DNA from: Candidatus Promineifilaceae bacterium
GTDB taxonomy: Bacteria; Chloroflexota; Anaerolineae; Promineifilales; Promineifilaceae
Direction of reading: 5' to 3'
Assembly: GCA_965223395.1 (NCBI GenBank)
Contig: OZ244996.1
Span: 2,064,876-2,128,875 of the forward strand
DNA length: 64,000 bases
The notes under the pieces are model-generated. The model did no database searches and had not been told where the DNA came from. It saw only the letters and a list, made by a program, of their open reading frames with translations. The translations under genes were made by a program, and so were the position numbers. Positions 1 through 64,000 of the stretch are shown piece by piece (within the stretch, counting starts at the first letter, position 1; each line of letters begins with the position of its first letter).

Positions 1-2
1 AA

Positions 3-1040
3 ATGGATGGGCAGGAACAAGGGATTGATGGTGTTCAGGTTGACCTAATAAACCTTGTGGACAATAGTGTGATTTTAACAACGACAACATCTGGTGGCGG
101 ATATTATTTATTCGACAACTTAGACCGCGGCAACTACAAGGTAAGTATTCCTGCTAGCCAATTCCAAACGGGCGGTCTCTTACATGGATTTTACTCTTCG
201 ACAGGTCATGGCAGTGATGAAGATACCAATGACGAACATGAAGATGAAAATGGCATTGATACGACATCGCCAATGACAGATGGTATCACCTCAATTACAG
301 TCACACTATCCTTAACCGATGAACCGATTGGTGAAAATGGTGCAGTGACTGGTTATGCAGACAACAACACTAACTTGAAAATTGATCTTGGTTTGGTACC
401 AACTGTAGCCATTGGCAACTTTGTTTGGGGCGAGAATGATGGAGATGGCATCTTTGAGAGTGCCAACAGTGATGAAGTAGGCATAGGTGGAATTACAGTA
501 GAACTTTACAATGGCTCTGCCACTCCCGGACTTTCTACACCTATCATGACCACGACCACCAATACCGATGGTTATTACCAATTCATTGGCGTGCCAGAAG
601 GCGGGTATAAGGTGGCAATAAAAAATAGCGAAGTTGTTTCATTAGGGCTTGGTTACATGATGCCTAGCAGTTCAAATATTACCTATCTTCCTGAAAGAAC
701 GGATGAAGATGGTCAAGGTTATTACAGTAGCAATAGAACTGGTAATGATGGTAAATTAAATTCCTACGGTTACTCAACAAGCATCAGGTTCAATGCTTTT
801 GTCTTAAGTCAAGATGCCACAACAGCAGGGGTTGATGCAGATACGAGCACGCATCCCGATACGAGCGCTTATATGACAGTGGATTTTGGCTTCGCCCCAG
901 AGAGTGCGCCCACTGCCATCTCATTGCAAACGTTTGGCGCAAACGCCAGCAAAACCAGCATGTTAACCTTCATCTTAGCGGCTATTTTACTCAGCTCAGC
1001 TTCAATTCTCGCCTCGCGCAAGAATCAAATAGACGCTTAA
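3..1040 (+). CDS. Partial (5'-truncated) cell-surface protein with repeated SdrD-B/Cna-B-like beta-sandwich modules and a C-terminal hydrophobic anchor followed by RKN
   Basis: ORF runs from window edge; repeated G(Y/Q)Y-x-F-x-(L/V)-x-G-x-Y-K-V motifs (GGYYLFDNLDRGNYKVSIPA, DGYYQFIGVPEGGYKVAIK) typical of SdrD B / carboxypeptidase-regulatory-like repeats; C-terminus LTFILAAILLSSASILASRKN is a TM helix plus basic tail (sorting-signal-like); region is low GC and lacks the TGCCGGCA palindrome. Confidence 0.5.
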   Translation: MDGQEQGIDGVQVDLINLVDNSVILTTTTSGGGYYLFDNLDRGNYKVSIPASQFQTGGLLHGFYSSTGHGSDEDTNDEHEDENGIDTTSPMTDGITSITVTLSLTDEPIGENGAVTGYADNNTNLKIDLGLVPTVAIGNFVWGENDGDGIFESANSDEVGIGGITVELYNGSATPGLSTPIMTTTTNTDGYYQFIGVPEGGYKVAIKNSEVVSLGLGYMMPSSSNITYLPERTDEDGQGYYSSNRTGNDGKLNSYGYSTSIRFNAFVLSQDATTAGVDADTSTHPDTSAYMTVDFGFAPESAPTAISLQTFGANASKTSMLTFILAAILLSSASILASRKNQIDA

Positions 1041-1066
1041 TTTAGGCTCGAATTTTCCTATACAGG

Positions 1067-1105
1067 CTGGCAGGCGTCGCGGCGTTTGCCAGTCTATTCT
1101 TTTTA
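1067..1105 (+). terminator. Putative intrinsic terminator between convergent genes
   Basis: Imperfect stem ctggcaggcg...cgtttgccag followed by tctattcttttt. Confidence 0.35.
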
Positions 1106-1882
1106 ACGATGAACCAATTTTTGCAACGGTTCATGGAGAGCGGCGCTGCTCGCCAGACAACCATCGTCAGCTAATTGCCAGGGAAAACCCGCCAAATTGC
1201 TCATTTTGCCGCCTGCCTCTTTGATCAGCAATCTGCCGGCAGCCCCATCCCAAGCATACAACCCAAAATTAAAATAGGCGTCAAATCTGCCGGCAGCAAC
1301 CCAAGCCAATCCCAACGCAGCCGACCCTACCGAGCGAGCAGTATGGGTTAAAGGGGTAACTCGATTGACGCTATCCAACAATTGCCGGCGAGTTACTGCC
1401 GAACGACTCCAATCAAACGCCACTACTGACTCATCTAACGACTTTCTAGGACTGCCAAACATTTGCTCTCCATCCCGAAACGCCCCTTTACCCACAGTAG
1501 CGGTAAACATTTCGTCACGCATCGGGTCATATACTGCGCCTACCACCGATTGGTTACTTTGATCTACCACCCCCACCGACACCGAAAAGAGGGGCAACTG
1601 AAAGCTATAATTGCTGGTGCCATCCAACGGGTCGATCACCCATATATAATCGCCGCTTGCCGGCAACGACTCATCATCTTCTTCTGTGAGAAATCCATGC
1701 GTTGGATACCGCTCGCGAATCAAATCGGTCACGATCGTTTGAGCGGCGATATCCGCGTCGGTGACTAAATCTCGAAATCCTTTGGATTGGACAATGCGAG
1801 GTTGCAAAAATAGCTCACGCAAGCGCATGCCAGCGCTTCTCGCCGCCTCTTCCGCCGTATGCAAAAAATCATTAAATTCCAT
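1103..1882 (-). CDS. suhB: Inositol monophosphatase family protein
   Basis: 259 aa; motifs DYIWVIDPLDGTSNY and WDGAAG characteristic of IMPase/FIG superfamily. Confidence 0.85.
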   Translation of the reverse strand: MEFNDFLHTAEEAARSAGMRLRELFLQPRIVQSKGFRDLVTDADIAAQTIVTDLIRERYPTHGFLTEEDDESLPASGDYIWVIDPLDGTSNYSFQLPLFSVSVGVVDQSNQSVVGAVYDPMRDEMFTATVGKGAFRDGEQMFGSPRKSLDESVVAFDWSRSAVTRRQLLDSVNRVTPLTHTARSVGSAALGLAWVAAGRFDAYFNFGLYAWDGAAGRLLIKEAGGKMSNLAGFPWQLADDGCLASSAALHEPLQKLVHR

Positions 1883-1991
1883 ATTCTTTCCACAAAAAAA
1901 CGGGTCAGGCGACTAAACCTGACCCGCTGAATTTAAGCCCTAAGAATAGCTTCCGTTATAAAACGGAAACAAATTCTATAGCAGGCAAACT

Positions 1992-3617
1992 TTACTCAAT
2001 ATCTTCCATCAATTCAGCTTGCTGTTCGTTGGCAAACTCAGTCAGGGCGTCCAATGTCGATTGGATATCCGCCCCTTGCATAATCTCGTTATACGCCTTC
2101 TGCGCTTCGTCCCGCACGGAAGAGTACGAAATCAATTGTGGTTCATATTTGCCAAACTCCAACAAAGCCAACGCCTCGTCATATTGCTCGCGGAATCCTT
2201 CCATGGCAGTGCCAGGAACAAATTCGTCGAGGTGGTCGGCGGTGCCGGCACGGGTGGGGAAATAGGAGCTGATGGTCAACCAGCGGGCTTGGTTCTCCGG
2301 TTGGGTGAACCATTTCGCAAATAACCAGGCAGCCAGCTCTTGCTCAGCCGTTGTTTTGGTGATCATCACATCTGCGCCATACACATTGGCGGTTGGTTCG
2401 CCAGTATACGGAATAGCGGTCACGCCCCAAACATCTGGGTCTGAGCTGCTCTCTTCGGCAAAGGTAGCGATGTCGCCAGCATAGAAGCGCATACCAGAGG
2501 TAGAGCCCTGGGTGAACAGAGCGCGTCGGGCGGCAAACTCAGGGTTAGGAAACCCATCGGTGAAGAAGTAGGCGCAGCCATCGTCCAGCATCCCTTTCAA
2601 GAAGGTCAACGCTTCCACAGTGGCGTCGCCGTTATACACATATCCTTCGCCATCTTCACTCAACACGTCGCCGCCAAAGGCGAATGTCCAAGCTGCTACA
2701 GCCGAGGCGTCGTCACGCAAGATATATCCGCCGGTGCCATCGCCATTCGCTTCCGCAGCGGCGCACGCCATATCGCGGAATTCGTCGGGGCTGGTAGGCG
2801 GATCAGAAAAGCCTAACTCTTCTAACCAAGTTTTGTTGTAATACATCACTTCGATAGAACGATTGGGCGGGAAGCCGAGTCTTTGGTTATCAAAGGAGGT
2901 ATGAATGCCTTGGTTAAAGAAACCAGAGTAGAAATCATCTGCCTCTTCGGCGCTCAAACCCCAATGGTGGTCAAAAATCAAGTCGTCCAAATTAACCAAA
3001 GTATCATTGAGTTGATAAAAAGCTTGGTCATTTTGATAGCCAACCAACAAAGCTGCCGGCAATTCTCCGGCGCCAATGCTGACGTTTACTTTGTCGCGGA
3101 TATCATCGTAACCGCCCTGGTTAATCGCTTCAACAGTGATGCCGCATTCGTTGTCGGCATTAAAATCGGCGACCATTTCCAGCAGCCCTTCTTCGCGGGA
3201 GCCGCTGTGTTGGTGCCACCAGGTAATTTGTTGACCGCTAGGGTCGATGCCGGCATACGCCCCATCTTCAGCGGGAGAGCAGCCGCCCATCATATCATCC
3301 ATGGCGTCGTCAGCAGCGTCGGCAGCGTCGTCCATCGCGTCTTCTGCGGCATCGGCAGCTTCAGCGGCGGTCGTGGCGGCTGCATCGGCAGCTTCCCCAG
3401 CGGCTTCAGCAGCTTCGGCAGCGGCAGTAGCGGCGGCATCTACGGCTTCGGCGGCGGCGTCAGCGGCAGAATCAGCAGCGTCCGCAGCGGCGTCGGCAGC
3501 CGTATCGGCGGCAGTAGCCACAGCGTCAGCAGCGTCTTCAGCGGTCGATGTACACGCCGCTAAAACCAAAATCATCAGCGCCGCGATGAGAGTCAATAGT
3601 GACTTTCTCGTTTTCAT
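1992..3617 (-). CDS. ABC transporter extracellular solute-binding lipoprotein (family 1, sugar-type) with long Ala/Asp-rich tether
   Basis: Start at ATG 3617 preceded by AGGAGAAG; signal peptide + lipobox LAAC; approx 90 aa low-complexity (A/D/E/T) linker then SBP_bac_1-like domain; first gene downstream of two permeases. Confidence 0.75.
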
Positions 3618-3864
3618 AATCAATTCTTCTCCTAAAAAGTATCTTTTCATTATTTGTAACATTAAAAGTTATTTTAATCTCGACTTTCAACACAATAACA
3701 TCAATTGCTCTAGTTGCACCACCTCCTTATTTGAGTAGCGTATAAATTTTTTGATATGGCTATTATGCCGGCATTTCAGCCACAACCCAACGCCATAGCA
3801 ATGTTGCCGGCAATGGAAAACTCCTGAGTCAATATCATGAGAACCATATCAAAATAATGTTAAA

Positions 3865-4758
3865 TTATCCCTTCAGTCCCGAAGTAGCGATTCCTTCGGT
3901 AAATTGCTTTTGTGTAAAGAAATATACCACCAAAATAGGCAAAATTGTGATCACTGCGCCAGCCATTTGCAAATGAAAATCAGAGCCAGCCTCGTCTAAA
4001 AAGGCTAACATCCCATAAGAAATAACCCGCCAATCTGGCGATGTGGTCACCAAAATGGGCCAAGCCAACGCATTCCAAGAGCCGACAAAGCCGAACAAAA
4101 TAATGGTGACTAGCGGCGCCCTGGACAATGGCACCATAATTCGCCACAAATAGCGTAAATGTCCAGCCCCATCAATTTGCGCTGAATCCCATAGTTCCTT
4201 AGGAATTTGCATAAAAAATTGGCGCAGCAAAAAGATATTAAATGCGCTCGCCATAAAAGGAATAGTTAAAGCGGGCCAATTATCAATCCATTTAACGGGA
4301 CCTATTTGCCCCAACCAAGAAACGGTGATGAAATTTGGCACCCAGGTAATTGCCTCAGGCAACAGTAAGGTAGACAAAACCAAGCCAAACAAAAAATTTT
4401 TGCCCGGAAACTCTAACATGGCAAAGGCATATGCCGCCAACGTACAAAAGACAACTTGACCTACCAAAATCAAGGCAGTCACTTTGACGGTATTCCAAAA
4501 ATAGAGCGAAAATTTCGCTTCGTTCCACGCCTCGGCGTAATTGCCCCACTGGGGAATTCTGGGCAGAAAGGCGCCGCCAGTCGCCTCTGTTAAATTCATC
4601 AAAGAGACGCTAATAGTGTATAAAAAAGGCACCAGCGCCACTACCGCTCCAACAATCAAGAAGATATATGCGATTATCCGCCCGATATCATATCGTTGAG
4701 CGTCGGGATGTTCCGTTGTGGCTCTATCTTGTCGATTAAGCGTAATTGAATCAGCCAT
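3865..4758 (-). CDS. Carbohydrate ABC transporter permease (MalG-like)
   Basis: 297 aa, 6 TM, EAA-loop motif [21 protein letters not shown]. Confidence 0.85.
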
Positions 4759-6466
4759 AAAATACCCTATCTTTCGCCAAGCGATTATTAATGGTGGTCA
4801 ATATGATGATGATCAGCAGCAGCAAAATAGCCAATGCCGAAGCGTACCCATACCGATTTTCGCGGTTAAACGCCTGAAAAATAACGACGCTGGCGGTATC
4901 GGTAGTGCCCAGCGCCGCCCCCAACCGCATCACATAAATGCGATTAAACGCCTTAAAAGTGCCGATCACCGCCAGAAGCATCAAAAAATAGATGGTAGGA
5001 GACAATAAGGGCAACGTCACATTTCGGAATTGTTCCCATCTGCCAGCCCCATCGATAGACGCCGCTTCGTATAACTCTTTTGAAATTGAGCCAAGCCCTG
5101 CCATAAAGATCACCATATCAAAGCCGACATATGTCCACACGTTGTATAAAACAATGACAATCAAAGCCAAACTGGGACCAGCTAACAAGATCGGCAAATC
5201 TTGTCCAGTCAACAATTCAAAGATGCCGCGAGGCTCGTTTAACCAACCTAAGGCATCAAAACCCAGGCTAGTCAATATCGTGTTGATGGGACCGCCTGAG
5301 CGTCCAGAAAAGATGATGCGAAAAGCGGCGGCTGTGCCGACCAATGGGGCGATGTAGGGCAAGAAGTAAATCATGCGGAATGCCGTTTTGCCAACGATAT
5401 CTTGAAAGAGGATGGTGGCTAAGGTGAGCGATAGTATAAATTGCATGGGGATAGTCAGCGCGGCAAAAAAGACGGTAGCCAATAATCCTTCCCACCAATC
5501 TTGGTTGCCAGAACCAATCGCTGCCGGCAATTCCCCAATCAATACCCAGGCTCCCACTGCCAATGCCGCCGCCCCCCCCAACCGCCAAAAGGTTTTGCTG
5601 TTGGAATCTCTGTTTGCGGCACTTTTCCACAAAAACCAAGAGAGCAATAACAGCAAAATGCCGGCGCTAATTACCAGCACTTGCGTCCAAATATCTAATG
5701 TCTCTCCCTCTGCCAATGCCTCGGCAATAGCCCGATTGACCTCAGAAAAAGTAAACCATGCCAAAAAACCCGCCCCGATTAAGTAGAGCCAAAATTGGAA
5801 AGCGTTGGCATAGTAATCGTCATTGCGCGGGCTGCGGGACGCGCCTCGGCTCAGGTAAAAGTAAGCGACTATTGCAGCCACCGCCAATACGGCTATCGCT
5901 AGCCAAAAGCTAGATTGTATTTCAGGCAATCGCCAAACCTCGCCTAAATACCCGATAAACAACTGCTGAGTCATCGCCGTGCCCCTAGGCAATTTCTCCG
6001 GTATGGTGAGCAAATTGGGCAAAGATGTAAAGACAAACCGAAGCAGCAAGGCTATGGCAATCGCTATTATCAAGCCCGGAAGCAGCCAAATCGTGCTGTT
6101 TTCATTGTATTTGGCGGATAGTTCACGACTTGCGCGAATTTTTTGAATTGCCAAGTAAACCAATACCACAGCGATCCAAAATCCCAACACGTAGGTCAAA
6201 TTATCGATGGCGCGGACATAGTTGCTTAAACCATCGTAACGCCCCACAATTTTGTTTAAGCCCCGCAAGGTGCTTTCGTAGGTAGTAAAGATTAAGGGGA
6301 AAAGCCCAAAGGTAAAGATGATGAGAAATGCCGGCAGCAAAAAGGCGTACGCTAATAACGTTTCCCGTAATCGACGCCCCTGTTTGCCAGAGAAAATGCC
6401 GGCAAACCCGCCTTTCGCAACGCCGTGCGCCGGCTCACTTCCGGTTGAAATTGCCGTGTCGCTCAT
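4751..6466 (-). CDS. Carbohydrate ABC transporter permease (MalF-like, extended N-terminal membrane region)
   Basis: 571 aa multi-TM, EAA motif [21 protein letters not shown]; GGAGGG RBS before ATG at 6466; 8-nt overlap with next permease. Confidence 0.85.
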
Positions 6467-6631
6467 AAATCGCTAACCCTCCTAATGACGTTCCTCGCGG
6501 TAAGCTGCCAAATGTCGTCTACCGAAAGGAACTTTTTCGATCGCCTTCATTTTGAAACTTCGTCTTGACGCTTCATCTTGAAACTTCATCCCCACAGCAA
6601 GCTACGGGGCATTCGGCAAGCGGAATGAAAA

Positions 6632-6672
6632 AACCCTCTCGTTTGAAAATCGTAAGAGGGTTTAAATAGGTA
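6632..6672 (-). terminator. Intrinsic terminator (minus strand)
   Basis: On minus strand AAACCCTCT-tacgattttcaaacg-AGAGGGTTT followed by TTTTTCATTCC; 9-bp perfect stem. Confidence 0.5.
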
Positions 6673-6872
6673 TGCGCTCATCGCTATCATTACAATGGAA
6701 CTGAAAGGATATAAAAAGCAATTGCATCGACATAAATGATGGCGTTATCTTTCTTTTTGTCCTGCTTACCTGCATTTGCATTCTCATCGCGTATGACAGT
6801 GTACGCCTAAAAATTATAACATGGGAATCAATGGTCGCAATAGAGTCGCCCGAATTGATGATTAACGATTTA

Positions 6873-7775
6873 TTAAGAACGATTTAATTGTTGGTCTATC
6901 AACTTTCTCAAACCAGCAGATAAATCTTGTGTCGATAACCAACCAATCAGTTTCGCAGTCCGTTCAGCGTCTGCCTGTTGCAAATCGGGGTCGCCAGGGC
7001 GATTGGGCAATTTGCCGGGCAATGGCGCTCCACCCCGCCCGACAATTTGGTAAACTTTTTGGGCTACGTCCAACAAAGAAACGGCGACGCCAGTTCCAAT
7101 ATCCACGCTCATGCCGGCATCTAAATCGGTGTCGATCATGCTCGTCAATCCCGCTGCCACATCGGCGGCAAAAATCCAATCTCGCTTTTGACCGCCGCTA
7201 CTCATCGGGAAATTATCCCCTGCCAACGCAGCAGCTATGGCTGACGGAACAAATGCATTGCCTGGCTGTCCTTCGCCATACGCCTGAAAAATCATCCCGC
7301 CATGAATTCGCCAATCATAAGTTCTGGCATACATCTGACAATAACTCCAAGCTGCCGCTTTGCTGGCGGCATACACATTCATCGGACTTAATTCGCCCGG
7401 GGTTCGCGCCACAATCGCCTGCTGGCATTCTCCGCCCCCAAAACATGCTCGCAATAGATTGATCGTCCCAGCCAAATTGTGACGATTGGCGCGGGATGCC
7501 GGCAAAAATGGCTCTGTCGCCCCTGCCGCTGCCAAATGAACCACTATCTGGGGAGACGCTTGGCGGATGGCTCGTTTGGTTTGAGAGAAATGGCGTAAAT
7601 CGGCGTAAACTAGCTCAACTTTCGCTCGTAAGGGGCGCAGCGGCGCCGGCAATTGCTTACCAACCCCATACCGCTCAGACGCCAAGATCGTTACGTTATA
7701 CCCCGCCTCAACCAACTGTGAAACCAAATATCCGCCAATAAAGCCTGTGCCGCCAGTCACCAATATTTTTTTCAT
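6873..7775 (-). CDS. NAD-dependent epimerase/dehydratase family protein
   Basis: Likely start MKKILVTGGTGFIGGYLV (Rossmann GxxGxxG) at 7775; ORF track extends to 7877 but extension covers a hairpin and lacks RBS. Confidence 0.75.
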   Translation of the reverse strand: MKKILVTGGTGFIGGYLVSQLVEAGYNVTILASERYGVGKQLPAPLRPLRAKVELVYADLRHFSQTKRAIRQASPQIVVHLAAAGATEPFLPASRANRHNLAGTINLLRACFGGGECQQAIVARTPGELSPMNVYAASKAAAWSYCQMYARTYDWRIHGGMIFQAYGEGQPGNAFVPSAIAAALAGDNFPMSSGGQKRDWIFAADVAAGLTSMIDTDLDAGMSVDIGTGVAVSLLDVAQKVYQIVGRGGAPLPGKLPNRPGDPDLQQADAERTAKLIGWLSTQDLSAGLRKLIDQQLNRS

Positions 7776-8106
7776 CTTCGTGGAAACAAAAAGTGGTTCC
7801 GCTAGAAAACTAACGGAACCACCGGGAGCCATTGCGTGATACCTTCGGCGGGCGCCTAGGGCATCACAGGGAGCCATTTGTTGAGGTGAACCTAATCGGG
7901 CGATTAGGCTAATTCACCTCGGGGGGAGCCATGCCCAGAATGATAACAATTTTTTTTTCAATGTCAATAACAAAACCTTAAAAAACTATGAATTGGAACA
8001 AGTTTTGCGCTTTTTCACACAATTCTACGCCGTAAATCAACAGATTTTACAATTTTGAAGCTATGGCTGAATAAATTTCCAATCAACCTCATAGAGTGGG
8101 CATCAT

Positions 8107-8931
8107 CTATGAAAAATGGCGCAAAATGAAGTCTACAGATTCTTCCAAACTCATTTCTCCCGCAACGACCATTTGCCGGCATTGCCGCTCCCAAGCAAAT
8201 ATCACGGTCTGCGATAGTTGTAATTCCCGCAAAATAAGGCGGACAATCTGTCCCCCATCCGCCAAATAACCAGAATCTTCAAACCCTTTTTCAGCGGCGG
8301 CACGATCATACGGCAATCGAACGATACGAGCTTCCCATTGGTCGTGGCGCCATTCCAGTTGAGCGTAAGCCGCCCGCCAGTCGCTGTCAAACGGCAACCC
8401 CACCGCTCCACTATTAACCACAAGCGAGCCATTGAGCCGGCGCATTAAGGGGCGATGAGTGTGCCCTACTAAAAACAGCGCTGGCGGTTGTCCCATCAAC
8501 GCCTTGATCTGCTCATCAGTAGAGAATGGATAGATGCCGGAGCGGTTGCTCTGCATAGATGCATGGGTCACCCTAATTTCGCCCCCATCTGGCGCCGCCA
8601 GGGTGACCAATGCCGGCAACTCGGCTAAATCGTCAATATGGTCACCTAAATCATCACATGTCCAATAACAATGGCGATTAATTTCAAATGACAATTCATC
8701 TTGAATTTCGGTTGAGGCTGCTGTTTCCAACACATATGCTTCATGGTTGCCTTCAATGATTTGCCATCTTCGGTCAAGTAACAATTGAAGGCAGGCGCGA
8801 GAAAATGGACCGCGATTAACCACATCCCCATTGACCACAACCTGATCTGGCTGCCACTTTTCGATATCATCCAAAACAGCGCGTAATGCCGGCAAATTGC
8901 CGTGAATGTCGGAGAGAACTGCTAATTTCAT
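8107..8931 (-). CDS. Metallophosphoesterase (calcineurin-like phosphoesterase superfamily)
   Basis: MKLAVLSDIHGN, GDVVNRGP, GNHE motifs. Confidence 0.8.
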   Translation of the reverse strand: MKLAVLSDIHGNLPALRAVLDDIEKWQPDQVVVNGDVVNRGPFSRACLQLLLDRRWQIIEGNHEAYVLETAASTEIQDELSFEINRHCYWTCDDLGDHIDDLAELPALVTLAAPDGGEIRVTHASMQSNRSGIYPFSTDEQIKALMGQPPALFLVGHTHRPLMRRLNGSLVVNSGAVGLPFDSDWRAAYAQLEWRHDQWEARIVRLPYDRAAAEKGFEDSGYLADGGQIVRLILRELQLSQTVIFAWERQCRQMVVAGEMSLEESVDFILRHFS

Positions 8932-9060
8932 AAGCGAAGGATGTTACAGAGAGGGGCAATATGTGTCAAGAAAAAAGGCGACCTCCGGACAAAACCGGAG
9001 GTCGCCTATGCATCGTCGCCGACTGAATATGATTATTCAGCCTACGTCAGGAAAACGACG

Positions 9061-9312
9061 TTATGCGCTTTTGTGAATGATTATTTCTTCGTCATCGAAA
9101 CTATTGTATTTGGCGTCTCCCAAATCTTCTTTTGGCATAAAGAGAGCCAATGCCAAGTATATCAAAGCCGCTTTGCCGGCAGAAGCCATTATCAGGACGG
9201 CAAAGAGGATTCGGACGACCACCGGATCGATATTCATCGCTCGCCCGATGCCGGCAGCCACTCCCAAGAAAAGGCGGTCATCCTCCCGACGAACCAATCT
9301 TTTTTCACTCAT
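9061..9312 (-). CDS. PspC-domain protein
   Basis: 83 aa; RLVRREDDRLFLGVAAGIGRAMNIDPVVVRILFAVL matches PspC N-terminal domain + TM. Confidence 0.7.
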   Translation of the reverse strand: MSEKRLVRREDDRLFLGVAAGIGRAMNIDPVVVRILFAVLIMASAGKAALIYLALALFMPKEDLGDAKYNSFDDEEIIIHKSA

Positions 9313-9393
9313 TTCAAAATCTCCTTGTCAACATAATTTCTCATTTATGCACACCTTTACGGAGATGAATTAGAAAGGTTGCGAAATTAACAG

Positions 9394-10659
9394 TTACGGG
9401 CGGATATGTCCGTCTCCCAAGCATACCCATTTATAACTGGTCAACTCTTCTAATCCCATTGGACCTCTAGCGTGGAGTTTTTGGGTGCTGACCGCCACCT
9501 CCGCACCCAGACCAAATTGCCCGCCGTCATTAAAGCGGGTGCTGGCATTGACGAACAATGCAGACGAGGTCAGCTCATCCACAAAGCGGGTGGCGTTGTC
9601 AACGTTTTTGGTCAAAATCGCCTCGGAATGTTCGGTACTGTGGGCGTGAATGTGGTCTATCGCTTCGTCTAATCCAGCGACGAGTTTGACGCCCAGCGTC
9701 AACGAAAGCCATTCCTGATCAAAATCTTCGTCCCCTGCCGGCAATACCGTTGCCCCGTGTCCATTTTGGCTGAGGATTTGGTAAGCGGGCGGCGCAGCTC
9801 GCAGTTCCACCCCAGATTGAGCCAACCGTTGGGCAATTGCCGGCAGCGCCGCCATCGCCACTTTCTCATGAACCAGCAACGTATCTAGCGCATTGCAAAC
9901 GGAAGGTCGTTGCACCTTGCTATTTTCCACAATATCAACCGCTTGCTCTAAATCGGCGCTTTCATCTAGGAAAATGTGGCAAATGCCGATACCCCCGGTA
10001 ATGACCGGAATCGATCCCTCCTCCCGGCACAGTTGATGCAGACGGTTGCCGCCCCGCGGGATGATCATATCAACATATTGATCAAGCCGAAGCAATTGGC
10101 GCACCAACTCCCGATTTGGATCGGAGATATATTGAACTGACGCCATAGGCAAAGAGGTTTTCTCTAAAGCGGCGTGAATCACATTGACCAAAGCCAAATT
10201 GCTGCGAAGCGTTTCGCTGCCGCCCCGCAAAATAACGGCATTGCCCGTTTTTAGGCATAAGCCAGCGATGTCAATCGTCACATTGGGACGCGCTTCGTAG
10301 ATAGCGCCAATCACGCCAATGGGAATTCGTCGTTTAGACAGCCGCAATCCGTTTGGCATCAATCGCCCGTTGAGCTCCATCCCAATCGGGTCGGGTAAGG
10401 CAGCGACTTTACGACAATCATCCGCCAAACTCGCCAAACGCGCTTCGCTTAACAGCAACCGATCTAAATTGGCGTCGCTTAACTGTTTATTGCGCCCATC
10501 CTCAATATCTTTGCCGTTTTCCGCCAAAATAAGAGCGGCGTTGTTTTCTAACTCGTCTGCGATTTGCAGCAACGCCTCATCTTTTTTTTCCGTGGAAAGG
10601 GTCGCCAACGCTCGGCTGGCGGCTTTGCCCGCTTTTCCCATTTGAATTAAATCGATCAT
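9394..10659 (-). CDS. proA: Gamma-glutamyl phosphate reductase
   Basis: 421 aa aldehyde-dehydrogenase fold with typical ProA sequence (IPRGG, catalytic Cys context [11 protein letters not shown]); follows proB. Confidence 0.9.
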
Positions 10660-10666
10660 TTTACCC

Positions 10667-11767
10667 TCACAACAAAATCAAATCGTTTCGATGAACAGCG
10701 ACAGCGCCATAATCATACCCTAAAATGTCATCGATTTGGTTTGAACGCTTGCCGGCAAGCTTAGCCAAATCGCTACTATTATAACGGACAATTCCCCTGG
10801 CGAGCGGCGAACGATTTAAAGTTTGAATCCGTATAATATCTCCCCGCTCAAAATCGCCTACCACCTTAGCGATGCCGGCAGGCAGCAAACTCTTTCCTTT
10901 CTGACGCAACGCAATCGCCGCCCCATCGTCAATGGTCACATATCCTGCCGGCATTTTGCTGGTGAGCAGCCATTTTTTGCGGGATTCAACCGGCGTCTCT
11001 ATCGCCGGAAAACGGGTGCCTAACGATTCCCCTGCCACCGCTCGGACGATTACATTAGGGGCGCTGCCAGCGGCGATGATCACATCAGCCCCCGCCCGTC
11101 GCGCCATATCTGCCGCTTGTAATTTGGTCGCCATTCCGCCCACTCCTAATCCACTCACGCTGTCGCCTGCCAGGGCTCGTAATCCGTCGTCTATTTTGGC
11201 TACTTCAGGTATCAATTGGGCGTCGGAGTTTGAGCGGGGGTCGGCGGTATACAAACCCGGCTGATCGGTCAATAACAACAACAAATCAGCCCCGGCTAAA
11301 ATCGTCGCCATTGCCGACAAATTATCATTATCTCCCACTTTGATCTCTTCGGTCGCCACAGCGTCGTTCTCGTTGATGATGGGCACAATGCGCCGGTTTA
11401 GCAAAGCTCGCAATGTATCTCTAGCGTTTAAATAGCTGGTGCGGCTTTCGATATCCGCCCTGGTCAATAAAATCTGCCCGACATGAATGTTGTACAGATC
11501 GAACAGACTTTCCCACACCATCATCAATCGGCTTTGCCCCACCGCCGCTAGAAGTTGTTTGTTGGCGACAGTTGCCGGCAAATCTGGGAATCCCAACCTT
11601 TCTCGTCCGGCGGCAATCGCCCCAGAGGTGCAAATGATCAGCTCTTTGTCGTCCGCATACAGTTCGGCGCATTGTCGAGTCAGCTCTACCATATGGGGGC
11701 GAGCAAGTTGGTCGCTGCCTCCGGTCAGGACGCTGGTGCCTAATTTGATGACGATTCTTCGGTGCAT
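10667..11767 (-). CDS. proB: Glutamate 5-kinase with PUA domain
   Basis: 366 aa; [11 protein letters not shown] amino-acid-kinase N-term, C-terminal PUA-like region; adjacent to proA. Confidence 0.9.
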
Positions 11768-11907
11768 AATAAACGTTTGCTTCCAGATTGGTTTTTACGG
11801 TGGGTAGATTATAATTGCCGAGGTTAAGTGACGCGAATTTCTACTCACTTTATATTTGCCTCAGCGTCCGATATGATGAAATTAAATTAGTCAAGGAGAA
11901 ATGTGGT

Positions 11908-13323
11908 ATGAATGCGGCGACAAGCGTAGGGGAATTGCTGGCTCATTTAGAGGGAGCGGCGGCGGTTGACGGAGATACCTTAACAGTTTCAAACGAAGCG
12001 GCTCTAATAGACAAAATCGACTTCTTGGTCTATTCTGCCGTTTTTAGCGAGGGGTTAACCCGCGACACAGCGCGGTGGTTGATTTGGGAGTTAGGGCAAG
12101 CGGTTGGGGTGTATCCAGCCTCGATTCATGAACTGTATTTGGCGATAGGCAGAGGCGATTTGCCGGCAAACTTCACTGTGCCGGCAATGAACGTCCGCGC
12201 CATCAATTATGAAATGTCACGAGCGATTTTTAGGGCGGCAATTAAACATCATGTAGGAGCGATGATCTTTGAAATCGCCCGTTCGGAGATGGGTTATACT
12301 GATCAACGACCAGCGGAATATTCTGCCTGTGTCATCGCTGCCGCCCTCAAAGAAGGGTTCCGTGGACCGATTTTTATCCAAGGCGACCATTTTCAACTGT
12401 CTGCTTCTCGCTATGCCCAAGAGGCAAAAGCCGAGTTGCAAGCGGTGAAAGATTTGATCCAGGAGGCGGTAGAAGGGGGCTTTTACAATATTGATATCGA
12501 TACCTCGACATTGGTCGATTTGAGCCACAAAACGTTAGACGCTCAACAGAAGTTAAATTACGCGGAATGCGCCGCCCTGACCAAACATGCTCGCGCTTTA
12601 GAACCTGATGGCATTACCATCTCGCTGGGCGGCGAAATCGGCGAAGTGGGTCACAAAAATTCGACAGTGGAAGAGTTGCGGGCATTTATGGATGGCTATT
12701 TGAACAGTTTGCCTGCCGGCATTGCCGGCATCTCTAAAATATCGGTGCAAACCGGCACCAGTCATGGGGGCGTTGTGATGCCCGATGGCAGTTTGGCGGA
12801 TGTCAATGTGGATTTTGGCACGTTGCAACAATTGGGCAAAGCTGCCCGCGATGAATACCATACCGGCGGAGCGGTACAGCATGGGGCGTCTACCTTACCG
12901 GCAGACGCCTTTAACAACTTCCCATTGGTTGGCACATTGGAAATTCATTTAGCCACCAATTTCCAAAATATCATCTTCGACCACGCTCCGCAAAGCTTTG
13001 TGGACGCCGCCTATAACCATATCAAAACGCATAACGCCCATGAAAAGAAGGAGGGAGAAACCGAAGATCAATTTATTTACAAAACCCGCAAAAAAGGGAT
13101 TGGACCCCTCAAAAAGATGATGTGGGATTTTGCGCCGGCGGAAATGGGGAAGATAAGCGGAATTTTGCAAGAGCAATTTGAATTTTTGTTCAAGCAGCTT
13201 GGCGTCTATAACACCGATGTAATGAGCAGAAATGTCACAACGCCCGTGGCCGTTCATCGCCCTCGCCCGCAAGCAGCAACAGTTGAGGCGGCGCTGGATA
13301 TCGCCGACGATTTAGCGGACTAG
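11908..13323 (+). CDS. Class II (ketose-bisphosphate) aldolase-family TIM-barrel protein, long form
   Basis: Start ATG 11908 after AGGAGA; IFIQGDH and VQHGAST motifs resemble class II FBA metal-binding DH and HGGSG motifs; 471 aa, longer than canonical FbaA. Confidence 0.5.
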   Translation: MNAATSVGELLAHLEGAAAVDGDTLTVSNEAALIDKIDFLVYSAVFSEGLTRDTARWLIWELGQAVGVYPASIHELYLAIGRGDLPANFTVPAMNVRAINYEMSRAIFRAAIKHHVGAMIFEIARSEMGYTDQRPAEYSACVIAAALKEGFRGPIFIQGDHFQLSASRYAQEAKAELQAVKDLIQEAVEGGFYNIDIDTSTLVDLSHKTLDAQQKLNYAECAALTKHARALEPDGITISLGGEIGEVGHKNSTVEELRAFMDGYLNSLPAGIAGISKISVQTGTSHGGVVMPDGSLADVNVDFGTLQQLGKAARDEYHTGGAVQHGASTLPADAFNNFPLVGTLEIHLATNFQNIIFDHAPQSFVDAAYNHIKTHNAHEKKEGETEDQFIYKTRKKGIGPLKKMMWDFAPAEMGKISGILQEQFEFLFKQLGVYNTDVMSRNVTTPVAVHRPRPQAATVEAALDIADDLAD

Positions 13324-13341
13324 GCAAAAAAGTCCTCAACG

Positions 13342-14004
13342 ATGGTTCAGGTAAAAATTTGCGGGCTTACTAATTTGGAAGACGCCATGACGGCGGCAAA
13401 TGCCGGCGCAGATTACTTGGGCTTTATTTTGTGGGATGGCAGCAAAAGGGCGGCGAAAAAACGGACAGTTGCCGGCATTTCCGCTGCCCTCAAAAGCCGT
13501 CCAAAACCGCCCAAATTAATCGGCGTCTTCGTCAACAGCCCCATTGACGAAGTCGCTGCAACGCTTGACCAATGCAACTTGGATTTCGCCCAATTGCATG
13601 GCGATGAACCGCTCTGGCAAATTACAGACCCTGATTCCCCCTTGTTTGGCAAAGCGTTTAAAGCGATTCGACCCACCTCGGCGGCGGAAGCTCACATGGA
13701 AACAGCTCGTTATCTGCCGCTTAAACGTTTGCCCAACCAGCCAGCTTTGCTTATCGACGCCTACCATCCTCAATTGCCAGGCGGCACTGGCGCTAAAACC
13801 GATTGGACAATAGCCCGAACATTGACAAAAGAGAATGCCGGCATCTTCTTGGCGGGCGGTCTCACACCAGAAAATGTCAGCCAGGCGGTTCGCTCCGTTC
13901 AACCCTTCGGCGTCGATGTCGCCAGCGGCGTCGAAACAGCGCCAGGGGAAAAATCACACGAGCTTGTCAAACGGTTCATCTACCATGCCCGTCAAAGCCA
14001 TTAG
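13342..14004 (+). CDS. trpF: Phosphoribosylanthranilate isomerase
   Basis: MVQVKICGLTNLEDAMTAANAGADYLGFIL typical TrpF N-terminus; 220 aa. Confidence 0.85.
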   Translation: MVQVKICGLTNLEDAMTAANAGADYLGFILWDGSKRAAKKRTVAGISAALKSRPKPPKLIGVFVNSPIDEVAATLDQCNLDFAQLHGDEPLWQITDPDSPLFGKAFKAIRPTSAAEAHMETARYLPLKRLPNQPALLIDAYHPQLPGGTGAKTDWTIARTLTKENAGIFLAGGLTPENVSQAVRSVQPFGVDVASGVETAPGEKSHELVKRFIYHARQSH

Positions 14005-15535
14005 GCGCCAAACGCCACTCATATCCCAACGAATTTCTTGGACAAACCAATGGAAGATAATCGCTATATTGGGGCTGGCATTTTGGTTACGAGTAAAAGG
14101 ATTGGGAGCTCGTTCATTATGGTTTGACGAATCGATTGAATATTGGATGGCGGCAATACCCATTCGACAAATTCCAGCCACGATTGCCGCATCTACGCAC
14201 GATCCCCCACTTTATTCAATTCTGCTCCATTTTTGGCTAAGAGGCGGATTGACCGAATTTTGGCTGCGTTTTCCATCTATGATAACCAGTTTATTAAGTG
14301 TGGTCTTTATTTACATATATGGAAAGATGGTCGGCGGTAAAACAGTTGGCGCGATATCAGCGTTTTTGTTGGCGCTTAATGTCGCTGATATTCGTTATGC
14401 CCAAGAGGCAGGACAATATGCTTTTTTGGTTCTATCCTCAATATTAACATTGATATTCTTGCAAAAGGCTATCCACAACAATGAATGGAAATGGTGGGGT
14501 TTGTGGGGAAGCATAACCGCTTTGTCGCTCAATTTTCATTATGGTTCATTTGTTTTTGCCGGCATTCTCTCGAGTTTGTCTCTTTTGTGGCTCTTTTGGC
14601 GGAAAAAGCGGCAAACCTATACAAGAATGATCATAACGACCATGTTGGTCGCAATATTATCGGCGCCATTGCTTTTTTGGATTGTACCTCGCCAATTTAA
14701 CCGATTAGGAGTAACGGAGCCATTGGTTTTTTCCTGGCTAGAGCTTCTCAACGGAACATGGCAAATCATGATTTTCCAATGGGTTGGCAATCGGGGTTTT
14801 TGGGACGTCATTTGGGAAGCCGTTCCTTTGTGGTTTTATGGTCTGCCGCTGATAGCGCCATTCTGTTTAGCGTTTAGCAAAACCCGTTCTCTTTTTTCCC
14901 CGCCAATTCTATTAATTTTGTCCCTCCTTGGATATTATCTGATCAGCCGGACAGGCGGATATTTCTTTTCGCCAAGCAGACATTCTTTATTTCTTGCGCC
15001 GCTTTTGATGGTTTCATTAGGCATAGGAATCCACATCTTAATGACATGGCGAAATTTAGCGGGATTCATAACTATCGGATCGATTGCCATTATCGCTTTG
15101 GCAATGCCTTTGGAAAGAGGAGAAGATTTAAAAAGCGTCACCCATCGGTGGCAATTAGAAAAGAGAAGCGACGATACAACGTTTGTCTATTATGGGGCTG
15201 CGCCAGGCTTTAGCTATCAACTTGATGTAGCTAAAGGGGCGATTTCTCAATTGCCAACAAGCTGGTTTGGGAGCTGTTACGCTCAAGAGCAAATACCCGC
15301 TTGTGGTTCAGAACAAATTTATTATGGTTCATGGAGCCGGCACGTGCCGGCAGAAGAACAACGCGCCAGGATAGACGCCCAAATCAACCCTTTGCCACAA
15401 CGTTTATGGCTCATATTTTCACATACCGTTTTAGCTGATCAAACGGCAATATTAGATGGGCTGGCGCCAGATTATGAGAAAACTCAGGAATTTTCTTACG
15501 ACAATGCTTCTCTAATCTTGATGGAGCAGAGATAG
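13985..15535 (+). CDS. GT-C fold membrane glycosyltransferase (GT39/ArnT/PMT-like)
   Basis: Start at ATG 13985 (overlaps trpF end by 20 nt); many TM helices; WFDESIEYW DE-motif in first extracytoplasmic loop typical of GT39/GT83. Confidence 0.6.
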   Translation: MPVKAIRRQTPLISQRISWTNQWKIIAILGLAFWLRVKGLGARSLWFDESIEYWMAAIPIRQIPATIAASTHDPPLYSILLHFWLRGGLTEFWLRFPSMITSLLSVVFIYIYGKMVGGKTVGAISAFLLALNVADIRYAQEAGQYAFLVLSSILTLIFLQKAIHNNEWKWWGLWGSITALSLNFHYGSFVFAGILSSLSLLWLFWRKKRQTYTRMIITTMLVAILSAPLLFWIVPRQFNRLGVTEPLVFSWLELLNGTWQIMIFQWVGNRGFWDVIWEAVPLWFYGLPLIAPFCLAFSKTRSLFSPPILLILSLLGYYLISRTGGYFFSPSRHSLFLAPLLMVSLGIGIHILMTWRNLAGFITIGSIAIIALAMPLERGEDLKSVTHRWQLEKRSDDTTFVYYGAAPGFSYQLDVAKGAISQLPTSWFGSCYAQEQIPACGSEQIYYGSWSRHVPAEEQRARIDAQINPLPQRLWLIFSHTVLADQTAILDGLAPDYEKTQEFSYDNASLILMEQR

Positions 15536-18274
15536 ATGCCTCTTCCAACCTGGCTGCCGGCATTAACGCTAGGGCTTTTTGCCGGTAGGGTGGCTAGCGA
15601 ACGGCTAAAATTGCCGCTTTGGCTTGGCGCCTTACTCACGCTGGGATTTTGCGCTGGGGCGGTCTGGTTATGGCAGCGGGAATTGTGGGGGCGAGGAGCG
15701 CCTTTGTTGTGGTTGTGGCTTTATTTGCCTTATCCCGATCAATCTCCCAAGCTGGCGTTGGCGGCGGCTGGATGCGCTTTTGTCGCCCTGTTCTTACATT
15801 ATTTTGCCCCTCGCCTCCGATTTTCTCCCCAAATTATGGCTGCCGGCATCTTTTTGGCGTTCGCTGGATTGTACATCGCCACCCTTTCGCCAAACATCAT
15901 GCCGGCAGACAATGGCGAATTTCAACTGGCGGCGGCAAAATGGGGGGTAGCCCATCCGCCCGGTTTTCCGCTGTACACAATACTTGCCGCCACTTTCGCC
16001 CATCTGCCCTTGCCGGGCGAAACCATTTTTCGCATCAATCTGTTTGCCGCCCTCACCAGCGCCGCTGCCCTAACTGTTTTGTATGCCGCCGTTTGGCAAA
16101 AGACCCGCCGCCACCTTGCCGGCATCTTGGCAGCCGTAGCGCTTGGCGGGTCTAGCGCTTTTTGGACACAAGCCAGATTTGCCAATATTCGGGGCATGAC
16201 AACCTTATTTGCCGGCTTAAGTTTGTTGGCTTTTTGTTGGCTTCTGGCGCGCCCAGAAAAACCCGGAAAGCCCTTATTTGGACTCATATTGTCGCTCAGT
16301 TTAGGGGTGTTTCATCATCCGTCATTGGCGTTTATGGGGGCAATTTGGGGAGCGATTGGGCTTTGGGCAGGGCGAAATTGGCTGAAACGCCCTCGAAATT
16401 GGGGGTGGCTGCTGCTTGCCGGCATTTTGGGGTTTGCCCTAACGCTCTATTTGCCGCTGCGTGGCGCGGCTGGGGCATGGGGGGCGCCAGCCAATTTAGC
16501 TAGTTGGAACGGCTTCTGGAACCATCTTCTTGCGCGCGGATTTGCCGGCGACTTCTTCTATTTCACCAAACCTGCTCTCTTCGGGCAGCGGCTGTTGGTG
16601 ATGGGCAACATTTTGTCGTTGCAATTTAACGGCTGGCTATTGGCGGGAGCGGCATTAGGAGGGCTGTCGTTACTCCGAAAAAATCGCTTGCTCGCTATTG
16701 GAACAGGTTTGGGTTTTGCCGTTCATCTTGCTGTTACCGCCATCTATCGCGCCCCACAAAGCATAGAATATATGATGCCGGCATATCTTATTCTCGCCTT
16801 TTGGCTGGGAAGCGCGGTCACGCTCAATTGGAGTTTGTTCGATTTTAAATTAGCCAAAATATTGGCGCCGATTTTGCTCATTGCCGGCATTTTCCAGGCG
16901 GCGTCAAATGCCCAAAACTTTCTCCATTATCAAAATGATACCAGCCAAATCAGCCGAGATTGGCTAGAAAACGCCCCGCCAGACGCCGTCATTTTAGCCA
17001 ATTGGCATTGGGCAACCCCTTTGTGGGCATGGCAGCAAATCGAGGGGTTGCGACCTGATGTGCAGGTTGAATATGTGCCCCCTAGCGGCATCCCTTATGC
17101 TGAAAGTTGGGCGCAAACGATCAGCCAGGCTCTTGCCACGGATCGGGATGTGATAGCCACCAACCATTATCGGGAAGCGTATGGCGAATTGCCGGCATTC
17201 GAACCATTTGGCGAAGCGCTTCTATTCCGGCAAACTCCTCGCCAAGCGATGCCGGCAGGTTTTGTGCCGCTCGAAATCGAATTGCCGGATGGCGGGCGGC
17301 TGCTTGGCTATGACCCATTGCCGGCAACTGCCGCTCTGACAGATGAACTCATCATAACGGTAGCATGGCAGCCCAAGACGACAGAACCGACCCCCATTTT
17401 TGCCCATTTGGTAGATGAAACTGGGAAATTGGCTGGGCAATTTGATACGACAATAACCCTGCCTGAAGCTGGCGTTGCCCTAATGAGGTTGCCTGTAACG
17501 CCCACATTTGGCAGCCAACCTGGGCTCTATCAACTCCTGATCGGTATCGGCCAGAATCCGCGCATGCCCCTGGCAACCATCAAGTTAACGTCCGCCAATC
17601 AACCGATGTTCAGCCAAAATCCCCTCTACCGTCCCGTTCCCAGCGGCGGAGCAGAATTGACGCTAATCGGATATGATTGGGATAAAACGCTGTCCGATCA
17701 ATTGCCGCGATTGTATCTGCACTGGCGGGTTGATAACGGGTATCGAACTGAGCTTTTTAGCTCGGAATCCTATCCAGATTTAAGCGGATTTCGCTGTTTC
17801 CGCGCCTGGAACGCCTTGTTGCCTTGTCCAATTCCCGAGCCGAAAGAAGCGCATTACATCCCCTTCGGGCAAGGCATTGTGTGGACTGGATTTGGCTGGA
17901 GAGGAAACGGCGCCATCGTTCCTGGCACCCAGTGGACTCTGCCGTTAACCTTTGGCTCCAGTAAACCATTGTTCCGCGATTATGTGGTTTCCGCCCGCCT
18001 GGTGGGGTACGAGGCGGATGATTTTCATTGGGCTTGGTGGGATTTAATTGATGGCGTGCCGGCATTAGGCGGAATTCCCACCTTGAAATGGATGATAGGC
18101 TCACAAATTTACGATCCGCATCGCTTTAATGCGCCATCTGCCGCTCAACCTGGCGGGGATGCAGAAGTTCTGCTTATGCTTTACGACGCTTTTTCTGAGG
18201 AGCGGCTGCCCGTTTTGGATGATCGAATCGAAACGATTTGGGCTCCTCTAGGCAAAAGAATCATAGAGAAATAG
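15536..18274 (+). CDS. DUF2723 (TMEM260-like) GT-C membrane protein with large C-terminal extracytoplasmic domain
   Basis: 912 aa; N-terminal multi-TM with ADNGEFQLAAAKWGVAHPPGFPLYTIL signature of DUF2723; ATG overlaps upstream stop (TAGATG) indicating translational coupling. Confidence 0.6.
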   Translation: MPLPTWLPALTLGLFAGRVASERLKLPLWLGALLTLGFCAGAVWLWQRELWGRGAPLLWLWLYLPYPDQSPKLALAAAGCAFVALFLHYFAPRLRFSPQIMAAGIFLAFAGLYIATLSPNIMPADNGEFQLAAAKWGVAHPPGFPLYTILAATFAHLPLPGETIFRINLFAALTSAAALTVLYAAVWQKTRRHLAGILAAVALGGSSAFWTQARFANIRGMTTLFAGLSLLAFCWLLARPEKPGKPLFGLILSLSLGVFHHPSLAFMGAIWGAIGLWAGRNWLKRPRNWGWLLLAGILGFALTLYLPLRGAAGAWGAPANLASWNGFWNHLLARGFAGDFFYFTKPALFGQRLLVMGNILSLQFNGWLLAGAALGGLSLLRKNRLLAIGTGLGFAVHLAVTAIYRAPQSIEYMMPAYLILAFWLGSAVTLNWSLFDFKLAKILAPILLIAGIFQAASNAQNFLHYQNDTSQISRDWLENAPPDAVILANWHWATPLWAWQQIEGLRPDVQVEYVPPSGIPYAESWAQTISQALATDRDVIATNHYREAYGELPAFEPFGEALLFRQTPRQAMPAGFVPLEIELPDGGRLLGYDPLPATAALTDELIITVAWQPKTTEPTPIFAHLVDETGKLAGQFDTTITLPEAGVALMRLPVTPTFGSQPGLYQLLIGIGQNPRMPLATIKLTSANQPMFSQNPLYRPVPSGGAELTLIGYDWDKTLSDQLPRLYLHWRVDNGYRTELFSSESYPDLSGFRCFRAWNALLPCPIPEPKEAHYIPFGQGIVWTGFGWRGNGAIVPGTQWTLPLTFGSSKPLFRDYVVSARLVGYEADDFHWAWWDLIDGVPALGGIPTLKWMIGSQIYDPHRFNAPSAAQPGGDAEVLLMLYDAFSEERLPVLDDRIETIWAPLGKRIIEK

Positions 18275-18480
18275 TTGGCTAAATTCCCAATTAGAACCAC
18301 GTTTTGGGCTTGACGAGGGATGCCAGAACAGCGTAAAATAAGAGCCACGGTTAGCTGTTGGGAGGGTTTGGAGACAACCGGAATATGTATTGTAATTGAG
18401 TAGAAAAACAAATTTAAATCGCCCCCAAAAATCATCATTTTCCCCCGGTGGTTTGGGACGTTTTTTACAGGAACGCCTCC

Positions 18481-19611
18481 ATGAGATCGAAGCTTTTTAC
18501 GAATATCGCCTGGTTTGTTATGGCGCTGATATTGCCGGCATTAGCTTGCGCCCAAACTGAAAGTGGGGTTCCGCCCACCCCCCAACCTTCCTCCGAGCAG
18601 TCAGTGCAAGCGGCGATAGCCACCATCAACGCTGCCCGAACCGCCCCAAACAACAATTTAATAGAAGCTAGTCCAGCCCTGCAAGGCTCGTTGGTAACGA
18701 TTTACCAAAACGCCAACCCGGGCGTGGTGCATGTCGTCACTACATTTGGCAGCGGCAGCGGCTTTGTGTATGACGAAATAGGGCACATCGTCACCAACAA
18801 TCATGTGATCGAAGGCGACACTGCATTTGAACTGGTGTTTAGCAATGGAGAGCGACGCGAGGCGCAATTAGTCGGAGCTGACTCCGCCGCCGATTTGGCG
18901 ACGTTATTGGTTTCAGATGGATTGCCGGTAGGGGTTAAACCGCTGCCTTTAAGCGATTCCAACCAGATTCACGTCGGACAAGTGGTGGCGGCGATTGGCA
19001 GCCCCTTTGGGGCCACCGGCTCCATGTCGATGGGGATCGTAAGCGGCTTAGGACGGCTGCTTAACGCCTCGAATACCCCGTACTCCCTGCCAGAAGTGAT
19101 CCAAACGGACGCCCCGATCAACCCCGGCAATTCTGGCGGACCGTTGCTCAACATGGATGGGCATGTGATTGGAGTCAACTCAGCAATACGCAGTCAAACC
19201 GGCGTTAATTCCGGGGTAGGATTCGCTATACCGGTCAATGCAGTCCGCCGAATTGTGCCATCTTTAATCGCCAAAGGCAGCTACGATTACCCATATTTGG
19301 GGGTGCAGGTCAACGGCGCTCCTATTACGCTCGATTTACAAGAGGATTTAGGCTTGCCCCAAACTTCCGGAGCTTACATCCAAGAGGTGATTGCCGGCAG
19401 CCCCGCAGACGATGCCGGTTTAATTGGGCAGCGCGGACCAGGCGGCGACCTGATCGTGGCTATCGACGAACAGACTGTGATTGAGTTCAACGACTTGTTA
19501 GGCTATCTCGTGTTTGAGACAGAGGTTGGGCAGCAGGTGCAACTGACCGTCGTTCGAGATGGCGAAGAGCGTCTCATACCGGTGACTTTAGGCGCTAGAC
19601 CAAGCCAATAG
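18481..19611 (+). CDS. HtrA/DegP-family trypsin-like serine protease with PDZ domain
   Basis: Signal peptide; catalytic motifs VTNNHV (His), GNSGGPL (Ser), C-terminal PDZ. Confidence 0.85.
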   Translation: MRSKLFTNIAWFVMALILPALACAQTESGVPPTPQPSSEQSVQAAIATINAARTAPNNNLIEASPALQGSLVTIYQNANPGVVHVVTTFGSGSGFVYDEIGHIVTNNHVIEGDTAFELVFSNGERREAQLVGADSAADLATLLVSDGLPVGVKPLPLSDSNQIHVGQVVAAIGSPFGATGSMSMGIVSGLGRLLNASNTPYSLPEVIQTDAPINPGNSGGPLLNMDGHVIGVNSAIRSQTGVNSGVGFAIPVNAVRRIVPSLIAKGSYDYPYLGVQVNGAPITLDLQEDLGLPQTSGAYIQEVIAGSPADDAGLIGQRGPGGDLIVAIDEQTVIEFNDLLGYLVFETEVGQQVQLTVVRDGEERLIPVTLGARPSQ

Positions 19612-19691
19612 GAGGCGAGTGATAAGCAAAATAGCCCAAAATATATGAAAAAGATTGTTGGTAAACCTTTTTTAACAAACGGAGGCTTTCG

Positions 19692-20792
19692 ATGTTAACT
19701 ATTCAGGAACTACAACGTATATCCGCTTTTGAAGCGCCAGCGGGAAGCCAAGTGATCTCACTTTATTTGGGAGTTGACCTAGCCCAGCAAAGCAAAGACG
19801 CAATCAAATTAACAGCCAGAGCGCTGTTGAAGGAAGCGGAAGAAAAGCTGCCCGGATCAAGCGCGGGTATCGACCATTTTTTGAATGCCGAACATGATTG
19901 GCAAAAAGCTGGTTTGGCTTTGTTTTCGTGTCCTGAAGCCTCTTTTTTCAAAACCTTTGCGGTGCAAACCCCATTTCGAAATCGCATTCGCATCGGCGAC
20001 AAACCTTATATCAAGCCGCTGGCGCATTTGGTTGAATATTACGCCAACTATGGAGCGATTTTAGTGGATAAGGTTGGGGCTAAATTTTTCCATTTTCATC
20101 TAGGCGAATTGGTGGAGAATGCCGGCACAATGGGGGAAGAAGTTCGCAAAATAAAAACCGGGCAAGGCTCTTCTACAACTGGGATGCGAGGCGGACAGGG
20201 CAGCAACGACCATGATGAAGATGTAGCCCGAAATTTGCGCCAGGCTGCCCACAACTCCGCCACATTTTTTGCCAAGCGGAAAATTCGCCGCCTCTTTTTG
20301 GGCGGCTCAAACGATACGGTAGCCCATTTTCGTCAATACCTGCCCAAACAGATGCAAGCCCAAATCGCCGGCGTTTTTCCATCTAGCATGGATGTTGGCG
20401 AACACGAGGTACGCGCCACAACGTTACGCCTTTTAGGCGAAGCCAATACCCATCGGGAAACCCAACTAGTAGACGAACTTATCGATAAGGCGGCAAAAGG
20501 AGGCAGTGGCGTGGTCGGCATCTCCAGAACATTGCACGCCATCAACGAAGGTCGGGTACAAACGTTGATTTTGGCAGATGGCTTTCGCCTTCCCGGCTAT
20601 CAAGATAGCGCCACTGGCAGCTTGACCTATGAAGGAGACGGTCATTTTGACGACGAATCGTGGCAGCCAGTTGGCGATGTGGTCGATAGAGCTGTCGAAC
20701 GCACCCTCGCCTATGGAGGGCATGTAGAAGTGGTCAGCGACAATCCATATTTGGAACGAGAAGGGAAGATCGGGGCATTGCTTCGTTATTGA
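19692..20792 (+). CDS. Bacterial eRF1-like (baeRF) release-factor-fold protein with GGQ motif
   Basis: 366 aa; central MRGGQGS (GGQ peptidyl-tRNA hydrolysis motif) and C-terminal eRF1 domain-3-like region GVVGISRTLHAINEGRVQTLIL. Confidence 0.55.
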   Translation: MLTIQELQRISAFEAPAGSQVISLYLGVDLAQQSKDAIKLTARALLKEAEEKLPGSSAGIDHFLNAEHDWQKAGLALFSCPEASFFKTFAVQTPFRNRIRIGDKPYIKPLAHLVEYYANYGAILVDKVGAKFFHFHLGELVENAGTMGEEVRKIKTGQGSSTTGMRGGQGSNDHDEDVARNLRQAAHNSATFFAKRKIRRLFLGGSNDTVAHFRQYLPKQMQAQIAGVFPSSMDVGEHEVRATTLRLLGEANTHRETQLVDELIDKAAKGGSGVVGISRTLHAINEGRVQTLILADGFRLPGYQDSATGSLTYEGDGHFDDESWQPVGDVVDRAVERTLAYGGHVEVVSDNPYLEREGKIGALLRY

Positions 20793-20882
20793 CCCCCTCT
20801 CGTCTTAATCGGGAAAAAAATGGCTGCCAATTATCATTGACCATAATCTGAAGAAGTTTTGAAACTAGAAGTGAGACGATTA

Positions 20883-22250
20883 ATGGGGATAATTGGCAGC
20901 GCCAGATGGCGACAGAGATGGGGAAGCTGGGGGAAATGGTTGTTGCCGGCATTTTTTAGCCTAAGTTTGCTCATGGGGTTAGGCGGCTGCGCAGCTTTAA
21001 GAGGCGGTAATGAGAATGGCGCTGCTTCCCCAACAACCGTACCTATTCCTATCGATACCCCCGATTTTCCGCTGCCAGAGCGTACCATCCCGCCTATTTT
21101 GCCCGATGCCAACCCCGCGCTCCTAACAGTTTGGCTCACCCTAGAAAATTCGCCCGCCGCTGGAGCGGGTCGCGGCGCGGAATTGGCAGCCCAAATCGAA
21201 GCGTTTGACGTCAACAATGCCGGCATCGAAATCATCATTGCCGAAAAAGCTTTGACGGGGCAAGGAGGCATTTTAAGCTATTTACGCACTGGTCGAGATG
21301 TTGCCCCGCAAGCGTTGCCGGATCTGATCTTGCTGCCGGCAAATCAATTGCCAGCCGCTTTTGACGAAAGGTTGATTTTTCCTTTAACTCAAATAGACGA
21401 ACTAGATTTTGAGCCAGATTTGTTCCCTGTCGCAGCTCAGATGGCGCGGGTAAACGGCGAATTAGCCGGCTTGCCCTATTTTCTGAATGGCATGCCCCAT
21501 TTGGCGTATGATAGCGGGGTTTTTACCAGCACAACGCCGGCAACTTGGTCGGACTTAGAGATGAGCGGGGCGCAAATGGCAGTGCCTGCCAATGGCCGCG
21601 ACGGGGCAGATTTGTTGCTGCTATTTTATCTAAGCTTAGGCGGCTCGCTTCAGGACGAAACAGGGGCGACGCGCATTCAGCCCGCCATATTGCGTGAAGC
21701 GTTGGCTCTGTTTCGGCAGGGGCATGAGCAAGGATGGATTTTGCCGGAAAGCGGGAATTTAAGCTCCTACCAGGAAGCGTGGGCGATGTTCGCTCAGGGA
21801 AATGCCGGCATCGTACCTGTTTCTGCCGACCAATTTATACAGGAAAGAGCCAACGGGCATAGCGCTGATTTTTTGCCCTTGCTAGGGCAAAACGCCTCTG
21901 TACCTACCTGGGCGGATGGCTGGGTTTGGGCGGCAACCTCCACCAATCCAACCCAACAACGCATCGTGGGAGAGTTGTTGTCTTGGTTGACAAATCCAGA
22001 AAATTTGGGGACATTAAGCGCCAACCATTTGACGCTGCCCGCCCGACGCAGCGCTTTCGCTTATTGGTCGCCCAACGACCCATACGTTGATTTTTTGCAA
22101 AACGAACTTGAAAAAGCCCAAATGATTCCGCCCGATGCCGGCAACGCTGTCCGAAGCGCTTTTCAGGAAGCTTTTTCCCAGGTCATCTCTGGATCGCAAT
22201 CGGCTGAAGACGCGGCGCAACGGGTAGCAGATTTGATCAACGCCAATTGA
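20883..22250 (+). CDS. Extracellular solute-binding lipoprotein (SBP family 1-like), orphan
   Basis: Signal/lipobox LLMGLGGCAA; SBP-like architecture; start could alternatively be TTG 20859; no adjacent permease genes. Confidence 0.55.
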   Translation: MGIIGSARWRQRWGSWGKWLLPAFFSLSLLMGLGGCAALRGGNENGAASPTTVPIPIDTPDFPLPERTIPPILPDANPALLTVWLTLENSPAAGAGRGAELAAQIEAFDVNNAGIEIIIAEKALTGQGGILSYLRTGRDVAPQALPDLILLPANQLPAAFDERLIFPLTQIDELDFEPDLFPVAAQMARVNGELAGLPYFLNGMPHLAYDSGVFTSTTPATWSDLEMSGAQMAVPANGRDGADLLLLFYLSLGGSLQDETGATRIQPAILREALALFRQGHEQGWILPESGNLSSYQEAWAMFAQGNAGIVPVSADQFIQERANGHSADFLPLLGQNASVPTWADGWVWAATSTNPTQQRIVGELLSWLTNPENLGTLSANHLTLPARRSAFAYWSPNDPYVDFLQNELEKAQMIPPDAGNAVRSAFQEAFSQVISGSQSAEDAAQRVADLINAN

Positions 22251-22344
22251 TATGCCGGCAGCCGATTATTAAGCCAAAGGGTGGCAATTGACGCCTCTTG
22301 TGAGAAAATAACCGCGTCAAGTTTGTAAAATAGTGCGAGAGGTT

Positions 22345-23787
22345 ATGACAGTTACATTTGGAACGGATGGATGGCGAGCCGTAATCAGCGACAACTTTAC
22401 TTTTGAAAATTTGCGGTTAGTAACCCAGGCGATAGCCGATTTTGTGTTGGAAGAAAATGCCCAAACCCCATCAGCAGTAATTGGCTTCGACACGCGATTT
22501 TTGTCTGATCGATACGCGGCGGAAGCGGCGCGGGTGTTGGCAGCAAATGGGATTCACGCCTGGCTTTCGCGGGCAGACGCGCCAACGCCCGCCATCAGTT
22601 ACGCCATTGTTCACAAAGTGGCTACTGCCGGCATTATGATCACCGCTAGCCATAATCCGCCCCGGTACAATGGCGTCAAACTAAAAGCCAGCTACGGCGG
22701 CAGCGCTAGCAAAGCCCAACATAATCGGGTCGAACAGCTTTTAGCCCGCAACCAGGCAAACGATTTGCCGCCAAAATTGGTCGATTTTGACCAGGCTAGA
22801 GAAGCGGGAACGATTGAAAAGTTTGATCCTGCCTGGGCATATTACGAACATCTGGGCAAGCTGGTTGATTTAGATTGCATCTCTTCCGGCGAATTGCGGG
22901 TGGTATGCGACGGCATGTTCGGCTCTGGCAGGGGAGTAATTGGCGAAGTGCTAACCAGGGGGCGAACGCGCATTCTAAACATTCGGCACGAAATGAATCC
23001 CGGGTTCGGCGGCATCCATCCCGAACCTATCGCCAAATATTTGCGGACGCTGTGTTCGGCGATTCAGGGGGGCAATTGGGATGTGGGCTTGGCGACAGAT
23101 GGGGATTCTGATCGAATTGGCGCGGTTGATGCCAATGGGGCGTTTGTCGATCCACATCGGATATTTGCCTTGGTGTTGCAATACCTGATCGAAAAGCGGG
23201 GTTGGCGAGGGCGGGTGGCGCGTACTGTCTCTACCACGCGGATGATCGACCGCATCGCTAAGAAGCATGGTTTGACGGTAATCGAAACGCCGGTGGGGTT
23301 CAGTTACATCGCCGATTTGATGATGGAAGGGGATTTTTTGATGGGAGGCGAAGAGTCGGGGGGGATGAGCGTGCAAGGGCATATTCCAGAAGGGGATGGG
23401 GTGCTGATGGGGCTGTTGCTGCTGGAGGTGATGGCGCATGCCGGCAAACCGTTGCACCGGCTTGTCGATGAATTGCTGACGGAATTTGGTCCTGCCCAAT
23501 ACGCCCGCGCCGATCTAAAAATAAGCCGCCCCGTGAACAAAAGCGCTCTATCAAACGGCTTGCAAAAATCTGCCCCGTCAGAGATTGCCGGCATTCAGTT
23601 AGAGCGAGTCGATGTAACCGACGGCATCAAATATTATCTGGCTGACGGCAGTTGGTTGCTGGTGCGACCCTCTGGCACAGAGCCAGTGTTGCGCGTCTAT
23701 GCCGAAGCGGCAAACGATGAGCGGGTGGCAGCCCTGCAAGCTTTTGGCGAAAGGATCGCCAAAGAAACGGAAAATTTACCGGATTAA
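22345..23787 (+). CDS. Phosphoglucomutase/phosphomannomutase family protein
   Basis: TASHNPPRYNG active-site phosphoserine loop; four-domain PGM/PMM length. Confidence 0.85.
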   Translation: MTVTFGTDGWRAVISDNFTFENLRLVTQAIADFVLEENAQTPSAVIGFDTRFLSDRYAAEAARVLAANGIHAWLSRADAPTPAISYAIVHKVATAGIMITASHNPPRYNGVKLKASYGGSASKAQHNRVEQLLARNQANDLPPKLVDFDQAREAGTIEKFDPAWAYYEHLGKLVDLDCISSGELRVVCDGMFGSGRGVIGEVLTRGRTRILNIRHEMNPGFGGIHPEPIAKYLRTLCSAIQGGNWDVGLATDGDSDRIGAVDANGAFVDPHRIFALVLQYLIEKRGWRGRVARTVSTTRMIDRIAKKHGLTVIETPVGFSYIADLMMEGDFLMGGEESGGMSVQGHIPEGDGVLMGLLLLEVMAHAGKPLHRLVDELLTEFGPAQYARADLKISRPVNKSALSNGLQKSAPSEIAGIQLERVDVTDGIKYYLADGSWLLVRPSGTEPVLRVYAEAANDERVAALQAFGERIAKETENLPD

Positions 23788-23790
23788 TCG

Positions 23791-25152
23791 TTATTGCTTG
23801 GCAAACTCGGCGATGATATGGGCGGTGTGGCGGATGCCATTGCGAAAGTTTTTCAGCAGCATATTTTCGTTGGGGGCATGGACATTGCTGCCCGGATACC
23901 CAATGCCGGCAGAGACCACCGGCACATCCAACAGGTGAACAATTGGGTACAGGGGTCCGCTGCCGCCGATCATCGGTTCGACCACCGGTTCCCGTCCATA
24001 CAGTTGGCGGGCTGTCTCAATCGTCATTTGCACAAATGGATGGTCTGGGTCAACCTTTGCTGGTCGCCCGCCGCCCAAATAATCGACAGCTACGTCGGCA
24101 AAACCTCGTTGATCGAGATGTGACCGCAATTTGGCTACGATCTCTTCGGGCGTTTGATTAGGAACCAGGCGAAAATCGACTTTGGCTCGGGCGGTTGCCG
24201 GCAACACCGTCTTTGTGCCCGCTCCCTGATAACCTGATGTCAAGCCGCAGATAGTGCAAGTTGGGGCAAAAACCGCCTGTGTGGCGATCTCCGCCCAATC
24301 CGTCATCCCTTGCAAAAATCCATCTAAACCATACGCTTCGATAAGATCACGGCTGTCATCGGGCAATCGCCCCAAATATTCTAGATCCCGCTCAGTGGGC
24401 GGAATCACATTCTCGTAAAAGCCGGGAATGAGAATACGTTCGTCGCTATCTTTGAGGGAGTTAAGCGCCCAGGTTAGGCGCCAAGCGGCGTTGGGAAAGA
24501 TTGAGCCGCCCAATCCAGAATGGGCGTCTCGGCTAGCAGTGGATACAGATAGCTCAACGAAACAGATGCCTCGCATACCAAGCGTTAAGGTTGGGTTGCC
24601 GGCATAATCGACGGAGCCAAATTCCCAAATACAAGCATCGGCGGCAAACCGTTTTTGATGTTTCTCCACAAATGCCGGCATGTTGGGGCTGCCGATCTCT
24701 TCTTCCCCTTCCACCATCCATTTGATTTTGCATGGCAATGCGCCTAAAACGCTCCGCAAAGCGTCTACCGCTGCCATACGCGCCACAATATGCCCCTTGT
24801 CGTCTGAAATTCCCCGCCCAAAAAATTGGTCTCCCACCCGCGTTATCTCAAACGGAGGCGAGTTCCACAACTCCACTGGATCAGCTGGTTGGACATCATA
24901 ATGGAGATAAAACAACATCGTTTTATCCCCCTCGCCCCCCACGCCATACACCACCGGATGTCCGTCAGACGGCAAAACCTGGCTGGAGAAATCTTGTTCT
25001 TCCAACATAGCGGCAACCAAATGGGCGCACTCCGTTATCCCGTCATTTTGAGCTGAAATACTTGGCTGAGCCACCAGACGAGTCAGCCACTCTAAATATT
25101 TGTCGATGTTGGCGTCGATATGGGCGTCTATTTGAGAAAAGAGGGTAGGCAT
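23791..25152 (-). CDS. M20 family metallopeptidase/deacylase (ArgE/DapE/ACY1 family)
   Basis: HYDVQPADP and GRGISDDKG metal-binding motifs; divergent from argG so possibly ArgE-like. Confidence 0.75.
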   Translation of the reverse strand: MPTLFSQIDAHIDANIDKYLEWLTRLVAQPSISAQNDGITECAHLVAAMLEEQDFSSQVLPSDGHPVVYGVGGEGDKTMLFYLHYDVQPADPVELWNSPPFEITRVGDQFFGRGISDDKGHIVARMAAVDALRSVLGALPCKIKWMVEGEEEIGSPNMPAFVEKHQKRFAADACIWEFGSVDYAGNPTLTLGMRGICFVELSVSTASRDAHSGLGGSIFPNAAWRLTWALNSLKDSDERILIPGFYENVIPPTERDLEYLGRLPDDSRDLIEAYGLDGFLQGMTDWAEIATQAVFAPTCTICGLTSGYQGAGTKTVLPATARAKVDFRLVPNQTPEEIVAKLRSHLDQRGFADVAVDYLGGGRPAKVDPDHPFVQMTIETARQLYGREPVVEPMIGGSGPLYPIVHLLDVPVVSAGIGYPGSNVHAPNENMLLKNFRNGIRHTAHIIAEFAKQ

Positions 25153-25287
25153 GTGGGGTATCTCCAGCTAGAAATCAATTGGAAAAAGGGTAGTTTACGA
25201 TTGGCATGTCAGAAAATCAATATATGGAAATCGAGTTGCCGCTGTTGTTTGCCTCAAATGCCGGCATTCGCTACACTTACCGTGATC

Positions 25288-25374
25288 ATGTTTACTCAGG
25301 CAACCCAAACCCAATTACGCGCTCGCCGTAGCCGTCGCAACCAAACCATTGGTTTGGAATTTTGCGTTGGGTAA
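25288..25374 (+). promoter_or_regulatory. Candidate arginine-codon-rich leader peptide ORF (MFTQATQTQLRARRSRRNQTIGLEFCVG)
   Basis: 28 codons, 5 Arg codons (cgc gct cgc cgt agc cgt cgc) in 7 positions; lies 95 nt upstream of argG and is followed by terminator hairpin. Confidence 0.4.
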
Positions 25375-25405
25375 GAATCGCCTAAATTAAGTAAGGCAAC
25401 GCAAA

Positions 25406-25438
25406 GCGCCAGACCAGCACCGGTCTGGCGCTTTTTTG
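25406..25438 (+). terminator. Intrinsic terminator/attenuator hairpin immediately upstream of argG
   Basis: GCGCCAGACC-agcac-GGTCTGGCGC followed by TTTTTTG; ends about 30 nt before argG ATG. Confidence 0.6.
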
Positions 25439-25468
25439 TTTGCCAAAATGCAAAAAAAAGGAGAAATA

Positions 25469-26698
25469 ATGTCCGCCAAATCACAACTCAAAAAAGTAGT
25501 GCTTGCCTATTCAGGGGGATTAGATACATCTTGCATTGTGCCCTGGCTCAAACACAATTACGGTTGCGAAGTGATCGCTTTTTGCGCCGATTTGGGGCAA
25601 TCTGACCAAGATTTGGATACCGTCGAAGAAAAAGCGATCGCCAGCGGCGCTACGAAATGCATTATCAAAGATTTAAAGGAAGAGCTTGCCAGCGACTATC
25701 TCTTCCCTATGTTGCAATCAGGGGCAATTTACGAAAAACAATATATGTTGGGCACCTCCATCGCCCGTCCGTTAACTGCAAAATGGCAGGTGTTGGTGGC
25801 GGAACAAGAAGGGGCAGACGGTTTGTCTCATGGCTGTACTGGCAAAGGGAACGACCAGGTACGCTTTGAATTGACCTACAAAGCGTTGAACCCCAATCTG
25901 AAGGTGATCGCTCCCTGGAGAGAATGGGATATTCGCTCCCGGGAAGACGCTCTCGATTATGCGGCGGAGTACAATGTGCCCGTTACCCAAACCAAGGAGT
26001 CGCTTTACAGCCGCGATTCCAACTTGTGGCATATGTCGCACGAGGGAGGCATTTTGGAAGATCCGACCAAAGAGCCGTTGGAAGATATGTTTTTATGGAC
26101 AGTTTCGCCCGAAAATGCCCCAGATGCGCCCGAATATGTGGAAATTGCTTTCGAAAAGGGGAATCCAGTCAGTATAAATGGGATCTCCCTTAGTCCAGCA
26201 AATATGGTGCAAAAATTAAACGAAATCGGCAGCAAACATGGGATCGGGCGGGTTGACATCGTGGAGAACCGGTTGGTGGGAATGAAAGCGCGGGGAGTGT
26301 ACGAGACGCCAGGCGGCGCAATTTTGTATGCGGCGCACCGCGAATTGGAATCATTATGTTTGGATCGGGATACATTGCATTACAAAGAGAATTTGGCGCA
26401 TCAATACGCCGATTTGGTCTACTTTGGCAAATGGTTTCACTCGCTGCGAGAAGGGTTACAAGCTTTTTTCACGGAGACGCAAAAGAGAGTGACAGGCTGG
26501 GTGAAGCTGAAACTGTACAAAGGGAATATCGTGGTTGCCGGCAGATATAGCCTTTACAGCTTGTATCGGGAAGATTTTGCCACCTTTGGCGAAGATGATG
26601 TGTACGATCAGAAGCAGGCGGAAGGGTTTATCAATCTGTTTGGCTTGCAAATGCAAGTTAAAGCGGCAATGGAGATGGCGCAAAACGGAAGCGGTTAG
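25469..26698 (+). CDS. argG: Argininosuccinate synthase
   Basis: [11 protein letters not shown]-loop; full-length ArgG similarity; AGGAGA RBS. Confidence 0.9.
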
Positions 26699-27891
26699 CT
26701 TTGCATGCCCGCTTGCGGGGATGGCGAGATTGCCGGCGGCGTTTCTTCGACAGATGAGGAAATTGCCGGCATTTCGTCCCCTGCCGTTTCCAATGTGGAC
26801 ACAATTAAATCTTGGCTGGACGGCTCGATATTCACCTGAAAATGTTCCCGGTAAATCTCCAACATGGTTAAAAACAAAATCATAATTACCGGACCATAAA
26901 CCACTCCCCAAAGCCCAAACAAAGACAAGCCGCCAAAAGCGCTAATCACCACCAATGCGGGATTTAAGCGAGCGGTTTTCGGCACCAAGAAGGGGCGCAA
27001 AACAGTGTCGATATTGCTGACGATGAGGAAATATCCCATCAAAATGAGGATACCTTGCCAGGTTTGTCCGGTCAACAATTGGTATAGGGCGACCGGAACA
27101 GCGACGATGCTAGCTCCAAGTGGGATAAACGCTGCGCCAATCGCCATCAATGTCAGGAGCAGCAAAAATCGCACGCTGGCAATAGCAAACAAAATGCCAG
27201 TCAATATGCCCTGAACCAGGGCAATGACCATCACGCCGCGCACCATTGCCACTGTCATAGCAGTGATTTTATCCAGAATCTCCTGGTCAATTTCCTGGGG
27301 CAATGGGCTTAACTCTTTGAGATATTCAATCAATCGTGGATATGCCGGCATCATCCCGCCCAAAACCACCACAAATACCATAAAATTGACCAGCCATTGT
27401 ACCGACGACGAGCCCAAACTGATCAGTAACCCGCTTAACCACGATTGCAATGGTTGAATTAAATCGAGGGCGGTGGCGATCAATTCCGTTTCCGAAAAAT
27501 CGATATTTACAAAAGCAGACAACCCTAGATCATTGATAATTCGATTCAATTGAGAAACGGTGGAAGTTATCAGTTGGGTGACGTCATCTGTACTGGCGGT
27601 CGCGGTATTGATGAACGAGATAAGCTGTTGCAAGGCGGATATGCCGATCCAAATAAGCGGCACCAACACCAGCAGTAAGATGATCAAAATCGCCGCTACC
27701 AATGCCATACCTTGTCTGCCGCGAAACAGGCGAAAAAGATAGAGGTATAAAGGTTGGGAGACGATGACCATCACCAAACCAAACATCATCGCCCCTAAAA
27801 AGGGTTGAACCAATAGGTAGGTGATATAAAAGACGCCCAGCAGCGCTAAATAGAAAAAGACGCGAGTGGCGTTATTAATTCTGGGGGTCAT
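26695..27891 (-). CDS. AI-2E family transporter (UPF0118 membrane protein)
   Basis: 398 aa, about 8 TM helices with architecture and length typical of AI-2E/PerM family. Confidence 0.55.
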
Positions 27892-27934
27892 TCAGTTAAA
27901 ATCCTGTACAAACAACCAAATCCCATTTGCTTTG

Positions 27935-30631
27935 TTATTCCTTCAAGAAATTTCGCAATACGGTGTGCAAAATACCGCCATTTCGATAATAAACCACTTC
28001 TACTGGGGTATCAATGCGACATTGGGTCTGAAAATCGAATTGGGCGCCGTCTGCCCGCTCCACCCGGATGGTCACTTCCTGTAAAGGTTGCAGGTTGTCG
28101 TCTAAACCAACGATAGAATAGGTTTCCGTACCATCCAGAGCGAGAGATTCAGCCGAATCCCCGGGCAAAAATTGCAACGGCAAGACGCCCATCCCCACCA
28201 AATTCGAACGGTGAATCCGTTCGTAGCTTTGGGCAATGACGAATTTAACGCCCAGCAATAACGTCCCTTTTGCCGCCCAATCGCGGGAACTGCCCATGCC
28301 ATAATCGTTGCCGGCAATAATGCACAATGGAACGCCGTCTGCCTGATATTTAACTGAAGCGTTGTAAATCGGCATCACTTCGCCCGATGGCAAATAGGTG
28401 GTCAATCCACCCTCTGTTCCCACCGCCATATGGTTTCGCAAGCGCACATTGGCAAAAGTGCCTCTGGTCATCACCCGGTCGTTGCCCCGCCGCGAACCAT
28501 ATGAATTGTACATCAACGGTTGCACATCATATTCATTTAAATATTGGGCTGCTGGACTATTGCCGGCAATCGCTCCAGCCGGCGAGATATGGTCGGTGGT
28601 GATCGAATCGCCCGCTTTGACCAAGATTTTGGCGCCAGAAATGTCCCTAATTGGATCAGGTTCACCGCTCAAACCGATGAAAAACGGCGGTTCCTGAATG
28701 TAGGTGGAGTCTGGATTCCACTCATACACCTCGCCGCCTTTAGTCGGTATAGCGTTCCAGGTTTCGTTGGCGCTGTAAATTTTGCCATATTCCCGATTAA
28801 ACATCTCGGTGGTCAATGATTTTTCCACTGCCTCCGCAATTTCAGCCTGGGTGGGCCAAATGTCGCGCAGATAGATGGGGTTTCCATCTTTCGCTACGCC
28901 AATGGGGTCATTTAGCAGATCAATGTCGGTGGCGCCGGCAAGCGCATATGCCACCACCAGCGGCGGCGACGCCAAATAGTTGGCGCGAATTTCTGGGTGC
29001 ATTCTGCCGGCAAAATTGCGATTGCCGCTGGCTACCACCGAAACCACCAAATCCCCCTCTGAGATCGCCGCCGACACCTCTTCCGGCAATGGACCCGAGT
29101 TGCCGATACAGGTGGTACAACCATACCCGACTGTATGGAAACCAAGCTGCTCCAAATACGGAGTCAATCCCGCTTCATCCAAATAGTTGGTCACCACTTT
29201 AGAGCCAGGCGCCAGGCTGGTCTTAACATAAGGAGGCGTTTTCAAGCCCGCTTCAACCGCTTTTTTGGCTAGAATGCCCGCCCCCAACATCACACTGGGG
29301 TTAGAAGTGTTGGTGCAACTGGTTATTGCCGCCATCACCACCGCCCCATGCGATATTTCCGTCTCATGCCCATTTTTGACCACAGCCGAACGGCTTAAAT
29401 CCGCGCCAGACAAATTGTAGCCGCGCTCGCTAACCGGCGCTTGTAATGCCGCTCTAAAGGCAGCTCCCATTTGTGACAGTGGAATGCGATCTTGGGGGCG
29501 AATGGGTCCTGCCAAGCTCGGTTCAATCGACCCCAAATCCAACGTCAATGTATCGGTAAATTCTAACTCTGGGGCAGCGGGATCAAACCACAATCCTTGC
29601 GCTTTGCAATACGCCTCTACAGTAGCGATTAACGCTTCAGGGCGTCCAGTGCGGCGCATATAGGCTAACGTTTCGCCATCCACTGGGAAAAAGCCCATCG
29701 TCGCTCCATATTCCGGCGCCATATTGGCGATGGTAGCCCGGTCAGGCAAACTCATACTGGTTAACCCTTCGCCATAAAATTCCACAAATTTGCCCACTAC
29801 CCCTTTTTCCCGCAACATTTGGGTCACGGTCAGCACCAAGTCGGTGGCGGTCGCCCCTTCGGGCAACTTGCCAGTTAATTTAAACCCGATGACTTCCGGC
29901 GTAAGCATGTAAATTGGTTGACCAAGCATGGCGGCTTCGGCTTCGATGCCGCCCACGCCCCAACCTAAAATGCCCAGTCCGTTGATCATAGTGGTGTGTG
30001 AATCGGTGCCAACCAACGTGTCGGGAAGCAAGATGGTCTGACCGCCATCCGCCGCTTCCATAACTACCTTGCCAAGAAATTCCAAATTGACTTGGTGAAC
30101 GATGCCGCTGGCGGGCGGCACAACGTTAAAGTTATCAAAGGCGCTTTGTCCCCATTTGAGAAATTCATACCGTTCTCTGTTGCGCACAAATTCGCGCTCG
30201 GCATTGAAAAAGAGGGCGGCAGCGGAGCCGAAAGCGTCTACTTGCACGGAATGGTCGATGACCAAATCGACGGGTACCTGAGGATTAATCTTGTTGGGGT
30301 CGCCGCCCATGCGTTGCATGGCGGAGCGCAGCGCGGCTAAATCGACGATTGCCGGCACGCCAGTGAAATCTTGCAATATGACCCGAGCCGGGGTAAAGGG
30401 AATTTCATTTTGCCCCACATCTTTGGCGTTCCAGTTGGCTAACTCTGTTACATGGTCATCGGTCACGACAAAGCCGTCATGATGGCGCAACAGATTTTCC
30501 AACAATATCTTGATGGAGAAGGGGAGTTTGTCGATATGTCCGATGCCGGCATCGGACAAAGCTCCTAAACTATAGTAGCTTACGCCCTCGTCGCCATTAA
30601 ATGATTTTCGCGCCTTAAATTTATTGCTCAT
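27935..30631 (-). CDS. acnA: Aconitate hydratase A
   Basis: 898 aa; aconitase family domains incl. Cys ligand context [15 protein letters not shown], and swivel domain SRRGND. Confidence 0.9.
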
Positions 30632-30908
30632 TTATCCCTCAATCCATTCATTAATTTGCTCGTTGCAGCAACGTTGATATCTTCACAGGTAGGTTATTGG
30701 GATTATACTTAAATCCCATTATTTAAACAGCGTTAGCGGCAAAAATGGCTTCTATACGGGTAGCCAGGGGAGAAACTTTTTTGTCCCAAAAGCGTATATT
30801 AAAATAACCGTTAAAAGCTTTATTTTAACCATATTGCGAGCCAGAATTCAACCACACGATTGGGAGTTGAATCTTCTAAATCGCGCCAAAACTTAAAAGG
30901 AGATAACG

Positions 30909-33092
30909 ATGACTCAGTTGCCACAACAAACGGACAAGCAAGGGGATCGGGCACAACAACCAGCCCAAAGAGTTCGCCAACAGGTAATATCTCGGCAAAG
31001 ACAATTCGCCGAAATGAACGCCAGTGTCGCCAGTTTGCGTACAGAAGCGGATCGAGCTACCAGTTTACTGGGTTTCGGCAAGCGCATTTTGGTGCCGCCA
31101 GACGAAATTCATGTGGTTGTAGGCGATGGGTATCATGTTTATTCGGGCAGCAACGAGCGCAAGGTGTATGGGCAAAGCGCCGACCGACCAGCCCGCTATT
31201 GGCTCAACTCTCATACCCAGGTTATTAAGCTTAAGACGATCAGCTTCACTGTACCTATCCGCGGATATGGCAACCGTGGCGTTGAAGCGTTAGACAATAA
31301 CAAGGTTAGCTTTAGGTTGTGGGCGCATGCCGTAGCCAAACTTAATCCAGAAAAAGCGGAAGTTGCCGCCCAACGAGTGGGAAATGACGCCAGCGGCTTG
31401 ATCAACACTATAACTGAAGTTGGTACGGCTGAACTAATAGCCGCCGCTGCCGGCATGACGCTAGAAAAAATCATTCAAAACCGGCAGCAACTGGCGGAAG
31501 ACGCCTTCCCCAAAGTCAATAATATCTTGTCTGAACTAGGCTACGATCTGGCGTTACTAACCATCACTGAATTGGATGGCGAAGCGTATCGCAAATTGGT
31601 CACTCAGGCTGAAGCGGGCATCTCCAAAGAGACCAGTATCGCCACCAACCGCGAGCAGTTAGCGGAACTGCACGACGACCAAGCCCGCGCCCAGCGTGAA
31701 GCGGAAATCAGCGCCGAAACGGACAAAAAGTTGGCTGCCGAACGGCTGGAAGCGGAACGAGAAGTGCAAACAGCCACCTTGAGTCAACAGGAGCAGTTAA
31801 CTGTGCGTCAGCATGAGATCAATCTGCTGCAAATTGATCGAGAAAAGTCGGCAGCCCAGGCGCAAAATGAAGCGGAGCTGGTCAAAGTTGAATATAGTCG
31901 GAAAGTGAGTTTGGCTGAAGCGGGGCGAGAAGCGGAAATCGCCCGCATAAAGGCGGAGAAAGAGGCGGAGCTTCGAGCATTGGCTCAAAAACGCCAGGCG
32001 GCAATCGTTCTGGCAGAAACAGAAGCTGAGGCAGAAAAGCAAGCTTTAGCCCAACTTCGCGCCATCGAGCGGCGGGCTGAATTGACCCAGGCGGAAGCTG
32101 AACGGCTTCAGGAAGAGCAATTGACCAAAGCGCAGCGAGCCAAAGAGGTGGCATTGGTTGAAGCCAACAAATTGGCGGAAAGTTTAAAGGTGGAAGCTGA
32201 GGCGGAATCGCTAGCATTAAATTTGCGAACGGCAGCAGAAGCAAAAGCGACCTTAACCAAAGCGGAGGCAGAATCGACTTCGGCGGAAAAGCTGGCGCAG
32301 GCGGCAAAAATCAGGGCAGAGGCTGTGCAAGCGGAGAAGGCGGCGCCGGGATTAGCTGATGCAGAAGTAGAAGAAGCCCGGCTGCAAGTTCTGGAACAAC
32401 AGGTAACGGTCAAACGGGCGGAAGGGTTGGCGCAGGCGGAGATCGCCAAAGCGCAAGCGGAGGCGGATGCAGACCGGATGCAGCGAATCAAGCAAGTGGA
32501 AATTGAAGCGCAAAAGAAGCTGGCGACTTTGTATGAGTCGGCTCCAGTTTTGGTTGATTTAGAGCAATTGCGTATGAAATTTGACCACGAATCTAATTTA
32601 ATGCGGATTCAGGCGGATGCCAGGCTAAAGATGTTTGAAGCAATGGCGCCTAATATGAAGATCAATTTGTATGGCAGCGGCGGACAAATGGATGATATTT
32701 TAGGCAATTTGATGAAATTTGCTTATGGCTTGGAAACATTAAAAGCGGAATCTCCAATCGCCGCCAAATTACTATCTGGCAACGGGACTGACGATAACTC
32801 GGCGCCGGGTTTAAGAGAGCATTTCGACAAGTTGATGCCGGCATTGGGCAGCCTGATCAGCGAAACAAATCCCCGCATTTTATCCAGCCTCAAGGTGAAT
32901 GACGTTGTGGCGCGATTGACGCCTGTGGTGTCTGGAGATGAGGATTTGACGGGAGCATTAACCCAACTCAAAGAGGATGCTACGCTGCGAATGATTGGCG
33001 ACATGCCGGTCTCGCCTCTTTTGGAAATGTTAGGCGTAAAAATGCCGGCAAATTCCGAATCGGAAACGACTGAGATAGAGATCGTCAGCTAA
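30909..33092 (+). CDS. SPFH/flotillin-like protein with extended Glu/Ala-rich coiled coil
   Basis: N-terminal band-7/flotillin-like region then about 300 aa of EA-rich heptad repeats (AEAE, AQAEA); AGGAGA RBS. Confidence 0.5.
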   Translation: MTQLPQQTDKQGDRAQQPAQRVRQQVISRQRQFAEMNASVASLRTEADRATSLLGFGKRILVPPDEIHVVVGDGYHVYSGSNERKVYGQSADRPARYWLNSHTQVIKLKTISFTVPIRGYGNRGVEALDNNKVSFRLWAHAVAKLNPEKAEVAAQRVGNDASGLINTITEVGTAELIAAAAGMTLEKIIQNRQQLAEDAFPKVNNILSELGYDLALLTITELDGEAYRKLVTQAEAGISKETSIATNREQLAELHDDQARAQREAEISAETDKKLAAERLEAEREVQTATLSQQEQLTVRQHEINLLQIDREKSAAQAQNEAELVKVEYSRKVSLAEAGREAEIARIKAEKEAELRALAQKRQAAIVLAETEAEAEKQALAQLRAIERRAELTQAEAERLQEEQLTKAQRAKEVALVEANKLAESLKVEAEAESLALNLRTAAEAKATLTKAEAESTSAEKLAQAAKIRAEAVQAEKAAPGLADAEVEEARLQVLEQQVTVKRAEGLAQAEIAKAQAEADADRMQRIKQVEIEAQKKLATLYESAPVLVDLEQLRMKFDHESNLMRIQADARLKMFEAMAPNMKINLYGSGGQMDDILGNLMKFAYGLETLKAESPIAAKLLSGNGTDDNSAPGLREHFDKLMPALGSLISETNPRILSSLKVNDVVARLTPVVSGDEDLTGALTQLKEDATLRMIGDMPVSPLLEMLGVKMPANSESETTEIEIVS

Positions 33093-33106
33093 AAGCCCTA
33101 CCGATA

Positions 33107-33146
33107 TTCGGCAAAAATAGCGGCTGTGCATGACAGCCGCTATTTT
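33107..33146. terminator. Bidirectional intrinsic terminator
   Basis: AAAAATAGCGGCTGT-gcatg-ACAGCCGCTATTTTTT; perfect 11-bp stem flanked by A-run and T-run between convergent genes. Confidence 0.65.
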
Positions 33147-33158
33147 TTGCGGGGATTT

Positions 33159-33689
33159 TCAAATGCCATCCTCTTGCCAAATGCCGGCATAGCGGGGGGA
33201 AAACGGTTTTGATTGTTGCGCCAAATAATGGTAATGGAGTTCCACCAATTGGCGCAGATGGAGCAGATCATGGGCAACCCAGGCGGTCAACATATCCCCC
33301 GCCGTTATCTCGCCCCAGGGGGCAAGATAGCTCGTTTGCCAATTAGGTTGCGTCAATGAACCTAACCAAGCCAACGACGCTTCTCGCTCCTCCAAAAATT
33401 CATCGATAGCTGCCGGCAAATCCCCCTCGTTATAGTTGCGCTCTTCCACCCACCCTTCCGGATCGATAGGCTGCCACTTTTGGTCGGGGTCGTCCGCTAA
33501 AATCACCCGCAACCTCGCCCGAAAATCTTCTCGCTCCTCATCAGCTAGATGGCAAATCACCTCCAATATCGACCACGCCTCCGCCGACGGTTTCCAACGA
33601 GCTTGCTCATCGGATATCCCTTTGGTAAATTGCCAAATCGTTTCCCCTTGCTGGCTCATCTGTCCCATAATTTGATTTAAATTAACCAT
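33159..33689 (-). CDS. DinB/YfiT-like (DinB_2) four-helix-bundle metal-dependent protein
   Basis: Start ATG 33689 after GGAGAAAGG; conserved His positions (ICHLADEE, VAHDLLHLRQL) typical of DinB_2. Confidence 0.55.
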   Translation of the reverse strand: MVNLNQIMGQMSQQGETIWQFTKGISDEQARWKPSAEAWSILEVICHLADEEREDFRARLRVILADDPDQKWQPIDPEGWVEERNYNEGDLPAAIDEFLEEREASLAWLGSLTQPNWQTSYLAPWGEITAGDMLTAWVAHDLLHLRQLVELHYHYLAQQSKPFSPRYAGIWQEDGI

Positions 33690-33756
33690 AACCTTTCTCC
33701 ATTTACACTCCATTGGAGCCACTATCGCCAAAATAGTTTACCTGACCGATACGTTG

Positions 33757-34692
33757 TTAAGCCAAAGGCAACAACGCCTCAGCGCAGGCGAACGCGAATT
33801 CCCAACCAGCCCCTTCATCTTCATACGACCACCACCCAGATAAGACAGCGATTGCCGTTCCCCAAGCCGCGATCCGTTTGGGATCAAACGGCAGCGATTC
33901 CGCTAAAATTGTCACCCGCCGCGCCATCAATGCATTCAGGTCGGCGTGATCCGCCAGGCGTTCCCTGGGATTGTGTAGCAATGCCCCCACATCGTAAGCC
34001 GCTTCGCCCGCTACTCCTTTGGGGTCGATCGCTTTCCAGCCATCGCCAGCCCGCAATATGTTAAAATGGTGGAAGTCGCCATGTAACAGAAAGTGGTCCC
34101 CTTCAGCGGCAAACAGCTCTGCAAACATGCTTTCTGCCGCTTCGACCAAATGTCGGGGGAAGGGACCGACATCGCCATCAAATGTTTGCCTCAACCTGGT
34201 TAATCCATCTGCCCAGCGGCAAACGGGTTTAAAAGGATGGGTTGCCGGCAATACCCGCCACAAATTTCGCATCGTTTGGGCAGCGATTCGGATCTCTTCA
34301 TCGTCATCTTGTAGTGACGTAAGCATATCGCCCGGCTGCAATTGCTCCAGTAGCATCGCCCCTCTCTCCACATCTGACGCCAGCAAACGGCACATACCCC
34401 ATCCATCATACAGTTGCAGGGCGGCAATTTCTCGCTCCAACTCTGGGCGCGGAACGCCTATCTTGAGGACTGCCGGCATTCCCCCGCGCATGGTTACAGG
34501 AGCGGCGTAATTATACGACAGTTGGTAGGGAGGATGCAGAGTCAACCCCCATTGTTGGGCGAAAAAATCGAGCGTTGCCGGCAACTCTGCCAACCAAGTT
34601 TCGCCGCCTTCAAAAGTTAACCGGACGCGCTCAACGAAGGATGCCGGCAAATCCAAACCAATTTTCATAATCCAATTATCATCTTGTGGCAA
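33757..34692 (-). CDS. Aminoglycoside-phosphotransferase-fold (APH/choline-kinase family) kinase
   Basis: Brenner motif HGDFHHFNIL and downstream D; start uncertain (TTG 34692 or ATG 34668). Confidence 0.65.
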   Translation of the reverse strand: MPQDDNWIMKIGLDLPASFVERVRLTFEGGETWLAELPATLDFFAQQWGLTLHPPYQLSYNYAAPVTMRGGMPAVLKIGVPRPELEREIAALQLYDGWGMCRLLASDVERGAMLLEQLQPGDMLTSLQDDDEEIRIAAQTMRNLWRVLPATHPFKPVCRWADGLTRLRQTFDGDVGPFPRHLVEAAESMFAELFAAEGDHFLLHGDFHHFNILRAGDGWKAIDPKGVAGEAAYDVGALLHNPRERLADHADLNALMARRVTILAESLPFDPKRIAAWGTAIAVLSGWWSYEDEGAGWEFAFACAEALLPLA

Positions 34693-34777
34693 AAAAACGG
34701 CAAATTAGGGACAATTCGCTCTGTTCATATTTTACAAATCGCTCCCGCCTGTCAGTTGATTTCGCAAGGAAAGCCTC

Positions 34778-36367
34778 ATGCCCAAATCAATCCAATTTTC
34801 AAATGTAGACGCCGCCTGGCTGCAAATGGAAGACCCCACCAATTTGATGATGATCACCGGGGTTTTATTTCTCGATCGCCCAGTAGATTTGGCTCGGTTA
34901 CGAAAAACGATTGCGTATCGTTTGCTGCCCCTAGATCGATTTACCATGCGGATAACGCCAAATAGGCTGCCGATGATGCCGCCCAAATGGGAAAGCGACC
35001 CCCAATTTAATTTAGATTGGCATCTGCGCCATATCGCTTTGCCTGGCGATGGCGACGAAACGACGCTGCGTCGCACGATCAGCGATTTGATGAGTACCGG
35101 ACTCGATTTCAGCAAACCGCTGTGGCAATTTCACTTAATCGACAATGTGGCAGGGGGCAATGTGTTATTGGGGCGCATACATCACTCGATTGGAGATGGA
35201 ACGGCGCTGGTTGCGGTGATGCTCAGTTTGATGGATTTCACCCCCGACATGCCGCTGAAAGCGCCACAGCCAAAAGATGAGGGTCAAGAGAGGGAAAAGG
35301 GGTTGCTGCACGCCTTATTTGCCCCGGCTAAGATGGCGGTGGGCATGGGGAAAAAGGCGGCGGATTTGGCATGGCGAGAGGGGAGCGAGATGTTGGCTCA
35401 CCCACTCAAAGCGTATGATTTTGCCCAATCGGCGGCAAAGGGAGCGGAGACGCTGGGGCGGGTGACATTGATGCCGGCAGACCCCATGACGCCGCTGAAA
35501 GGAAAGTTGGGGGTCAAAAAGTTGCCGGCATGGTCGAATGAAATTCCGTTAGCGGATGTGAAAAAGGTAGGCAAAGTGATGGGGGCTAAGGTCAACGATG
35601 TGTTGTTGACGGCGATGACGGGCGGGTTGCGCCGTTATTTGATCGAGCGGGATGTCAATGTTGCCGGCATGAACTTTCGAGCAGCAGTGCCCGTCAATTT
35701 GCGCCCCATGGAACGCGCCCTGGAGCTAGGCAACGAGTTCAGCCTCATATTTTTGTCTCTGCCAGTTGGCATTGCCGACCCAGTGGAGCGACTTTTTACG
35801 CTGAAAAAACGGATGGACGCCATCAAAGAATCGCCCGAAGCGATGGTCAATTTTGGGCTGCTAAACGTGGTAGGAGCTGCCCCAGAGCAAGTGGCGGATC
35901 AAATCGTTAATCTGTTTGGCTCCAAAGCGACGGCAGTGATGACCAATGTGCCGGGACCGCCCATGCCGCTCTATTTGGCTGGCGCCAAAATCGACAAAAT
36001 GATTTTCTGGGTGCCGCTTTCCGGCAGATTGGGGTTAGGGGTTAGTATCCTCAGCTATGCCGGCAAGGTCACGCTGGGGGTAGCCACAGACGCTGGATTG
36101 ACGCCGGATCCAGAAAAGATAATCGACGGTTTCCATGCCGAATTTGACGCCTTGTTTGCGCTGGCGGCGCAAGTCGAGGAGGATGAAGCGAATTTGGCGG
36201 CAAGCGTGGCTAAATTGGAGTCGTTGGAGAAACAGATTGCGGAGTTAGAGCAAATGGAACCGCAATCACAACATGATTCATGCGCCGGCACAACCAAAAG
36301 CGGCAAGCCGTGTCGCAATAAACCGATAGCCGGGCAAGCGTATTGCCGGCATCATATTCCACAGTAA
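34778..36367 (+). CDS. Wax ester synthase/diacylglycerol acyltransferase (WS/DGAT) family protein with C-terminal coiled-coil + Cys/His tail
   Basis: HHSIGDGTAL (HHxxxDG active site); C-terminal CAGTTKSGKPCRNKPIAGQAYCRHH. Confidence 0.75.
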   Translation: MPKSIQFSNVDAAWLQMEDPTNLMMITGVLFLDRPVDLARLRKTIAYRLLPLDRFTMRITPNRLPMMPPKWESDPQFNLDWHLRHIALPGDGDETTLRRTISDLMSTGLDFSKPLWQFHLIDNVAGGNVLLGRIHHSIGDGTALVAVMLSLMDFTPDMPLKAPQPKDEGQEREKGLLHALFAPAKMAVGMGKKAADLAWREGSEMLAHPLKAYDFAQSAAKGAETLGRVTLMPADPMTPLKGKLGVKKLPAWSNEIPLADVKKVGKVMGAKVNDVLLTAMTGGLRRYLIERDVNVAGMNFRAAVPVNLRPMERALELGNEFSLIFLSLPVGIADPVERLFTLKKRMDAIKESPEAMVNFGLLNVVGAAPEQVADQIVNLFGSKATAVMTNVPGPPMPLYLAGAKIDKMIFWVPLSGRLGLGVSILSYAGKVTLGVATDAGLTPDPEKIIDGFHAEFDALFALAAQVEEDEANLAASVAKLESLEKQIAELEQMEPQSQHDSCAGTTKSGKPCRNKPIAGQAYCRHHIPQ

Positions 36368-36376
36368 GGAGCAGTA

Positions 36377-37252
36377 ATGAAATTTATCGATTTAACCATT
36401 CCGCTGGGCATTGGCACGCCCCCGTGGCCCACCTACGAACCGTTGCAGGTCAAATATTTCAAGCGGTTAGCCCCCAACGGGGCAAATGGGCAGGTTGTCA
36501 CGCACAGCAACCATGTTGGCACCCATCTAGACGGCGAGATTCACTTTTACACGCCGGGAAAAGATATCGCCTCGCTCGACTTTGATTTTTTGTGTGGCGA
36601 AGCGGCAATTGTAGATTTGAGCGACTGTTGTGGCGACTACGACATTTACACGCCGGAGATGATTGAAGAGCGGGTGGAAGTGCGGGAAGGGGATATTTTG
36701 ATCATCCATACCGGCTACCATCATTTTGGCTGGGATCAACCTTATGGAAATGAAGTCCGTTATATGGTGATGCACCCGGGTCCAGACGCGCGTTTTGCTC
36801 ATTGGTGTGAGGAGAAGAAGTTGAAATGGATTGGGGTAGATTGCGGCTCGGCTGACCACCCGATGAATACGAAAGTACGGGATTGGATGCCGGCACAAGC
36901 GAAACAAGCAGACGAATATTTCCAGCAAAAATATGGCAAACCGCTCACTGAAATCTTTACGCCAGATATGTACCAAATGATGCACTTGTGGATGTTCCAC
37001 AAAGGGATTATCCATGCCGAATGCGTCGGCGGCGACATCGATTTGCTGATCAATCGGCGGGTACAGGTGGGCTGTTTTCCGTGGCGTTTTGTAGATGGCG
37101 AAGCCAGCATTGCCCGCATTGTGGCAATGGTGGATGATGACGAGTATGAGCAGTTGATGGCGAAAAAAGCGGCTCTGCCGCAAACGAAATATGGCGACTG
37201 CTACGACCCAGCCCATGTGGAACGGTTGGGCGGGCGGGGCAGGACGTACTGA
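36377..37252 (+). CDS. Cyclase-family protein (kynurenine formamidase-like, PF04199)
   Basis: SNHVGTHLDGEIHFY (HxGTHxDxxxH metal motif); starts 10 nt after WS/DGAT stop. Confidence 0.7.
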   Translation: MKFIDLTIPLGIGTPPWPTYEPLQVKYFKRLAPNGANGQVVTHSNHVGTHLDGEIHFYTPGKDIASLDFDFLCGEAAIVDLSDCCGDYDIYTPEMIEERVEVREGDILIIHTGYHHFGWDQPYGNEVRYMVMHPGPDARFAHWCEEKKLKWIGVDCGSADHPMNTKVRDWMPAQAKQADEYFQQKYGKPLTEIFTPDMYQMMHLWMFHKGIIHAECVGGDIDLLINRRVQVGCFPWRFVDGEASIARIVAMVDDDEYEQLMAKKAALPQTKYGDCYDPAHVERLGGRGRTY

Positions 37253-37299
37253 GCGGGGGAATGTAGAGGCGGTAGGTTGTTCGTCAGACCATAGGCCAA

Positions 37300-37485
37300 A
37301 ATGATTTTGACACAGAGAACACGGAGGGACAGAGGGCACAGAGATTTTTTAGAGGCTCCTTTTCGGGCAGTTTTTATAGCTTTTGGCAGATACCGTGTCA
37401 AAATTTTGCCAAAGTTGCCTTCTTTTCTCATTTTCTTCTCTGTGTTCTCCGTGTCTTCTCTGTTACCTCTGTGTCCACCTGTACC
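37300..37485. repeat. Long imperfect inverted repeat (MITE-like/structured RNA) with CCATCGTC direct repeats after it
   Basis: Arm1 ttgacacagagaacacggagggacagagggcacagag (approx 37305-37343) pairs with arm2 ctctgtgttctccgtgtcttctctgttacctctgtgtc (approx 37440-37478); inner attttgacac/gtgtcaaaat pair; tccatcgtccatcgtccgccatccatcgtcc at 37511-37541. Confidence 0.5.
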
Positions 37486-37559
37486 TGTATAGTTACATGA
37501 TTTTTACACATCCATCGTCCATCGTCCGCCATCCATCGTCCCCAAAAAAGGAGAACCCA

Positions 37560-39230
37560 ATGACAGAAAACAACGCAATACAATTATTAATCCAAGCCAA
37601 ATGGCATGATTTAACGGCGGGATTATCCATTTTTACCCCCCCTTTCCCGGGTGAAAAGGCGTTGCAAGTCCACTTTTTTAAGCGGCTAACGGGGGCGTAT
37701 GGAGGCGGACAAGGGGCAAATGGGCAGTTGATCGAGTGGAGCAACAACACCGGTACGCATCTGGTGGGTCCGCGCGCCTTTCATTCGGGAGCAGAAGCGA
37801 TAGCGGATATTCCGTTGGAACGTTTATGCGGAGAGGGGGTCATCGTAGATATTTCGGATGCCGTTTCTGACTACAGTTTGTACACGCCGCAGATGATCAC
37901 TGATCGGGTGGAGGTGAAAGAGGGGGACATCCTGCTCATCAACACCGGCTACCATAAATATGGACACGATCAGCCAGACACGCCCAATCCCAACGCCCAA
38001 GGGGGCATCGAAAATAAAGAGTTTGGCTACTACGTCCGCCATCCGGGACCGTCGCCAGACTTTTTTGCGTGGGCATTAAAGATGAAGTTGAAGTTGGTTG
38101 GGGTGGATTGTGGCTGTGCCGAACATCCGATGAATACGAACATTCGGTATGCCCACGCCCGGGAGTTTGAGAAGGCGGAGACGAAGTTGCAGGCGGATGC
38201 CGGCATTTCATGGGATGAGCATTTTCCACCAGAATGGTATCATCAGTTAACCCACATCGAGATGCCCAAAGCGGGTTTGCTGTTGGCAGAAGGGTTAGGG
38301 GGGCAAATTGGCGAGTTAAGCAACCAAAGGGCTTGGGTGATGATTCAGCCGATTCCCTATATGGAAGTGGAGTCGGCATGGTGTCGGGCAGTGGCATTAA
38401 CGCCGCCTGCCGGCATGAAGCAAAGCGACTTTTTTGCCCAGATGAGCCAGATTGACATGCTGGACATGACTTTGCCATTTAGCGTACAAACGCCGCAATG
38501 GGCAAATTATGAGCCGTTGACCGTCACCTACACCAAACGGGTGGGCGGGCAATATTTTGGGTTGGGGCGCAACAACGCCCATTGCCGGGCTAGCTTCCAT
38601 TTAGCCACCCATATGGATGGAGAGAAACATTTCCATATTGCCGGCAGATCCATCGGCGAAACCCCGCTCGACTATTGGTTTGGGGCAGGCGTGGTGGCAG
38701 ATATCTCCCATCTGGTCAGCAATTCCAGCGTGTACACCCCCGAAATGATCGAAAGCGTGGTGAACGTTCAAGAAGGGGATATCCTGATCGTCAAAACGGG
38801 GTGGCACAAATATGGTTGGAACAGCCCCGACTCCGACGAGTTTCGGTACATGATCAAACATCCGGGACCGTCGCCCGACTTCGGGGATTGGTGCATCGCC
38901 AAAAAAATCAAATGGCTCGGGGTAGATTGCGTGGCAATGGAGCATCCGATGAACACCATTCAACGCATTTGGCATCCCAAAACATTTGAAGAGGCGAATC
39001 AAAAGCTGATTGAGCAATTTGGAGCTGATTGGGACGAAGTGTATCCATTGGACAAATATTATCAAGATATGCACCTCAACCTCTTCCCGAAAGGAATTGT
39101 CCATGCCGAAAATTTAGGCAAGCAAATTGCCGATGCGGAAAGCGGACGTTATTTTATCGGTTGTTTTGTGCAAAAAGGGATGGAATTGGCGTCTTGTTGG
39201 GCGCGGATGGTGGCGTTTAGGGACAATTGA
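37560..39230 (+). CDS. Tandem-domain cyclase-family protein (two PF04199-like cyclase domains fused)
   Basis: Start ATG 37560 after AAGGAGAA; domain 1 NNTGTHLVGPRAFH, domain 2 ATHMDGEKHFH; both followed by EGDIL(L/I)I motif seen in the single cyclase. Confidence 0.65.
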   Translation: MTENNAIQLLIQAKWHDLTAGLSIFTPPFPGEKALQVHFFKRLTGAYGGGQGANGQLIEWSNNTGTHLVGPRAFHSGAEAIADIPLERLCGEGVIVDISDAVSDYSLYTPQMITDRVEVKEGDILLINTGYHKYGHDQPDTPNPNAQGGIENKEFGYYVRHPGPSPDFFAWALKMKLKLVGVDCGCAEHPMNTNIRYAHAREFEKAETKLQADAGISWDEHFPPEWYHQLTHIEMPKAGLLLAEGLGGQIGELSNQRAWVMIQPIPYMEVESAWCRAVALTPPAGMKQSDFFAQMSQIDMLDMTLPFSVQTPQWANYEPLTVTYTKRVGGQYFGLGRNNAHCRASFHLATHMDGEKHFHIAGRSIGETPLDYWFGAGVVADISHLVSNSSVYTPEMIESVVNVQEGDILIVKTGWHKYGWNSPDSDEFRYMIKHPGPSPDFGDWCIAKKIKWLGVDCVAMEHPMNTIQRIWHPKTFEEANQKLIEQFGADWDEVYPLDKYYQDMHLNLFPKGIVHAENLGKQIADAESGRYFIGCFVQKGMELASCWARMVAFRDN

Positions 39231-39265
39231 GAAAGTGACAAAAATGATGAAATAAAAACAAAATA

Positions 39266-39296
39266 AAAGCTGCTCAAATTGAGCAGCTTTTTGGCT
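39266..39296 (+). terminator. Intrinsic terminator
   Basis: AAAAGCTGCTCAA-att-TTGAGCAGCTTTTTGG. Confidence 0.65.
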
Positions 39297-39509
39297 TGTC
39301 CCAGGCAGATTCCCGGCGGTTCAGTCCAATTGCATTTAAACAACTGGCTGATGAAGAAACTATCTATATCCTACAGGGACAGCGTTTATCTTCCGTTTTT
39401 TGAGCCAATAAAGTCTTTCAATATAAACTAAAACAGTGTATGCTGTACATCAATCCGCACAGATTCAGTCGCTTTGTACGGGATAAATTGTCTTTAAGGG
39501 GAGGATTCA

Positions 39510-40571
39510 ATGGAACTGTTTGCCGCATTGCCAGATAGAGCGCAAGCTGTAATTTATATTGCCATTGGATTGGCGCTTTTATATGGCGCATTGTTTATTT
39601 TGGGGCACATTTTGTTTAAGGGGGATGAGGCATGGCGGACGCTGTTTGTACTTGGCGGATTTGTGGCGGGGGGCATAGCGGCGTCGCTCTATTTGGATAA
39701 TCAACCTATATTGCCGGCAACCATCGTGGCTAAAAATGAACAGGTTTACATTAACAGAATTATATTTGGGTCTGATGTAAGTTGGGATAATCAATTTGAG
39801 CTAACGGCAAAATTTATCCCAGACGGAGAAAGCCAACCGGTAGAAGCTGTCTTATCTGCCCAGGGCGCCCAATTTGATGGGTTCGCCGTGGGCGAGGCTA
39901 TTGAGATTAAACATTGGCGGGCTGGCGGGGCGCTTGAACTGGCGCGATTGTCGAATCGCTCCACATTTTCTCTACTTCTCGGCTCCAGCATGTGGCGAGC
40001 TGTTTTATTGATCGCTTTGGGAGTCGGGCTGGCATGGGCAGCCAGCGCTATTCGCAAAGATGTAACGGCTGGATTGTTTGTAGCTGCCATCTATATCGTA
40101 TTCATATTGGGAGGGACTATCGCCTCTCAATGGTTGAAGGCGGCGCCCATTAGAGGGGCATCAAAACCAACAACTGGAACGGTAATTCAGGTGACGCACA
40201 GATCGCAAACATTTTCTGCTAGACCTCGAACTCGCATGAAACTCCTGCAACCCATTGAGTTTTGGGAAGTGGAGTTTACGCCGCCCGAAGTTGGGGACAA
40301 GGTACGAGGGGTGGATGTAATAGATGCCGGCATTTTACAGGGCGAGTACGGCGACCAAATCAATTTCGTTTACGACCCCGATAATCCCCGCCGCATTCAG
40401 TTGGTTGACGGCAGACGACTTTACGCGGTGAAAAATGGGATTTCGCCTACTGGGACTCCCCTTCTAATCTTCGCTATCGCCGCTTGGTTTTTCCGCCCTG
40501 GCAAAAAATGGCGTTCCGATAGCAAGAAAAGGGAAGGCGACAGGGAAGCAAATCAGGCTGCAAAGCGGTAA
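39510..40571 (+). CDS. Hypothetical membrane protein (two TM + beta-rich repeats)
   Basis: GGGGAGG RBS; hydrophobic helices at N-terminus, middle and C-terminus; no recognisable catalytic motif. Confidence 0.4.
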   Translation: MELFAALPDRAQAVIYIAIGLALLYGALFILGHILFKGDEAWRTLFVLGGFVAGGIAASLYLDNQPILPATIVAKNEQVYINRIIFGSDVSWDNQFELTAKFIPDGESQPVEAVLSAQGAQFDGFAVGEAIEIKHWRAGGALELARLSNRSTFSLLLGSSMWRAVLLIALGVGLAWAASAIRKDVTAGLFVAAIYIVFILGGTIASQWLKAAPIRGASKPTTGTVIQVTHRSQTFSARPRTRMKLLQPIEFWEVEFTPPEVGDKVRGVDVIDAGILQGEYGDQINFVYDPDNPRRIQLVDGRRLYAVKNGISPTGTPLLIFAIAAWFFRPGKKWRSDSKKREGDREANQAAKR

Positions 40572-42874
40572 ATTCTGTCAGGTTCAGATTCCCGAATAGC
40601 GAAAATGAGCAAGGCATCGTCTAACACAAACAGCGGGCGGGCGGCTTGCGCCAGCCATCTTTCGCCGTCGAGTTCCAAACTGATTTCGGCTGATTGGGGC
40701 ATATATCGGTTTGCCAAAATCTCCCTCAACAATGCCGGCATCTCTCTTTCTGGCTCCTTATATCGAATAAAAGATTTATCCTCCATCACCGCTTCTACAA
40801 TTTGGGCGCCTGGTTGGCTATCGTCAGGCACAGGCACATCTACCGAAGCCAACTCAAGCCCGGGGATAGATTTAGGCGTTGAAGAAGCCGATTCTAAATT
40901 GTCAACCAGCGCCTGCCATTTGGGAGTCGCTTTCGCCTTGCCATCCGTCAATTCCCATAACCCCCACATCTGATTGTCGTAGCCGCTATAAATAGAATAG
41001 GCGCAATGCAGCCCGCCGCCCAATTGCCGCCAGCCATCCATAAAACGTTGGTAAGCTGCCCCGGCAAGCCGGGATCGATTGTAGGATTGAAAGAGCGTTT
41101 TCAGCGGGGCGCTGCCGGCATTCAGATGTTGACCCCACTCATAGCTCCACAACGCAACCCCAGCCTGATCCGCCAACGCTTTATGTTGGGCGCATGCCGG
41201 CAAAACCGCCGCATCGATAAAGTCCACTATTTGCTGATGTAAATGCTGTGCATCTGCCGCCTGGCTAATGCCCTGCCCAAAATAGGGGGCGACAGCCACC
41301 GCTGCCGGACGATAGCCGCCCAACGCCTGCAACAATTGTTCGGCGATCCAGAGGTTAGCCGCCTGACCAGATATAACCACATCTCCATCATCGCCAACCA
41401 TTTCAATCAATTTTTGGGTTTGGCTGGCTTGAAAAGCGATAAATGAATAGGTTGGATTCTCGAGCCCGCCCCGTTTTACGGCGTAATGATGTTGGTCGAA
41501 CTGATTGTTCCACAGTTCATTTGAAAATTCAAAAATCGGGGGAAATTCTGCATTGTCAATGGCATAGGTGACCATCTGCCTCATCAATTTGTTTTTAGCC
41601 CGATGGGGAATGCACAGCCAGGGACGCGCCCGAAAATGGTTGGCGCACTTAATGATGATTTCTAATGGCACGCCGAGAAATTCGTCCCAAGCGCCCTCCT
41701 CATATTTCCAATTTTTCTCTGTTTCGCCGATATATCGGTGCGGCAAATCTGACCAGCGGCGGGCGGGATTGTTGTTGATTTTTTGCCAATCCATAAAACG
41801 AATGACGTCGAATTTCGCCAATTGCATCTCTTCCAACATCTGAAAATTTTTTCCATCTTCAGAAACTGCGGTTGCCGGCAATGCCTCGAAATGACCCACG
41901 TTAATGCCGGCATTCAGCTTTTTCTTTTTTTCTTTTGGCGGCTCAGTGGGTTGTTCGATCGGCGCTGGCTCTGGGATTGGCGTAACCGGGATAATGAGCT
42001 GGTAGGGGGTTTTATCTTTCAAATAGCGGGCAAGTTTGTCGCTAGCCGCCTCTATGTTAGGGTGGTGTGACATCCAATCGCCATAGGTCCAAGCGCAAAA
42101 CGCCACGATGAGATAATGCTCTGGCTTTAGACACCATTTGTCAAATCGTTCATAATCTGCCATTACTTGGTCTGTGCCGGCAAAACCTACCCCCCCATTT
42201 TGCCCCGCCTCGCCAATCACAATCGGGATATGTACTCCTTGCGACGCCAGATAGACCGCCTCTTCAAATGGGCGGGCGGTATTGTCAGTTGATGGGGAGC
42301 CGTCGGGCATCGTCAACATTTTTTCCGCATTCAACGGGACGCCGCCATAGGCATGCCGGCAATACAAATGCCCACCCTGCCGCCCCCGCTCCAAATGGGG
42401 AACCACTCGATCAACCCAGGGTTGCCAATCGGGCGAATCGCCGGCAAAACCAGTCAACGCTAGTCGGGCGCCCTTCGCTTCGAAAAACGCCATCAACCCC
42501 CGCTCATATGCCAACACATTTCGCAGCGATTTGACGCTCTCCGGCGTGTCCCCCCTGCCGCCCGTCTCATTTACTGGCTGAAAATAGACATTGTCATACC
42601 GTTCATGAACGGGTTTAAATTTTTCCCACAATTTAGCTCCCCAATAGTCGCTAGCCGACTCAAAAGCGCGTTGTTCGCTGATATGGTCGATATCGCCGGG
42701 GGCATCTTCGTGATTGTGCACCGTTTGGGTCCGCCAAATCTTAATGGTGGATGGCGGACATTCATCGAACGCCCCAGCTTCCAAGGCAACGACTGCCGCT
42801 GGCGCCGCACGCGCCACATCCCCATACCCTCGCCGACTGCCTTGATTTACATGAATGCCCAACTTGGTGAACAT
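40553..42874 (-). CDS. Two-module putative glycoside hydrolase (TIM-barrel GH-like domains) with uncharacterised C-terminal domain
   Basis: 773 aa; no signal peptide; Pro/Glu/Lys linker PIPEPAPIEQPTEPPKEKKKK between modules; FEFSNELWN resembles GH clan-A NEP acid/base motif. Confidence 0.4.
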   Translation of the reverse strand: MFTKLGIHVNQGSRRGYGDVARAAPAAVVALEAGAFDECPPSTIKIWRTQTVHNHEDAPGDIDHISEQRAFESASDYWGAKLWEKFKPVHERYDNVYFQPVNETGGRGDTPESVKSLRNVLAYERGLMAFFEAKGARLALTGFAGDSPDWQPWVDRVVPHLERGRQGGHLYCRHAYGGVPLNAEKMLTMPDGSPSTDNTARPFEEAVYLASQGVHIPIVIGEAGQNGGVGFAGTDQVMADYERFDKWCLKPEHYLIVAFCAWTYGDWMSHHPNIEAASDKLARYLKDKTPYQLIIPVTPIPEPAPIEQPTEPPKEKKKKLNAGINVGHFEALPATAVSEDGKNFQMLEEMQLAKFDVIRFMDWQKINNNPARRWSDLPHRYIGETEKNWKYEEGAWDEFLGVPLEIIIKCANHFRARPWLCIPHRAKNKLMRQMVTYAIDNAEFPPIFEFSNELWNNQFDQHHYAVKRGGLENPTYSFIAFQASQTQKLIEMVGDDGDVVISGQAANLWIAEQLLQALGGYRPAAVAVAPYFGQGISQAADAQHLHQQIVDFIDAAVLPACAQHKALADQAGVALWSYEWGQHLNAGSAPLKTLFQSYNRSRLAGAAYQRFMDGWRQLGGGLHCAYSIYSGYDNQMWGLWELTDGKAKATPKWQALVDNLESASSTPKSIPGLELASVDVPVPDDSQPGAQIVEAVMEDKSFIRYKEPEREMPALLREILANRYMPQSAEISLELDGERWLAQAARPLFVLDDALLIFAIRESEPDRIYRFAA

Positions 42875-43002
42875 AATTGCCTCCTGCGCCTATTATGCCA
42901 CACTTTTACCATTTGAGTTTGGATTGTTTTTGATTGTCGTTTACTATTAGAGAGTGACAACAACCTCCTAACCTTCGGAGGTTAGCTGAATGAGGAAAAC
43001 CG

Positions 43003-45363
43003 ATGAGTACCAAAAGCTTCGGACAACGCATTAAACGAAACGAAGACCCCCGTCTGCTGATGGGGCAAGCCCTCTTTGTGGATGATATTCAACTGCCAAA
43101 GATGGTACACCTCGCCTTCGTCCGCTCCCCTTATGCCCACGCCCGCCTGCTGAGCATTGACATCAGCGAGGCGGAACAAATGCCCGGCGTGGTCGCCATT
43201 TACACCGCCGAAACGCTTGGCGATTATTGGCAAAAAGGTCCCCTTCTCGTCCCGCCGCCCCCCATCGAAGGGATGGCGTTTAACGAGCGCACCCAAGTCC
43301 CTTTGGCAAAAGATAAGGTGCGGTATGTGGGCGAACCGGTGGCGGTGGTGGCGGCAGAAAGCAGATATTTGGCGGAGGATAGCGCCGGCATGGTGTGGGC
43401 AGATTACGAACCATTAGAGCCAGTGGTTACGATGGATCAAGCGATTTCCGCCGATGCGCCAACCGTACACGACGACGTGCCACTGGTTGAGGGGAAACTG
43501 AACAACATCAACGCCCATTTGACCCAAGTTAAGGGAGATGGTAGAAAGTTTGATGAGATTGCAGAAAACGCCCACCATCTGGTCAAAAGGCGGTTTTATT
43601 ACGACCATGGGGCGTCGTCGCCAATGGAAACGCGGGGCATTGTAGCAGATTGGGATAAGCGTGCCGGCAAAATGACGATTTGGGACACCACCCAAGCCCC
43701 CGTTTTTATTCGCAACGGCATGGCGGCGTATCTAGGACTATCCGAAAACCAAGTGCGGGTGATCGCCCCCTTTATTGGCGGCGGCTTTGGTCCCAAAATT
43801 ATGATGTTTTACCCTGCCGAAATGCTCACCCCCTGGATTGCCATGCAACTCAATCGCCCTGTCAAATGGATTGAAGATCGTGCCGAGCATTTTGTTGCCA
43901 CCACGCAGGAACGTGACCAAATCCATGAGGCAGAGATGGCTTTAGACGAAAAAGGACGCATTTTAGCTATTCGTGATCGCTTTTTGCACGATGCCGGCGC
44001 TTATGCCCCTTACGGCTTGACAGTGCCCCTCAACAGCCAATGCACCTTACTGGGCTGTTACGACATCCCCCATTACTTCAGCCAATTTAGCTCCCTGTTT
44101 ACCAACAAGCCCATCGTCACCCCCTACCGAGGAGCGGGCAGGCAACATGGGGTGTTTGTGATGGAGCGATTGCTGGATATTGCCGGCAAAGAGCTAGGGA
44201 TTGACAAGACGGAAATGCGACGACGCAACTTTATCCCGCCTGATAAATTTCCCTACCAAAATGAAATCATCTACCAGGATTTTGCCCCGCTCACTTACGA
44301 CAGCGGAAATTACGAACCGGCGTTGGACAAGGCGTTGGAGATGATCAACTACGACCACTTTTACGCTAAAACAAAGCCCGAAGCGGAAAAAGCGGGCAAG
44401 GCGGTCGGGCTAGGCATCGTTTGCTATGTGGAAGGGACGGGGATTGGACCTTATGAAGGAGCGCGGGTGCAGGCGCAAAACAATGGACGGGTCAGCGTAG
44501 CGACAGGCATTGGCACGCAAGGGCAGGGACATTTTACGGTCTTTGCCCAAATTGTGGCGGATCAGTTGGGGGTGGATGTGGCAGATGTGGATGTGGTAAC
44601 GGGGGATACGGATCAATTTCATTGGGGCGCCGGCACTTTTGCCAGCCGAGGGGCGGTGGTTGCCGGCAACGCTATCAACGAGGCGGCAAAAGATGTGCGG
44701 AGTAAAATCTTGAAGCTGGCAAGCGATACGTTAGAAGCAGATGAAGTGGATATTGAGTTGGCTGAGGGGACAGCACGGGTTAAAGGGTCACCCGATTCTG
44801 CCATCACATTGGGGCAGTTGGCGCAAATGGCAAACCCGATGCGGGGGGCGGTCAAGCCGGGCACAGAGCCAGGGCTAGAATCGAGCAACTATTTTGGTCC
44901 TGAGTATGGGGCAACGGCAAGCGGCGTTCACGCCATGATCATCGAGATTGATCGGGAGACGATGTTGCTGGAGATTAAAAAGTATGTCGTCGTGCATGAT
45001 TGTGGGGCGGTGATCAACCCGCTCATTTTGGATGGGCAAATTCATGGCGGGGTGGCGCAAGGCATTGGCAATGCCTTTTATGAAAAGCTGGCGTTTGATG
45101 AAAATGGGCAGTTGTTGACTGGCTCGTTTATGGATTATTTGTTGCCGACGGCGTTGGATGTACCGGGGATGGAGATTGACCATATCACCACCGAATCGCC
45201 GTTAAATCCGTTGGGCATCAAAGGGGCGGGGGAAGCGGGGGCGATTCCGGTGGCGCCGTTGTTTGCTCAGGCGATAGAGGATGCGTTGGGAATGCCGGCA
45301 CTCGAAATTCTGGAAATGCCGCTTAGCCCCAGCCGTCTGTGGGAGTTGGCTGAAGAGGTGTAG
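43003..45363 (+). CDS. Xanthine dehydrogenase/CO dehydrogenase family molybdopterin-binding large subunit (form II CoxL-like)
   Basis: N-terminus RIKRNEDPRLLMGQALFVDD; form-II active-site loop PYRGAGR; 786 aa; no CoxM/CoxS-like genes adjacent. Confidence 0.8.
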   Translation: MSTKSFGQRIKRNEDPRLLMGQALFVDDIQLPKMVHLAFVRSPYAHARLLSIDISEAEQMPGVVAIYTAETLGDYWQKGPLLVPPPPIEGMAFNERTQVPLAKDKVRYVGEPVAVVAAESRYLAEDSAGMVWADYEPLEPVVTMDQAISADAPTVHDDVPLVEGKLNNINAHLTQVKGDGRKFDEIAENAHHLVKRRFYYDHGASSPMETRGIVADWDKRAGKMTIWDTTQAPVFIRNGMAAYLGLSENQVRVIAPFIGGGFGPKIMMFYPAEMLTPWIAMQLNRPVKWIEDRAEHFVATTQERDQIHEAEMALDEKGRILAIRDRFLHDAGAYAPYGLTVPLNSQCTLLGCYDIPHYFSQFSSLFTNKPIVTPYRGAGRQHGVFVMERLLDIAGKELGIDKTEMRRRNFIPPDKFPYQNEIIYQDFAPLTYDSGNYEPALDKALEMINYDHFYAKTKPEAEKAGKAVGLGIVCYVEGTGIGPYEGARVQAQNNGRVSVATGIGTQGQGHFTVFAQIVADQLGVDVADVDVVTGDTDQFHWGAGTFASRGAVVAGNAINEAAKDVRSKILKLASDTLEADEVDIELAEGTARVKGSPDSAITLGQLAQMANPMRGAVKPGTEPGLESSNYFGPEYGATASGVHAMIIEIDRETMLLEIKKYVVVHDCGAVINPLILDGQIHGGVAQGIGNAFYEKLAFDENGQLLTGSFMDYLLPTALDVPGMEIDHITTESPLNPLGIKGAGEAGAIPVAPLFAQAIEDALGMPALEILEMPLSPSRLWELAEEV

Positions 45364-45416
45364 TGGGATGAAATGCAATTAGGAAAAATATTGACAAACA
45401 TCTGCCATGACGATAG

Positions 45417-45554
45417 CAAAAGATACCAAGATGTATGCCTATGATGCCTACATCTTGGATTGTGCGTTGAGACATGTAGCTCCCTTATTGACGTTAGACA
45501 GAAAACTTGCTGTTGTTGCACAAAGGCTCGGAATTGAGGTTTTAGAGGTATAAA
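45417..45554 (+). pseudogene. Remnant C-terminal fragment of PIN-domain (VapC-like) toxin
   Basis: 46-codon ORF ending DAYILDCALRHVAPLLTLDRKLAVVAQRLGIEVLEV, matches PIN-domain C-terminal conserved region; N-terminal approx 90 aa missing. Confidence 0.5.
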
Positions 45555-45555
45555 T

Positions 45556-45774
45556 ATGCACGTTTACACATATTCAGAAGCCCGACAAAAGTTGGCTCTT
45601 GTACTTGAGCAAGCTGAATCAACAGGTAAAGTTATCATCCGGCGAAAGGATGGACGCACTTATGCCTTAACCCCTGAAAAAGGTATCACATCACCTTTAG
45701 ATGTGCCGACGATTGAAGCAGACATTACCACAGAGGAAATCGTCAAAATTGTTCGTGAAGGACGGGAAAGGTAA
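45556..45774 (+). CDS. Phd/YefM-family type II antitoxin
   Basis: MHVYTYSEARQKLALVLEQAESTGKVIIRRKDGRTYAL matches YefM/Phd N-terminal consensus; 72 aa. Confidence 0.65.
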   Translation: MHVYTYSEARQKLALVLEQAESTGKVIIRRKDGRTYALTPEKGITSPLDVPTIEADITTEEIVKIVREGRER

Positions 45775-45797
45775 AGGGGCGGGTAGAAGCGGGAATG

Positions 45798-45870
45798 CCG
45801 TTGTTTGCTCAGGCGATAGAAGATGCGTTGGGAATGCCGGCATTGGAGATTTTGGAAATACCCCTTAGCC
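45798..45870 (+). repeat. About 73-bp direct duplicate of the coxL-like 3' end (copy 1 at 45256-45328)
   Basis: ccgttgtttgctcaggcgatagaRgatgcgttgggaatgccggcaYtSgaRattYtggaaatRccSctt shared, approx 90% identity. Confidence 0.8.
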
Positions 45871-45971
45871 TCATGCGTACCCAAGATAGTTACAGGATCG
45901 AAATAATGTCAATCTTTGACCATTTTCCCAAAAATAATACGACATCTATATAGCATGAATAGGGGTTTTTC

Positions 45972-46733
45972 TTGACTGATTCTACCACTTTAGAAAAAGC
46001 AAAATTATACGAAAAATACCGTCTTCCGTATGCAAATGCAGTTGCAGACGATCTCCTGAATAGGATCGGCAAATGTGAGGTTATTGCCGATATTGGAGCA
46101 GGAACAGGTCAACTGACGCGGCTATTTGCAAATAAATGCAAGAAAATCTACCTTGTTGAACCAAGCCTTGCTATGCGAACAGTTGCCTCTTTCTCTTGTG
46201 GCAAATTCAAGACAGTCGAAATTTGTGCAAACTCTGCGGAACAAATAGCTGTAGCAGAGAATAGCATCGATCTTATCGTCATAGGAAATGCCTTTCACAG
46301 ATTTAGACCGGAAGCTACTAAAGAACTTCGTCGTATCTTAAAAAAGCATGGTTGGGTTGCACTGTTTTCATACAAATTTAAAAATCAAGCCTTTACACAA
46401 ATGCTCTTTTCAAAACTTGCTACATTACGTAGCTTATCAGGAAAAATTGACAAGGCTTGGCACAAGACGCCTATTCAAGAATTATTTGGCGGATGTCAAA
46501 CCCAAACAGTAAGTTATCCTCAATCACATGAACAAGATTGGACAGCTTTTTTCGGCGCAGCGTGTTCAGGTATTGAAGCTCCAGAACGTACAGACCGAGA
46601 ATTTGCCCAATTTGAGCGAATCAATCGTGAAGTATTTGATAAATTTGCGGTAAATGGAATATTTCAGATCGATTTCGAGACTCATGTATTATTCGGACGA
46701 CTATTTTGTTTGGGCGCCAATGAGATTTCGTAA
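45972..46733 (+). CDS. Class I SAM-dependent methyltransferase (AT-rich, likely horizontally acquired)
   Basis: VIADIGAGTGQLT motif I; GC clearly lower than flanks; TTG start; no TGCCGGCA palindromes. Confidence 0.65.
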   Translation: MTDSTTLEKAKLYEKYRLPYANAVADDLLNRIGKCEVIADIGAGTGQLTRLFANKCKKIYLVEPSLAMRTVASFSCGKFKTVEICANSAEQIAVAENSIDLIVIGNAFHRFRPEATKELRRILKKHGWVALFSYKFKNQAFTQMLFSKLATLRSLSGKIDKAWHKTPIQELFGGCQTQTVSYPQSHEQDWTAFFGAACSGIEAPERTDREFAQFERINREVFDKFAVNGIFQIDFETHVLFGRLFCLGANEIS

Positions 46734-46806
46734 GTGATGATGCTGGGACATTTCCAGTGGCGCTGCTGTTTTCTAATGTTATTGAAGCGTCAAGATTGAC
46801 ATCGCC

Positions 46807-48060
46807 ATGATTAACTTTGACAAAAGAAGCGCAAAAGGCGGGGGAATCAAACTTAATCTGCTCATTGCCGGCATCGCCACCCTGGTTACCCTATACGCCA
46901 TCGAGGCCTTCCTCTTTTTCAACGGCAACCCGCTTGATTATCGCAGCCCCCACTTCATCGCCGCCCGGCAGCAAGGCGTCGATTTCGACCGACGCACCCC
47001 GCTACAACTCGTCTCCGACTTACGCGATAGCGGGGAAGCGGTGTACCCATTCGTTTCGCCCAGCGCCTTCCTCGACTTTTTGCCCCACATTGACGGGCGA
47101 GACACCTACGCCCTGACCAGCGTCGCCGACGTCCGCACCGTGTACTGTAACGAGAGCGGCGATTACATTTTGTATGAGAGTGACCGATATGGTTTGCACA
47201 ATCCCGACCAGGTGTGGGATGTTTCGCCAGCAGATATTCTTGCCCTGGGCGACTCATTCACGCAAGGGGCTTGCGTTTCGTCAGACAAAAACATAGTCGC
47301 TTTGCTGCGCAGCCGTTATCCTAACACAATCAATTTGGGGGCAAACGGCAATGGTCCATTAAGCGCGTTGGCAGGGCTGATGGAGTATGGCGCGGTTTAT
47401 CAACCCAAAAAGGTATTGTGGTTTTACTTCGAAGCCAACGATCTGGGCGATTTGCTGATAGAGCGAGACAATCCGATTTTGGCTCGCTATTTGAGTGGAG
47501 ATTTCAGCCAAAATTTGATCGCCAGACAAGACAGCATCGACGCCCACCGCCGCGACTATGTGGAGGCGTTGTTGACAGATGTTCAACAAGGGCGACGGCA
47601 GCAGGCGTGGGCAACGTTGCGTTTGTACAATTTGCGACGGCTGTTGGGCTGGACGCGAGAAGATGAGGCAGAAGATGCCGGCATCCCCCACCCCATTGCA
47701 AACGCCGCCCTGCCTCCCTACCAACCTGAACCCGATTTGCTCTATGACGAAGCTGCCCCGCTGCTCAAAGAGATATTGTTAACCGCCCAAACGCTGACCG
47801 AATCGTGGGGAGGCGAGCTGATATTCATCTATTTGCCAGATTATCAGCGGTATGCCAAAGATGGGGCGGAAGATCGTCTGTATCGGGGAATTACCATGCA
47901 AAAGTTGGGTGAAACGACCATCCCTATAATTGATATCCATCCCGCATTTGCCGCCCATCCTGACCCTGTTTCGCTATTTCCGTACGGGCTGGAAGGGCAT
48001 TACACCGCAGAGGGATATGCTCTAGCGGCAAAAACGATTCTCGAACGACTTAACCCTTAA
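46807..48060 (+). CDS. Membrane-anchored SGNH/GDSL-hydrolase-like protein (AlgX/AlgJ-like)
   Basis: N-terminal TM; ILALGDSFTQG block I GDS motif. Confidence 0.55.
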   Translation: MINFDKRSAKGGGIKLNLLIAGIATLVTLYAIEAFLFFNGNPLDYRSPHFIAARQQGVDFDRRTPLQLVSDLRDSGEAVYPFVSPSAFLDFLPHIDGRDTYALTSVADVRTVYCNESGDYILYESDRYGLHNPDQVWDVSPADILALGDSFTQGACVSSDKNIVALLRSRYPNTINLGANGNGPLSALAGLMEYGAVYQPKKVLWFYFEANDLGDLLIERDNPILARYLSGDFSQNLIARQDSIDAHRRDYVEALLTDVQQGRRQQAWATLRLYNLRRLLGWTREDEAEDAGIPHPIANAALPPYQPEPDLLYDEAAPLLKEILLTAQTLTESWGGELIFIYLPDYQRYAKDGAEDRLYRGITMQKLGETTIPIIDIHPAFAAHPDPVSLFPYGLEGHYTAEGYALAAKTILERLNP

Positions 48061-48758
48061 GCCGGGCGGCGTTTGGTTCGACGCTTTGCTGGCTTGCCGA
48101 TAAGTTTGGCGATTGCCGGCAATTGCTCCCCCTGCCTCATCGGTGCAGCCACTTTGTTTAACGGCACAGTCGGGGCGGGTTGCGCCATCAACGCCGCCAA
48201 CCGCTCTTCCAATGCCCCTAATCCTGTCTCGCGTACCTGTAACGGCAAACCCAGATAATCCGCCGCTTCTTGGGCTTGCGCCAACAATTGTGGCGTGGGA
48301 TTTTGCGCCAAATACAACGCCCTTTTGTAATGTTTGAAATAGATTTCCTTTAGCTCAGGATGGCGGTCCAACCCCATGCCGCGCATAATCGTCCCTTTAA
48401 AGCCCCGTACCAAATAATCGGTCAGAAAAAAAGTGCCCGGCTCCTCCGCCATCCACTTCTGAAAATCCTCCCCGCCATACATTTCGTAGCAATGGGGTCC
48501 CGCCACCCGCTCTACCCCATGATGCGCCAACAACCCATCCAACTTACCGCCCGTCCCGCAATCGCCAAACAAGACAATCAGCCGCTCGAACTCATTTCGC
48601 AACTCAAGAATGCGCTTTTCTACATCGGGGGGAATGCGATCAACCAGCACATGGTTTAATGCCGGCACAGCTTTAACCTCTGCCTGCCAACCATGCCGTT
48701 GAATCATCTCCAACGTCTCTCGACCCAACGCCCCGCAAATGATAAAAGCCGTCTTCAT
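48057..48758 (-). CDS. DUF1638 domain protein (accessory to corrinoid methyltransferase systems)
   Basis: 233 aa; family typically adjacent to pterin-binding/corrinoid proteins; last gene of minus-strand operon. Confidence 0.5.
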   Translation of the reverse strand: MKTAFIICGALGRETLEMIQRHGWQAEVKAVPALNHVLVDRIPPDVEKRILELRNEFERLIVLFGDCGTGGKLDGLLAHHGVERVAGPHCYEMYGGEDFQKWMAEEPGTFFLTDYLVRGFKGTIMRGMGLDRHPELKEIYFKHYKRALYLAQNPTPQLLAQAQEAADYLGLPLQVRETGLGALEERLAALMAQPAPTVPLNKVAAPMRQGEQLPAIAKLIGKPAKRRTKRRPA

Positions 48759-48770
48759 ACTGCGGCTACA

Positions 48771-49667
48771 TCATCCTCGCCGCCGGCGCCGTTCGCGCCG
48801 TTTTTCCCCTGAGGGGGCAGGCTGACGGTTGGCTTGGATCCAGGCGATACAATTTTCATCGTTGCCCATCATCACATCCGCCGCCATAATCGCCGTTTTA
48901 ATGTGGGATTCAATCGGATTGGTGATAGCGGACGACAAGCCAGCCGCCATCGCCATCGCTAAAAACGTCCCATTCAGCGGACCCCGCTCCGGCAACCCAA
49001 AGGAAACGTTAGACGCCCCACAGCAACAATTGCAACCCAACTCATCTACTACCCGGCGCACAATGGAAAAGACCTGCCTGCCGGCATACCGCATCGCCCC
49101 AATCGGCATTACCAGCGGGTCGATCAACACATCTTGGCGGGGAATGCCATAATCTACCGCCCGTTCTACGATCTTTTTAGCGACGGCAAAGCGCGCGTCG
49201 GGGTCTTCCGAAATGCCCGTTTCGTCGTTGGAGATGGCAATAACGGCGCAATTGTGCTTTTTGACCAGGGGCAGCACCGCTTCCAGCCGCTCTTCTTCGC
49301 CGGTGACAGAGTTGAGCAACGCTTTGCCTTCATACGCCGCTAACCCTTGCTCTAAGGCGGCTACTATCGACGAGTCGATGCTGATCGGCACATCGGTAAC
49401 GGATTGTACGGCGCGGATCGCTTCGGCTAAGATAGCGGGCTCGTCTGCCAATGGAATGCCGGCATTGACATCCAACATATGCGCTCCAGCTTCAACTTGG
49501 GCGATGGCGTCTTTTCTCACCCGATCGTAATTGCCGGCAGCCATCTCTGCCGCCAATAATTTTCGCCCCGTTGGATTTATCCGCTCTCCAATAATGGTAA
49601 AGGGGCGATCCGGGCTGATAATGATGGTTTGCGTTTTGGAACTGATTACGGTTTCAATCTTTTTCAA
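48771..49667 (-). CDS. Pterin-binding methyltransferase (methyl-THF:corrinoid methyltransferase, MetH pterin-domain/AcsE-like)
   Basis: FTIIGERINPTG, DVNAG, and ISIDSS motifs of DHPS-like pterin-binding barrel. Confidence 0.8.
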   Translation of the reverse strand: MKKIETVISSKTQTIIISPDRPFTIIGERINPTGRKLLAAEMAAGNYDRVRKDAIAQVEAGAHMLDVNAGIPLADEPAILAEAIRAVQSVTDVPISIDSSIVAALEQGLAAYEGKALLNSVTGEEERLEAVLPLVKKHNCAVIAISNDETGISEDPDARFAVAKKIVERAVDYGIPRQDVLIDPLVMPIGAMRYAGRQVFSIVRRVVDELGCNCCCGASNVSFGLPERGPLNGTFLAMAMAAGLSSAITNPIESHIKTAIMAADVMMGNDENCIAWIQANRQPAPSGEKRRERRRRRG

Positions 49668-49697
49668 CGTTTATCTCCGCGTTCGCGCTTTAACCAG

Positions 49698-50672
49698 TTA
49701 ACCCCTTCTGCGGCGCCTGGTTCGCCGTTTGGCTTGTCCATTGGTCGAGAATTGTCGCCCTTGCGCCACGATCTCTTCCGCCAAAACCGGTTGTTGTAAC
49801 GCTCTTGCCATAGCGGCAATATGCGCCGGCGTATTGCCGCAGCAGCCGCCAATCAGCCGCGCCCCCAACTTCCGCAGCCGCTGGGCGTACATCCCCATCA
49901 CTTCTGGCGTGCCATTATATTGTAATTGATTGTCTATCCATTCGGGAATGCCGGCATTCGCCTTAGCGATCAGCGGTTGGTTAGGGTCGATCTGGCGCAT
50001 GGCATGAACTACCGCTTCGATCTCATCCACCCCATTGCCGCAGTTTGCGCCAAACGCCAACAAGTTCCAACTCGACATCGTTTCAAACGCTTGTTGAGGC
50101 GTCACCCCCATCATGGTACGCCCTTTGGTATCAAAGGACAGGGTGACGCACAGCGGCTTATCGCTGACGCGGCGCGCCCCCTCCACCGCCGCTTTCGCCT
50201 CGTTGAGGTCGCTCATCGTCTCCACCCAAAAGAGATCGACGCCGCCCGCTTCCAACCCCGTCGCTTGTTCGGCAAAGGCGTCAACCGCCGCCTCATAACT
50301 CATCTCGCCCATCGGCTGCAACAGCTCGCCCGATGGTCCTAATGAGCCAGCTACAACAACCAAATGGGGGGCATCGTCTGCCGCTGCCCGGGCATGTTCC
50401 GCTGCCAAGCGGTTCAGTTCCACCACCCGATCTTGTAAATTATGCAATTTGAGGCGATAACTAGTTCCGCCAAAACTGTTGGTCAATATCAGCCGAGAAC
50501 CAGCCTCGATATACGCCTGGTGCATCCCTTTGATCGTTTCGGGTCGGCTATAATTCCATTCTTCGGGCGGGGCGCCATCGCTTAACCCCTGATCAAACAA
50601 ATAGGTGCCGGTAGCCCCATCGAGCAAAATGATTTCTTGATTGCCTAATAGTTGTTGTAAGGGATTGGTCAT
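49698..50672 (-). CDS. Homocysteine S-methyltransferase domain protein (MetH Hcy-binding module)
   Basis: ILLDGATGT N-terminus; zinc ligands incl. GGCCGNTPAHI; ATG 50672 with AAGGAG upstream. Confidence 0.8.
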   Translation of the reverse strand: MTNPLQQLLGNQEIILLDGATGTYLFDQGLSDGAPPEEWNYSRPETIKGMHQAYIEAGSRLILTNSFGGTSYRLKLHNLQDRVVELNRLAAEHARAAADDAPHLVVVAGSLGPSGELLQPMGEMSYEAAVDAFAEQATGLEAGGVDLFWVETMSDLNEAKAAVEGARRVSDKPLCVTLSFDTKGRTMMGVTPQQAFETMSSWNLLAFGANCGNGVDEIEAVVHAMRQIDPNQPLIAKANAGIPEWIDNQLQYNGTPEVMGMYAQRLRKLGARLIGGCCGNTPAHIAAMARALQQPVLAEEIVAQGRQFSTNGQAKRRTRRRRRG

Positions 50673-50713
50673 TACTCGTTCATTCTCCTTGAGCAAGCGG
50701 GCAACTTTGTAGA

Positions 50714-51436
50714 TTACTTGCTATCTGCAACTTGCAGACCTGTCACTCTTTCCTGGCGGATTTTCATCAACTTTTTGGCGGTATCTACCGCCACAGCAGC
50801 GTCGCGGCAATAGGCGTCAGCTTCAATATCTTCGGCAAACGCTTCATTTAGCGGGGCGCCGCCAACCAGCACGATGATGTCATCTCGAATGCCGGCATCT
50901 TTGAGTTCATTCACCACTACGCGCATGTAGGGCATCGTCGTCGTCAATAAGGCGCTCATCCCCACGATATCGGGATTGTGTTCTTTGATAGCGTCCATAA
51001 AGGATTCGACATCGTTGTTGATGCCGATGTTGAACACCTCAAAGCCGGCTCCTTCCATCATCATCGCCACCAAATTTTTGCCGATGTCATGAATATCTCC
51101 CTTTACCGTGCCAATGACCATTGAGCCCACTTTGGGCGCGCCGGTTTCCGCCAACAGGGGGCGCAATAGCCCCATCCCCGCTTTCATCGCTTTTGCCGCC
51201 ATCAACACCTCTGGCACGAACAAAATGCCATCTCGAAAATCATCCCCAACGATTTTCATGCCGGCAACCAACCCCTTGGTCAACACATCATATGGGGTCA
51301 TCCCCCGATCCAATACCTCTTGCACTTCTTCGACGACCTCATCGGCATAGCCATCATATAAATCCTCCCCCATCAATTCCAACAATTCATCCAAATTCAG
51401 TTCAGAAAGAACGATCTCTTGCTGCTCGTCACTCAC
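50714..51436 (-). CDS. Cobalamin-binding corrinoid protein (B12-binding cap + Rossmann)
   Basis: DIHDIGKNLV (DxHxxG) and SALLTTTM motifs. Confidence 0.85.
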   Translation of the reverse strand: MSDEQQEIVLSELNLDELLELMGEDLYDGYADEVVEEVQEVLDRGMTPYDVLTKGLVAGMKIVGDDFRDGILFVPEVLMAAKAMKAGMGLLRPLLAETGAPKVGSMVIGTVKGDIHDIGKNLVAMMMEGAGFEVFNIGINNDVESFMDAIKEHNPDIVGMSALLTTTMPYMRVVVNELKDAGIRDDIIVLVGGAPLNEAFAEDIEADAYCRDAAVAVDTAKKLMKIRQERVTGLQVADSK

Positions 51437-51552
51437 ACTCGCCTCCGAAAAGGGTTTAAAAATATCCGTTCCATTGTAGCGCTAAATTAAAAACTAGCTT
51501 GGATTCTCGGTAAAATTTGGGCGGAATTCCCGCAGCCAACCAATTGCAACGA

Positions 51553-53574
51553 TCAGATCGCTACTCGGCGTCGCTTTCGACGGCGTTTAGGCTGCTGTTT
51601 TGGCAGTAAGTCCGCCAAATGAGGGAATGAGTCGTTGGCGTGGGGCAGATGGATCGCCGCCACAAACTCCTCCTGAAAACTGGCGTCTACTGCCGTTTCG
51701 ATATAGCGTGTCCAATGGGCGATTTTCTGAGCCTCCTGTCGTTTTTCCTTGTTGAGCAAGGCGATGCGAGCGCCATCGCCAGCGGCGTTGCCTACTGCCG
51801 TCACCTTGTCTAAAGCGCAATCTGGAATAAGACCGAGGATCATGGCGTATTTGGGATCGATGTAGCTTCCAAACGCCCCTGCCAACAAGATTCTGTCCAC
51901 AGTAGAGATGCCGGCATGGTTCATCAACAATTTTGTTCCAGCATACAATGCCGCTTTTCCCAATTGGATGTTGCGCACGTCATCTTGGGTAATAGCAATC
52001 GGCTCGCCGCTGCTGGTTTCCTCTGCCGTCGCCAACAGATATTGTCCTTTGACGCCTTGCCAGGAGATCCGTTCGTGGCTTATCTCTGGGTCAAAGCGAC
52101 CATCGGCGCGGATGATGCCGGCCAGATATAACTCTGCTACCGCTTCGATGATGCCCGACCCACAAATGCCGGCAGCCAACTGAGCCGGCCGTTCTATCTG
52201 CGGGGCGTCATCTGTCAATTGCCAATCATTCGACCACCGCTCTTCGCCAATCAGCCGGAATCGGGGCTCTTTCGTTATGGGATCTATGCGCACCCGCTCA
52301 ATGGCGCCCAACGCCGCCCGCATCCCAAATTTTATTTGCGCCCCTTCAAATGCAGGACCCGTTGGGCTGGAAGCGCTAAATAGCCGCTCTCTGTTGCCAA
52401 GCACAATTTCGGCGTTGGTGCCAACGTCAACCATGAGGGTGATTTCGTCCTGGCGATATGGCGTTTCGGCTATTAACGCCGCCACATTGTCCGCCCCAAC
52501 ATGTCCGGCTTGCGCCGGCAAAATGTGAACATTTGCCCCGGGGTGCAACCGCAACTTTAACAGCCGCGCTTTGTAATCGACCGCGTCGCGGGTAGCTAAA
52601 GCAAATGGCGCGCCCCCCAACTCCACAGGGTCGATGCCCAACGCGATATGAATCATGGTGGTGTTGCCCACCAAAACCGCTTCGTGGATGTCGCGGGCGC
52701 GAATGCCGGCGCTGCGGGCGATACGGGCAGCCAATTTGTTTAAGGCGTCGATGATCGCTTCATGCATTTTGCTCAACCCATCTGCATTCATCATGGCATA
52801 CGAAATGCGGCTCATCAAATCTTCGCCATACGCCACCTGTGGATTCATGGTCGATTCAGTCGCCAACAATTCGCCCGTTCGCAAATCGCACAGATAGCCT
52901 GCCACCGTAGTGCTGCCGATATCGACCGCCAGCCCGTATGCCCCCTCCTGGTAGCCGGGCGACACGTCAATAACCTGTTGATCATTCCATAGAATGACGG
53001 TCGCCTTTCGCCGCCCCTGACGCAATGCGGACTGTAATTTACGCAATGCCGGCAAATCGATGACTAATCCATCCACGCCCCATTGCTCCTCTATCGCTGC
53101 CGCCAACCGCTTCCAATCCCCCCGATGTTCGCCCAGCGCCGCTTTTTCCACTACAACATAATATTGGCGAATGGCGGGCTGAACCGCAATCGTCCGCTCA
53201 GTGGCGGATTTGCGGATGATTTGCTTTCTTCCCCGGCTCTCTTCTGGGATAAAGATCAAAGCGTCCCCATATAGTCGGGCGTCGCATGCCAACCTGCAAT
53301 CGGAAGCGCCTATGCTGGCTAACAACTCCTGTTCCGTGGTCGTCGCCGGGCTTAAATTGCCGGCATCTGAAGCGATGTTATGCTTTTCAAACCGCCCCTC
53401 TTCCAACCGAATTTTGCATTTGCCGCAGGTTAATTTGCCGCCGCAAATACTCTCGATTTCAATGCCCAATTGGCGAGCGGCATCCAGTATGGTTGTGCCT
53501 GCCAGCATTTCGCCCCGCCTGCCTGCCGGCATAAAAATCGCCTGGTATTTTTCTTGGTCATTGAGTTTGGACAT
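51553..53574 (-). CDS. RACo-family ATP-dependent reductive activator of corrinoid proteins ([2Fe-2S] ferredoxin + ASKHA/DUF4445)
   Basis: N-terminal plant-type ferredoxin Cys pattern CGGKLTCGKCK; C-terminal ASKHA ATPase-like 500 aa; 673 aa. Confidence 0.7.
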   Translation of the reverse strand: MSKLNDQEKYQAIFMPAGRRGEMLAGTTILDAARQLGIEIESICGGKLTCGKCKIRLEEGRFEKHNIASDAGNLSPATTTEQELLASIGASDCRLACDARLYGDALIFIPEESRGRKQIIRKSATERTIAVQPAIRQYYVVVEKAALGEHRGDWKRLAAAIEEQWGVDGLVIDLPALRKLQSALRQGRRKATVILWNDQQVIDVSPGYQEGAYGLAVDIGSTTVAGYLCDLRTGELLATESTMNPQVAYGEDLMSRISYAMMNADGLSKMHEAIIDALNKLAARIARSAGIRARDIHEAVLVGNTTMIHIALGIDPVELGGAPFALATRDAVDYKARLLKLRLHPGANVHILPAQAGHVGADNVAALIAETPYRQDEITLMVDVGTNAEIVLGNRERLFSASSPTGPAFEGAQIKFGMRAALGAIERVRIDPITKEPRFRLIGEERWSNDWQLTDDAPQIERPAQLAAGICGSGIIEAVAELYLAGIIRADGRFDPEISHERISWQGVKGQYLLATAEETSSGEPIAITQDDVRNIQLGKAALYAGTKLLMNHAGISTVDRILLAGAFGSYIDPKYAMILGLIPDCALDKVTAVGNAAGDGARIALLNKEKRQEAQKIAHWTRYIETAVDASFQEEFVAAIHLPHANDSFPHLADLLPKQQPKRRRKRRRVAI

Positions 53575-53764
53575 AAAATATCAGTTTGTCGTGATCCGTC
53601 TTGACCCAATTGAGTGAATACGCTTTATCTTCGCTCTGCCACCCCTCCGTTTGTCGCGCCATTCAATTGCGTCATCTTTCCTTTTTGCGATAATTGGAGA
53701 AGTATAACGACAACTACATGGCAAAGCCAAAAATCTTACTATCCCCTAGGAGGAAATTCCCCAA

Positions 53765-55534
53765 ATGAAACGATTAACGCCCGTTCCGTCAGATTTGGAT
53801 ATCGCTCAGGCTGCCACCCCCAAACCCATTTTCGAAATTGCCGGCATGTTGGGTTTAGCCCAAGAGGATCTCATCCTGTATGGACAAGACAAAGCCAAAG
53901 TCCATCTCGACGCTCTGAAGAGGCTAGAAGGGCGACCCAGGGGAAAATATATCGATGTCACCGCCATCACCCCCACGCCGCTGGGCGAAGGCAAAACCAC
54001 TACCACCATCGGCTTAACCCAGGGTTTAGGCATTTTGGGTCACAAAGCTATCGCCTGCATCCGCCAACCCAGCATGGGTCCCACCTTTGGCATCAAAGGC
54101 GGGGCGGCGGGCGGCGGCTACAGCCAGGTTATTCCCATGGAAGAGTTCAACCTGCATTTGACAGGCGACATTCACGCCATCACCGCCTCCCACAATTTGG
54201 TCGCCGCCGCCATCGACGCCCGCTACTTCCACGAAATTCGCTCTTCCGACGAACGTTTGGCGAGAATCGGCTTGGAGCGGCTCAACATCGACCCCTACAG
54301 CCTCACCTGGAATCGGGTGATGGATGTCAACGACCGCGCTTTGCGTAGCGTCATTGTCGGCTTAGGACCTGAATTAGACGGCAGACCGCGCCAGACGGGC
54401 TTCGACATCACCGTTGCCAGCGAAATTATGGCGATTTTAGCTCTGGTAGACGGCACAGATTACGCCTCTACCCTCAAAGATTTACGCACAAGATTAGGGA
54501 AAGTGGTCGTTGGTTCAAATAAAAGCAAAGAGCCAATCACCCTGGAAGATTTACAGGTAGCGGGCGCGGTGGCGGTGCTAATGAAAGACGCCATCCACCC
54601 CACCCTGATGCAAACGCTGGAAGGGCAAGCCGCATTTGTCCACGCTGGACCCTTCGCCAATATCGCCCACGGCAACTCCTCTATCGTCGCTGACCGATTG
54701 GCGTTGCAACTCGGCGACTACGTTATCACCGAATCTGGTTTCGGCGCGGATATCGGCATGGAAAAATTCTTCAACATCAAATGCCGCTATTCCGGGTTAG
54801 CTCCCGACTGTGTGGTGTTGGTGGCTACCATTCGCGCCCTCAAAATGCACGGTGGCGGTCCCCGCGTCGTGCCGGGTCGTCCCCTTGATTCCGCCTACAC
54901 CGAGGAAAATTTAGGGCTTTTGGAAGCGGGATTAGACAATATGCGGGCGCATATCCGCAACGCCAAACGGTACGGCATTCCGGTTGTCGTCGCCGTAAAC
55001 AAATTCCATACCGACACCGACGCGGAAGTGGAGTTGGTTCGCAAAGCGGCGATGGAAACTGGCGCGGAAATCGCTGCCATGAGCGACCATTGGACAAATG
55101 GCGGGGATGGAGCGACCGAGTTGGCGGAAGCGGTGGTTGCAGCTTGCGAAAAGCCGTCTAACTTCGAATTTTTATATCCGCTGGATATGCCAATTAAAAC
55201 GAAAATCGAGACGATTGCCAAAGAGATGTACAGTGCTGGAGAGGTGGTTTTTGAGACTTTGGCAGAAAAACAGATCGCCAGTTATGAAGCAAATGGCTTT
55301 GGCGATTTGCCGATTTGTATGGCAAAAACCCATCTGAGCATCAGCCACGACCCCAAATTGAAGAACGCCCCCTCGGGCTTTACCGTGCCAATTCGAGAAG
55401 CGCGGGCGTCGGTCGGGGCTGGATTCATTTACCCATTGCTGGGCACGATGCGAACGATGCCGGGTTTAGGTTCTAAACCAGCATACATGAATGTGGATAT
55501 CGATGAAAATGGCAGGGTAGTTGGGCTGTTTTAA
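53765..55534 (+). CDS. fhs: Formate--tetrahydrofolate ligase
   Basis: [16 protein letters not shown]-loop and full-length FTHFS similarity; AGGAGG RBS. Confidence 0.9.
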
Positions 55535-55595
55535 TCGTAACTCCCTGAGAAATTGAGAAACCGAGTTTCGTGGGCAAACTCGGTTTCTTTTCTTT

Positions 55596-56840
55596 TTAGA
55601 AGCCGTATTTTTCGGCAAACGCCATCAACGCTTCTTCAAAAACGTTCATTGGGGGTCGAACCAGACCAGCCCCCACCTGCCCAATGCCGGCATCCTTGTG
55701 GGCAATCCCTGTGTTAATGCGCGGCGTTATCCCCAACTCCACCACCTTACGGATATCCACCCCCGTCGGCGTACCGCGAAAATCGAGAGCCGGAATGGTG
55801 AAATGGCTATGTTCAGCGGTGGTGATTTCATACATCTCCAACGTGGCGTTAATTGCATCCTGAGGCGTGCCGCTGATAAAGGTGACAATTGCCGGGGCGC
55901 CCGCCATAGCAAACGCGCCAATGCCGGCAGTTTCCGTAATCGTGCTGTCTCCAATATCCCCACTGGCATCCTCCGCCGTAAAGCCAGAAAAATACAACCC
56001 CTGCGGCTGACCTACCGGACCCGTAAACCAATGGTCGCTCAAGCCGCTCACCCGAATCCCCAACTCCGTCCCGTTTCGAGCCATCACCGTCATGATTGTG
56101 CTGCCCGCCACCCCATGCCCGGCATCCGCCATCGCTTTACACGCCGCCATCACTGGGTTCAACACGCTAAGCGCATTATCCCCCAAAAATTTGAGGATGG
56201 TGGAAGCCACATACCGATTGGTTGTCGCTTTGGGAATGAGCGGAGCCAGCCTAGTCGTGTAAATAATCGAACTCGCTTTGTTGCGATTATGCCCTTCATC
56301 TCCCATGTGCAACGCCTCCGCCAGCAATGCCCGGATGTCGATACCGCCCATCATACCCAACGCCTCCGCCAAAACGGGCGCCATCACATCATTCATCCAT
56401 CGTAATTTGCGGATCACTTCCTCGCTGTAAGCCCCGTAACGCAACACCTTGCCATACCCCTCGTTGAGATTGGAGTACCCTTTATTGCCATGCGTTTCAT
56501 TTTCAACGATGTACAACTGCATAGACGGGGTGGTCACGCCTGCCATGGGACCGACGGCGGAATAATGATGGCACGGAGCGAAATTCACTTCACCCGCCTC
56601 CGCCATGCCAACCGCTTCCGTCTCATTTTTTGCCAACCCTTCAAAAATCAAGCCGCCAATCACCGCCCCCCGCATCGGTCCCGACATCCGTTCCCACTCA
56701 ATGGGGGGACCAGCATGGAGAATGAGATTGTCTGGCATATCGGGGATCAGGTCGCGGGCGGGGGCAATGCCAGTCAAAATTGGACGAGCCGACATCATCC
56801 GCTCTACTGCAGTTTGGTTGGCTTGGTCAATGTTTATCAT
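55596..56840 (-). CDS. DUF1116 family protein (YlbE/AllH-like)
   Basis: 414 aa; N-terminus IDQANQTAVERMMSARPILTG...ILHAGPP resembles YlbE; co-operonic with FdrA. Confidence 0.5.
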   Translation of the reverse strand: MINIDQANQTAVERMMSARPILTGIAPARDLIPDMPDNLILHAGPPIEWERMSGPMRGAVIGGLIFEGLAKNETEAVGMAEAGEVNFAPCHHYSAVGPMAGVTTPSMQLYIVENETHGNKGYSNLNEGYGKVLRYGAYSEEVIRKLRWMNDVMAPVLAEALGMMGGIDIRALLAEALHMGDEGHNRNKASSIIYTTRLAPLIPKATTNRYVASTILKFLGDNALSVLNPVMAACKAMADAGHGVAGSTIMTVMARNGTELGIRVSGLSDHWFTGPVGQPQGLYFSGFTAEDASGDIGDSTITETAGIGAFAMAGAPAIVTFISGTPQDAINATLEMYEITTAEHSHFTIPALDFRGTPTGVDIRKVVELGITPRINTGIAHKDAGIGQVGAGLVRPPMNVFEEALMAFAEKYGF

Positions 56841-56955
56841 TATTCCTCCGTTCTGTTGATAGAGATTTGCAGGATTATAGCTGGTTGTCGGTTAGGGTTT
56901 ACTTTTTGGACGATGGGCGACAAATCATAGATGATAGTTTTTCATTGTACGTGGT

Positions 56956-57777
56956 CTATTGTCCCCAAACCTGCTGAAACAAATCTGGCTGGTAGCTTGC
57001 CCAGATGGTCAGCCAGGGCGGGGCAATGCTTTTGAAATGTTCCCAACTACCCGGTTCCGGTTCGCTTTCTTGGGGCAACTCTTCCCACATGCCCAGAATC
57101 ACCATTTGGTTGCCGGCAATGCCGGCAATCAACCGATTCATCGTATGCCGAAACTCTACCGGACCTTCCACCTCTTTTTTCGTCCCATCCTCACCCTCAA
57201 ACGTCCAATTCAGCTCGTCAAACTCAACTGCACCCGCACGGTAAGGGCTTTTTAGCAGATACCCTTCCCCTGTCCATCCCGTCTCATCCATCCCCATCAC
57301 AAAGGGGTTGTGGCATTGCATCCGGTAGATGCCCCCCGGTTGGAGAACCCGGCGCACATCGGCAAAAACAGGGTCCGGGTCAGGCACAAAGTTGATGGAA
57401 AAGGCGTGGAAAACAAGGTCAAAACTATCATCGGGGAAGCGAGACAAATCCCGCATATCCCCCTGCTCTAATCGAGCAGACAAGCCGTAATGTTGCAATG
57501 CGTCAGCATCCCGTTCTAGTTGGGTAGCAGAAAAGTCTAACACCGTCACATTTGCCTCTAGCAAACCAAAAGCGACTGATTGTTGCCCGCCACCGCCTGC
57601 TAGACAGAGGACGTTTTTGCCGGCAATATCCCATCCCAATTTTCGCAACACCTTTTGTTCATCCACTACTTTCCATGCCGATTCAGGCGTTAAGTCCAAA
57701 AAAGGGCGGGAGTAAGCGACATTTGCTTTTGCCAATGCTTCCCATCTGGCTTGATTGTGCCGAGTTAGTTTATCCAT
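56956..57777 (-). CDS. Class I SAM-dependent methyltransferase
   Basis: VLCLAGGGGQQS motif I, VLDFS motif II; ORF track extends to 57903 through repeat element, start chosen at MDKLTRH (uncertain). Confidence 0.6.
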   Translation of the reverse strand: MDKLTRHNQARWEALAKANVAYSRPFLDLTPESAWKVVDEQKVLRKLGWDIAGKNVLCLAGGGGQQSVAFGLLEANVTVLDFSATQLERDADALQHYGLSARLEQGDMRDLSRFPDDSFDLVFHAFSINFVPDPDPVFADVRRVLQPGGIYRMQCHNPFVMGMDETGWTGEGYLLKSPYRAGAVEFDELNWTFEGEDGTKKEVEGPVEFRHTMNRLIAGIAGNQMVILGMWEELPQESEPEPGSWEHFKSIAPPWLTIWASYQPDLFQQVWGQ

Positions 57778-57937
57778 ATGATTTTCAACTGCCCACAAAC
57801 GATACAGTGAGCCTGTCGTCCATCGTTTGCTGTCACTCATATTGTTGCTGAAGTTTGTTGCTTTGTGTTTGGACGACAGATGGTATTGTTTCTTGTCGTC
57901 CATAGTCCATCGTCTACGGTCTATCGTCTATCATCCA

Positions 57938-58519
57938 TCACTGCGGGTTCTTGCCCACAATGCCGGCAAAATACGCCTTCATTTGCCTCATATCCTCTGC
58001 CATATCCTCTGTGGGGTGAAAAGGCGGGGCGATCTTAATCGTTTTGCCCGGAAAATCTAAACCAATCATCACCACCGGCACGCCAGCCCCTTTGGCGATG
58101 TGGTAAAAACCACTCTTCCATTCCCGCACCTTTGCCCGCGTGCCTTCTGGCGTAATGCCCAAAATCAACGAATCATTATTTTGGAACTGCTCAATCATCT
58201 GGTCAACCACCCCATGCGCGGCAGAACGGTTGATGGGAATGCCGCCAAACCACAACATCAGCCGCCGCCATGGACCCTGAAACAGGGTATGTTTGCCCAT
58301 CCATCGTAAATTGACCCGTAAGGCGAATATAGTGGTCATCGCCAACGGAAAGTCCCAATTGGAGGTATGGGGAGCGCCTATCGCCACAAATTTGGTTAGC
58401 TCGGGCAATTCGCCGCTTACTTGCCAGCCAAATAGCCGCAAAATTTGCTGGCTGATTTTTTGCCCTAACGCCGAACCGCGTCGGGGAATCGCCGGAGGAA
58501 TTTCTGAAAACTGCGTCAT
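57938..58519 (-). CDS. PlsC-family 1-acyl-sn-glycerol-3-phosphate acyltransferase-like protein
   Basis: HTSNWDF (HX4D) and PEGTR motifs. Confidence 0.8.
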   Translation of the reverse strand: MTQFSEIPPAIPRRGSALGQKISQQILRLFGWQVSGELPELTKFVAIGAPHTSNWDFPLAMTTIFALRVNLRWMGKHTLFQGPWRRLMLWFGGIPINRSAAHGVVDQMIEQFQNNDSLILGITPEGTRAKVREWKSGFYHIAKGAGVPVVMIGLDFPGKTIKIAPPFHPTEDMAEDMRQMKAYFAGIVGKNPQ

Positions 58520-58526
58520 AAACCAC

Positions 58527-59456
58527 TCACTTTACACTTTCATTCGAAGCGCGCTGTTGGATAAATGTCGTTATCGCCTCAATTACTTCATTCCAAACGG
58601 GTTGGGGCAAGGCGTGCCCCACTCCCTCTAAAATCAACAGTTCGGCATTGGATATCGCCGCTGCCGTATCTTTGCCGGCATCTACCGGGATAAGCGGGTC
58701 GGCGTCGCCATGAATCACTAATGTGGGGGTATCGATTGCCCGCAACGCTTCATGCCGGCTGCCGCTGCCCAGCCCCGCCGCCAACTGACGAGATGATCCG
58801 GCTGGCGTAATTCCTTGCCGCCACATCGCCCGGGCGATGGCAATGGTAACCTCTTCTTCGACCGGATAATAGGGACCATTCAATATTTTCGCTGCCTGTA
58901 ACTGCCGCGTTTGATATTCTTCCCAACTAGCGGCGGGCGGTTTCGCCAACAAAGCCAACGCATCCTGGGTTGGCATCGCCAATCCAGGACGCATGGTGGT
59001 AGACATGATGGAGATCAAGCTTTTGACGCGGTTAGGGTGGTTGATCGCCGCTGTTTGGGCGATCATGCCGCCTAATGAGACGCCTAATAGATGCGCTTTT
59101 TCGATGCCCAAAGCGTCCAGCAGCCCGATGGCGTCATCCGCCATATCCGCCAATGTATAAGGCGGTTCAGGCACGCTCCCGCCCATCATCGCTGGCATAA
59201 ACGGCTGAATATCGACCATGCCGGCATCATCAATTTGAGTCGAAAGTCCCACATCTCGGTTATCAAAACGAATTAGATAGAACCCGCTGTCGGCAAGCTG
59301 CCGACAATACCTAACATCCCATCCAATTAGCGGCATACTCAACCCGGCAATCAACAGCAATGCCGGATTCGCCGGGTCGCCAATCGTATCATAGTTGATT
59401 TCGATGCCGTTGACGGGAAGCAATTTTTGCGGAGGGGTTAGTGAGCCGCTATCCAT
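58527..59456 (-). CDS. Alpha/beta hydrolase
   Basis: GVSLGG nucleophile elbow; 309 aa. Confidence 0.75.
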   Translation of the reverse strand: MDSGSLTPPQKLLPVNGIEINYDTIGDPANPALLLIAGLSMPLIGWDVRYCRQLADSGFYLIRFDNRDVGLSTQIDDAGMVDIQPFMPAMMGGSVPEPPYTLADMADDAIGLLDALGIEKAHLLGVSLGGMIAQTAAINHPNRVKSLISIMSTTMRPGLAMPTQDALALLAKPPAASWEEYQTRQLQAAKILNGPYYPVEEEVTIAIARAMWRQGITPAGSSRQLAAGLGSGSRHEALRAIDTPTLVIHGDADPLIPVDAGKDTAAAISNAELLILEGVGHALPQPVWNEVIEAITTFIQQRASNESVK

Positions 59457-61146
59457 CTTTAGTCGCTTTCTGGCGCATCTTTGCTAACAATGCCGCCATT
59501 TTGTCGTTGCCGCCAGCTGGAGGGCGCCAATCGACATGGACGGCTGAGCTGCCTTGCTCGATCACGCTATCATAAAATGATTCCAACCCCACATTGATGC
59601 CGGCAAATGGGCGTTGAAACGACTCCAAATCGACCGGTTTTCCCAGTTGAGGCGGCGCATTTTGGAATCGTCGGTTGATCGTCTCTGCTAAATCAACAGC
59701 AGACGCGTAAATAGTTGCCCCAGCTTTTTCCAGGGCGTCGATCTGTTGATCTAAACCCTGCGGGTCATCCTCCGTTCCGACAACTAAGACAAACACAGGC
59801 AATTTGCGTCGAGCCCGAATGCCGGCAATCGCTGGCGCCAGTTCGCTGGCTGGGTCGGGATGCGCCCCCTCGCCCAGAACCAGATCAAGCAATAGCGCCC
59901 CCGTCTCCGGATCGTCCGCCTCTTGCTCCATGCGGCGCAAACGCAAATCATTGTCCATCATGGGATGCAGCCGTCCCTGCGTAAAATCGTCCGCCCCCAT
60001 ATCGACCAGGGCGTTCCCCCGACTCTGGAAGGGGTCAGCCATCTTTTGCGAAGGATGAACGGGTGTATTGGTAAATAACGGATTGAGCCTCCCTTGCAAC
60101 GCTAAAACCATCTCATACGCTAGCGTGCCGCCGGAAAATAATCCGCGCACATAACCGTTTATTGGTTCCTCAGATGATGCCGCAAGGGTTGCGCTACTGT
60201 GCCCCAATTTCATTGCTAATCCAGCCGCGTCAGCTAAATTTAAGGCAAAATGGAGGTTGCCCTGCCGCCGCGCAGGGGGAGCGTATCCCATAAAGTAAAT
60301 TACAACGGGTTTACTGGCTTGGCTGGCTAAAGTCAGCAAGCGGCTGGTAACGCTTGGAGATGGCGGTTTTGAAGCCAGCACAATCACTTCTGTTTGGGGG
60401 TCGCGGTTGAGCAACTCTACTCCTTGGGCTGCGGTAACGCCGCCCACCGCTTCAGATAGGTCGCGTCCGCCTGCCCCAATCGCCTGAGAAACTCCGCCGC
60501 CTAATTTGTGGATATGGACGGCAATCGCTTGCAAGCCAGTGCCAGATGCAGCGACGATGCCGGCATTTCCCCGCCGAACGCGATTGGCAAAGCCGATACC
60601 CACCCCATTGATGATGGCTGTGCCGCAATCGGGACCCATCACCAGCAACCCATGTTCTCTTGCCTCCTTTTTGAGCTTAACCTCGTCATCAATCGTCACG
60701 TTGTCGCTGTACAAAAAGATATGTTTGCCCAGCCGCAACCCTTCTTTGGCGACGCCCGCCGCATACCGCCCTGGTACAGAGACGAGCGTCCAAGCCGCCC
60801 CCGGCAACATTTTCGCCCCATTTTCCAAGCTGCGTGGGCGATAATCTGAGCCAGCCCCCCCGCTACGGCGAGCTTGCAGCAAAGCGTCTACTTGCGCCAA
60901 CGCTTCTTCGCCCGCTTGTTTGTTATCCGCTTTAACTACGATGAGCAAATCATCGGGGAATGTTTGGGGCAAGGCTGCCGGCAAAATCTCGCCCGCCTCC
61001 AATAGCTCTAAATTTGCCGGCGTCGCCATCACACACCCTGCATCCAATACGCCGGGCAATTCGGTCAATGCCCGTTGTAGCTGCATCAAAACGACAGAAT
61101 CAAAATAAGCTCCGCGCCGAATCTCAAACGTAGTCTCACCCATCAT
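59449..61146 (-). CDS. FdrA family protein (succinyl-CoA-synthetase-like, CoA-binding + ligase domains)
   Basis: N-terminus IRRGAYFDSVVLMQL...VMATPAN matches FdrA/AllF; 565 aa. Confidence 0.65.
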   Translation of the reverse strand: MMGETTFEIRRGAYFDSVVLMQLQRALTELPGVLDAGCVMATPANLELLEAGEILPAALPQTFPDDLLIVVKADNKQAGEEALAQVDALLQARRSGGAGSDYRPRSLENGAKMLPGAAWTLVSVPGRYAAGVAKEGLRLGKHIFLYSDNVTIDDEVKLKKEAREHGLLVMGPDCGTAIINGVGIGFANRVRRGNAGIVAASGTGLQAIAVHIHKLGGGVSQAIGAGGRDLSEAVGGVTAAQGVELLNRDPQTEVIVLASKPPSPSVTSRLLTLASQASKPVVIYFMGYAPPARRQGNLHFALNLADAAGLAMKLGHSSATLAASSEEPINGYVRGLFSGGTLAYEMVLALQGRLNPLFTNTPVHPSQKMADPFQSRGNALVDMGADDFTQGRLHPMMDNDLRLRRMEQEADDPETGALLLDLVLGEGAHPDPASELAPAIAGIRARRKLPVFVLVVGTEDDPQGLDQQIDALEKAGATIYASAVDLAETINRRFQNAPPQLGKPVDLESFQRPFAGINVGLESFYDSVIEQGSSAVHVDWRPPAGGNDKMAALLAKMRQKATKDG

Positions 61147-62294
61147 TTGCCTCCGCTTTCTGTTGAAATGAGACGGTTTTCAGTTTCGCGCATATGTTTT
61201 TTGAGGTAAACGGTAAAAGGGGTCCCGCCGGTGCCTACAACCTCATGCTGTTTAGCCGGTTTCAATATGTACAAGGCGGCATATTCGATGTGCAGTTGTC
61301 GGAATAGACGCAACTGTTCAACGGCAAAGTTGTACGCTTGCAGCAATGTGGCGTTGCCGGCATGTTTCACATATTCTCGCGCCGAACTTTTCGACTCTAA
61401 ATGGACGATAAAGTCCCGGTCGGCTGCCGGCATATAATCCCGCATCTCCAGCAAATAAGCCCTCATCCGATCATGTTCATGTTGGATATCTAATGCGGCG
61501 TCGAATGCGTAAATAATGCTGCTTTGCGCCCCCGTCTCTCCCCGAAATTGCTGAGGTTTGCCGGCATATTCCGCCACCCCTTTGTAAATTAACCCATTTG
61601 GCAACGCTGGGTTATCTTTCCAGCCAAACATAAAGGGGCGAATGCGATGGTAATAGATGTATGGGTCGCATCGTTCTGGCATTCGCGCCAATAGCTGCCG
61701 CATGCCGGCCAATGTCTCGCCGATACGTACCAGGCATTTTTCTAAAGTTTGATCATCCTGTTGGGCTACCGCTGTAAATGCCGGCAACAACGCCGCCAAC
61801 CCTTTTCCCGCCGCCGCTTCTATCTGAACATGAATGCCGACAAACCACTCTTCATCCTGCCCGCCTAAAAAATTTTGAACCAACGTGATATTTTCAACCG
61901 TAATCTCCCCATCCGAATTGATGCGCCGCCAATTGTGCAGCGTTTGCGAAGCGTAGGCTAAAATCGGCGGGCGTTTGAGATAAGAAGCGACCTGATATAA
62001 GCCTATCGCCAAATGGCGCGGCAATCGGTCTGGAACAGGCAACCCAGGAGCGTAAAGGTAAAGGCTTGCCATATAAGCCAACATCGTCATTGCCCGCTCA
62101 TATTCGCGGTCATCCATTAAATCCTTAACAGGAAATGGGGGCAGATTTTCAACGATGGGTCGTATTTGTGGTGTAAGAACCAATTTGGAGAGTTGCGCCG
62201 CCATCTCTTCCCAGGGGGCAAAGGAAGTTGCCGGCAATCGGGTTAGGGGGTCTGGAGTAGGCAAAAAGCCGTGCGACCAATCACGGGGTTCCAT
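61143..62294 (-). CDS. Indoleamine 2,3-dioxygenase (IDO) family haem dioxygenase
   Basis: Alignable by eye to human IDO1 core: FGWKDNPALPNGLIYKGV / SGWKGNPQLSDGLVYEGF; GETGAQSSIIYAFDAALDI / GGSAGQSSVFQCFDVLLGI; MRDYMPAADRDFIVHLES / MRRYMPPAHRNFLCSLES; proximal His in LFRQLHIEY. Confidence 0.8.
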   Translation of the reverse strand: MEPRDWSHGFLPTPDPLTRLPATSFAPWEEMAAQLSKLVLTPQIRPIVENLPPFPVKDLMDDREYERAMTMLAYMASLYLYAPGLPVPDRLPRHLAIGLYQVASYLKRPPILAYASQTLHNWRRINSDGEITVENITLVQNFLGGQDEEWFVGIHVQIEAAAGKGLAALLPAFTAVAQQDDQTLEKCLVRIGETLAGMRQLLARMPERCDPYIYYHRIRPFMFGWKDNPALPNGLIYKGVAEYAGKPQQFRGETGAQSSIIYAFDAALDIQHEHDRMRAYLLEMRDYMPAADRDFIVHLESKSSAREYVKHAGNATLLQAYNFAVEQLRLFRQLHIEYAALYILKPAKQHEVVGTGGTPFTVYLKKHMRETENRLISTESGGK

Positions 62295-62333
62295 ATCAAG
62301 CGCTATTGTACCGCAAATAAATAAGTGCGCGGA

Positions 62334-63623
62334 TTAAGAATCGGCGTGCTGCGCTACTGATAACGACTGGGGAACGTCTCCATTGAGGTAAGGGGACATG
62401 GACAAATAACTTTTAAAAAGGGTTTCCAATTGTTGGGTCGAAACGTGAATGTTGTATCCATTTTCAATCGTTTTTCTGCCGGCAACTCCTAACTTCCTGG
62501 CAAAAGCGGGTTCCTGCAAATATCGCTCAATTGCCTCCGCCAACGCCTCCGCATTCTTCTCAGACGTCAACAAACCCGTCTGGTTATGGGTGATTAACTC
62601 TGGCACGCCCGAAACAGTTGTAGAAATAACCGGCACCTGCATCGCCATCGCTTCCATCAACACCACTGGAATCCCATCCATATCCCCATCTTCCGCCACA
62701 ACGCATGGCAGCACAAACATCGCAGCCCGTTCCAAATAATCCCGCAACTCTTCCTGAAAAATAGTGCCCGGCAACTTAACCACATCCCCCAATTGATGCG
62801 CTTTGATCAATTGCTGCAACAATTCAAATTGGGGACCAGCCCCGCCGATAACGCATTGAAACCGATACCCTTTTTCTTTTAATATGCGGCACGCTTCAAC
62901 CAGGTAAGGGTATCCCTTCCGCTCGGCATGATTCGAAACAGAAAATACCAACGGTATCTCAGATGATGCAAATCCATTTTTTCGTTCAAAGCTCTCGGGC
63001 GAAATGCCGCAATGCACGATATGAAACTTCTTTTCCAAATCCCTTTGTTCGGGGGCAAAATCGAGTAAGTATTGTTTGCTAAATTCAGATATCGAAACGA
63101 TAAAGTCAGCCGCTTTCAGCTTCTTTTTGAGAATCAGTTGGTCGGTGAAGATGTTGTTATGGACGGTAAAGCTGAAGCCCACGCCTAAAAAATCCGCCAT
63201 TACCATGCCAATAGTGGCGGCATTCACCGAAAAATGGGCATGGACATGCTGGGCGCCGCTATCTTGAACCTGATGCGCTAGATAGACGCCGCCAGCGAAA
63301 TGCCCCAACGTCCGAATTCGGTTTCTGAGTTTTTCGTTCCGCCTAAAATTAACGGAAGCGAACGTCTTTAAATATTGGATTGGTCTCCCCGCCAACATCG
63401 CCAGATGCGCTAAGATAAATTTCCCCCATTGGATGGGAAATACGTAGGTGGTGTCTGCCATAAAGTCGATAGATTCTTCAGACAATTTGGCTGGCTCTGG
63501 GGTGCGGTTAGCGACGGTGATTACCTTAAAGCCATTTTGGCGAAGGGCTTCAACCTCCCGATAAACAAAGGTTTCGGTTAAATAAGGGAAAAATTGGGCG
63601 ACGTAGACGATGGTGGGTCTCAT
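62334..63623 (-). CDS. Glycosyltransferase family 4 (WcaL-like)
   Basis: N-terminal YVAQFFPYLTETFVYREV; C-terminal EAMAMQVPVISTTVSGVPELI (GT4 EX7E). Confidence 0.7.
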   Translation of the reverse strand: MRPTIVYVAQFFPYLTETFVYREVEALRQNGFKVITVANRTPEPAKLSEESIDFMADTTYVFPIQWGKFILAHLAMLAGRPIQYLKTFASVNFRRNEKLRNRIRTLGHFAGGVYLAHQVQDSGAQHVHAHFSVNAATIGMVMADFLGVGFSFTVHNNIFTDQLILKKKLKAADFIVSISEFSKQYLLDFAPEQRDLEKKFHIVHCGISPESFERKNGFASSEIPLVFSVSNHAERKGYPYLVEACRILKEKGYRFQCVIGGAGPQFELLQQLIKAHQLGDVVKLPGTIFQEELRDYLERAAMFVLPCVVAEDGDMDGIPVVLMEAMAMQVPVISTTVSGVPELITHNQTGLLTSEKNAEALAEAIERYLQEPAFARKLGVAGRKTIENGYNIHVSTQQLETLFKSYLSMSPYLNGDVPQSLSVAQHADS

Positions 63624-64000
63624 TTATATTCGATCAAACTGCTTTGGCGGGCGACATAAAATTTCGTTTGCCCGATCAGTTGGGGAAATTTGCCAATAAC
63701 GCACGATGCAGCGTACAAAACGGCGTCGTTTTTCTCTATTCCCTTGTTTCGCATGCTCAGGTACACTTTTAGGGCTAGCGCCAGATAGCCGCCTAGAAGC
63801 AACAAACTAAAGCCGCGTGTCGACTGAGTGAGCCCAATCGCCAATGCCGGCATTAAAGCTGCCCACAACCAAATACTGGCACTTTCTCTCAAGCCAAAAC
63901 GTTCAGCCGCTCTGCCATGCCGCCACACAGAATGCGCATAGGCGCTGCCCGCCCGCATCGCCCGCCGCCACCATTGGTTAAAAGATGTTATATTGGCGTC
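63620..64000 (-). CDS. Partial (3' end only) hydrophobic membrane protein, runs off window
   Basis: TM-rich C-terminal 112+ aa; 4-nt overlap with GT4 start. Confidence 0.35.
   Translation of the reverse strand, partial: DANITSFNQWWRRAMRAGSAYAHSVWRHGRAAERFGLRESASIWLWAALMPALAIGLTQSTRGFSLLLLGGYLALALKVYLSMRNKGIEKNDAVLYAASCVIGKFPQLIGQTKFYVARQSSLIEYK

Follow-up and report, generated by a model that had tools for sequence, protein, structure and literature searches.

The canonical cobalamin-dependent methionine synthase MetH, as in E. coli, T. thermophilus and human, is a single polypeptide with three catalytic modules and a C-terminal SAM-binding domain (PF02965), and it is reactivated by flavodoxin/SAM reductive methylation. 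In T. maritima, the homocysteine, folate and B12 modules are fused, and a separate protein, TM0269, is a PF02965-type reactivation factor and not a RACo. In the MtgABC systems of Desulfitobacterium hafniense and Methanolobus and in the Eubacterium MttB-superfamily systems, small corrinoid proteins shuttle between substrate and THF/CoM methyltransferases and depend on a RamA-type activase. In P. inhibens, proteins with PF02574, PF00809, B12-binding, Fer2 plus DUF4445 and DUF1638 domains are all required for growth when methionine is absent, and the phenotypes are rescued by methionine (Price 2018, PMC5764234). The same five components have been named MtgC/MtgD/MtgE, RamA and DUF1638 in R. pomeroyi (Mausz 2025, PMC12478193), where knocking out mtgC or mtgD causes methionine auxotrophy and where MtgC and MtgD are bidirectional, the reverse direction serving glycine-betaine demethylation (PMC12478193). 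Certain genomes hold both MetH and an Mtg-type system (Mausz et al., PMC12478193). Thus, the idea of a split MetH with an ATP-dependent activase is not new: it has been published, and GapMind includes a sub-pathway for split methionine synthase.

Here, we describe a locus of this type in a 64-kb window, i.e., the whole stretch of DNA that was analysed, of a 3.76-Mb Chloroflexota genome. Five genes form a minus-strand run (53574..48057) divergent from fhs:

48057..48758, minus strand: DUF1638 accessory protein (PF07796, E 3e-25)
48771..49667, minus strand: MtgD-like pterin-binding methyltransferase, predicted to act between 5-methyl-THF and the corrinoid protein in either direction (PF00809, E 1e-28)
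49698..50672, minus strand: MtgE-like zinc-dependent homocysteine S-methyltransferase, predicted to transfer methyl from methyl-Co(III) to homocysteine (PF02574, E 6e-70)
50714..51436, minus strand: MtgC-like corrinoid protein, His-on, 240 aa (PF02607, B12-binding_2, and PF02310, B12-binding)
51553..53574, minus strand: RACo/RamA-type ATP-dependent corrinoid reductive activator, 673 aa
53575..53764, no strand: RACo-fhs divergent intergenic region, exactly 190 bp
53765..55534, plus strand: formate--tetrahydrofolate ligase, fhs (PF01268, E 1e-255; NF010031, 822 bits, cutoff 800)
55555..55589: hairpin terminator of fhs

The five genes are closely packed on one strand, with ribosome-binding sites. 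The first-pass annotation had described separate homocysteine, pterin and B12 genes equal to the three modules of MetH, in an operon opened by RACo and closed by DUF1638 and divergent from fhs across 190 bp. Coordinates and Pfam domains confirm each of these points. Its list of components was right as well, while its gene order is corrected here to RACo, corrinoid protein, homocysteine methyltransferase, pterin methyltransferase and DUF1638. The search that it had proposed for the MetH reactivation domain PF02965 was run and gave no match among the plausible ORFs of at least 150 aa in the 64-kb window.

The locus has the same five protein types and domain architectures as the P. inhibens and R. 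pomeroyi systems, and PF02965 is absent in all three cases. In the roseobacters, however, the genes are spread over several loci, whereas here they form one compact Chloroflexota operon. This component-for-component match lends good support to the earlier proposal of a split MetH in which an ATP-dependent RACo replaces the SAM domain. Compared to canonical MetH, the window proteins would perform the same chemistry and share the three catalytic modules, the Zn-binding Cys triad of the homocysteine module and the His-on DxHxxG motif of the B12 module, but they are separate proteins accompanied by an ATP-dependent RACo. T. maritima MetH (TM0268) likewise has no fused reactivation domain and is the best solved match for the homocysteine and folate modules of the window. 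Altogether, we consider it likely that the product of the operon is a cobalamin-dependent methionine synthase in modular form, of the MtgC/MtgD/MtgE, RamA and DUF1638 type; a canonical MetH or MetE, or MttB genes, may nevertheless be encoded outside the 64 kb analysed. The sequence shows which genes and domains are present, that the motifs for cofactors and metals are intact, that synteny is conserved and that the proteins are homologous to a genetically validated system, whereas what the enzymes do, which way flux runs in the host and what DUF1638 contributes are inferred.

In such a system, the MtgD-like pterin-binding protein would move methyl from 5-methyl-THF onto Co(I) of the free-standing MtgC-like His-on corrinoid protein, and the MtgE-like zinc enzyme would pass it from methyl-Co(III) to homocysteine, yielding methionine. 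Upon accidental oxidation of Co(I) to Co(II), the RACo/RamA-type activase, with its [2Fe-2S] cluster and ASKHA ATPase, would re-reduce the cobalt at the expense of ATP; this ATP-driven repair would make a SAM-binding reductive-methylation domain dispensable. DUF1638 may be an accessory factor in the repair or assembly step, and the divergent fhs would provide the operon with a link to the one-carbon pool on THF.

The individual proteins have the features expected for these roles. RACo consists of an N-terminal [2Fe-2S] Fer2 domain followed by RACo_linker, Raco_middle and RACo_C_ter (ASKHA ATPase) domains (Pfam, E 3e-08 to 9e-95), has the cluster motif Cys44, Cys50, Cys53 and Cys97, and matches C. 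hydrogenoformans RACo (3zyy) over its full length (E 3e-100). It shares this architecture of [2Fe-2S], linker, middle and ASKHA domains with 3zyy and methanogen RamA, which reduce Co(II) of corrinoid proteins to Co(I) in an ATP-dependent manner. By contrast, it would serve a methionine synthase whose corrinoid protein is MtgC-type, rather than CoFeSP or a methylamine corrinoid protein, and it differs further by a polyarginine tail. RACo scores under both the AcsV and the RamA family cutoffs of NCBIfam; AcsV itself was rejected as its identity because 423 bits falls under the cutoff of 800. The corrinoid protein, which starts with GTG preceded by a GGAGG ribosome-binding site, is built of a B12-binding cap and a Rossmann B12-binding domain with intact motifs (DxHxxG at residue 114, read as DIHDIG; SxL at 161; GG at 192). 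Its nearest solved structures are Moorella 1y80 (198 bits), MttC (151 bits) and MetH (∼114 bits), so that corrinoid proteins of the methylamine and betaine type are closer to it than the B12 domain of MetH is. It is 65 to 69% identical to Rhodobacteraceae MtgC-like genes. While the locus shares the shuttle logic of the MtgABC and MttB-superfamily systems, it differs from them in that the best NCBIfam match of the corrinoid protein, MtgC_2 at 211 bits, does not reach the MtgC cutoff of 370, in that an MttB-family gene is absent from the window and in that the substrate module is a homocysteine methyltransferase.

For the homocysteine methyltransferase, the start codon is most likely the ATG at 50672 rather than the TTG upstream of it at 50696, because the ATG is preceded by an AAGGAG ribosome-binding site and gives a length of 324 aa equal to that of the database protein P0001 (324 aa, 100% identical). 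The protein is 48 to 52% identical to Rhodobacteraceae copies, and all of 20 homologues retain its Zn-ligand cysteines C219, C285 and C286. The MtgD-like protein starts with TTG after a GGAG ribosome-binding site, passes NF005719 (349 bits, cutoff 259) and matches the folate domain of T. maritima MetH with 142.8 bits and MeTr with 138 bits. In DUF1638, which is 38 to 51% identical to Rhodobacteraceae copies, an invariant Cys triad, which the first-pass annotation had not mentioned, lies on a Rossmann-like fold. On its minus strand, the RACo-fhs spacer has a weak sigma-70-like site (53730..53701); no known riboswitch was detected in the spacer, and an Rfam E-value scan of 45000..58000 returned one chance-level match only.

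The operon of the closest Chloroflexota relatives is larger: MttB, GCV_T, DAO and DMGDH-like genes precede RACo-Corr-Hcy-MetV-MetF-Pterin-DUF1638, so that MetV and MetF, the makers of 5-methyl-THF, lie inside it, and the window holds only its five core genes. RACo-Corr-Hcy-(MetVF)-Pterin-DUF1638 synteny is conserved in Chloroflexota, and in a gammaproteobacterial relative a BCCT transporter and MTHFR adjoin the cluster. Because the closest relatives have these genes inside an operon for the catabolism of betaine, dimethylglycine and sarcosine and MtgC/MtgD of R. pomeroyi are bidirectional, the system may also, or mainly, run catabolically. The first-pass annotation had offered, as an alternative, methyl transfer between methyl-THF and the corrinoid protein serving another acceptor; within the family this part holds, given the reverse reaction of MtgC/MtgD and the MttB, DMGDH-like and MetVF genes in relatives' operons. 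For the window, the corresponding scenario is that MttB-family enzymes encoded elsewhere load methyl groups of glycine betaine or other quaternary amines onto the corrinoid protein, that MtgD passes them to THF for oxidation via MetF, FolD and Fhs (ATP and formate) and that methionine formation by MtgE is a side branch. We regard a mainly catabolic role of this kind as unlikely, albeit worth serious consideration: it agrees with the gene neighbourhoods in the Chloroflexota and gammaproteobacterial relatives, with the need for MtgC and MtgD in betaine catabolism by R. pomeroyi (PMC12478193) and with the position of fhs, which neighbours the cluster not only in the window but also, in an orientation that differs between loci, in 8 related loci, consistent with THF-linked C1 oxidation. 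However, homologues of MttB, DMGDH, GCV_T, DAO, MetV and MetF were found nowhere in the 64-kb window, whereas MttB (MtgB) is encoded nearby in S. meliloti and in the closest Chloroflexota relatives. Moreover, the operon has no substrate-specific methyltransferase other than the homocysteine module, whose Zn site is intact, and mtgE, which usually lies apart from catabolic genes (Mausz et al., PMC12478193), is here in mid-operon. Since the window has the five core genes alone and lacks MttB and MetVF, the operon is best read as dedicated to methionine synthesis, with a catabolic role being possible.

Two other explanations fare worse. That the PF02574 protein acts on its own and without B12 as a betaine--homocysteine S-methyltransferase, with the neighbouring corrinoid genes serving an unrelated reaction, would fit the name of its database homologues and its score against the equivalog of that name (NF005718, 391.6 bits, cutoff 338). 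We find this very improbable, because solved BHMTs match with 55 bits compared to 162 bits for the homocysteine domain of T. maritima MetH, the gene is flanked within a tight operon by those for the corrinoid protein and the pterin methyltransferase, its P. inhibens homologue is required for methionine synthesis alongside the corrinoid protein (PMC5764234), and the S. meliloti "Bhmt" behind the name has been argued to be an MtgE without betaine-binding residues (Mausz et al., PMC12478193). A Wood-Ljungdahl-type module, in which a MeTr/AcsE-like methyltransferase and RACo/AcsV would act with a corrinoid protein feeding acetyl-CoA synthase, has in its favor the match of the pterin protein to MeTr structures and, weakly, to CdhD, the activation of CoFeSP by C. 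hydrogenoformans RACo and the adjoining fhs. Yet the corrinoid protein belongs to the small, His-on MtgC/MtbC type and is not CoFeSP, the pterin protein scores 143 bits against the CODH/ACS methyltransferase cutoff of 370, RACo falls equally short as AcsV, acsABCD homologues are not among the annotated window genes, and the operon includes a homocysteine methyltransferase. Such a module is, thus, hardly credible here.

Four proteins of the operon have polyarginine C-terminal ends, and the N-terminus of the corrinoid protein is very acidic:

48060..48086, minus strand: DUF1638 basic tail KRRTKRRPA
48774..48803, minus strand: MtgD polybasic C-terminal tail KRRERRRRRG (tails in 16/22 homologues)
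49701..49730, minus strand: MtgE polybasic C-terminal tail KRRTRRRRRG (tails in 36/69 homologues in loci)
51368..51436, minus strand: acidic N-terminal extension of the corrinoid protein, (M)SDEQQEIVLSELNLDELLELMG (7 D/E, zero K/R)
51556..51588, minus strand: RACo polybasic C-terminal tail KRRRKRRRVAI (tails in 21/31 RACo homologues in related loci)

This pattern was not in the first-pass annotation and recurs across phyla; a term search of Mausz 2025 (PMC12478193) gave no mention of polybasic tails or an acidic N-terminus. Only 4 of the 45 window proteins have tails, all four within the operon (hypergeometric P = 3.4e-5), and in related loci tails occur on 73/122 partner proteins vs 7/865 other ORFs (Fisher P = 1e-68). 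MtgE-type tails are also present in 87/120 close database homologues. The corrinoid protein as a whole has a net charge of −23, and a comparable acidic extension is found in 24/26 homologues; the two corrinoid proteins without it adjoin partners without tails. From these patterns, we infer that the tails of RACo, MtgE, MtgD and DUF1638 may dock on the acidic corrinoid protein. Two observations argue against this: MttB proteins, which are also obliged to dock on MtgC, are tail-less in 13/13 cases, and tails are missing from about half of the MtgE homologues. If docking occurs, the tails would replace the covalent linkers of single-chain MetH.

Here, we identify a compact operon of five co-directional, tightly spaced genes on the minus strand (53574 to 48057) for which methionine synthesis by a split, RACo-repaired methionine synthase is the best-supported function as judged from sequence. 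The domain identities of the five genes were assigned with Pfam and NCBIfam. Together with the 190 bp that separate the fhs start from the RACo start codon, these assignments bore out the gene content and the divergent fhs gene described in the first-pass annotation. The features are as follows.

53574..51553, minus strand: RACo, a RamA-type ATP-dependent corrinoid activase, 673 aa (Fer2 + RACo_linker + Raco_middle + RACo_C_ter)
51436..50714, minus strand: corrinoid protein (MtgC), 240 aa (B12-binding_2 + B12-binding)
50696/50672..49698, minus strand: homocysteine S-methyltransferase (MtgE), 332/324 aa (PF02574, E 6e-70)
49667..48771, minus strand: pterin-binding methyltransferase (MtgD), 298 aa (PF00809; NF005719, 349 bits, cutoff 259)
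48758..48057, minus strand: DUF1638 protein, last gene of the operon, 233 aa (PF07796, E 3e-25)
53765..55534, plus strand: fhs (PF01268, E 1e-255)

Three starts have a ribosome-binding site upstream: GTG for the corrinoid gene, TTG for the pterin gene and ATG at 50672 for the homocysteine S-methyltransferase gene. Translated from this ATG, MtgE is 100% identical to a 324-aa database protein. Promoter and terminator scans returned nothing above chance level except for a strong hairpin terminator at the end of fhs. Riboswitch or leader control of the operon was rejected: an Rfam E-value scan gave no credible RNA element in 45000..58000, so that no known RNA element was found in the RACo-fhs spacer, and a scan of nine related loci at the Rfam gathering threshold returned only PYLIS_3-like matches, which lie within MttB genes. 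At the other end of the operon, the last 4 bp of the DUF1638 gene (48057-48060) are shared with the 3' end of a convergent GDSL-like hydrolase gene (46807..48060), leaving no space for a terminator between the two. A neighboring class I SAM methyltransferase gene (45972..46733) was not counted in the system, as its score with the CpaM ('corrinoid protein-associated methyltransferase') model is only 28.9 bits (cutoff 180).

The corrinoid protein, the homocysteine module and the activase carry the motif residues of their families. The corrinoid protein has the His-on motif DxHxxG (DIHDIG, residue 114) followed by SxL (SAL, 161) and GG (192), is 65-69% identical to Rhodobacteraceae copies, and scores 198 bits with Moorella 1y80, 151 bits with MttC and about 114 bits with MetH; by sequence it thus resembles free-standing corrinoid proteins more than the B12 domain of MetH. 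The homocysteine module scores best with the homocysteine domain of T. maritima MetH (162 bits, versus 55 bits for BHMT), and its Zn-ligand cysteines C219, C285 and C286, which align with the T. maritima MetH Zn ligands, are invariant across 20 homologues. The pterin module scores much the same with the folate domain of T. maritima MetH (142.8 bits) as with MeTr/AcsE (138 bits). RACo aligns over its full length with RACo of C. hydrogenoformans (3zyy; E 3e-100) and retains the cluster cysteines C44, C50, C53 and C97.

A system of this type has been described previously. In P. inhibens, transposon fitness data showed methionine to be made by a three-part MetH (PF02574, PF00809 and B12-binding) together with two further proteins, one RamA-like (Fer2+DUF4445) and one with DUF1638; the phenotypes of the components are all rescued by methionine, the PF02965 domain is absent, and no proposal was offered for the role of DUF1638 (Price et al. 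2018, PMC5764234). Mausz et al. (2025, PMC12478193) gave the names MtgC (corrinoid), MtgD (pterin) and MtgE (homocysteine) and reported that R. pomeroyi mtgC and mtgD knockouts are methionine auxotrophs that are also unable to demethylate glycine betaine, a process that in this species uses the MttB-family protein MtgB. The same authors attributed some of the environmental mtgC reads to other phyla and made the case that the protein called 'Bhmt' in S. meliloti is in reality MtgE. GapMind includes a split methionine synthase sub-pathway.

All five protein types of the Price 2018/Mausz 2025 system are found in the window, i.e., PF02574, PF00809, the corrinoid protein, the Fer2+DUF4445 (RACo_C_ter) activase and DUF1638. 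As in that system, MtgE is a stand-alone PF02574 protein with the Zn-binding Cys triad, MtgD is a stand-alone PF00809 protein, and MtgC is a stand-alone corrinoid protein (PF02607 + PF02310, DxHxxG). By contrast, canonical MetH (TIGR02082/PRK09490) is a single polypeptide with four domains (homocysteine, pterin, B12 and SAM-reactivation), whereas the window proteins match only their own segments of the MetH models (138-168 bits versus a cutoff of 1010). In agreement with the first-pass annotation, the PF02965 reactivation domain has 0 matches among the plausible ORFs of at least 150 aa in the 64-kb window; absence of this domain, and usually of a canonical MetH, from the genome is a mark of the published system. 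RACo also differs from the AcsV/CoFeSP activase of the Wood-Ljungdahl pathway (NF040756; 423 bits versus a cutoff of 800), and there are no acs genes among the annotated window genes. MtgE scores above the equivalog cutoff of NF005718, 'betaine--homocysteine S-methyltransferase' (391.6 bits versus 338); this automatic name is probably wrong for MtgE-type genes. Altogether, these comparisons support the split methionine synthase with RACo in place of SAM-dependent repair that the first-pass annotation had put forward, but the idea itself is not new, having been published in 2018 and 2025 (Price; Mausz). The operon extends this enzyme, previously characterized only in Alphaproteobacteria, to Chloroflexota as one compact unit divergent from fhs, a format that is handy for heterologous reconstitution.

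In the suggested pathway, the methyl group of 5-methyl-THF would pass via MtgD to MtgC and then, via MtgE, onto homocysteine, while RACo would carry out ATP-driven Co(II) repair and the part of DUF1638 would be an accessory one. Alternatively, the operon may serve a catabolic role, in which methyl groups would flow in reverse through MtgD, genes elsewhere in the genome would supply the MttB enzymes (PF06253 methyltransferases acting on quaternary amines such as glycine betaine), and fhs would take part in the oxidation of C1 units. The family works in both directions, and relatives of the operon are clearly catabolic; however, the sole substrate module of the window operon is the homocysteine one. 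The MtgBCD glycine betaine demethylase needs a PF06253 MttB protein, which the window lacks: no homologues of MttB, MetV, MetF, DMGDH, GCV_T or DAO were found within the 64 kb, and two Chloroflexota MttB queries gave no window match by tblastn. Nor does the window hold paralogues of the five operon genes. Methionine synthesis is, therefore, the reading that we follow here.

A genome scan returned 80 loci. The best relatives (61-66% identical) are all Chloroflexota (Ardenticatenaceae, Promineofilum/Promineifilaceae, Anaerolineae and Caldilineae), followed at about 45-53% identity by Rhodobacteraceae, other Proteobacteria and Acidimicrobiales. Across the 80 loci, RACo is present in 31, the corrinoid protein in 26, the pterin protein and DUF1638 in 22 each, MetF in 15, MetV in 13, MttB in 12 and fhs in eight. 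The common Chloroflexota order, based on tblastn and ORF clustering, is RACo, corrinoid, homocysteine, an insert of about 1.7 kb, pterin and DUF1638, and the insert codes for MetV (PF12225) and MetF (PF02219). The compact five-gene form of the window is also found in three related loci (L013, L024 and L040). In the closest relatives (L002, L004, L006, L009 and L028), four extra genes lie directly upstream of RACo and encode MttB (PF06253), a GCV_T protein, a DAO oxidoreductase and a DAO+GCV_T dimethylglycine/sarcosine dehydrogenase-like protein. Together with the split methionine synthase, these genes look like a complete betaine-to-glycine demethylation 'supra-operon'. The presence of the core inside a betaine/dimethylglycine/sarcosine demethylation operon in relatives supports one corrinoid carrier common to methionine synthesis and methyl-group catabolism. 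The order in a gammaproteobacterial locus (L058) is BCCT, MetF, DAO, MTHFR, homocysteine, DUF1638, pterin and RACo. In a Rhodobacteraceae locus (L066), the gene between the homocysteine and corrinoid genes is not, as had been expected, the P. inhibens radical-SAM gene. In two Chloroflexota relatives, Rfam PYLIS_3, the mttB pyrrolysine insertion element, matches above the gathering threshold inside MttB-family genes (L006, 13783-13882; L008, 649-747); these matches may reflect either a genuine element or homology at the level of the coding sequence in non-Pyl MttB genes.

The operon proteins share a further feature that bears on how a split enzyme could be assembled. With a polybasic tail defined as at least six R/K within the last 12 residues, tails occur in just four of the 45 window proteins, and these are the very four operon proteins that have to work on the corrinoid protein (hypergeometric P = 3.4e-5):

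51556-51588, minus strand: RACo tail, KRRRKRRRVAI
49701-49730, minus strand: MtgE tail, KRRTRRRRRG
48774-48803, minus strand: MtgD tail, KRRERRRRRG
48060-48086, minus strand: DUF1638 tail, KRRTKRRPA

The pattern recurs in homologues from several phyla: in the related loci, tails are present in 73/122 partner proteins versus 7/865 other ORFs (Fisher P = 1e-68), with 21/31 for RACo, 36/69 for MtgE, 16/22 for MtgD and 0/13 for MttB. The tailed MtgE homologues include proteobacterial and actinobacterial proteins, 87/120 close database homologues of MtgE have a tail, and tails often end in RRRG. The corrinoid protein has no tail; instead, its N-terminus carries a conserved, very acidic extension (about 20 residues, MSDEQQEIVLSELNLDELLELMG, 51368-51436), and its net charge is -23. 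This extension is present in 24/26 corrinoid homologues, the net charges of which are mostly -16 to -28, and the corrinoid proteins lacking it (L052 and L069) adjoin tail-less partners. By a term search, Mausz 2025 mentions neither the tails nor the acidic terminus, and a literature search gave nothing relevant on arginine-rich tails in corrinoid methyltransferase systems.

From these charge patterns, we infer an electrostatic docking device that would replace the covalent linkers of MetH. The polyarginine tails of the activase, the homocysteine and pterin proteins and, here, DUF1638 would dock on the acidic corrinoid protein and its N-terminal peptide, allowing several partners to take turns on one corrinoid carrier. 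Tail docking is made less likely by the lack of tails in the MttB proteins and in roughly half of the MtgE homologues. DUF1638 itself has only three cysteines, C8, C67 and C90, which are invariant across diverse representatives, while H36 is nearly so; its AF2 model has a Rossmann-like alpha/beta fold with no specific solved neighbor. A metal or Fe-S site formed by Cys3(+His) is possible. The combined proposal, in which the tails dock as suggested and DUF1638 is a metal/Fe-S protein in ATP-dependent reductive repair, is tentative, and we consider it somewhat less probable than its failure in one part or the other. It yields two testable hypotheses, i.e., on the assembly of a split B12 enzyme through tails and an acidic partner and on the role of the uncharacterized DUF1638 protein through its Cys triad.

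Just past fhs, a homologue of AllG (oxamate carbamoyltransferase subunit) and an ORF with CoA-ligase/CoA-binding domains (55596-56840 and 59449-61146) lie on either side of genes for a methyltransferase, an acyltransferase and an alpha/beta hydrolase. A homologue of bacterial indoleamine 2,3-dioxygenase at 61143-62294 (PF01231, E 2e-99) and two 'putative cyclase' proteins (PF04199) at 36377-37252 and 37383-39230 hint at a capacity for kynurenine-type tryptophan degradation. The gene at 43003-45363 encodes an aerobic-CODH-like (group 5) molybdenum hydroxylase large subunit (933 bits, just below the cutoff of 950); no ORF of at least 150 aa lies downstream of it, and the adjacent small and medium subunit genes may, therefore, be missing. 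The ORFs at 39510-40571 (353 aa) and 40553-42874 (773 aa) had no Pfam match at E <= 0.001. Finally, 19692-20792 encodes a bacterial archaeo-eukaryotic release-factor-like protein (baeRF family 10).
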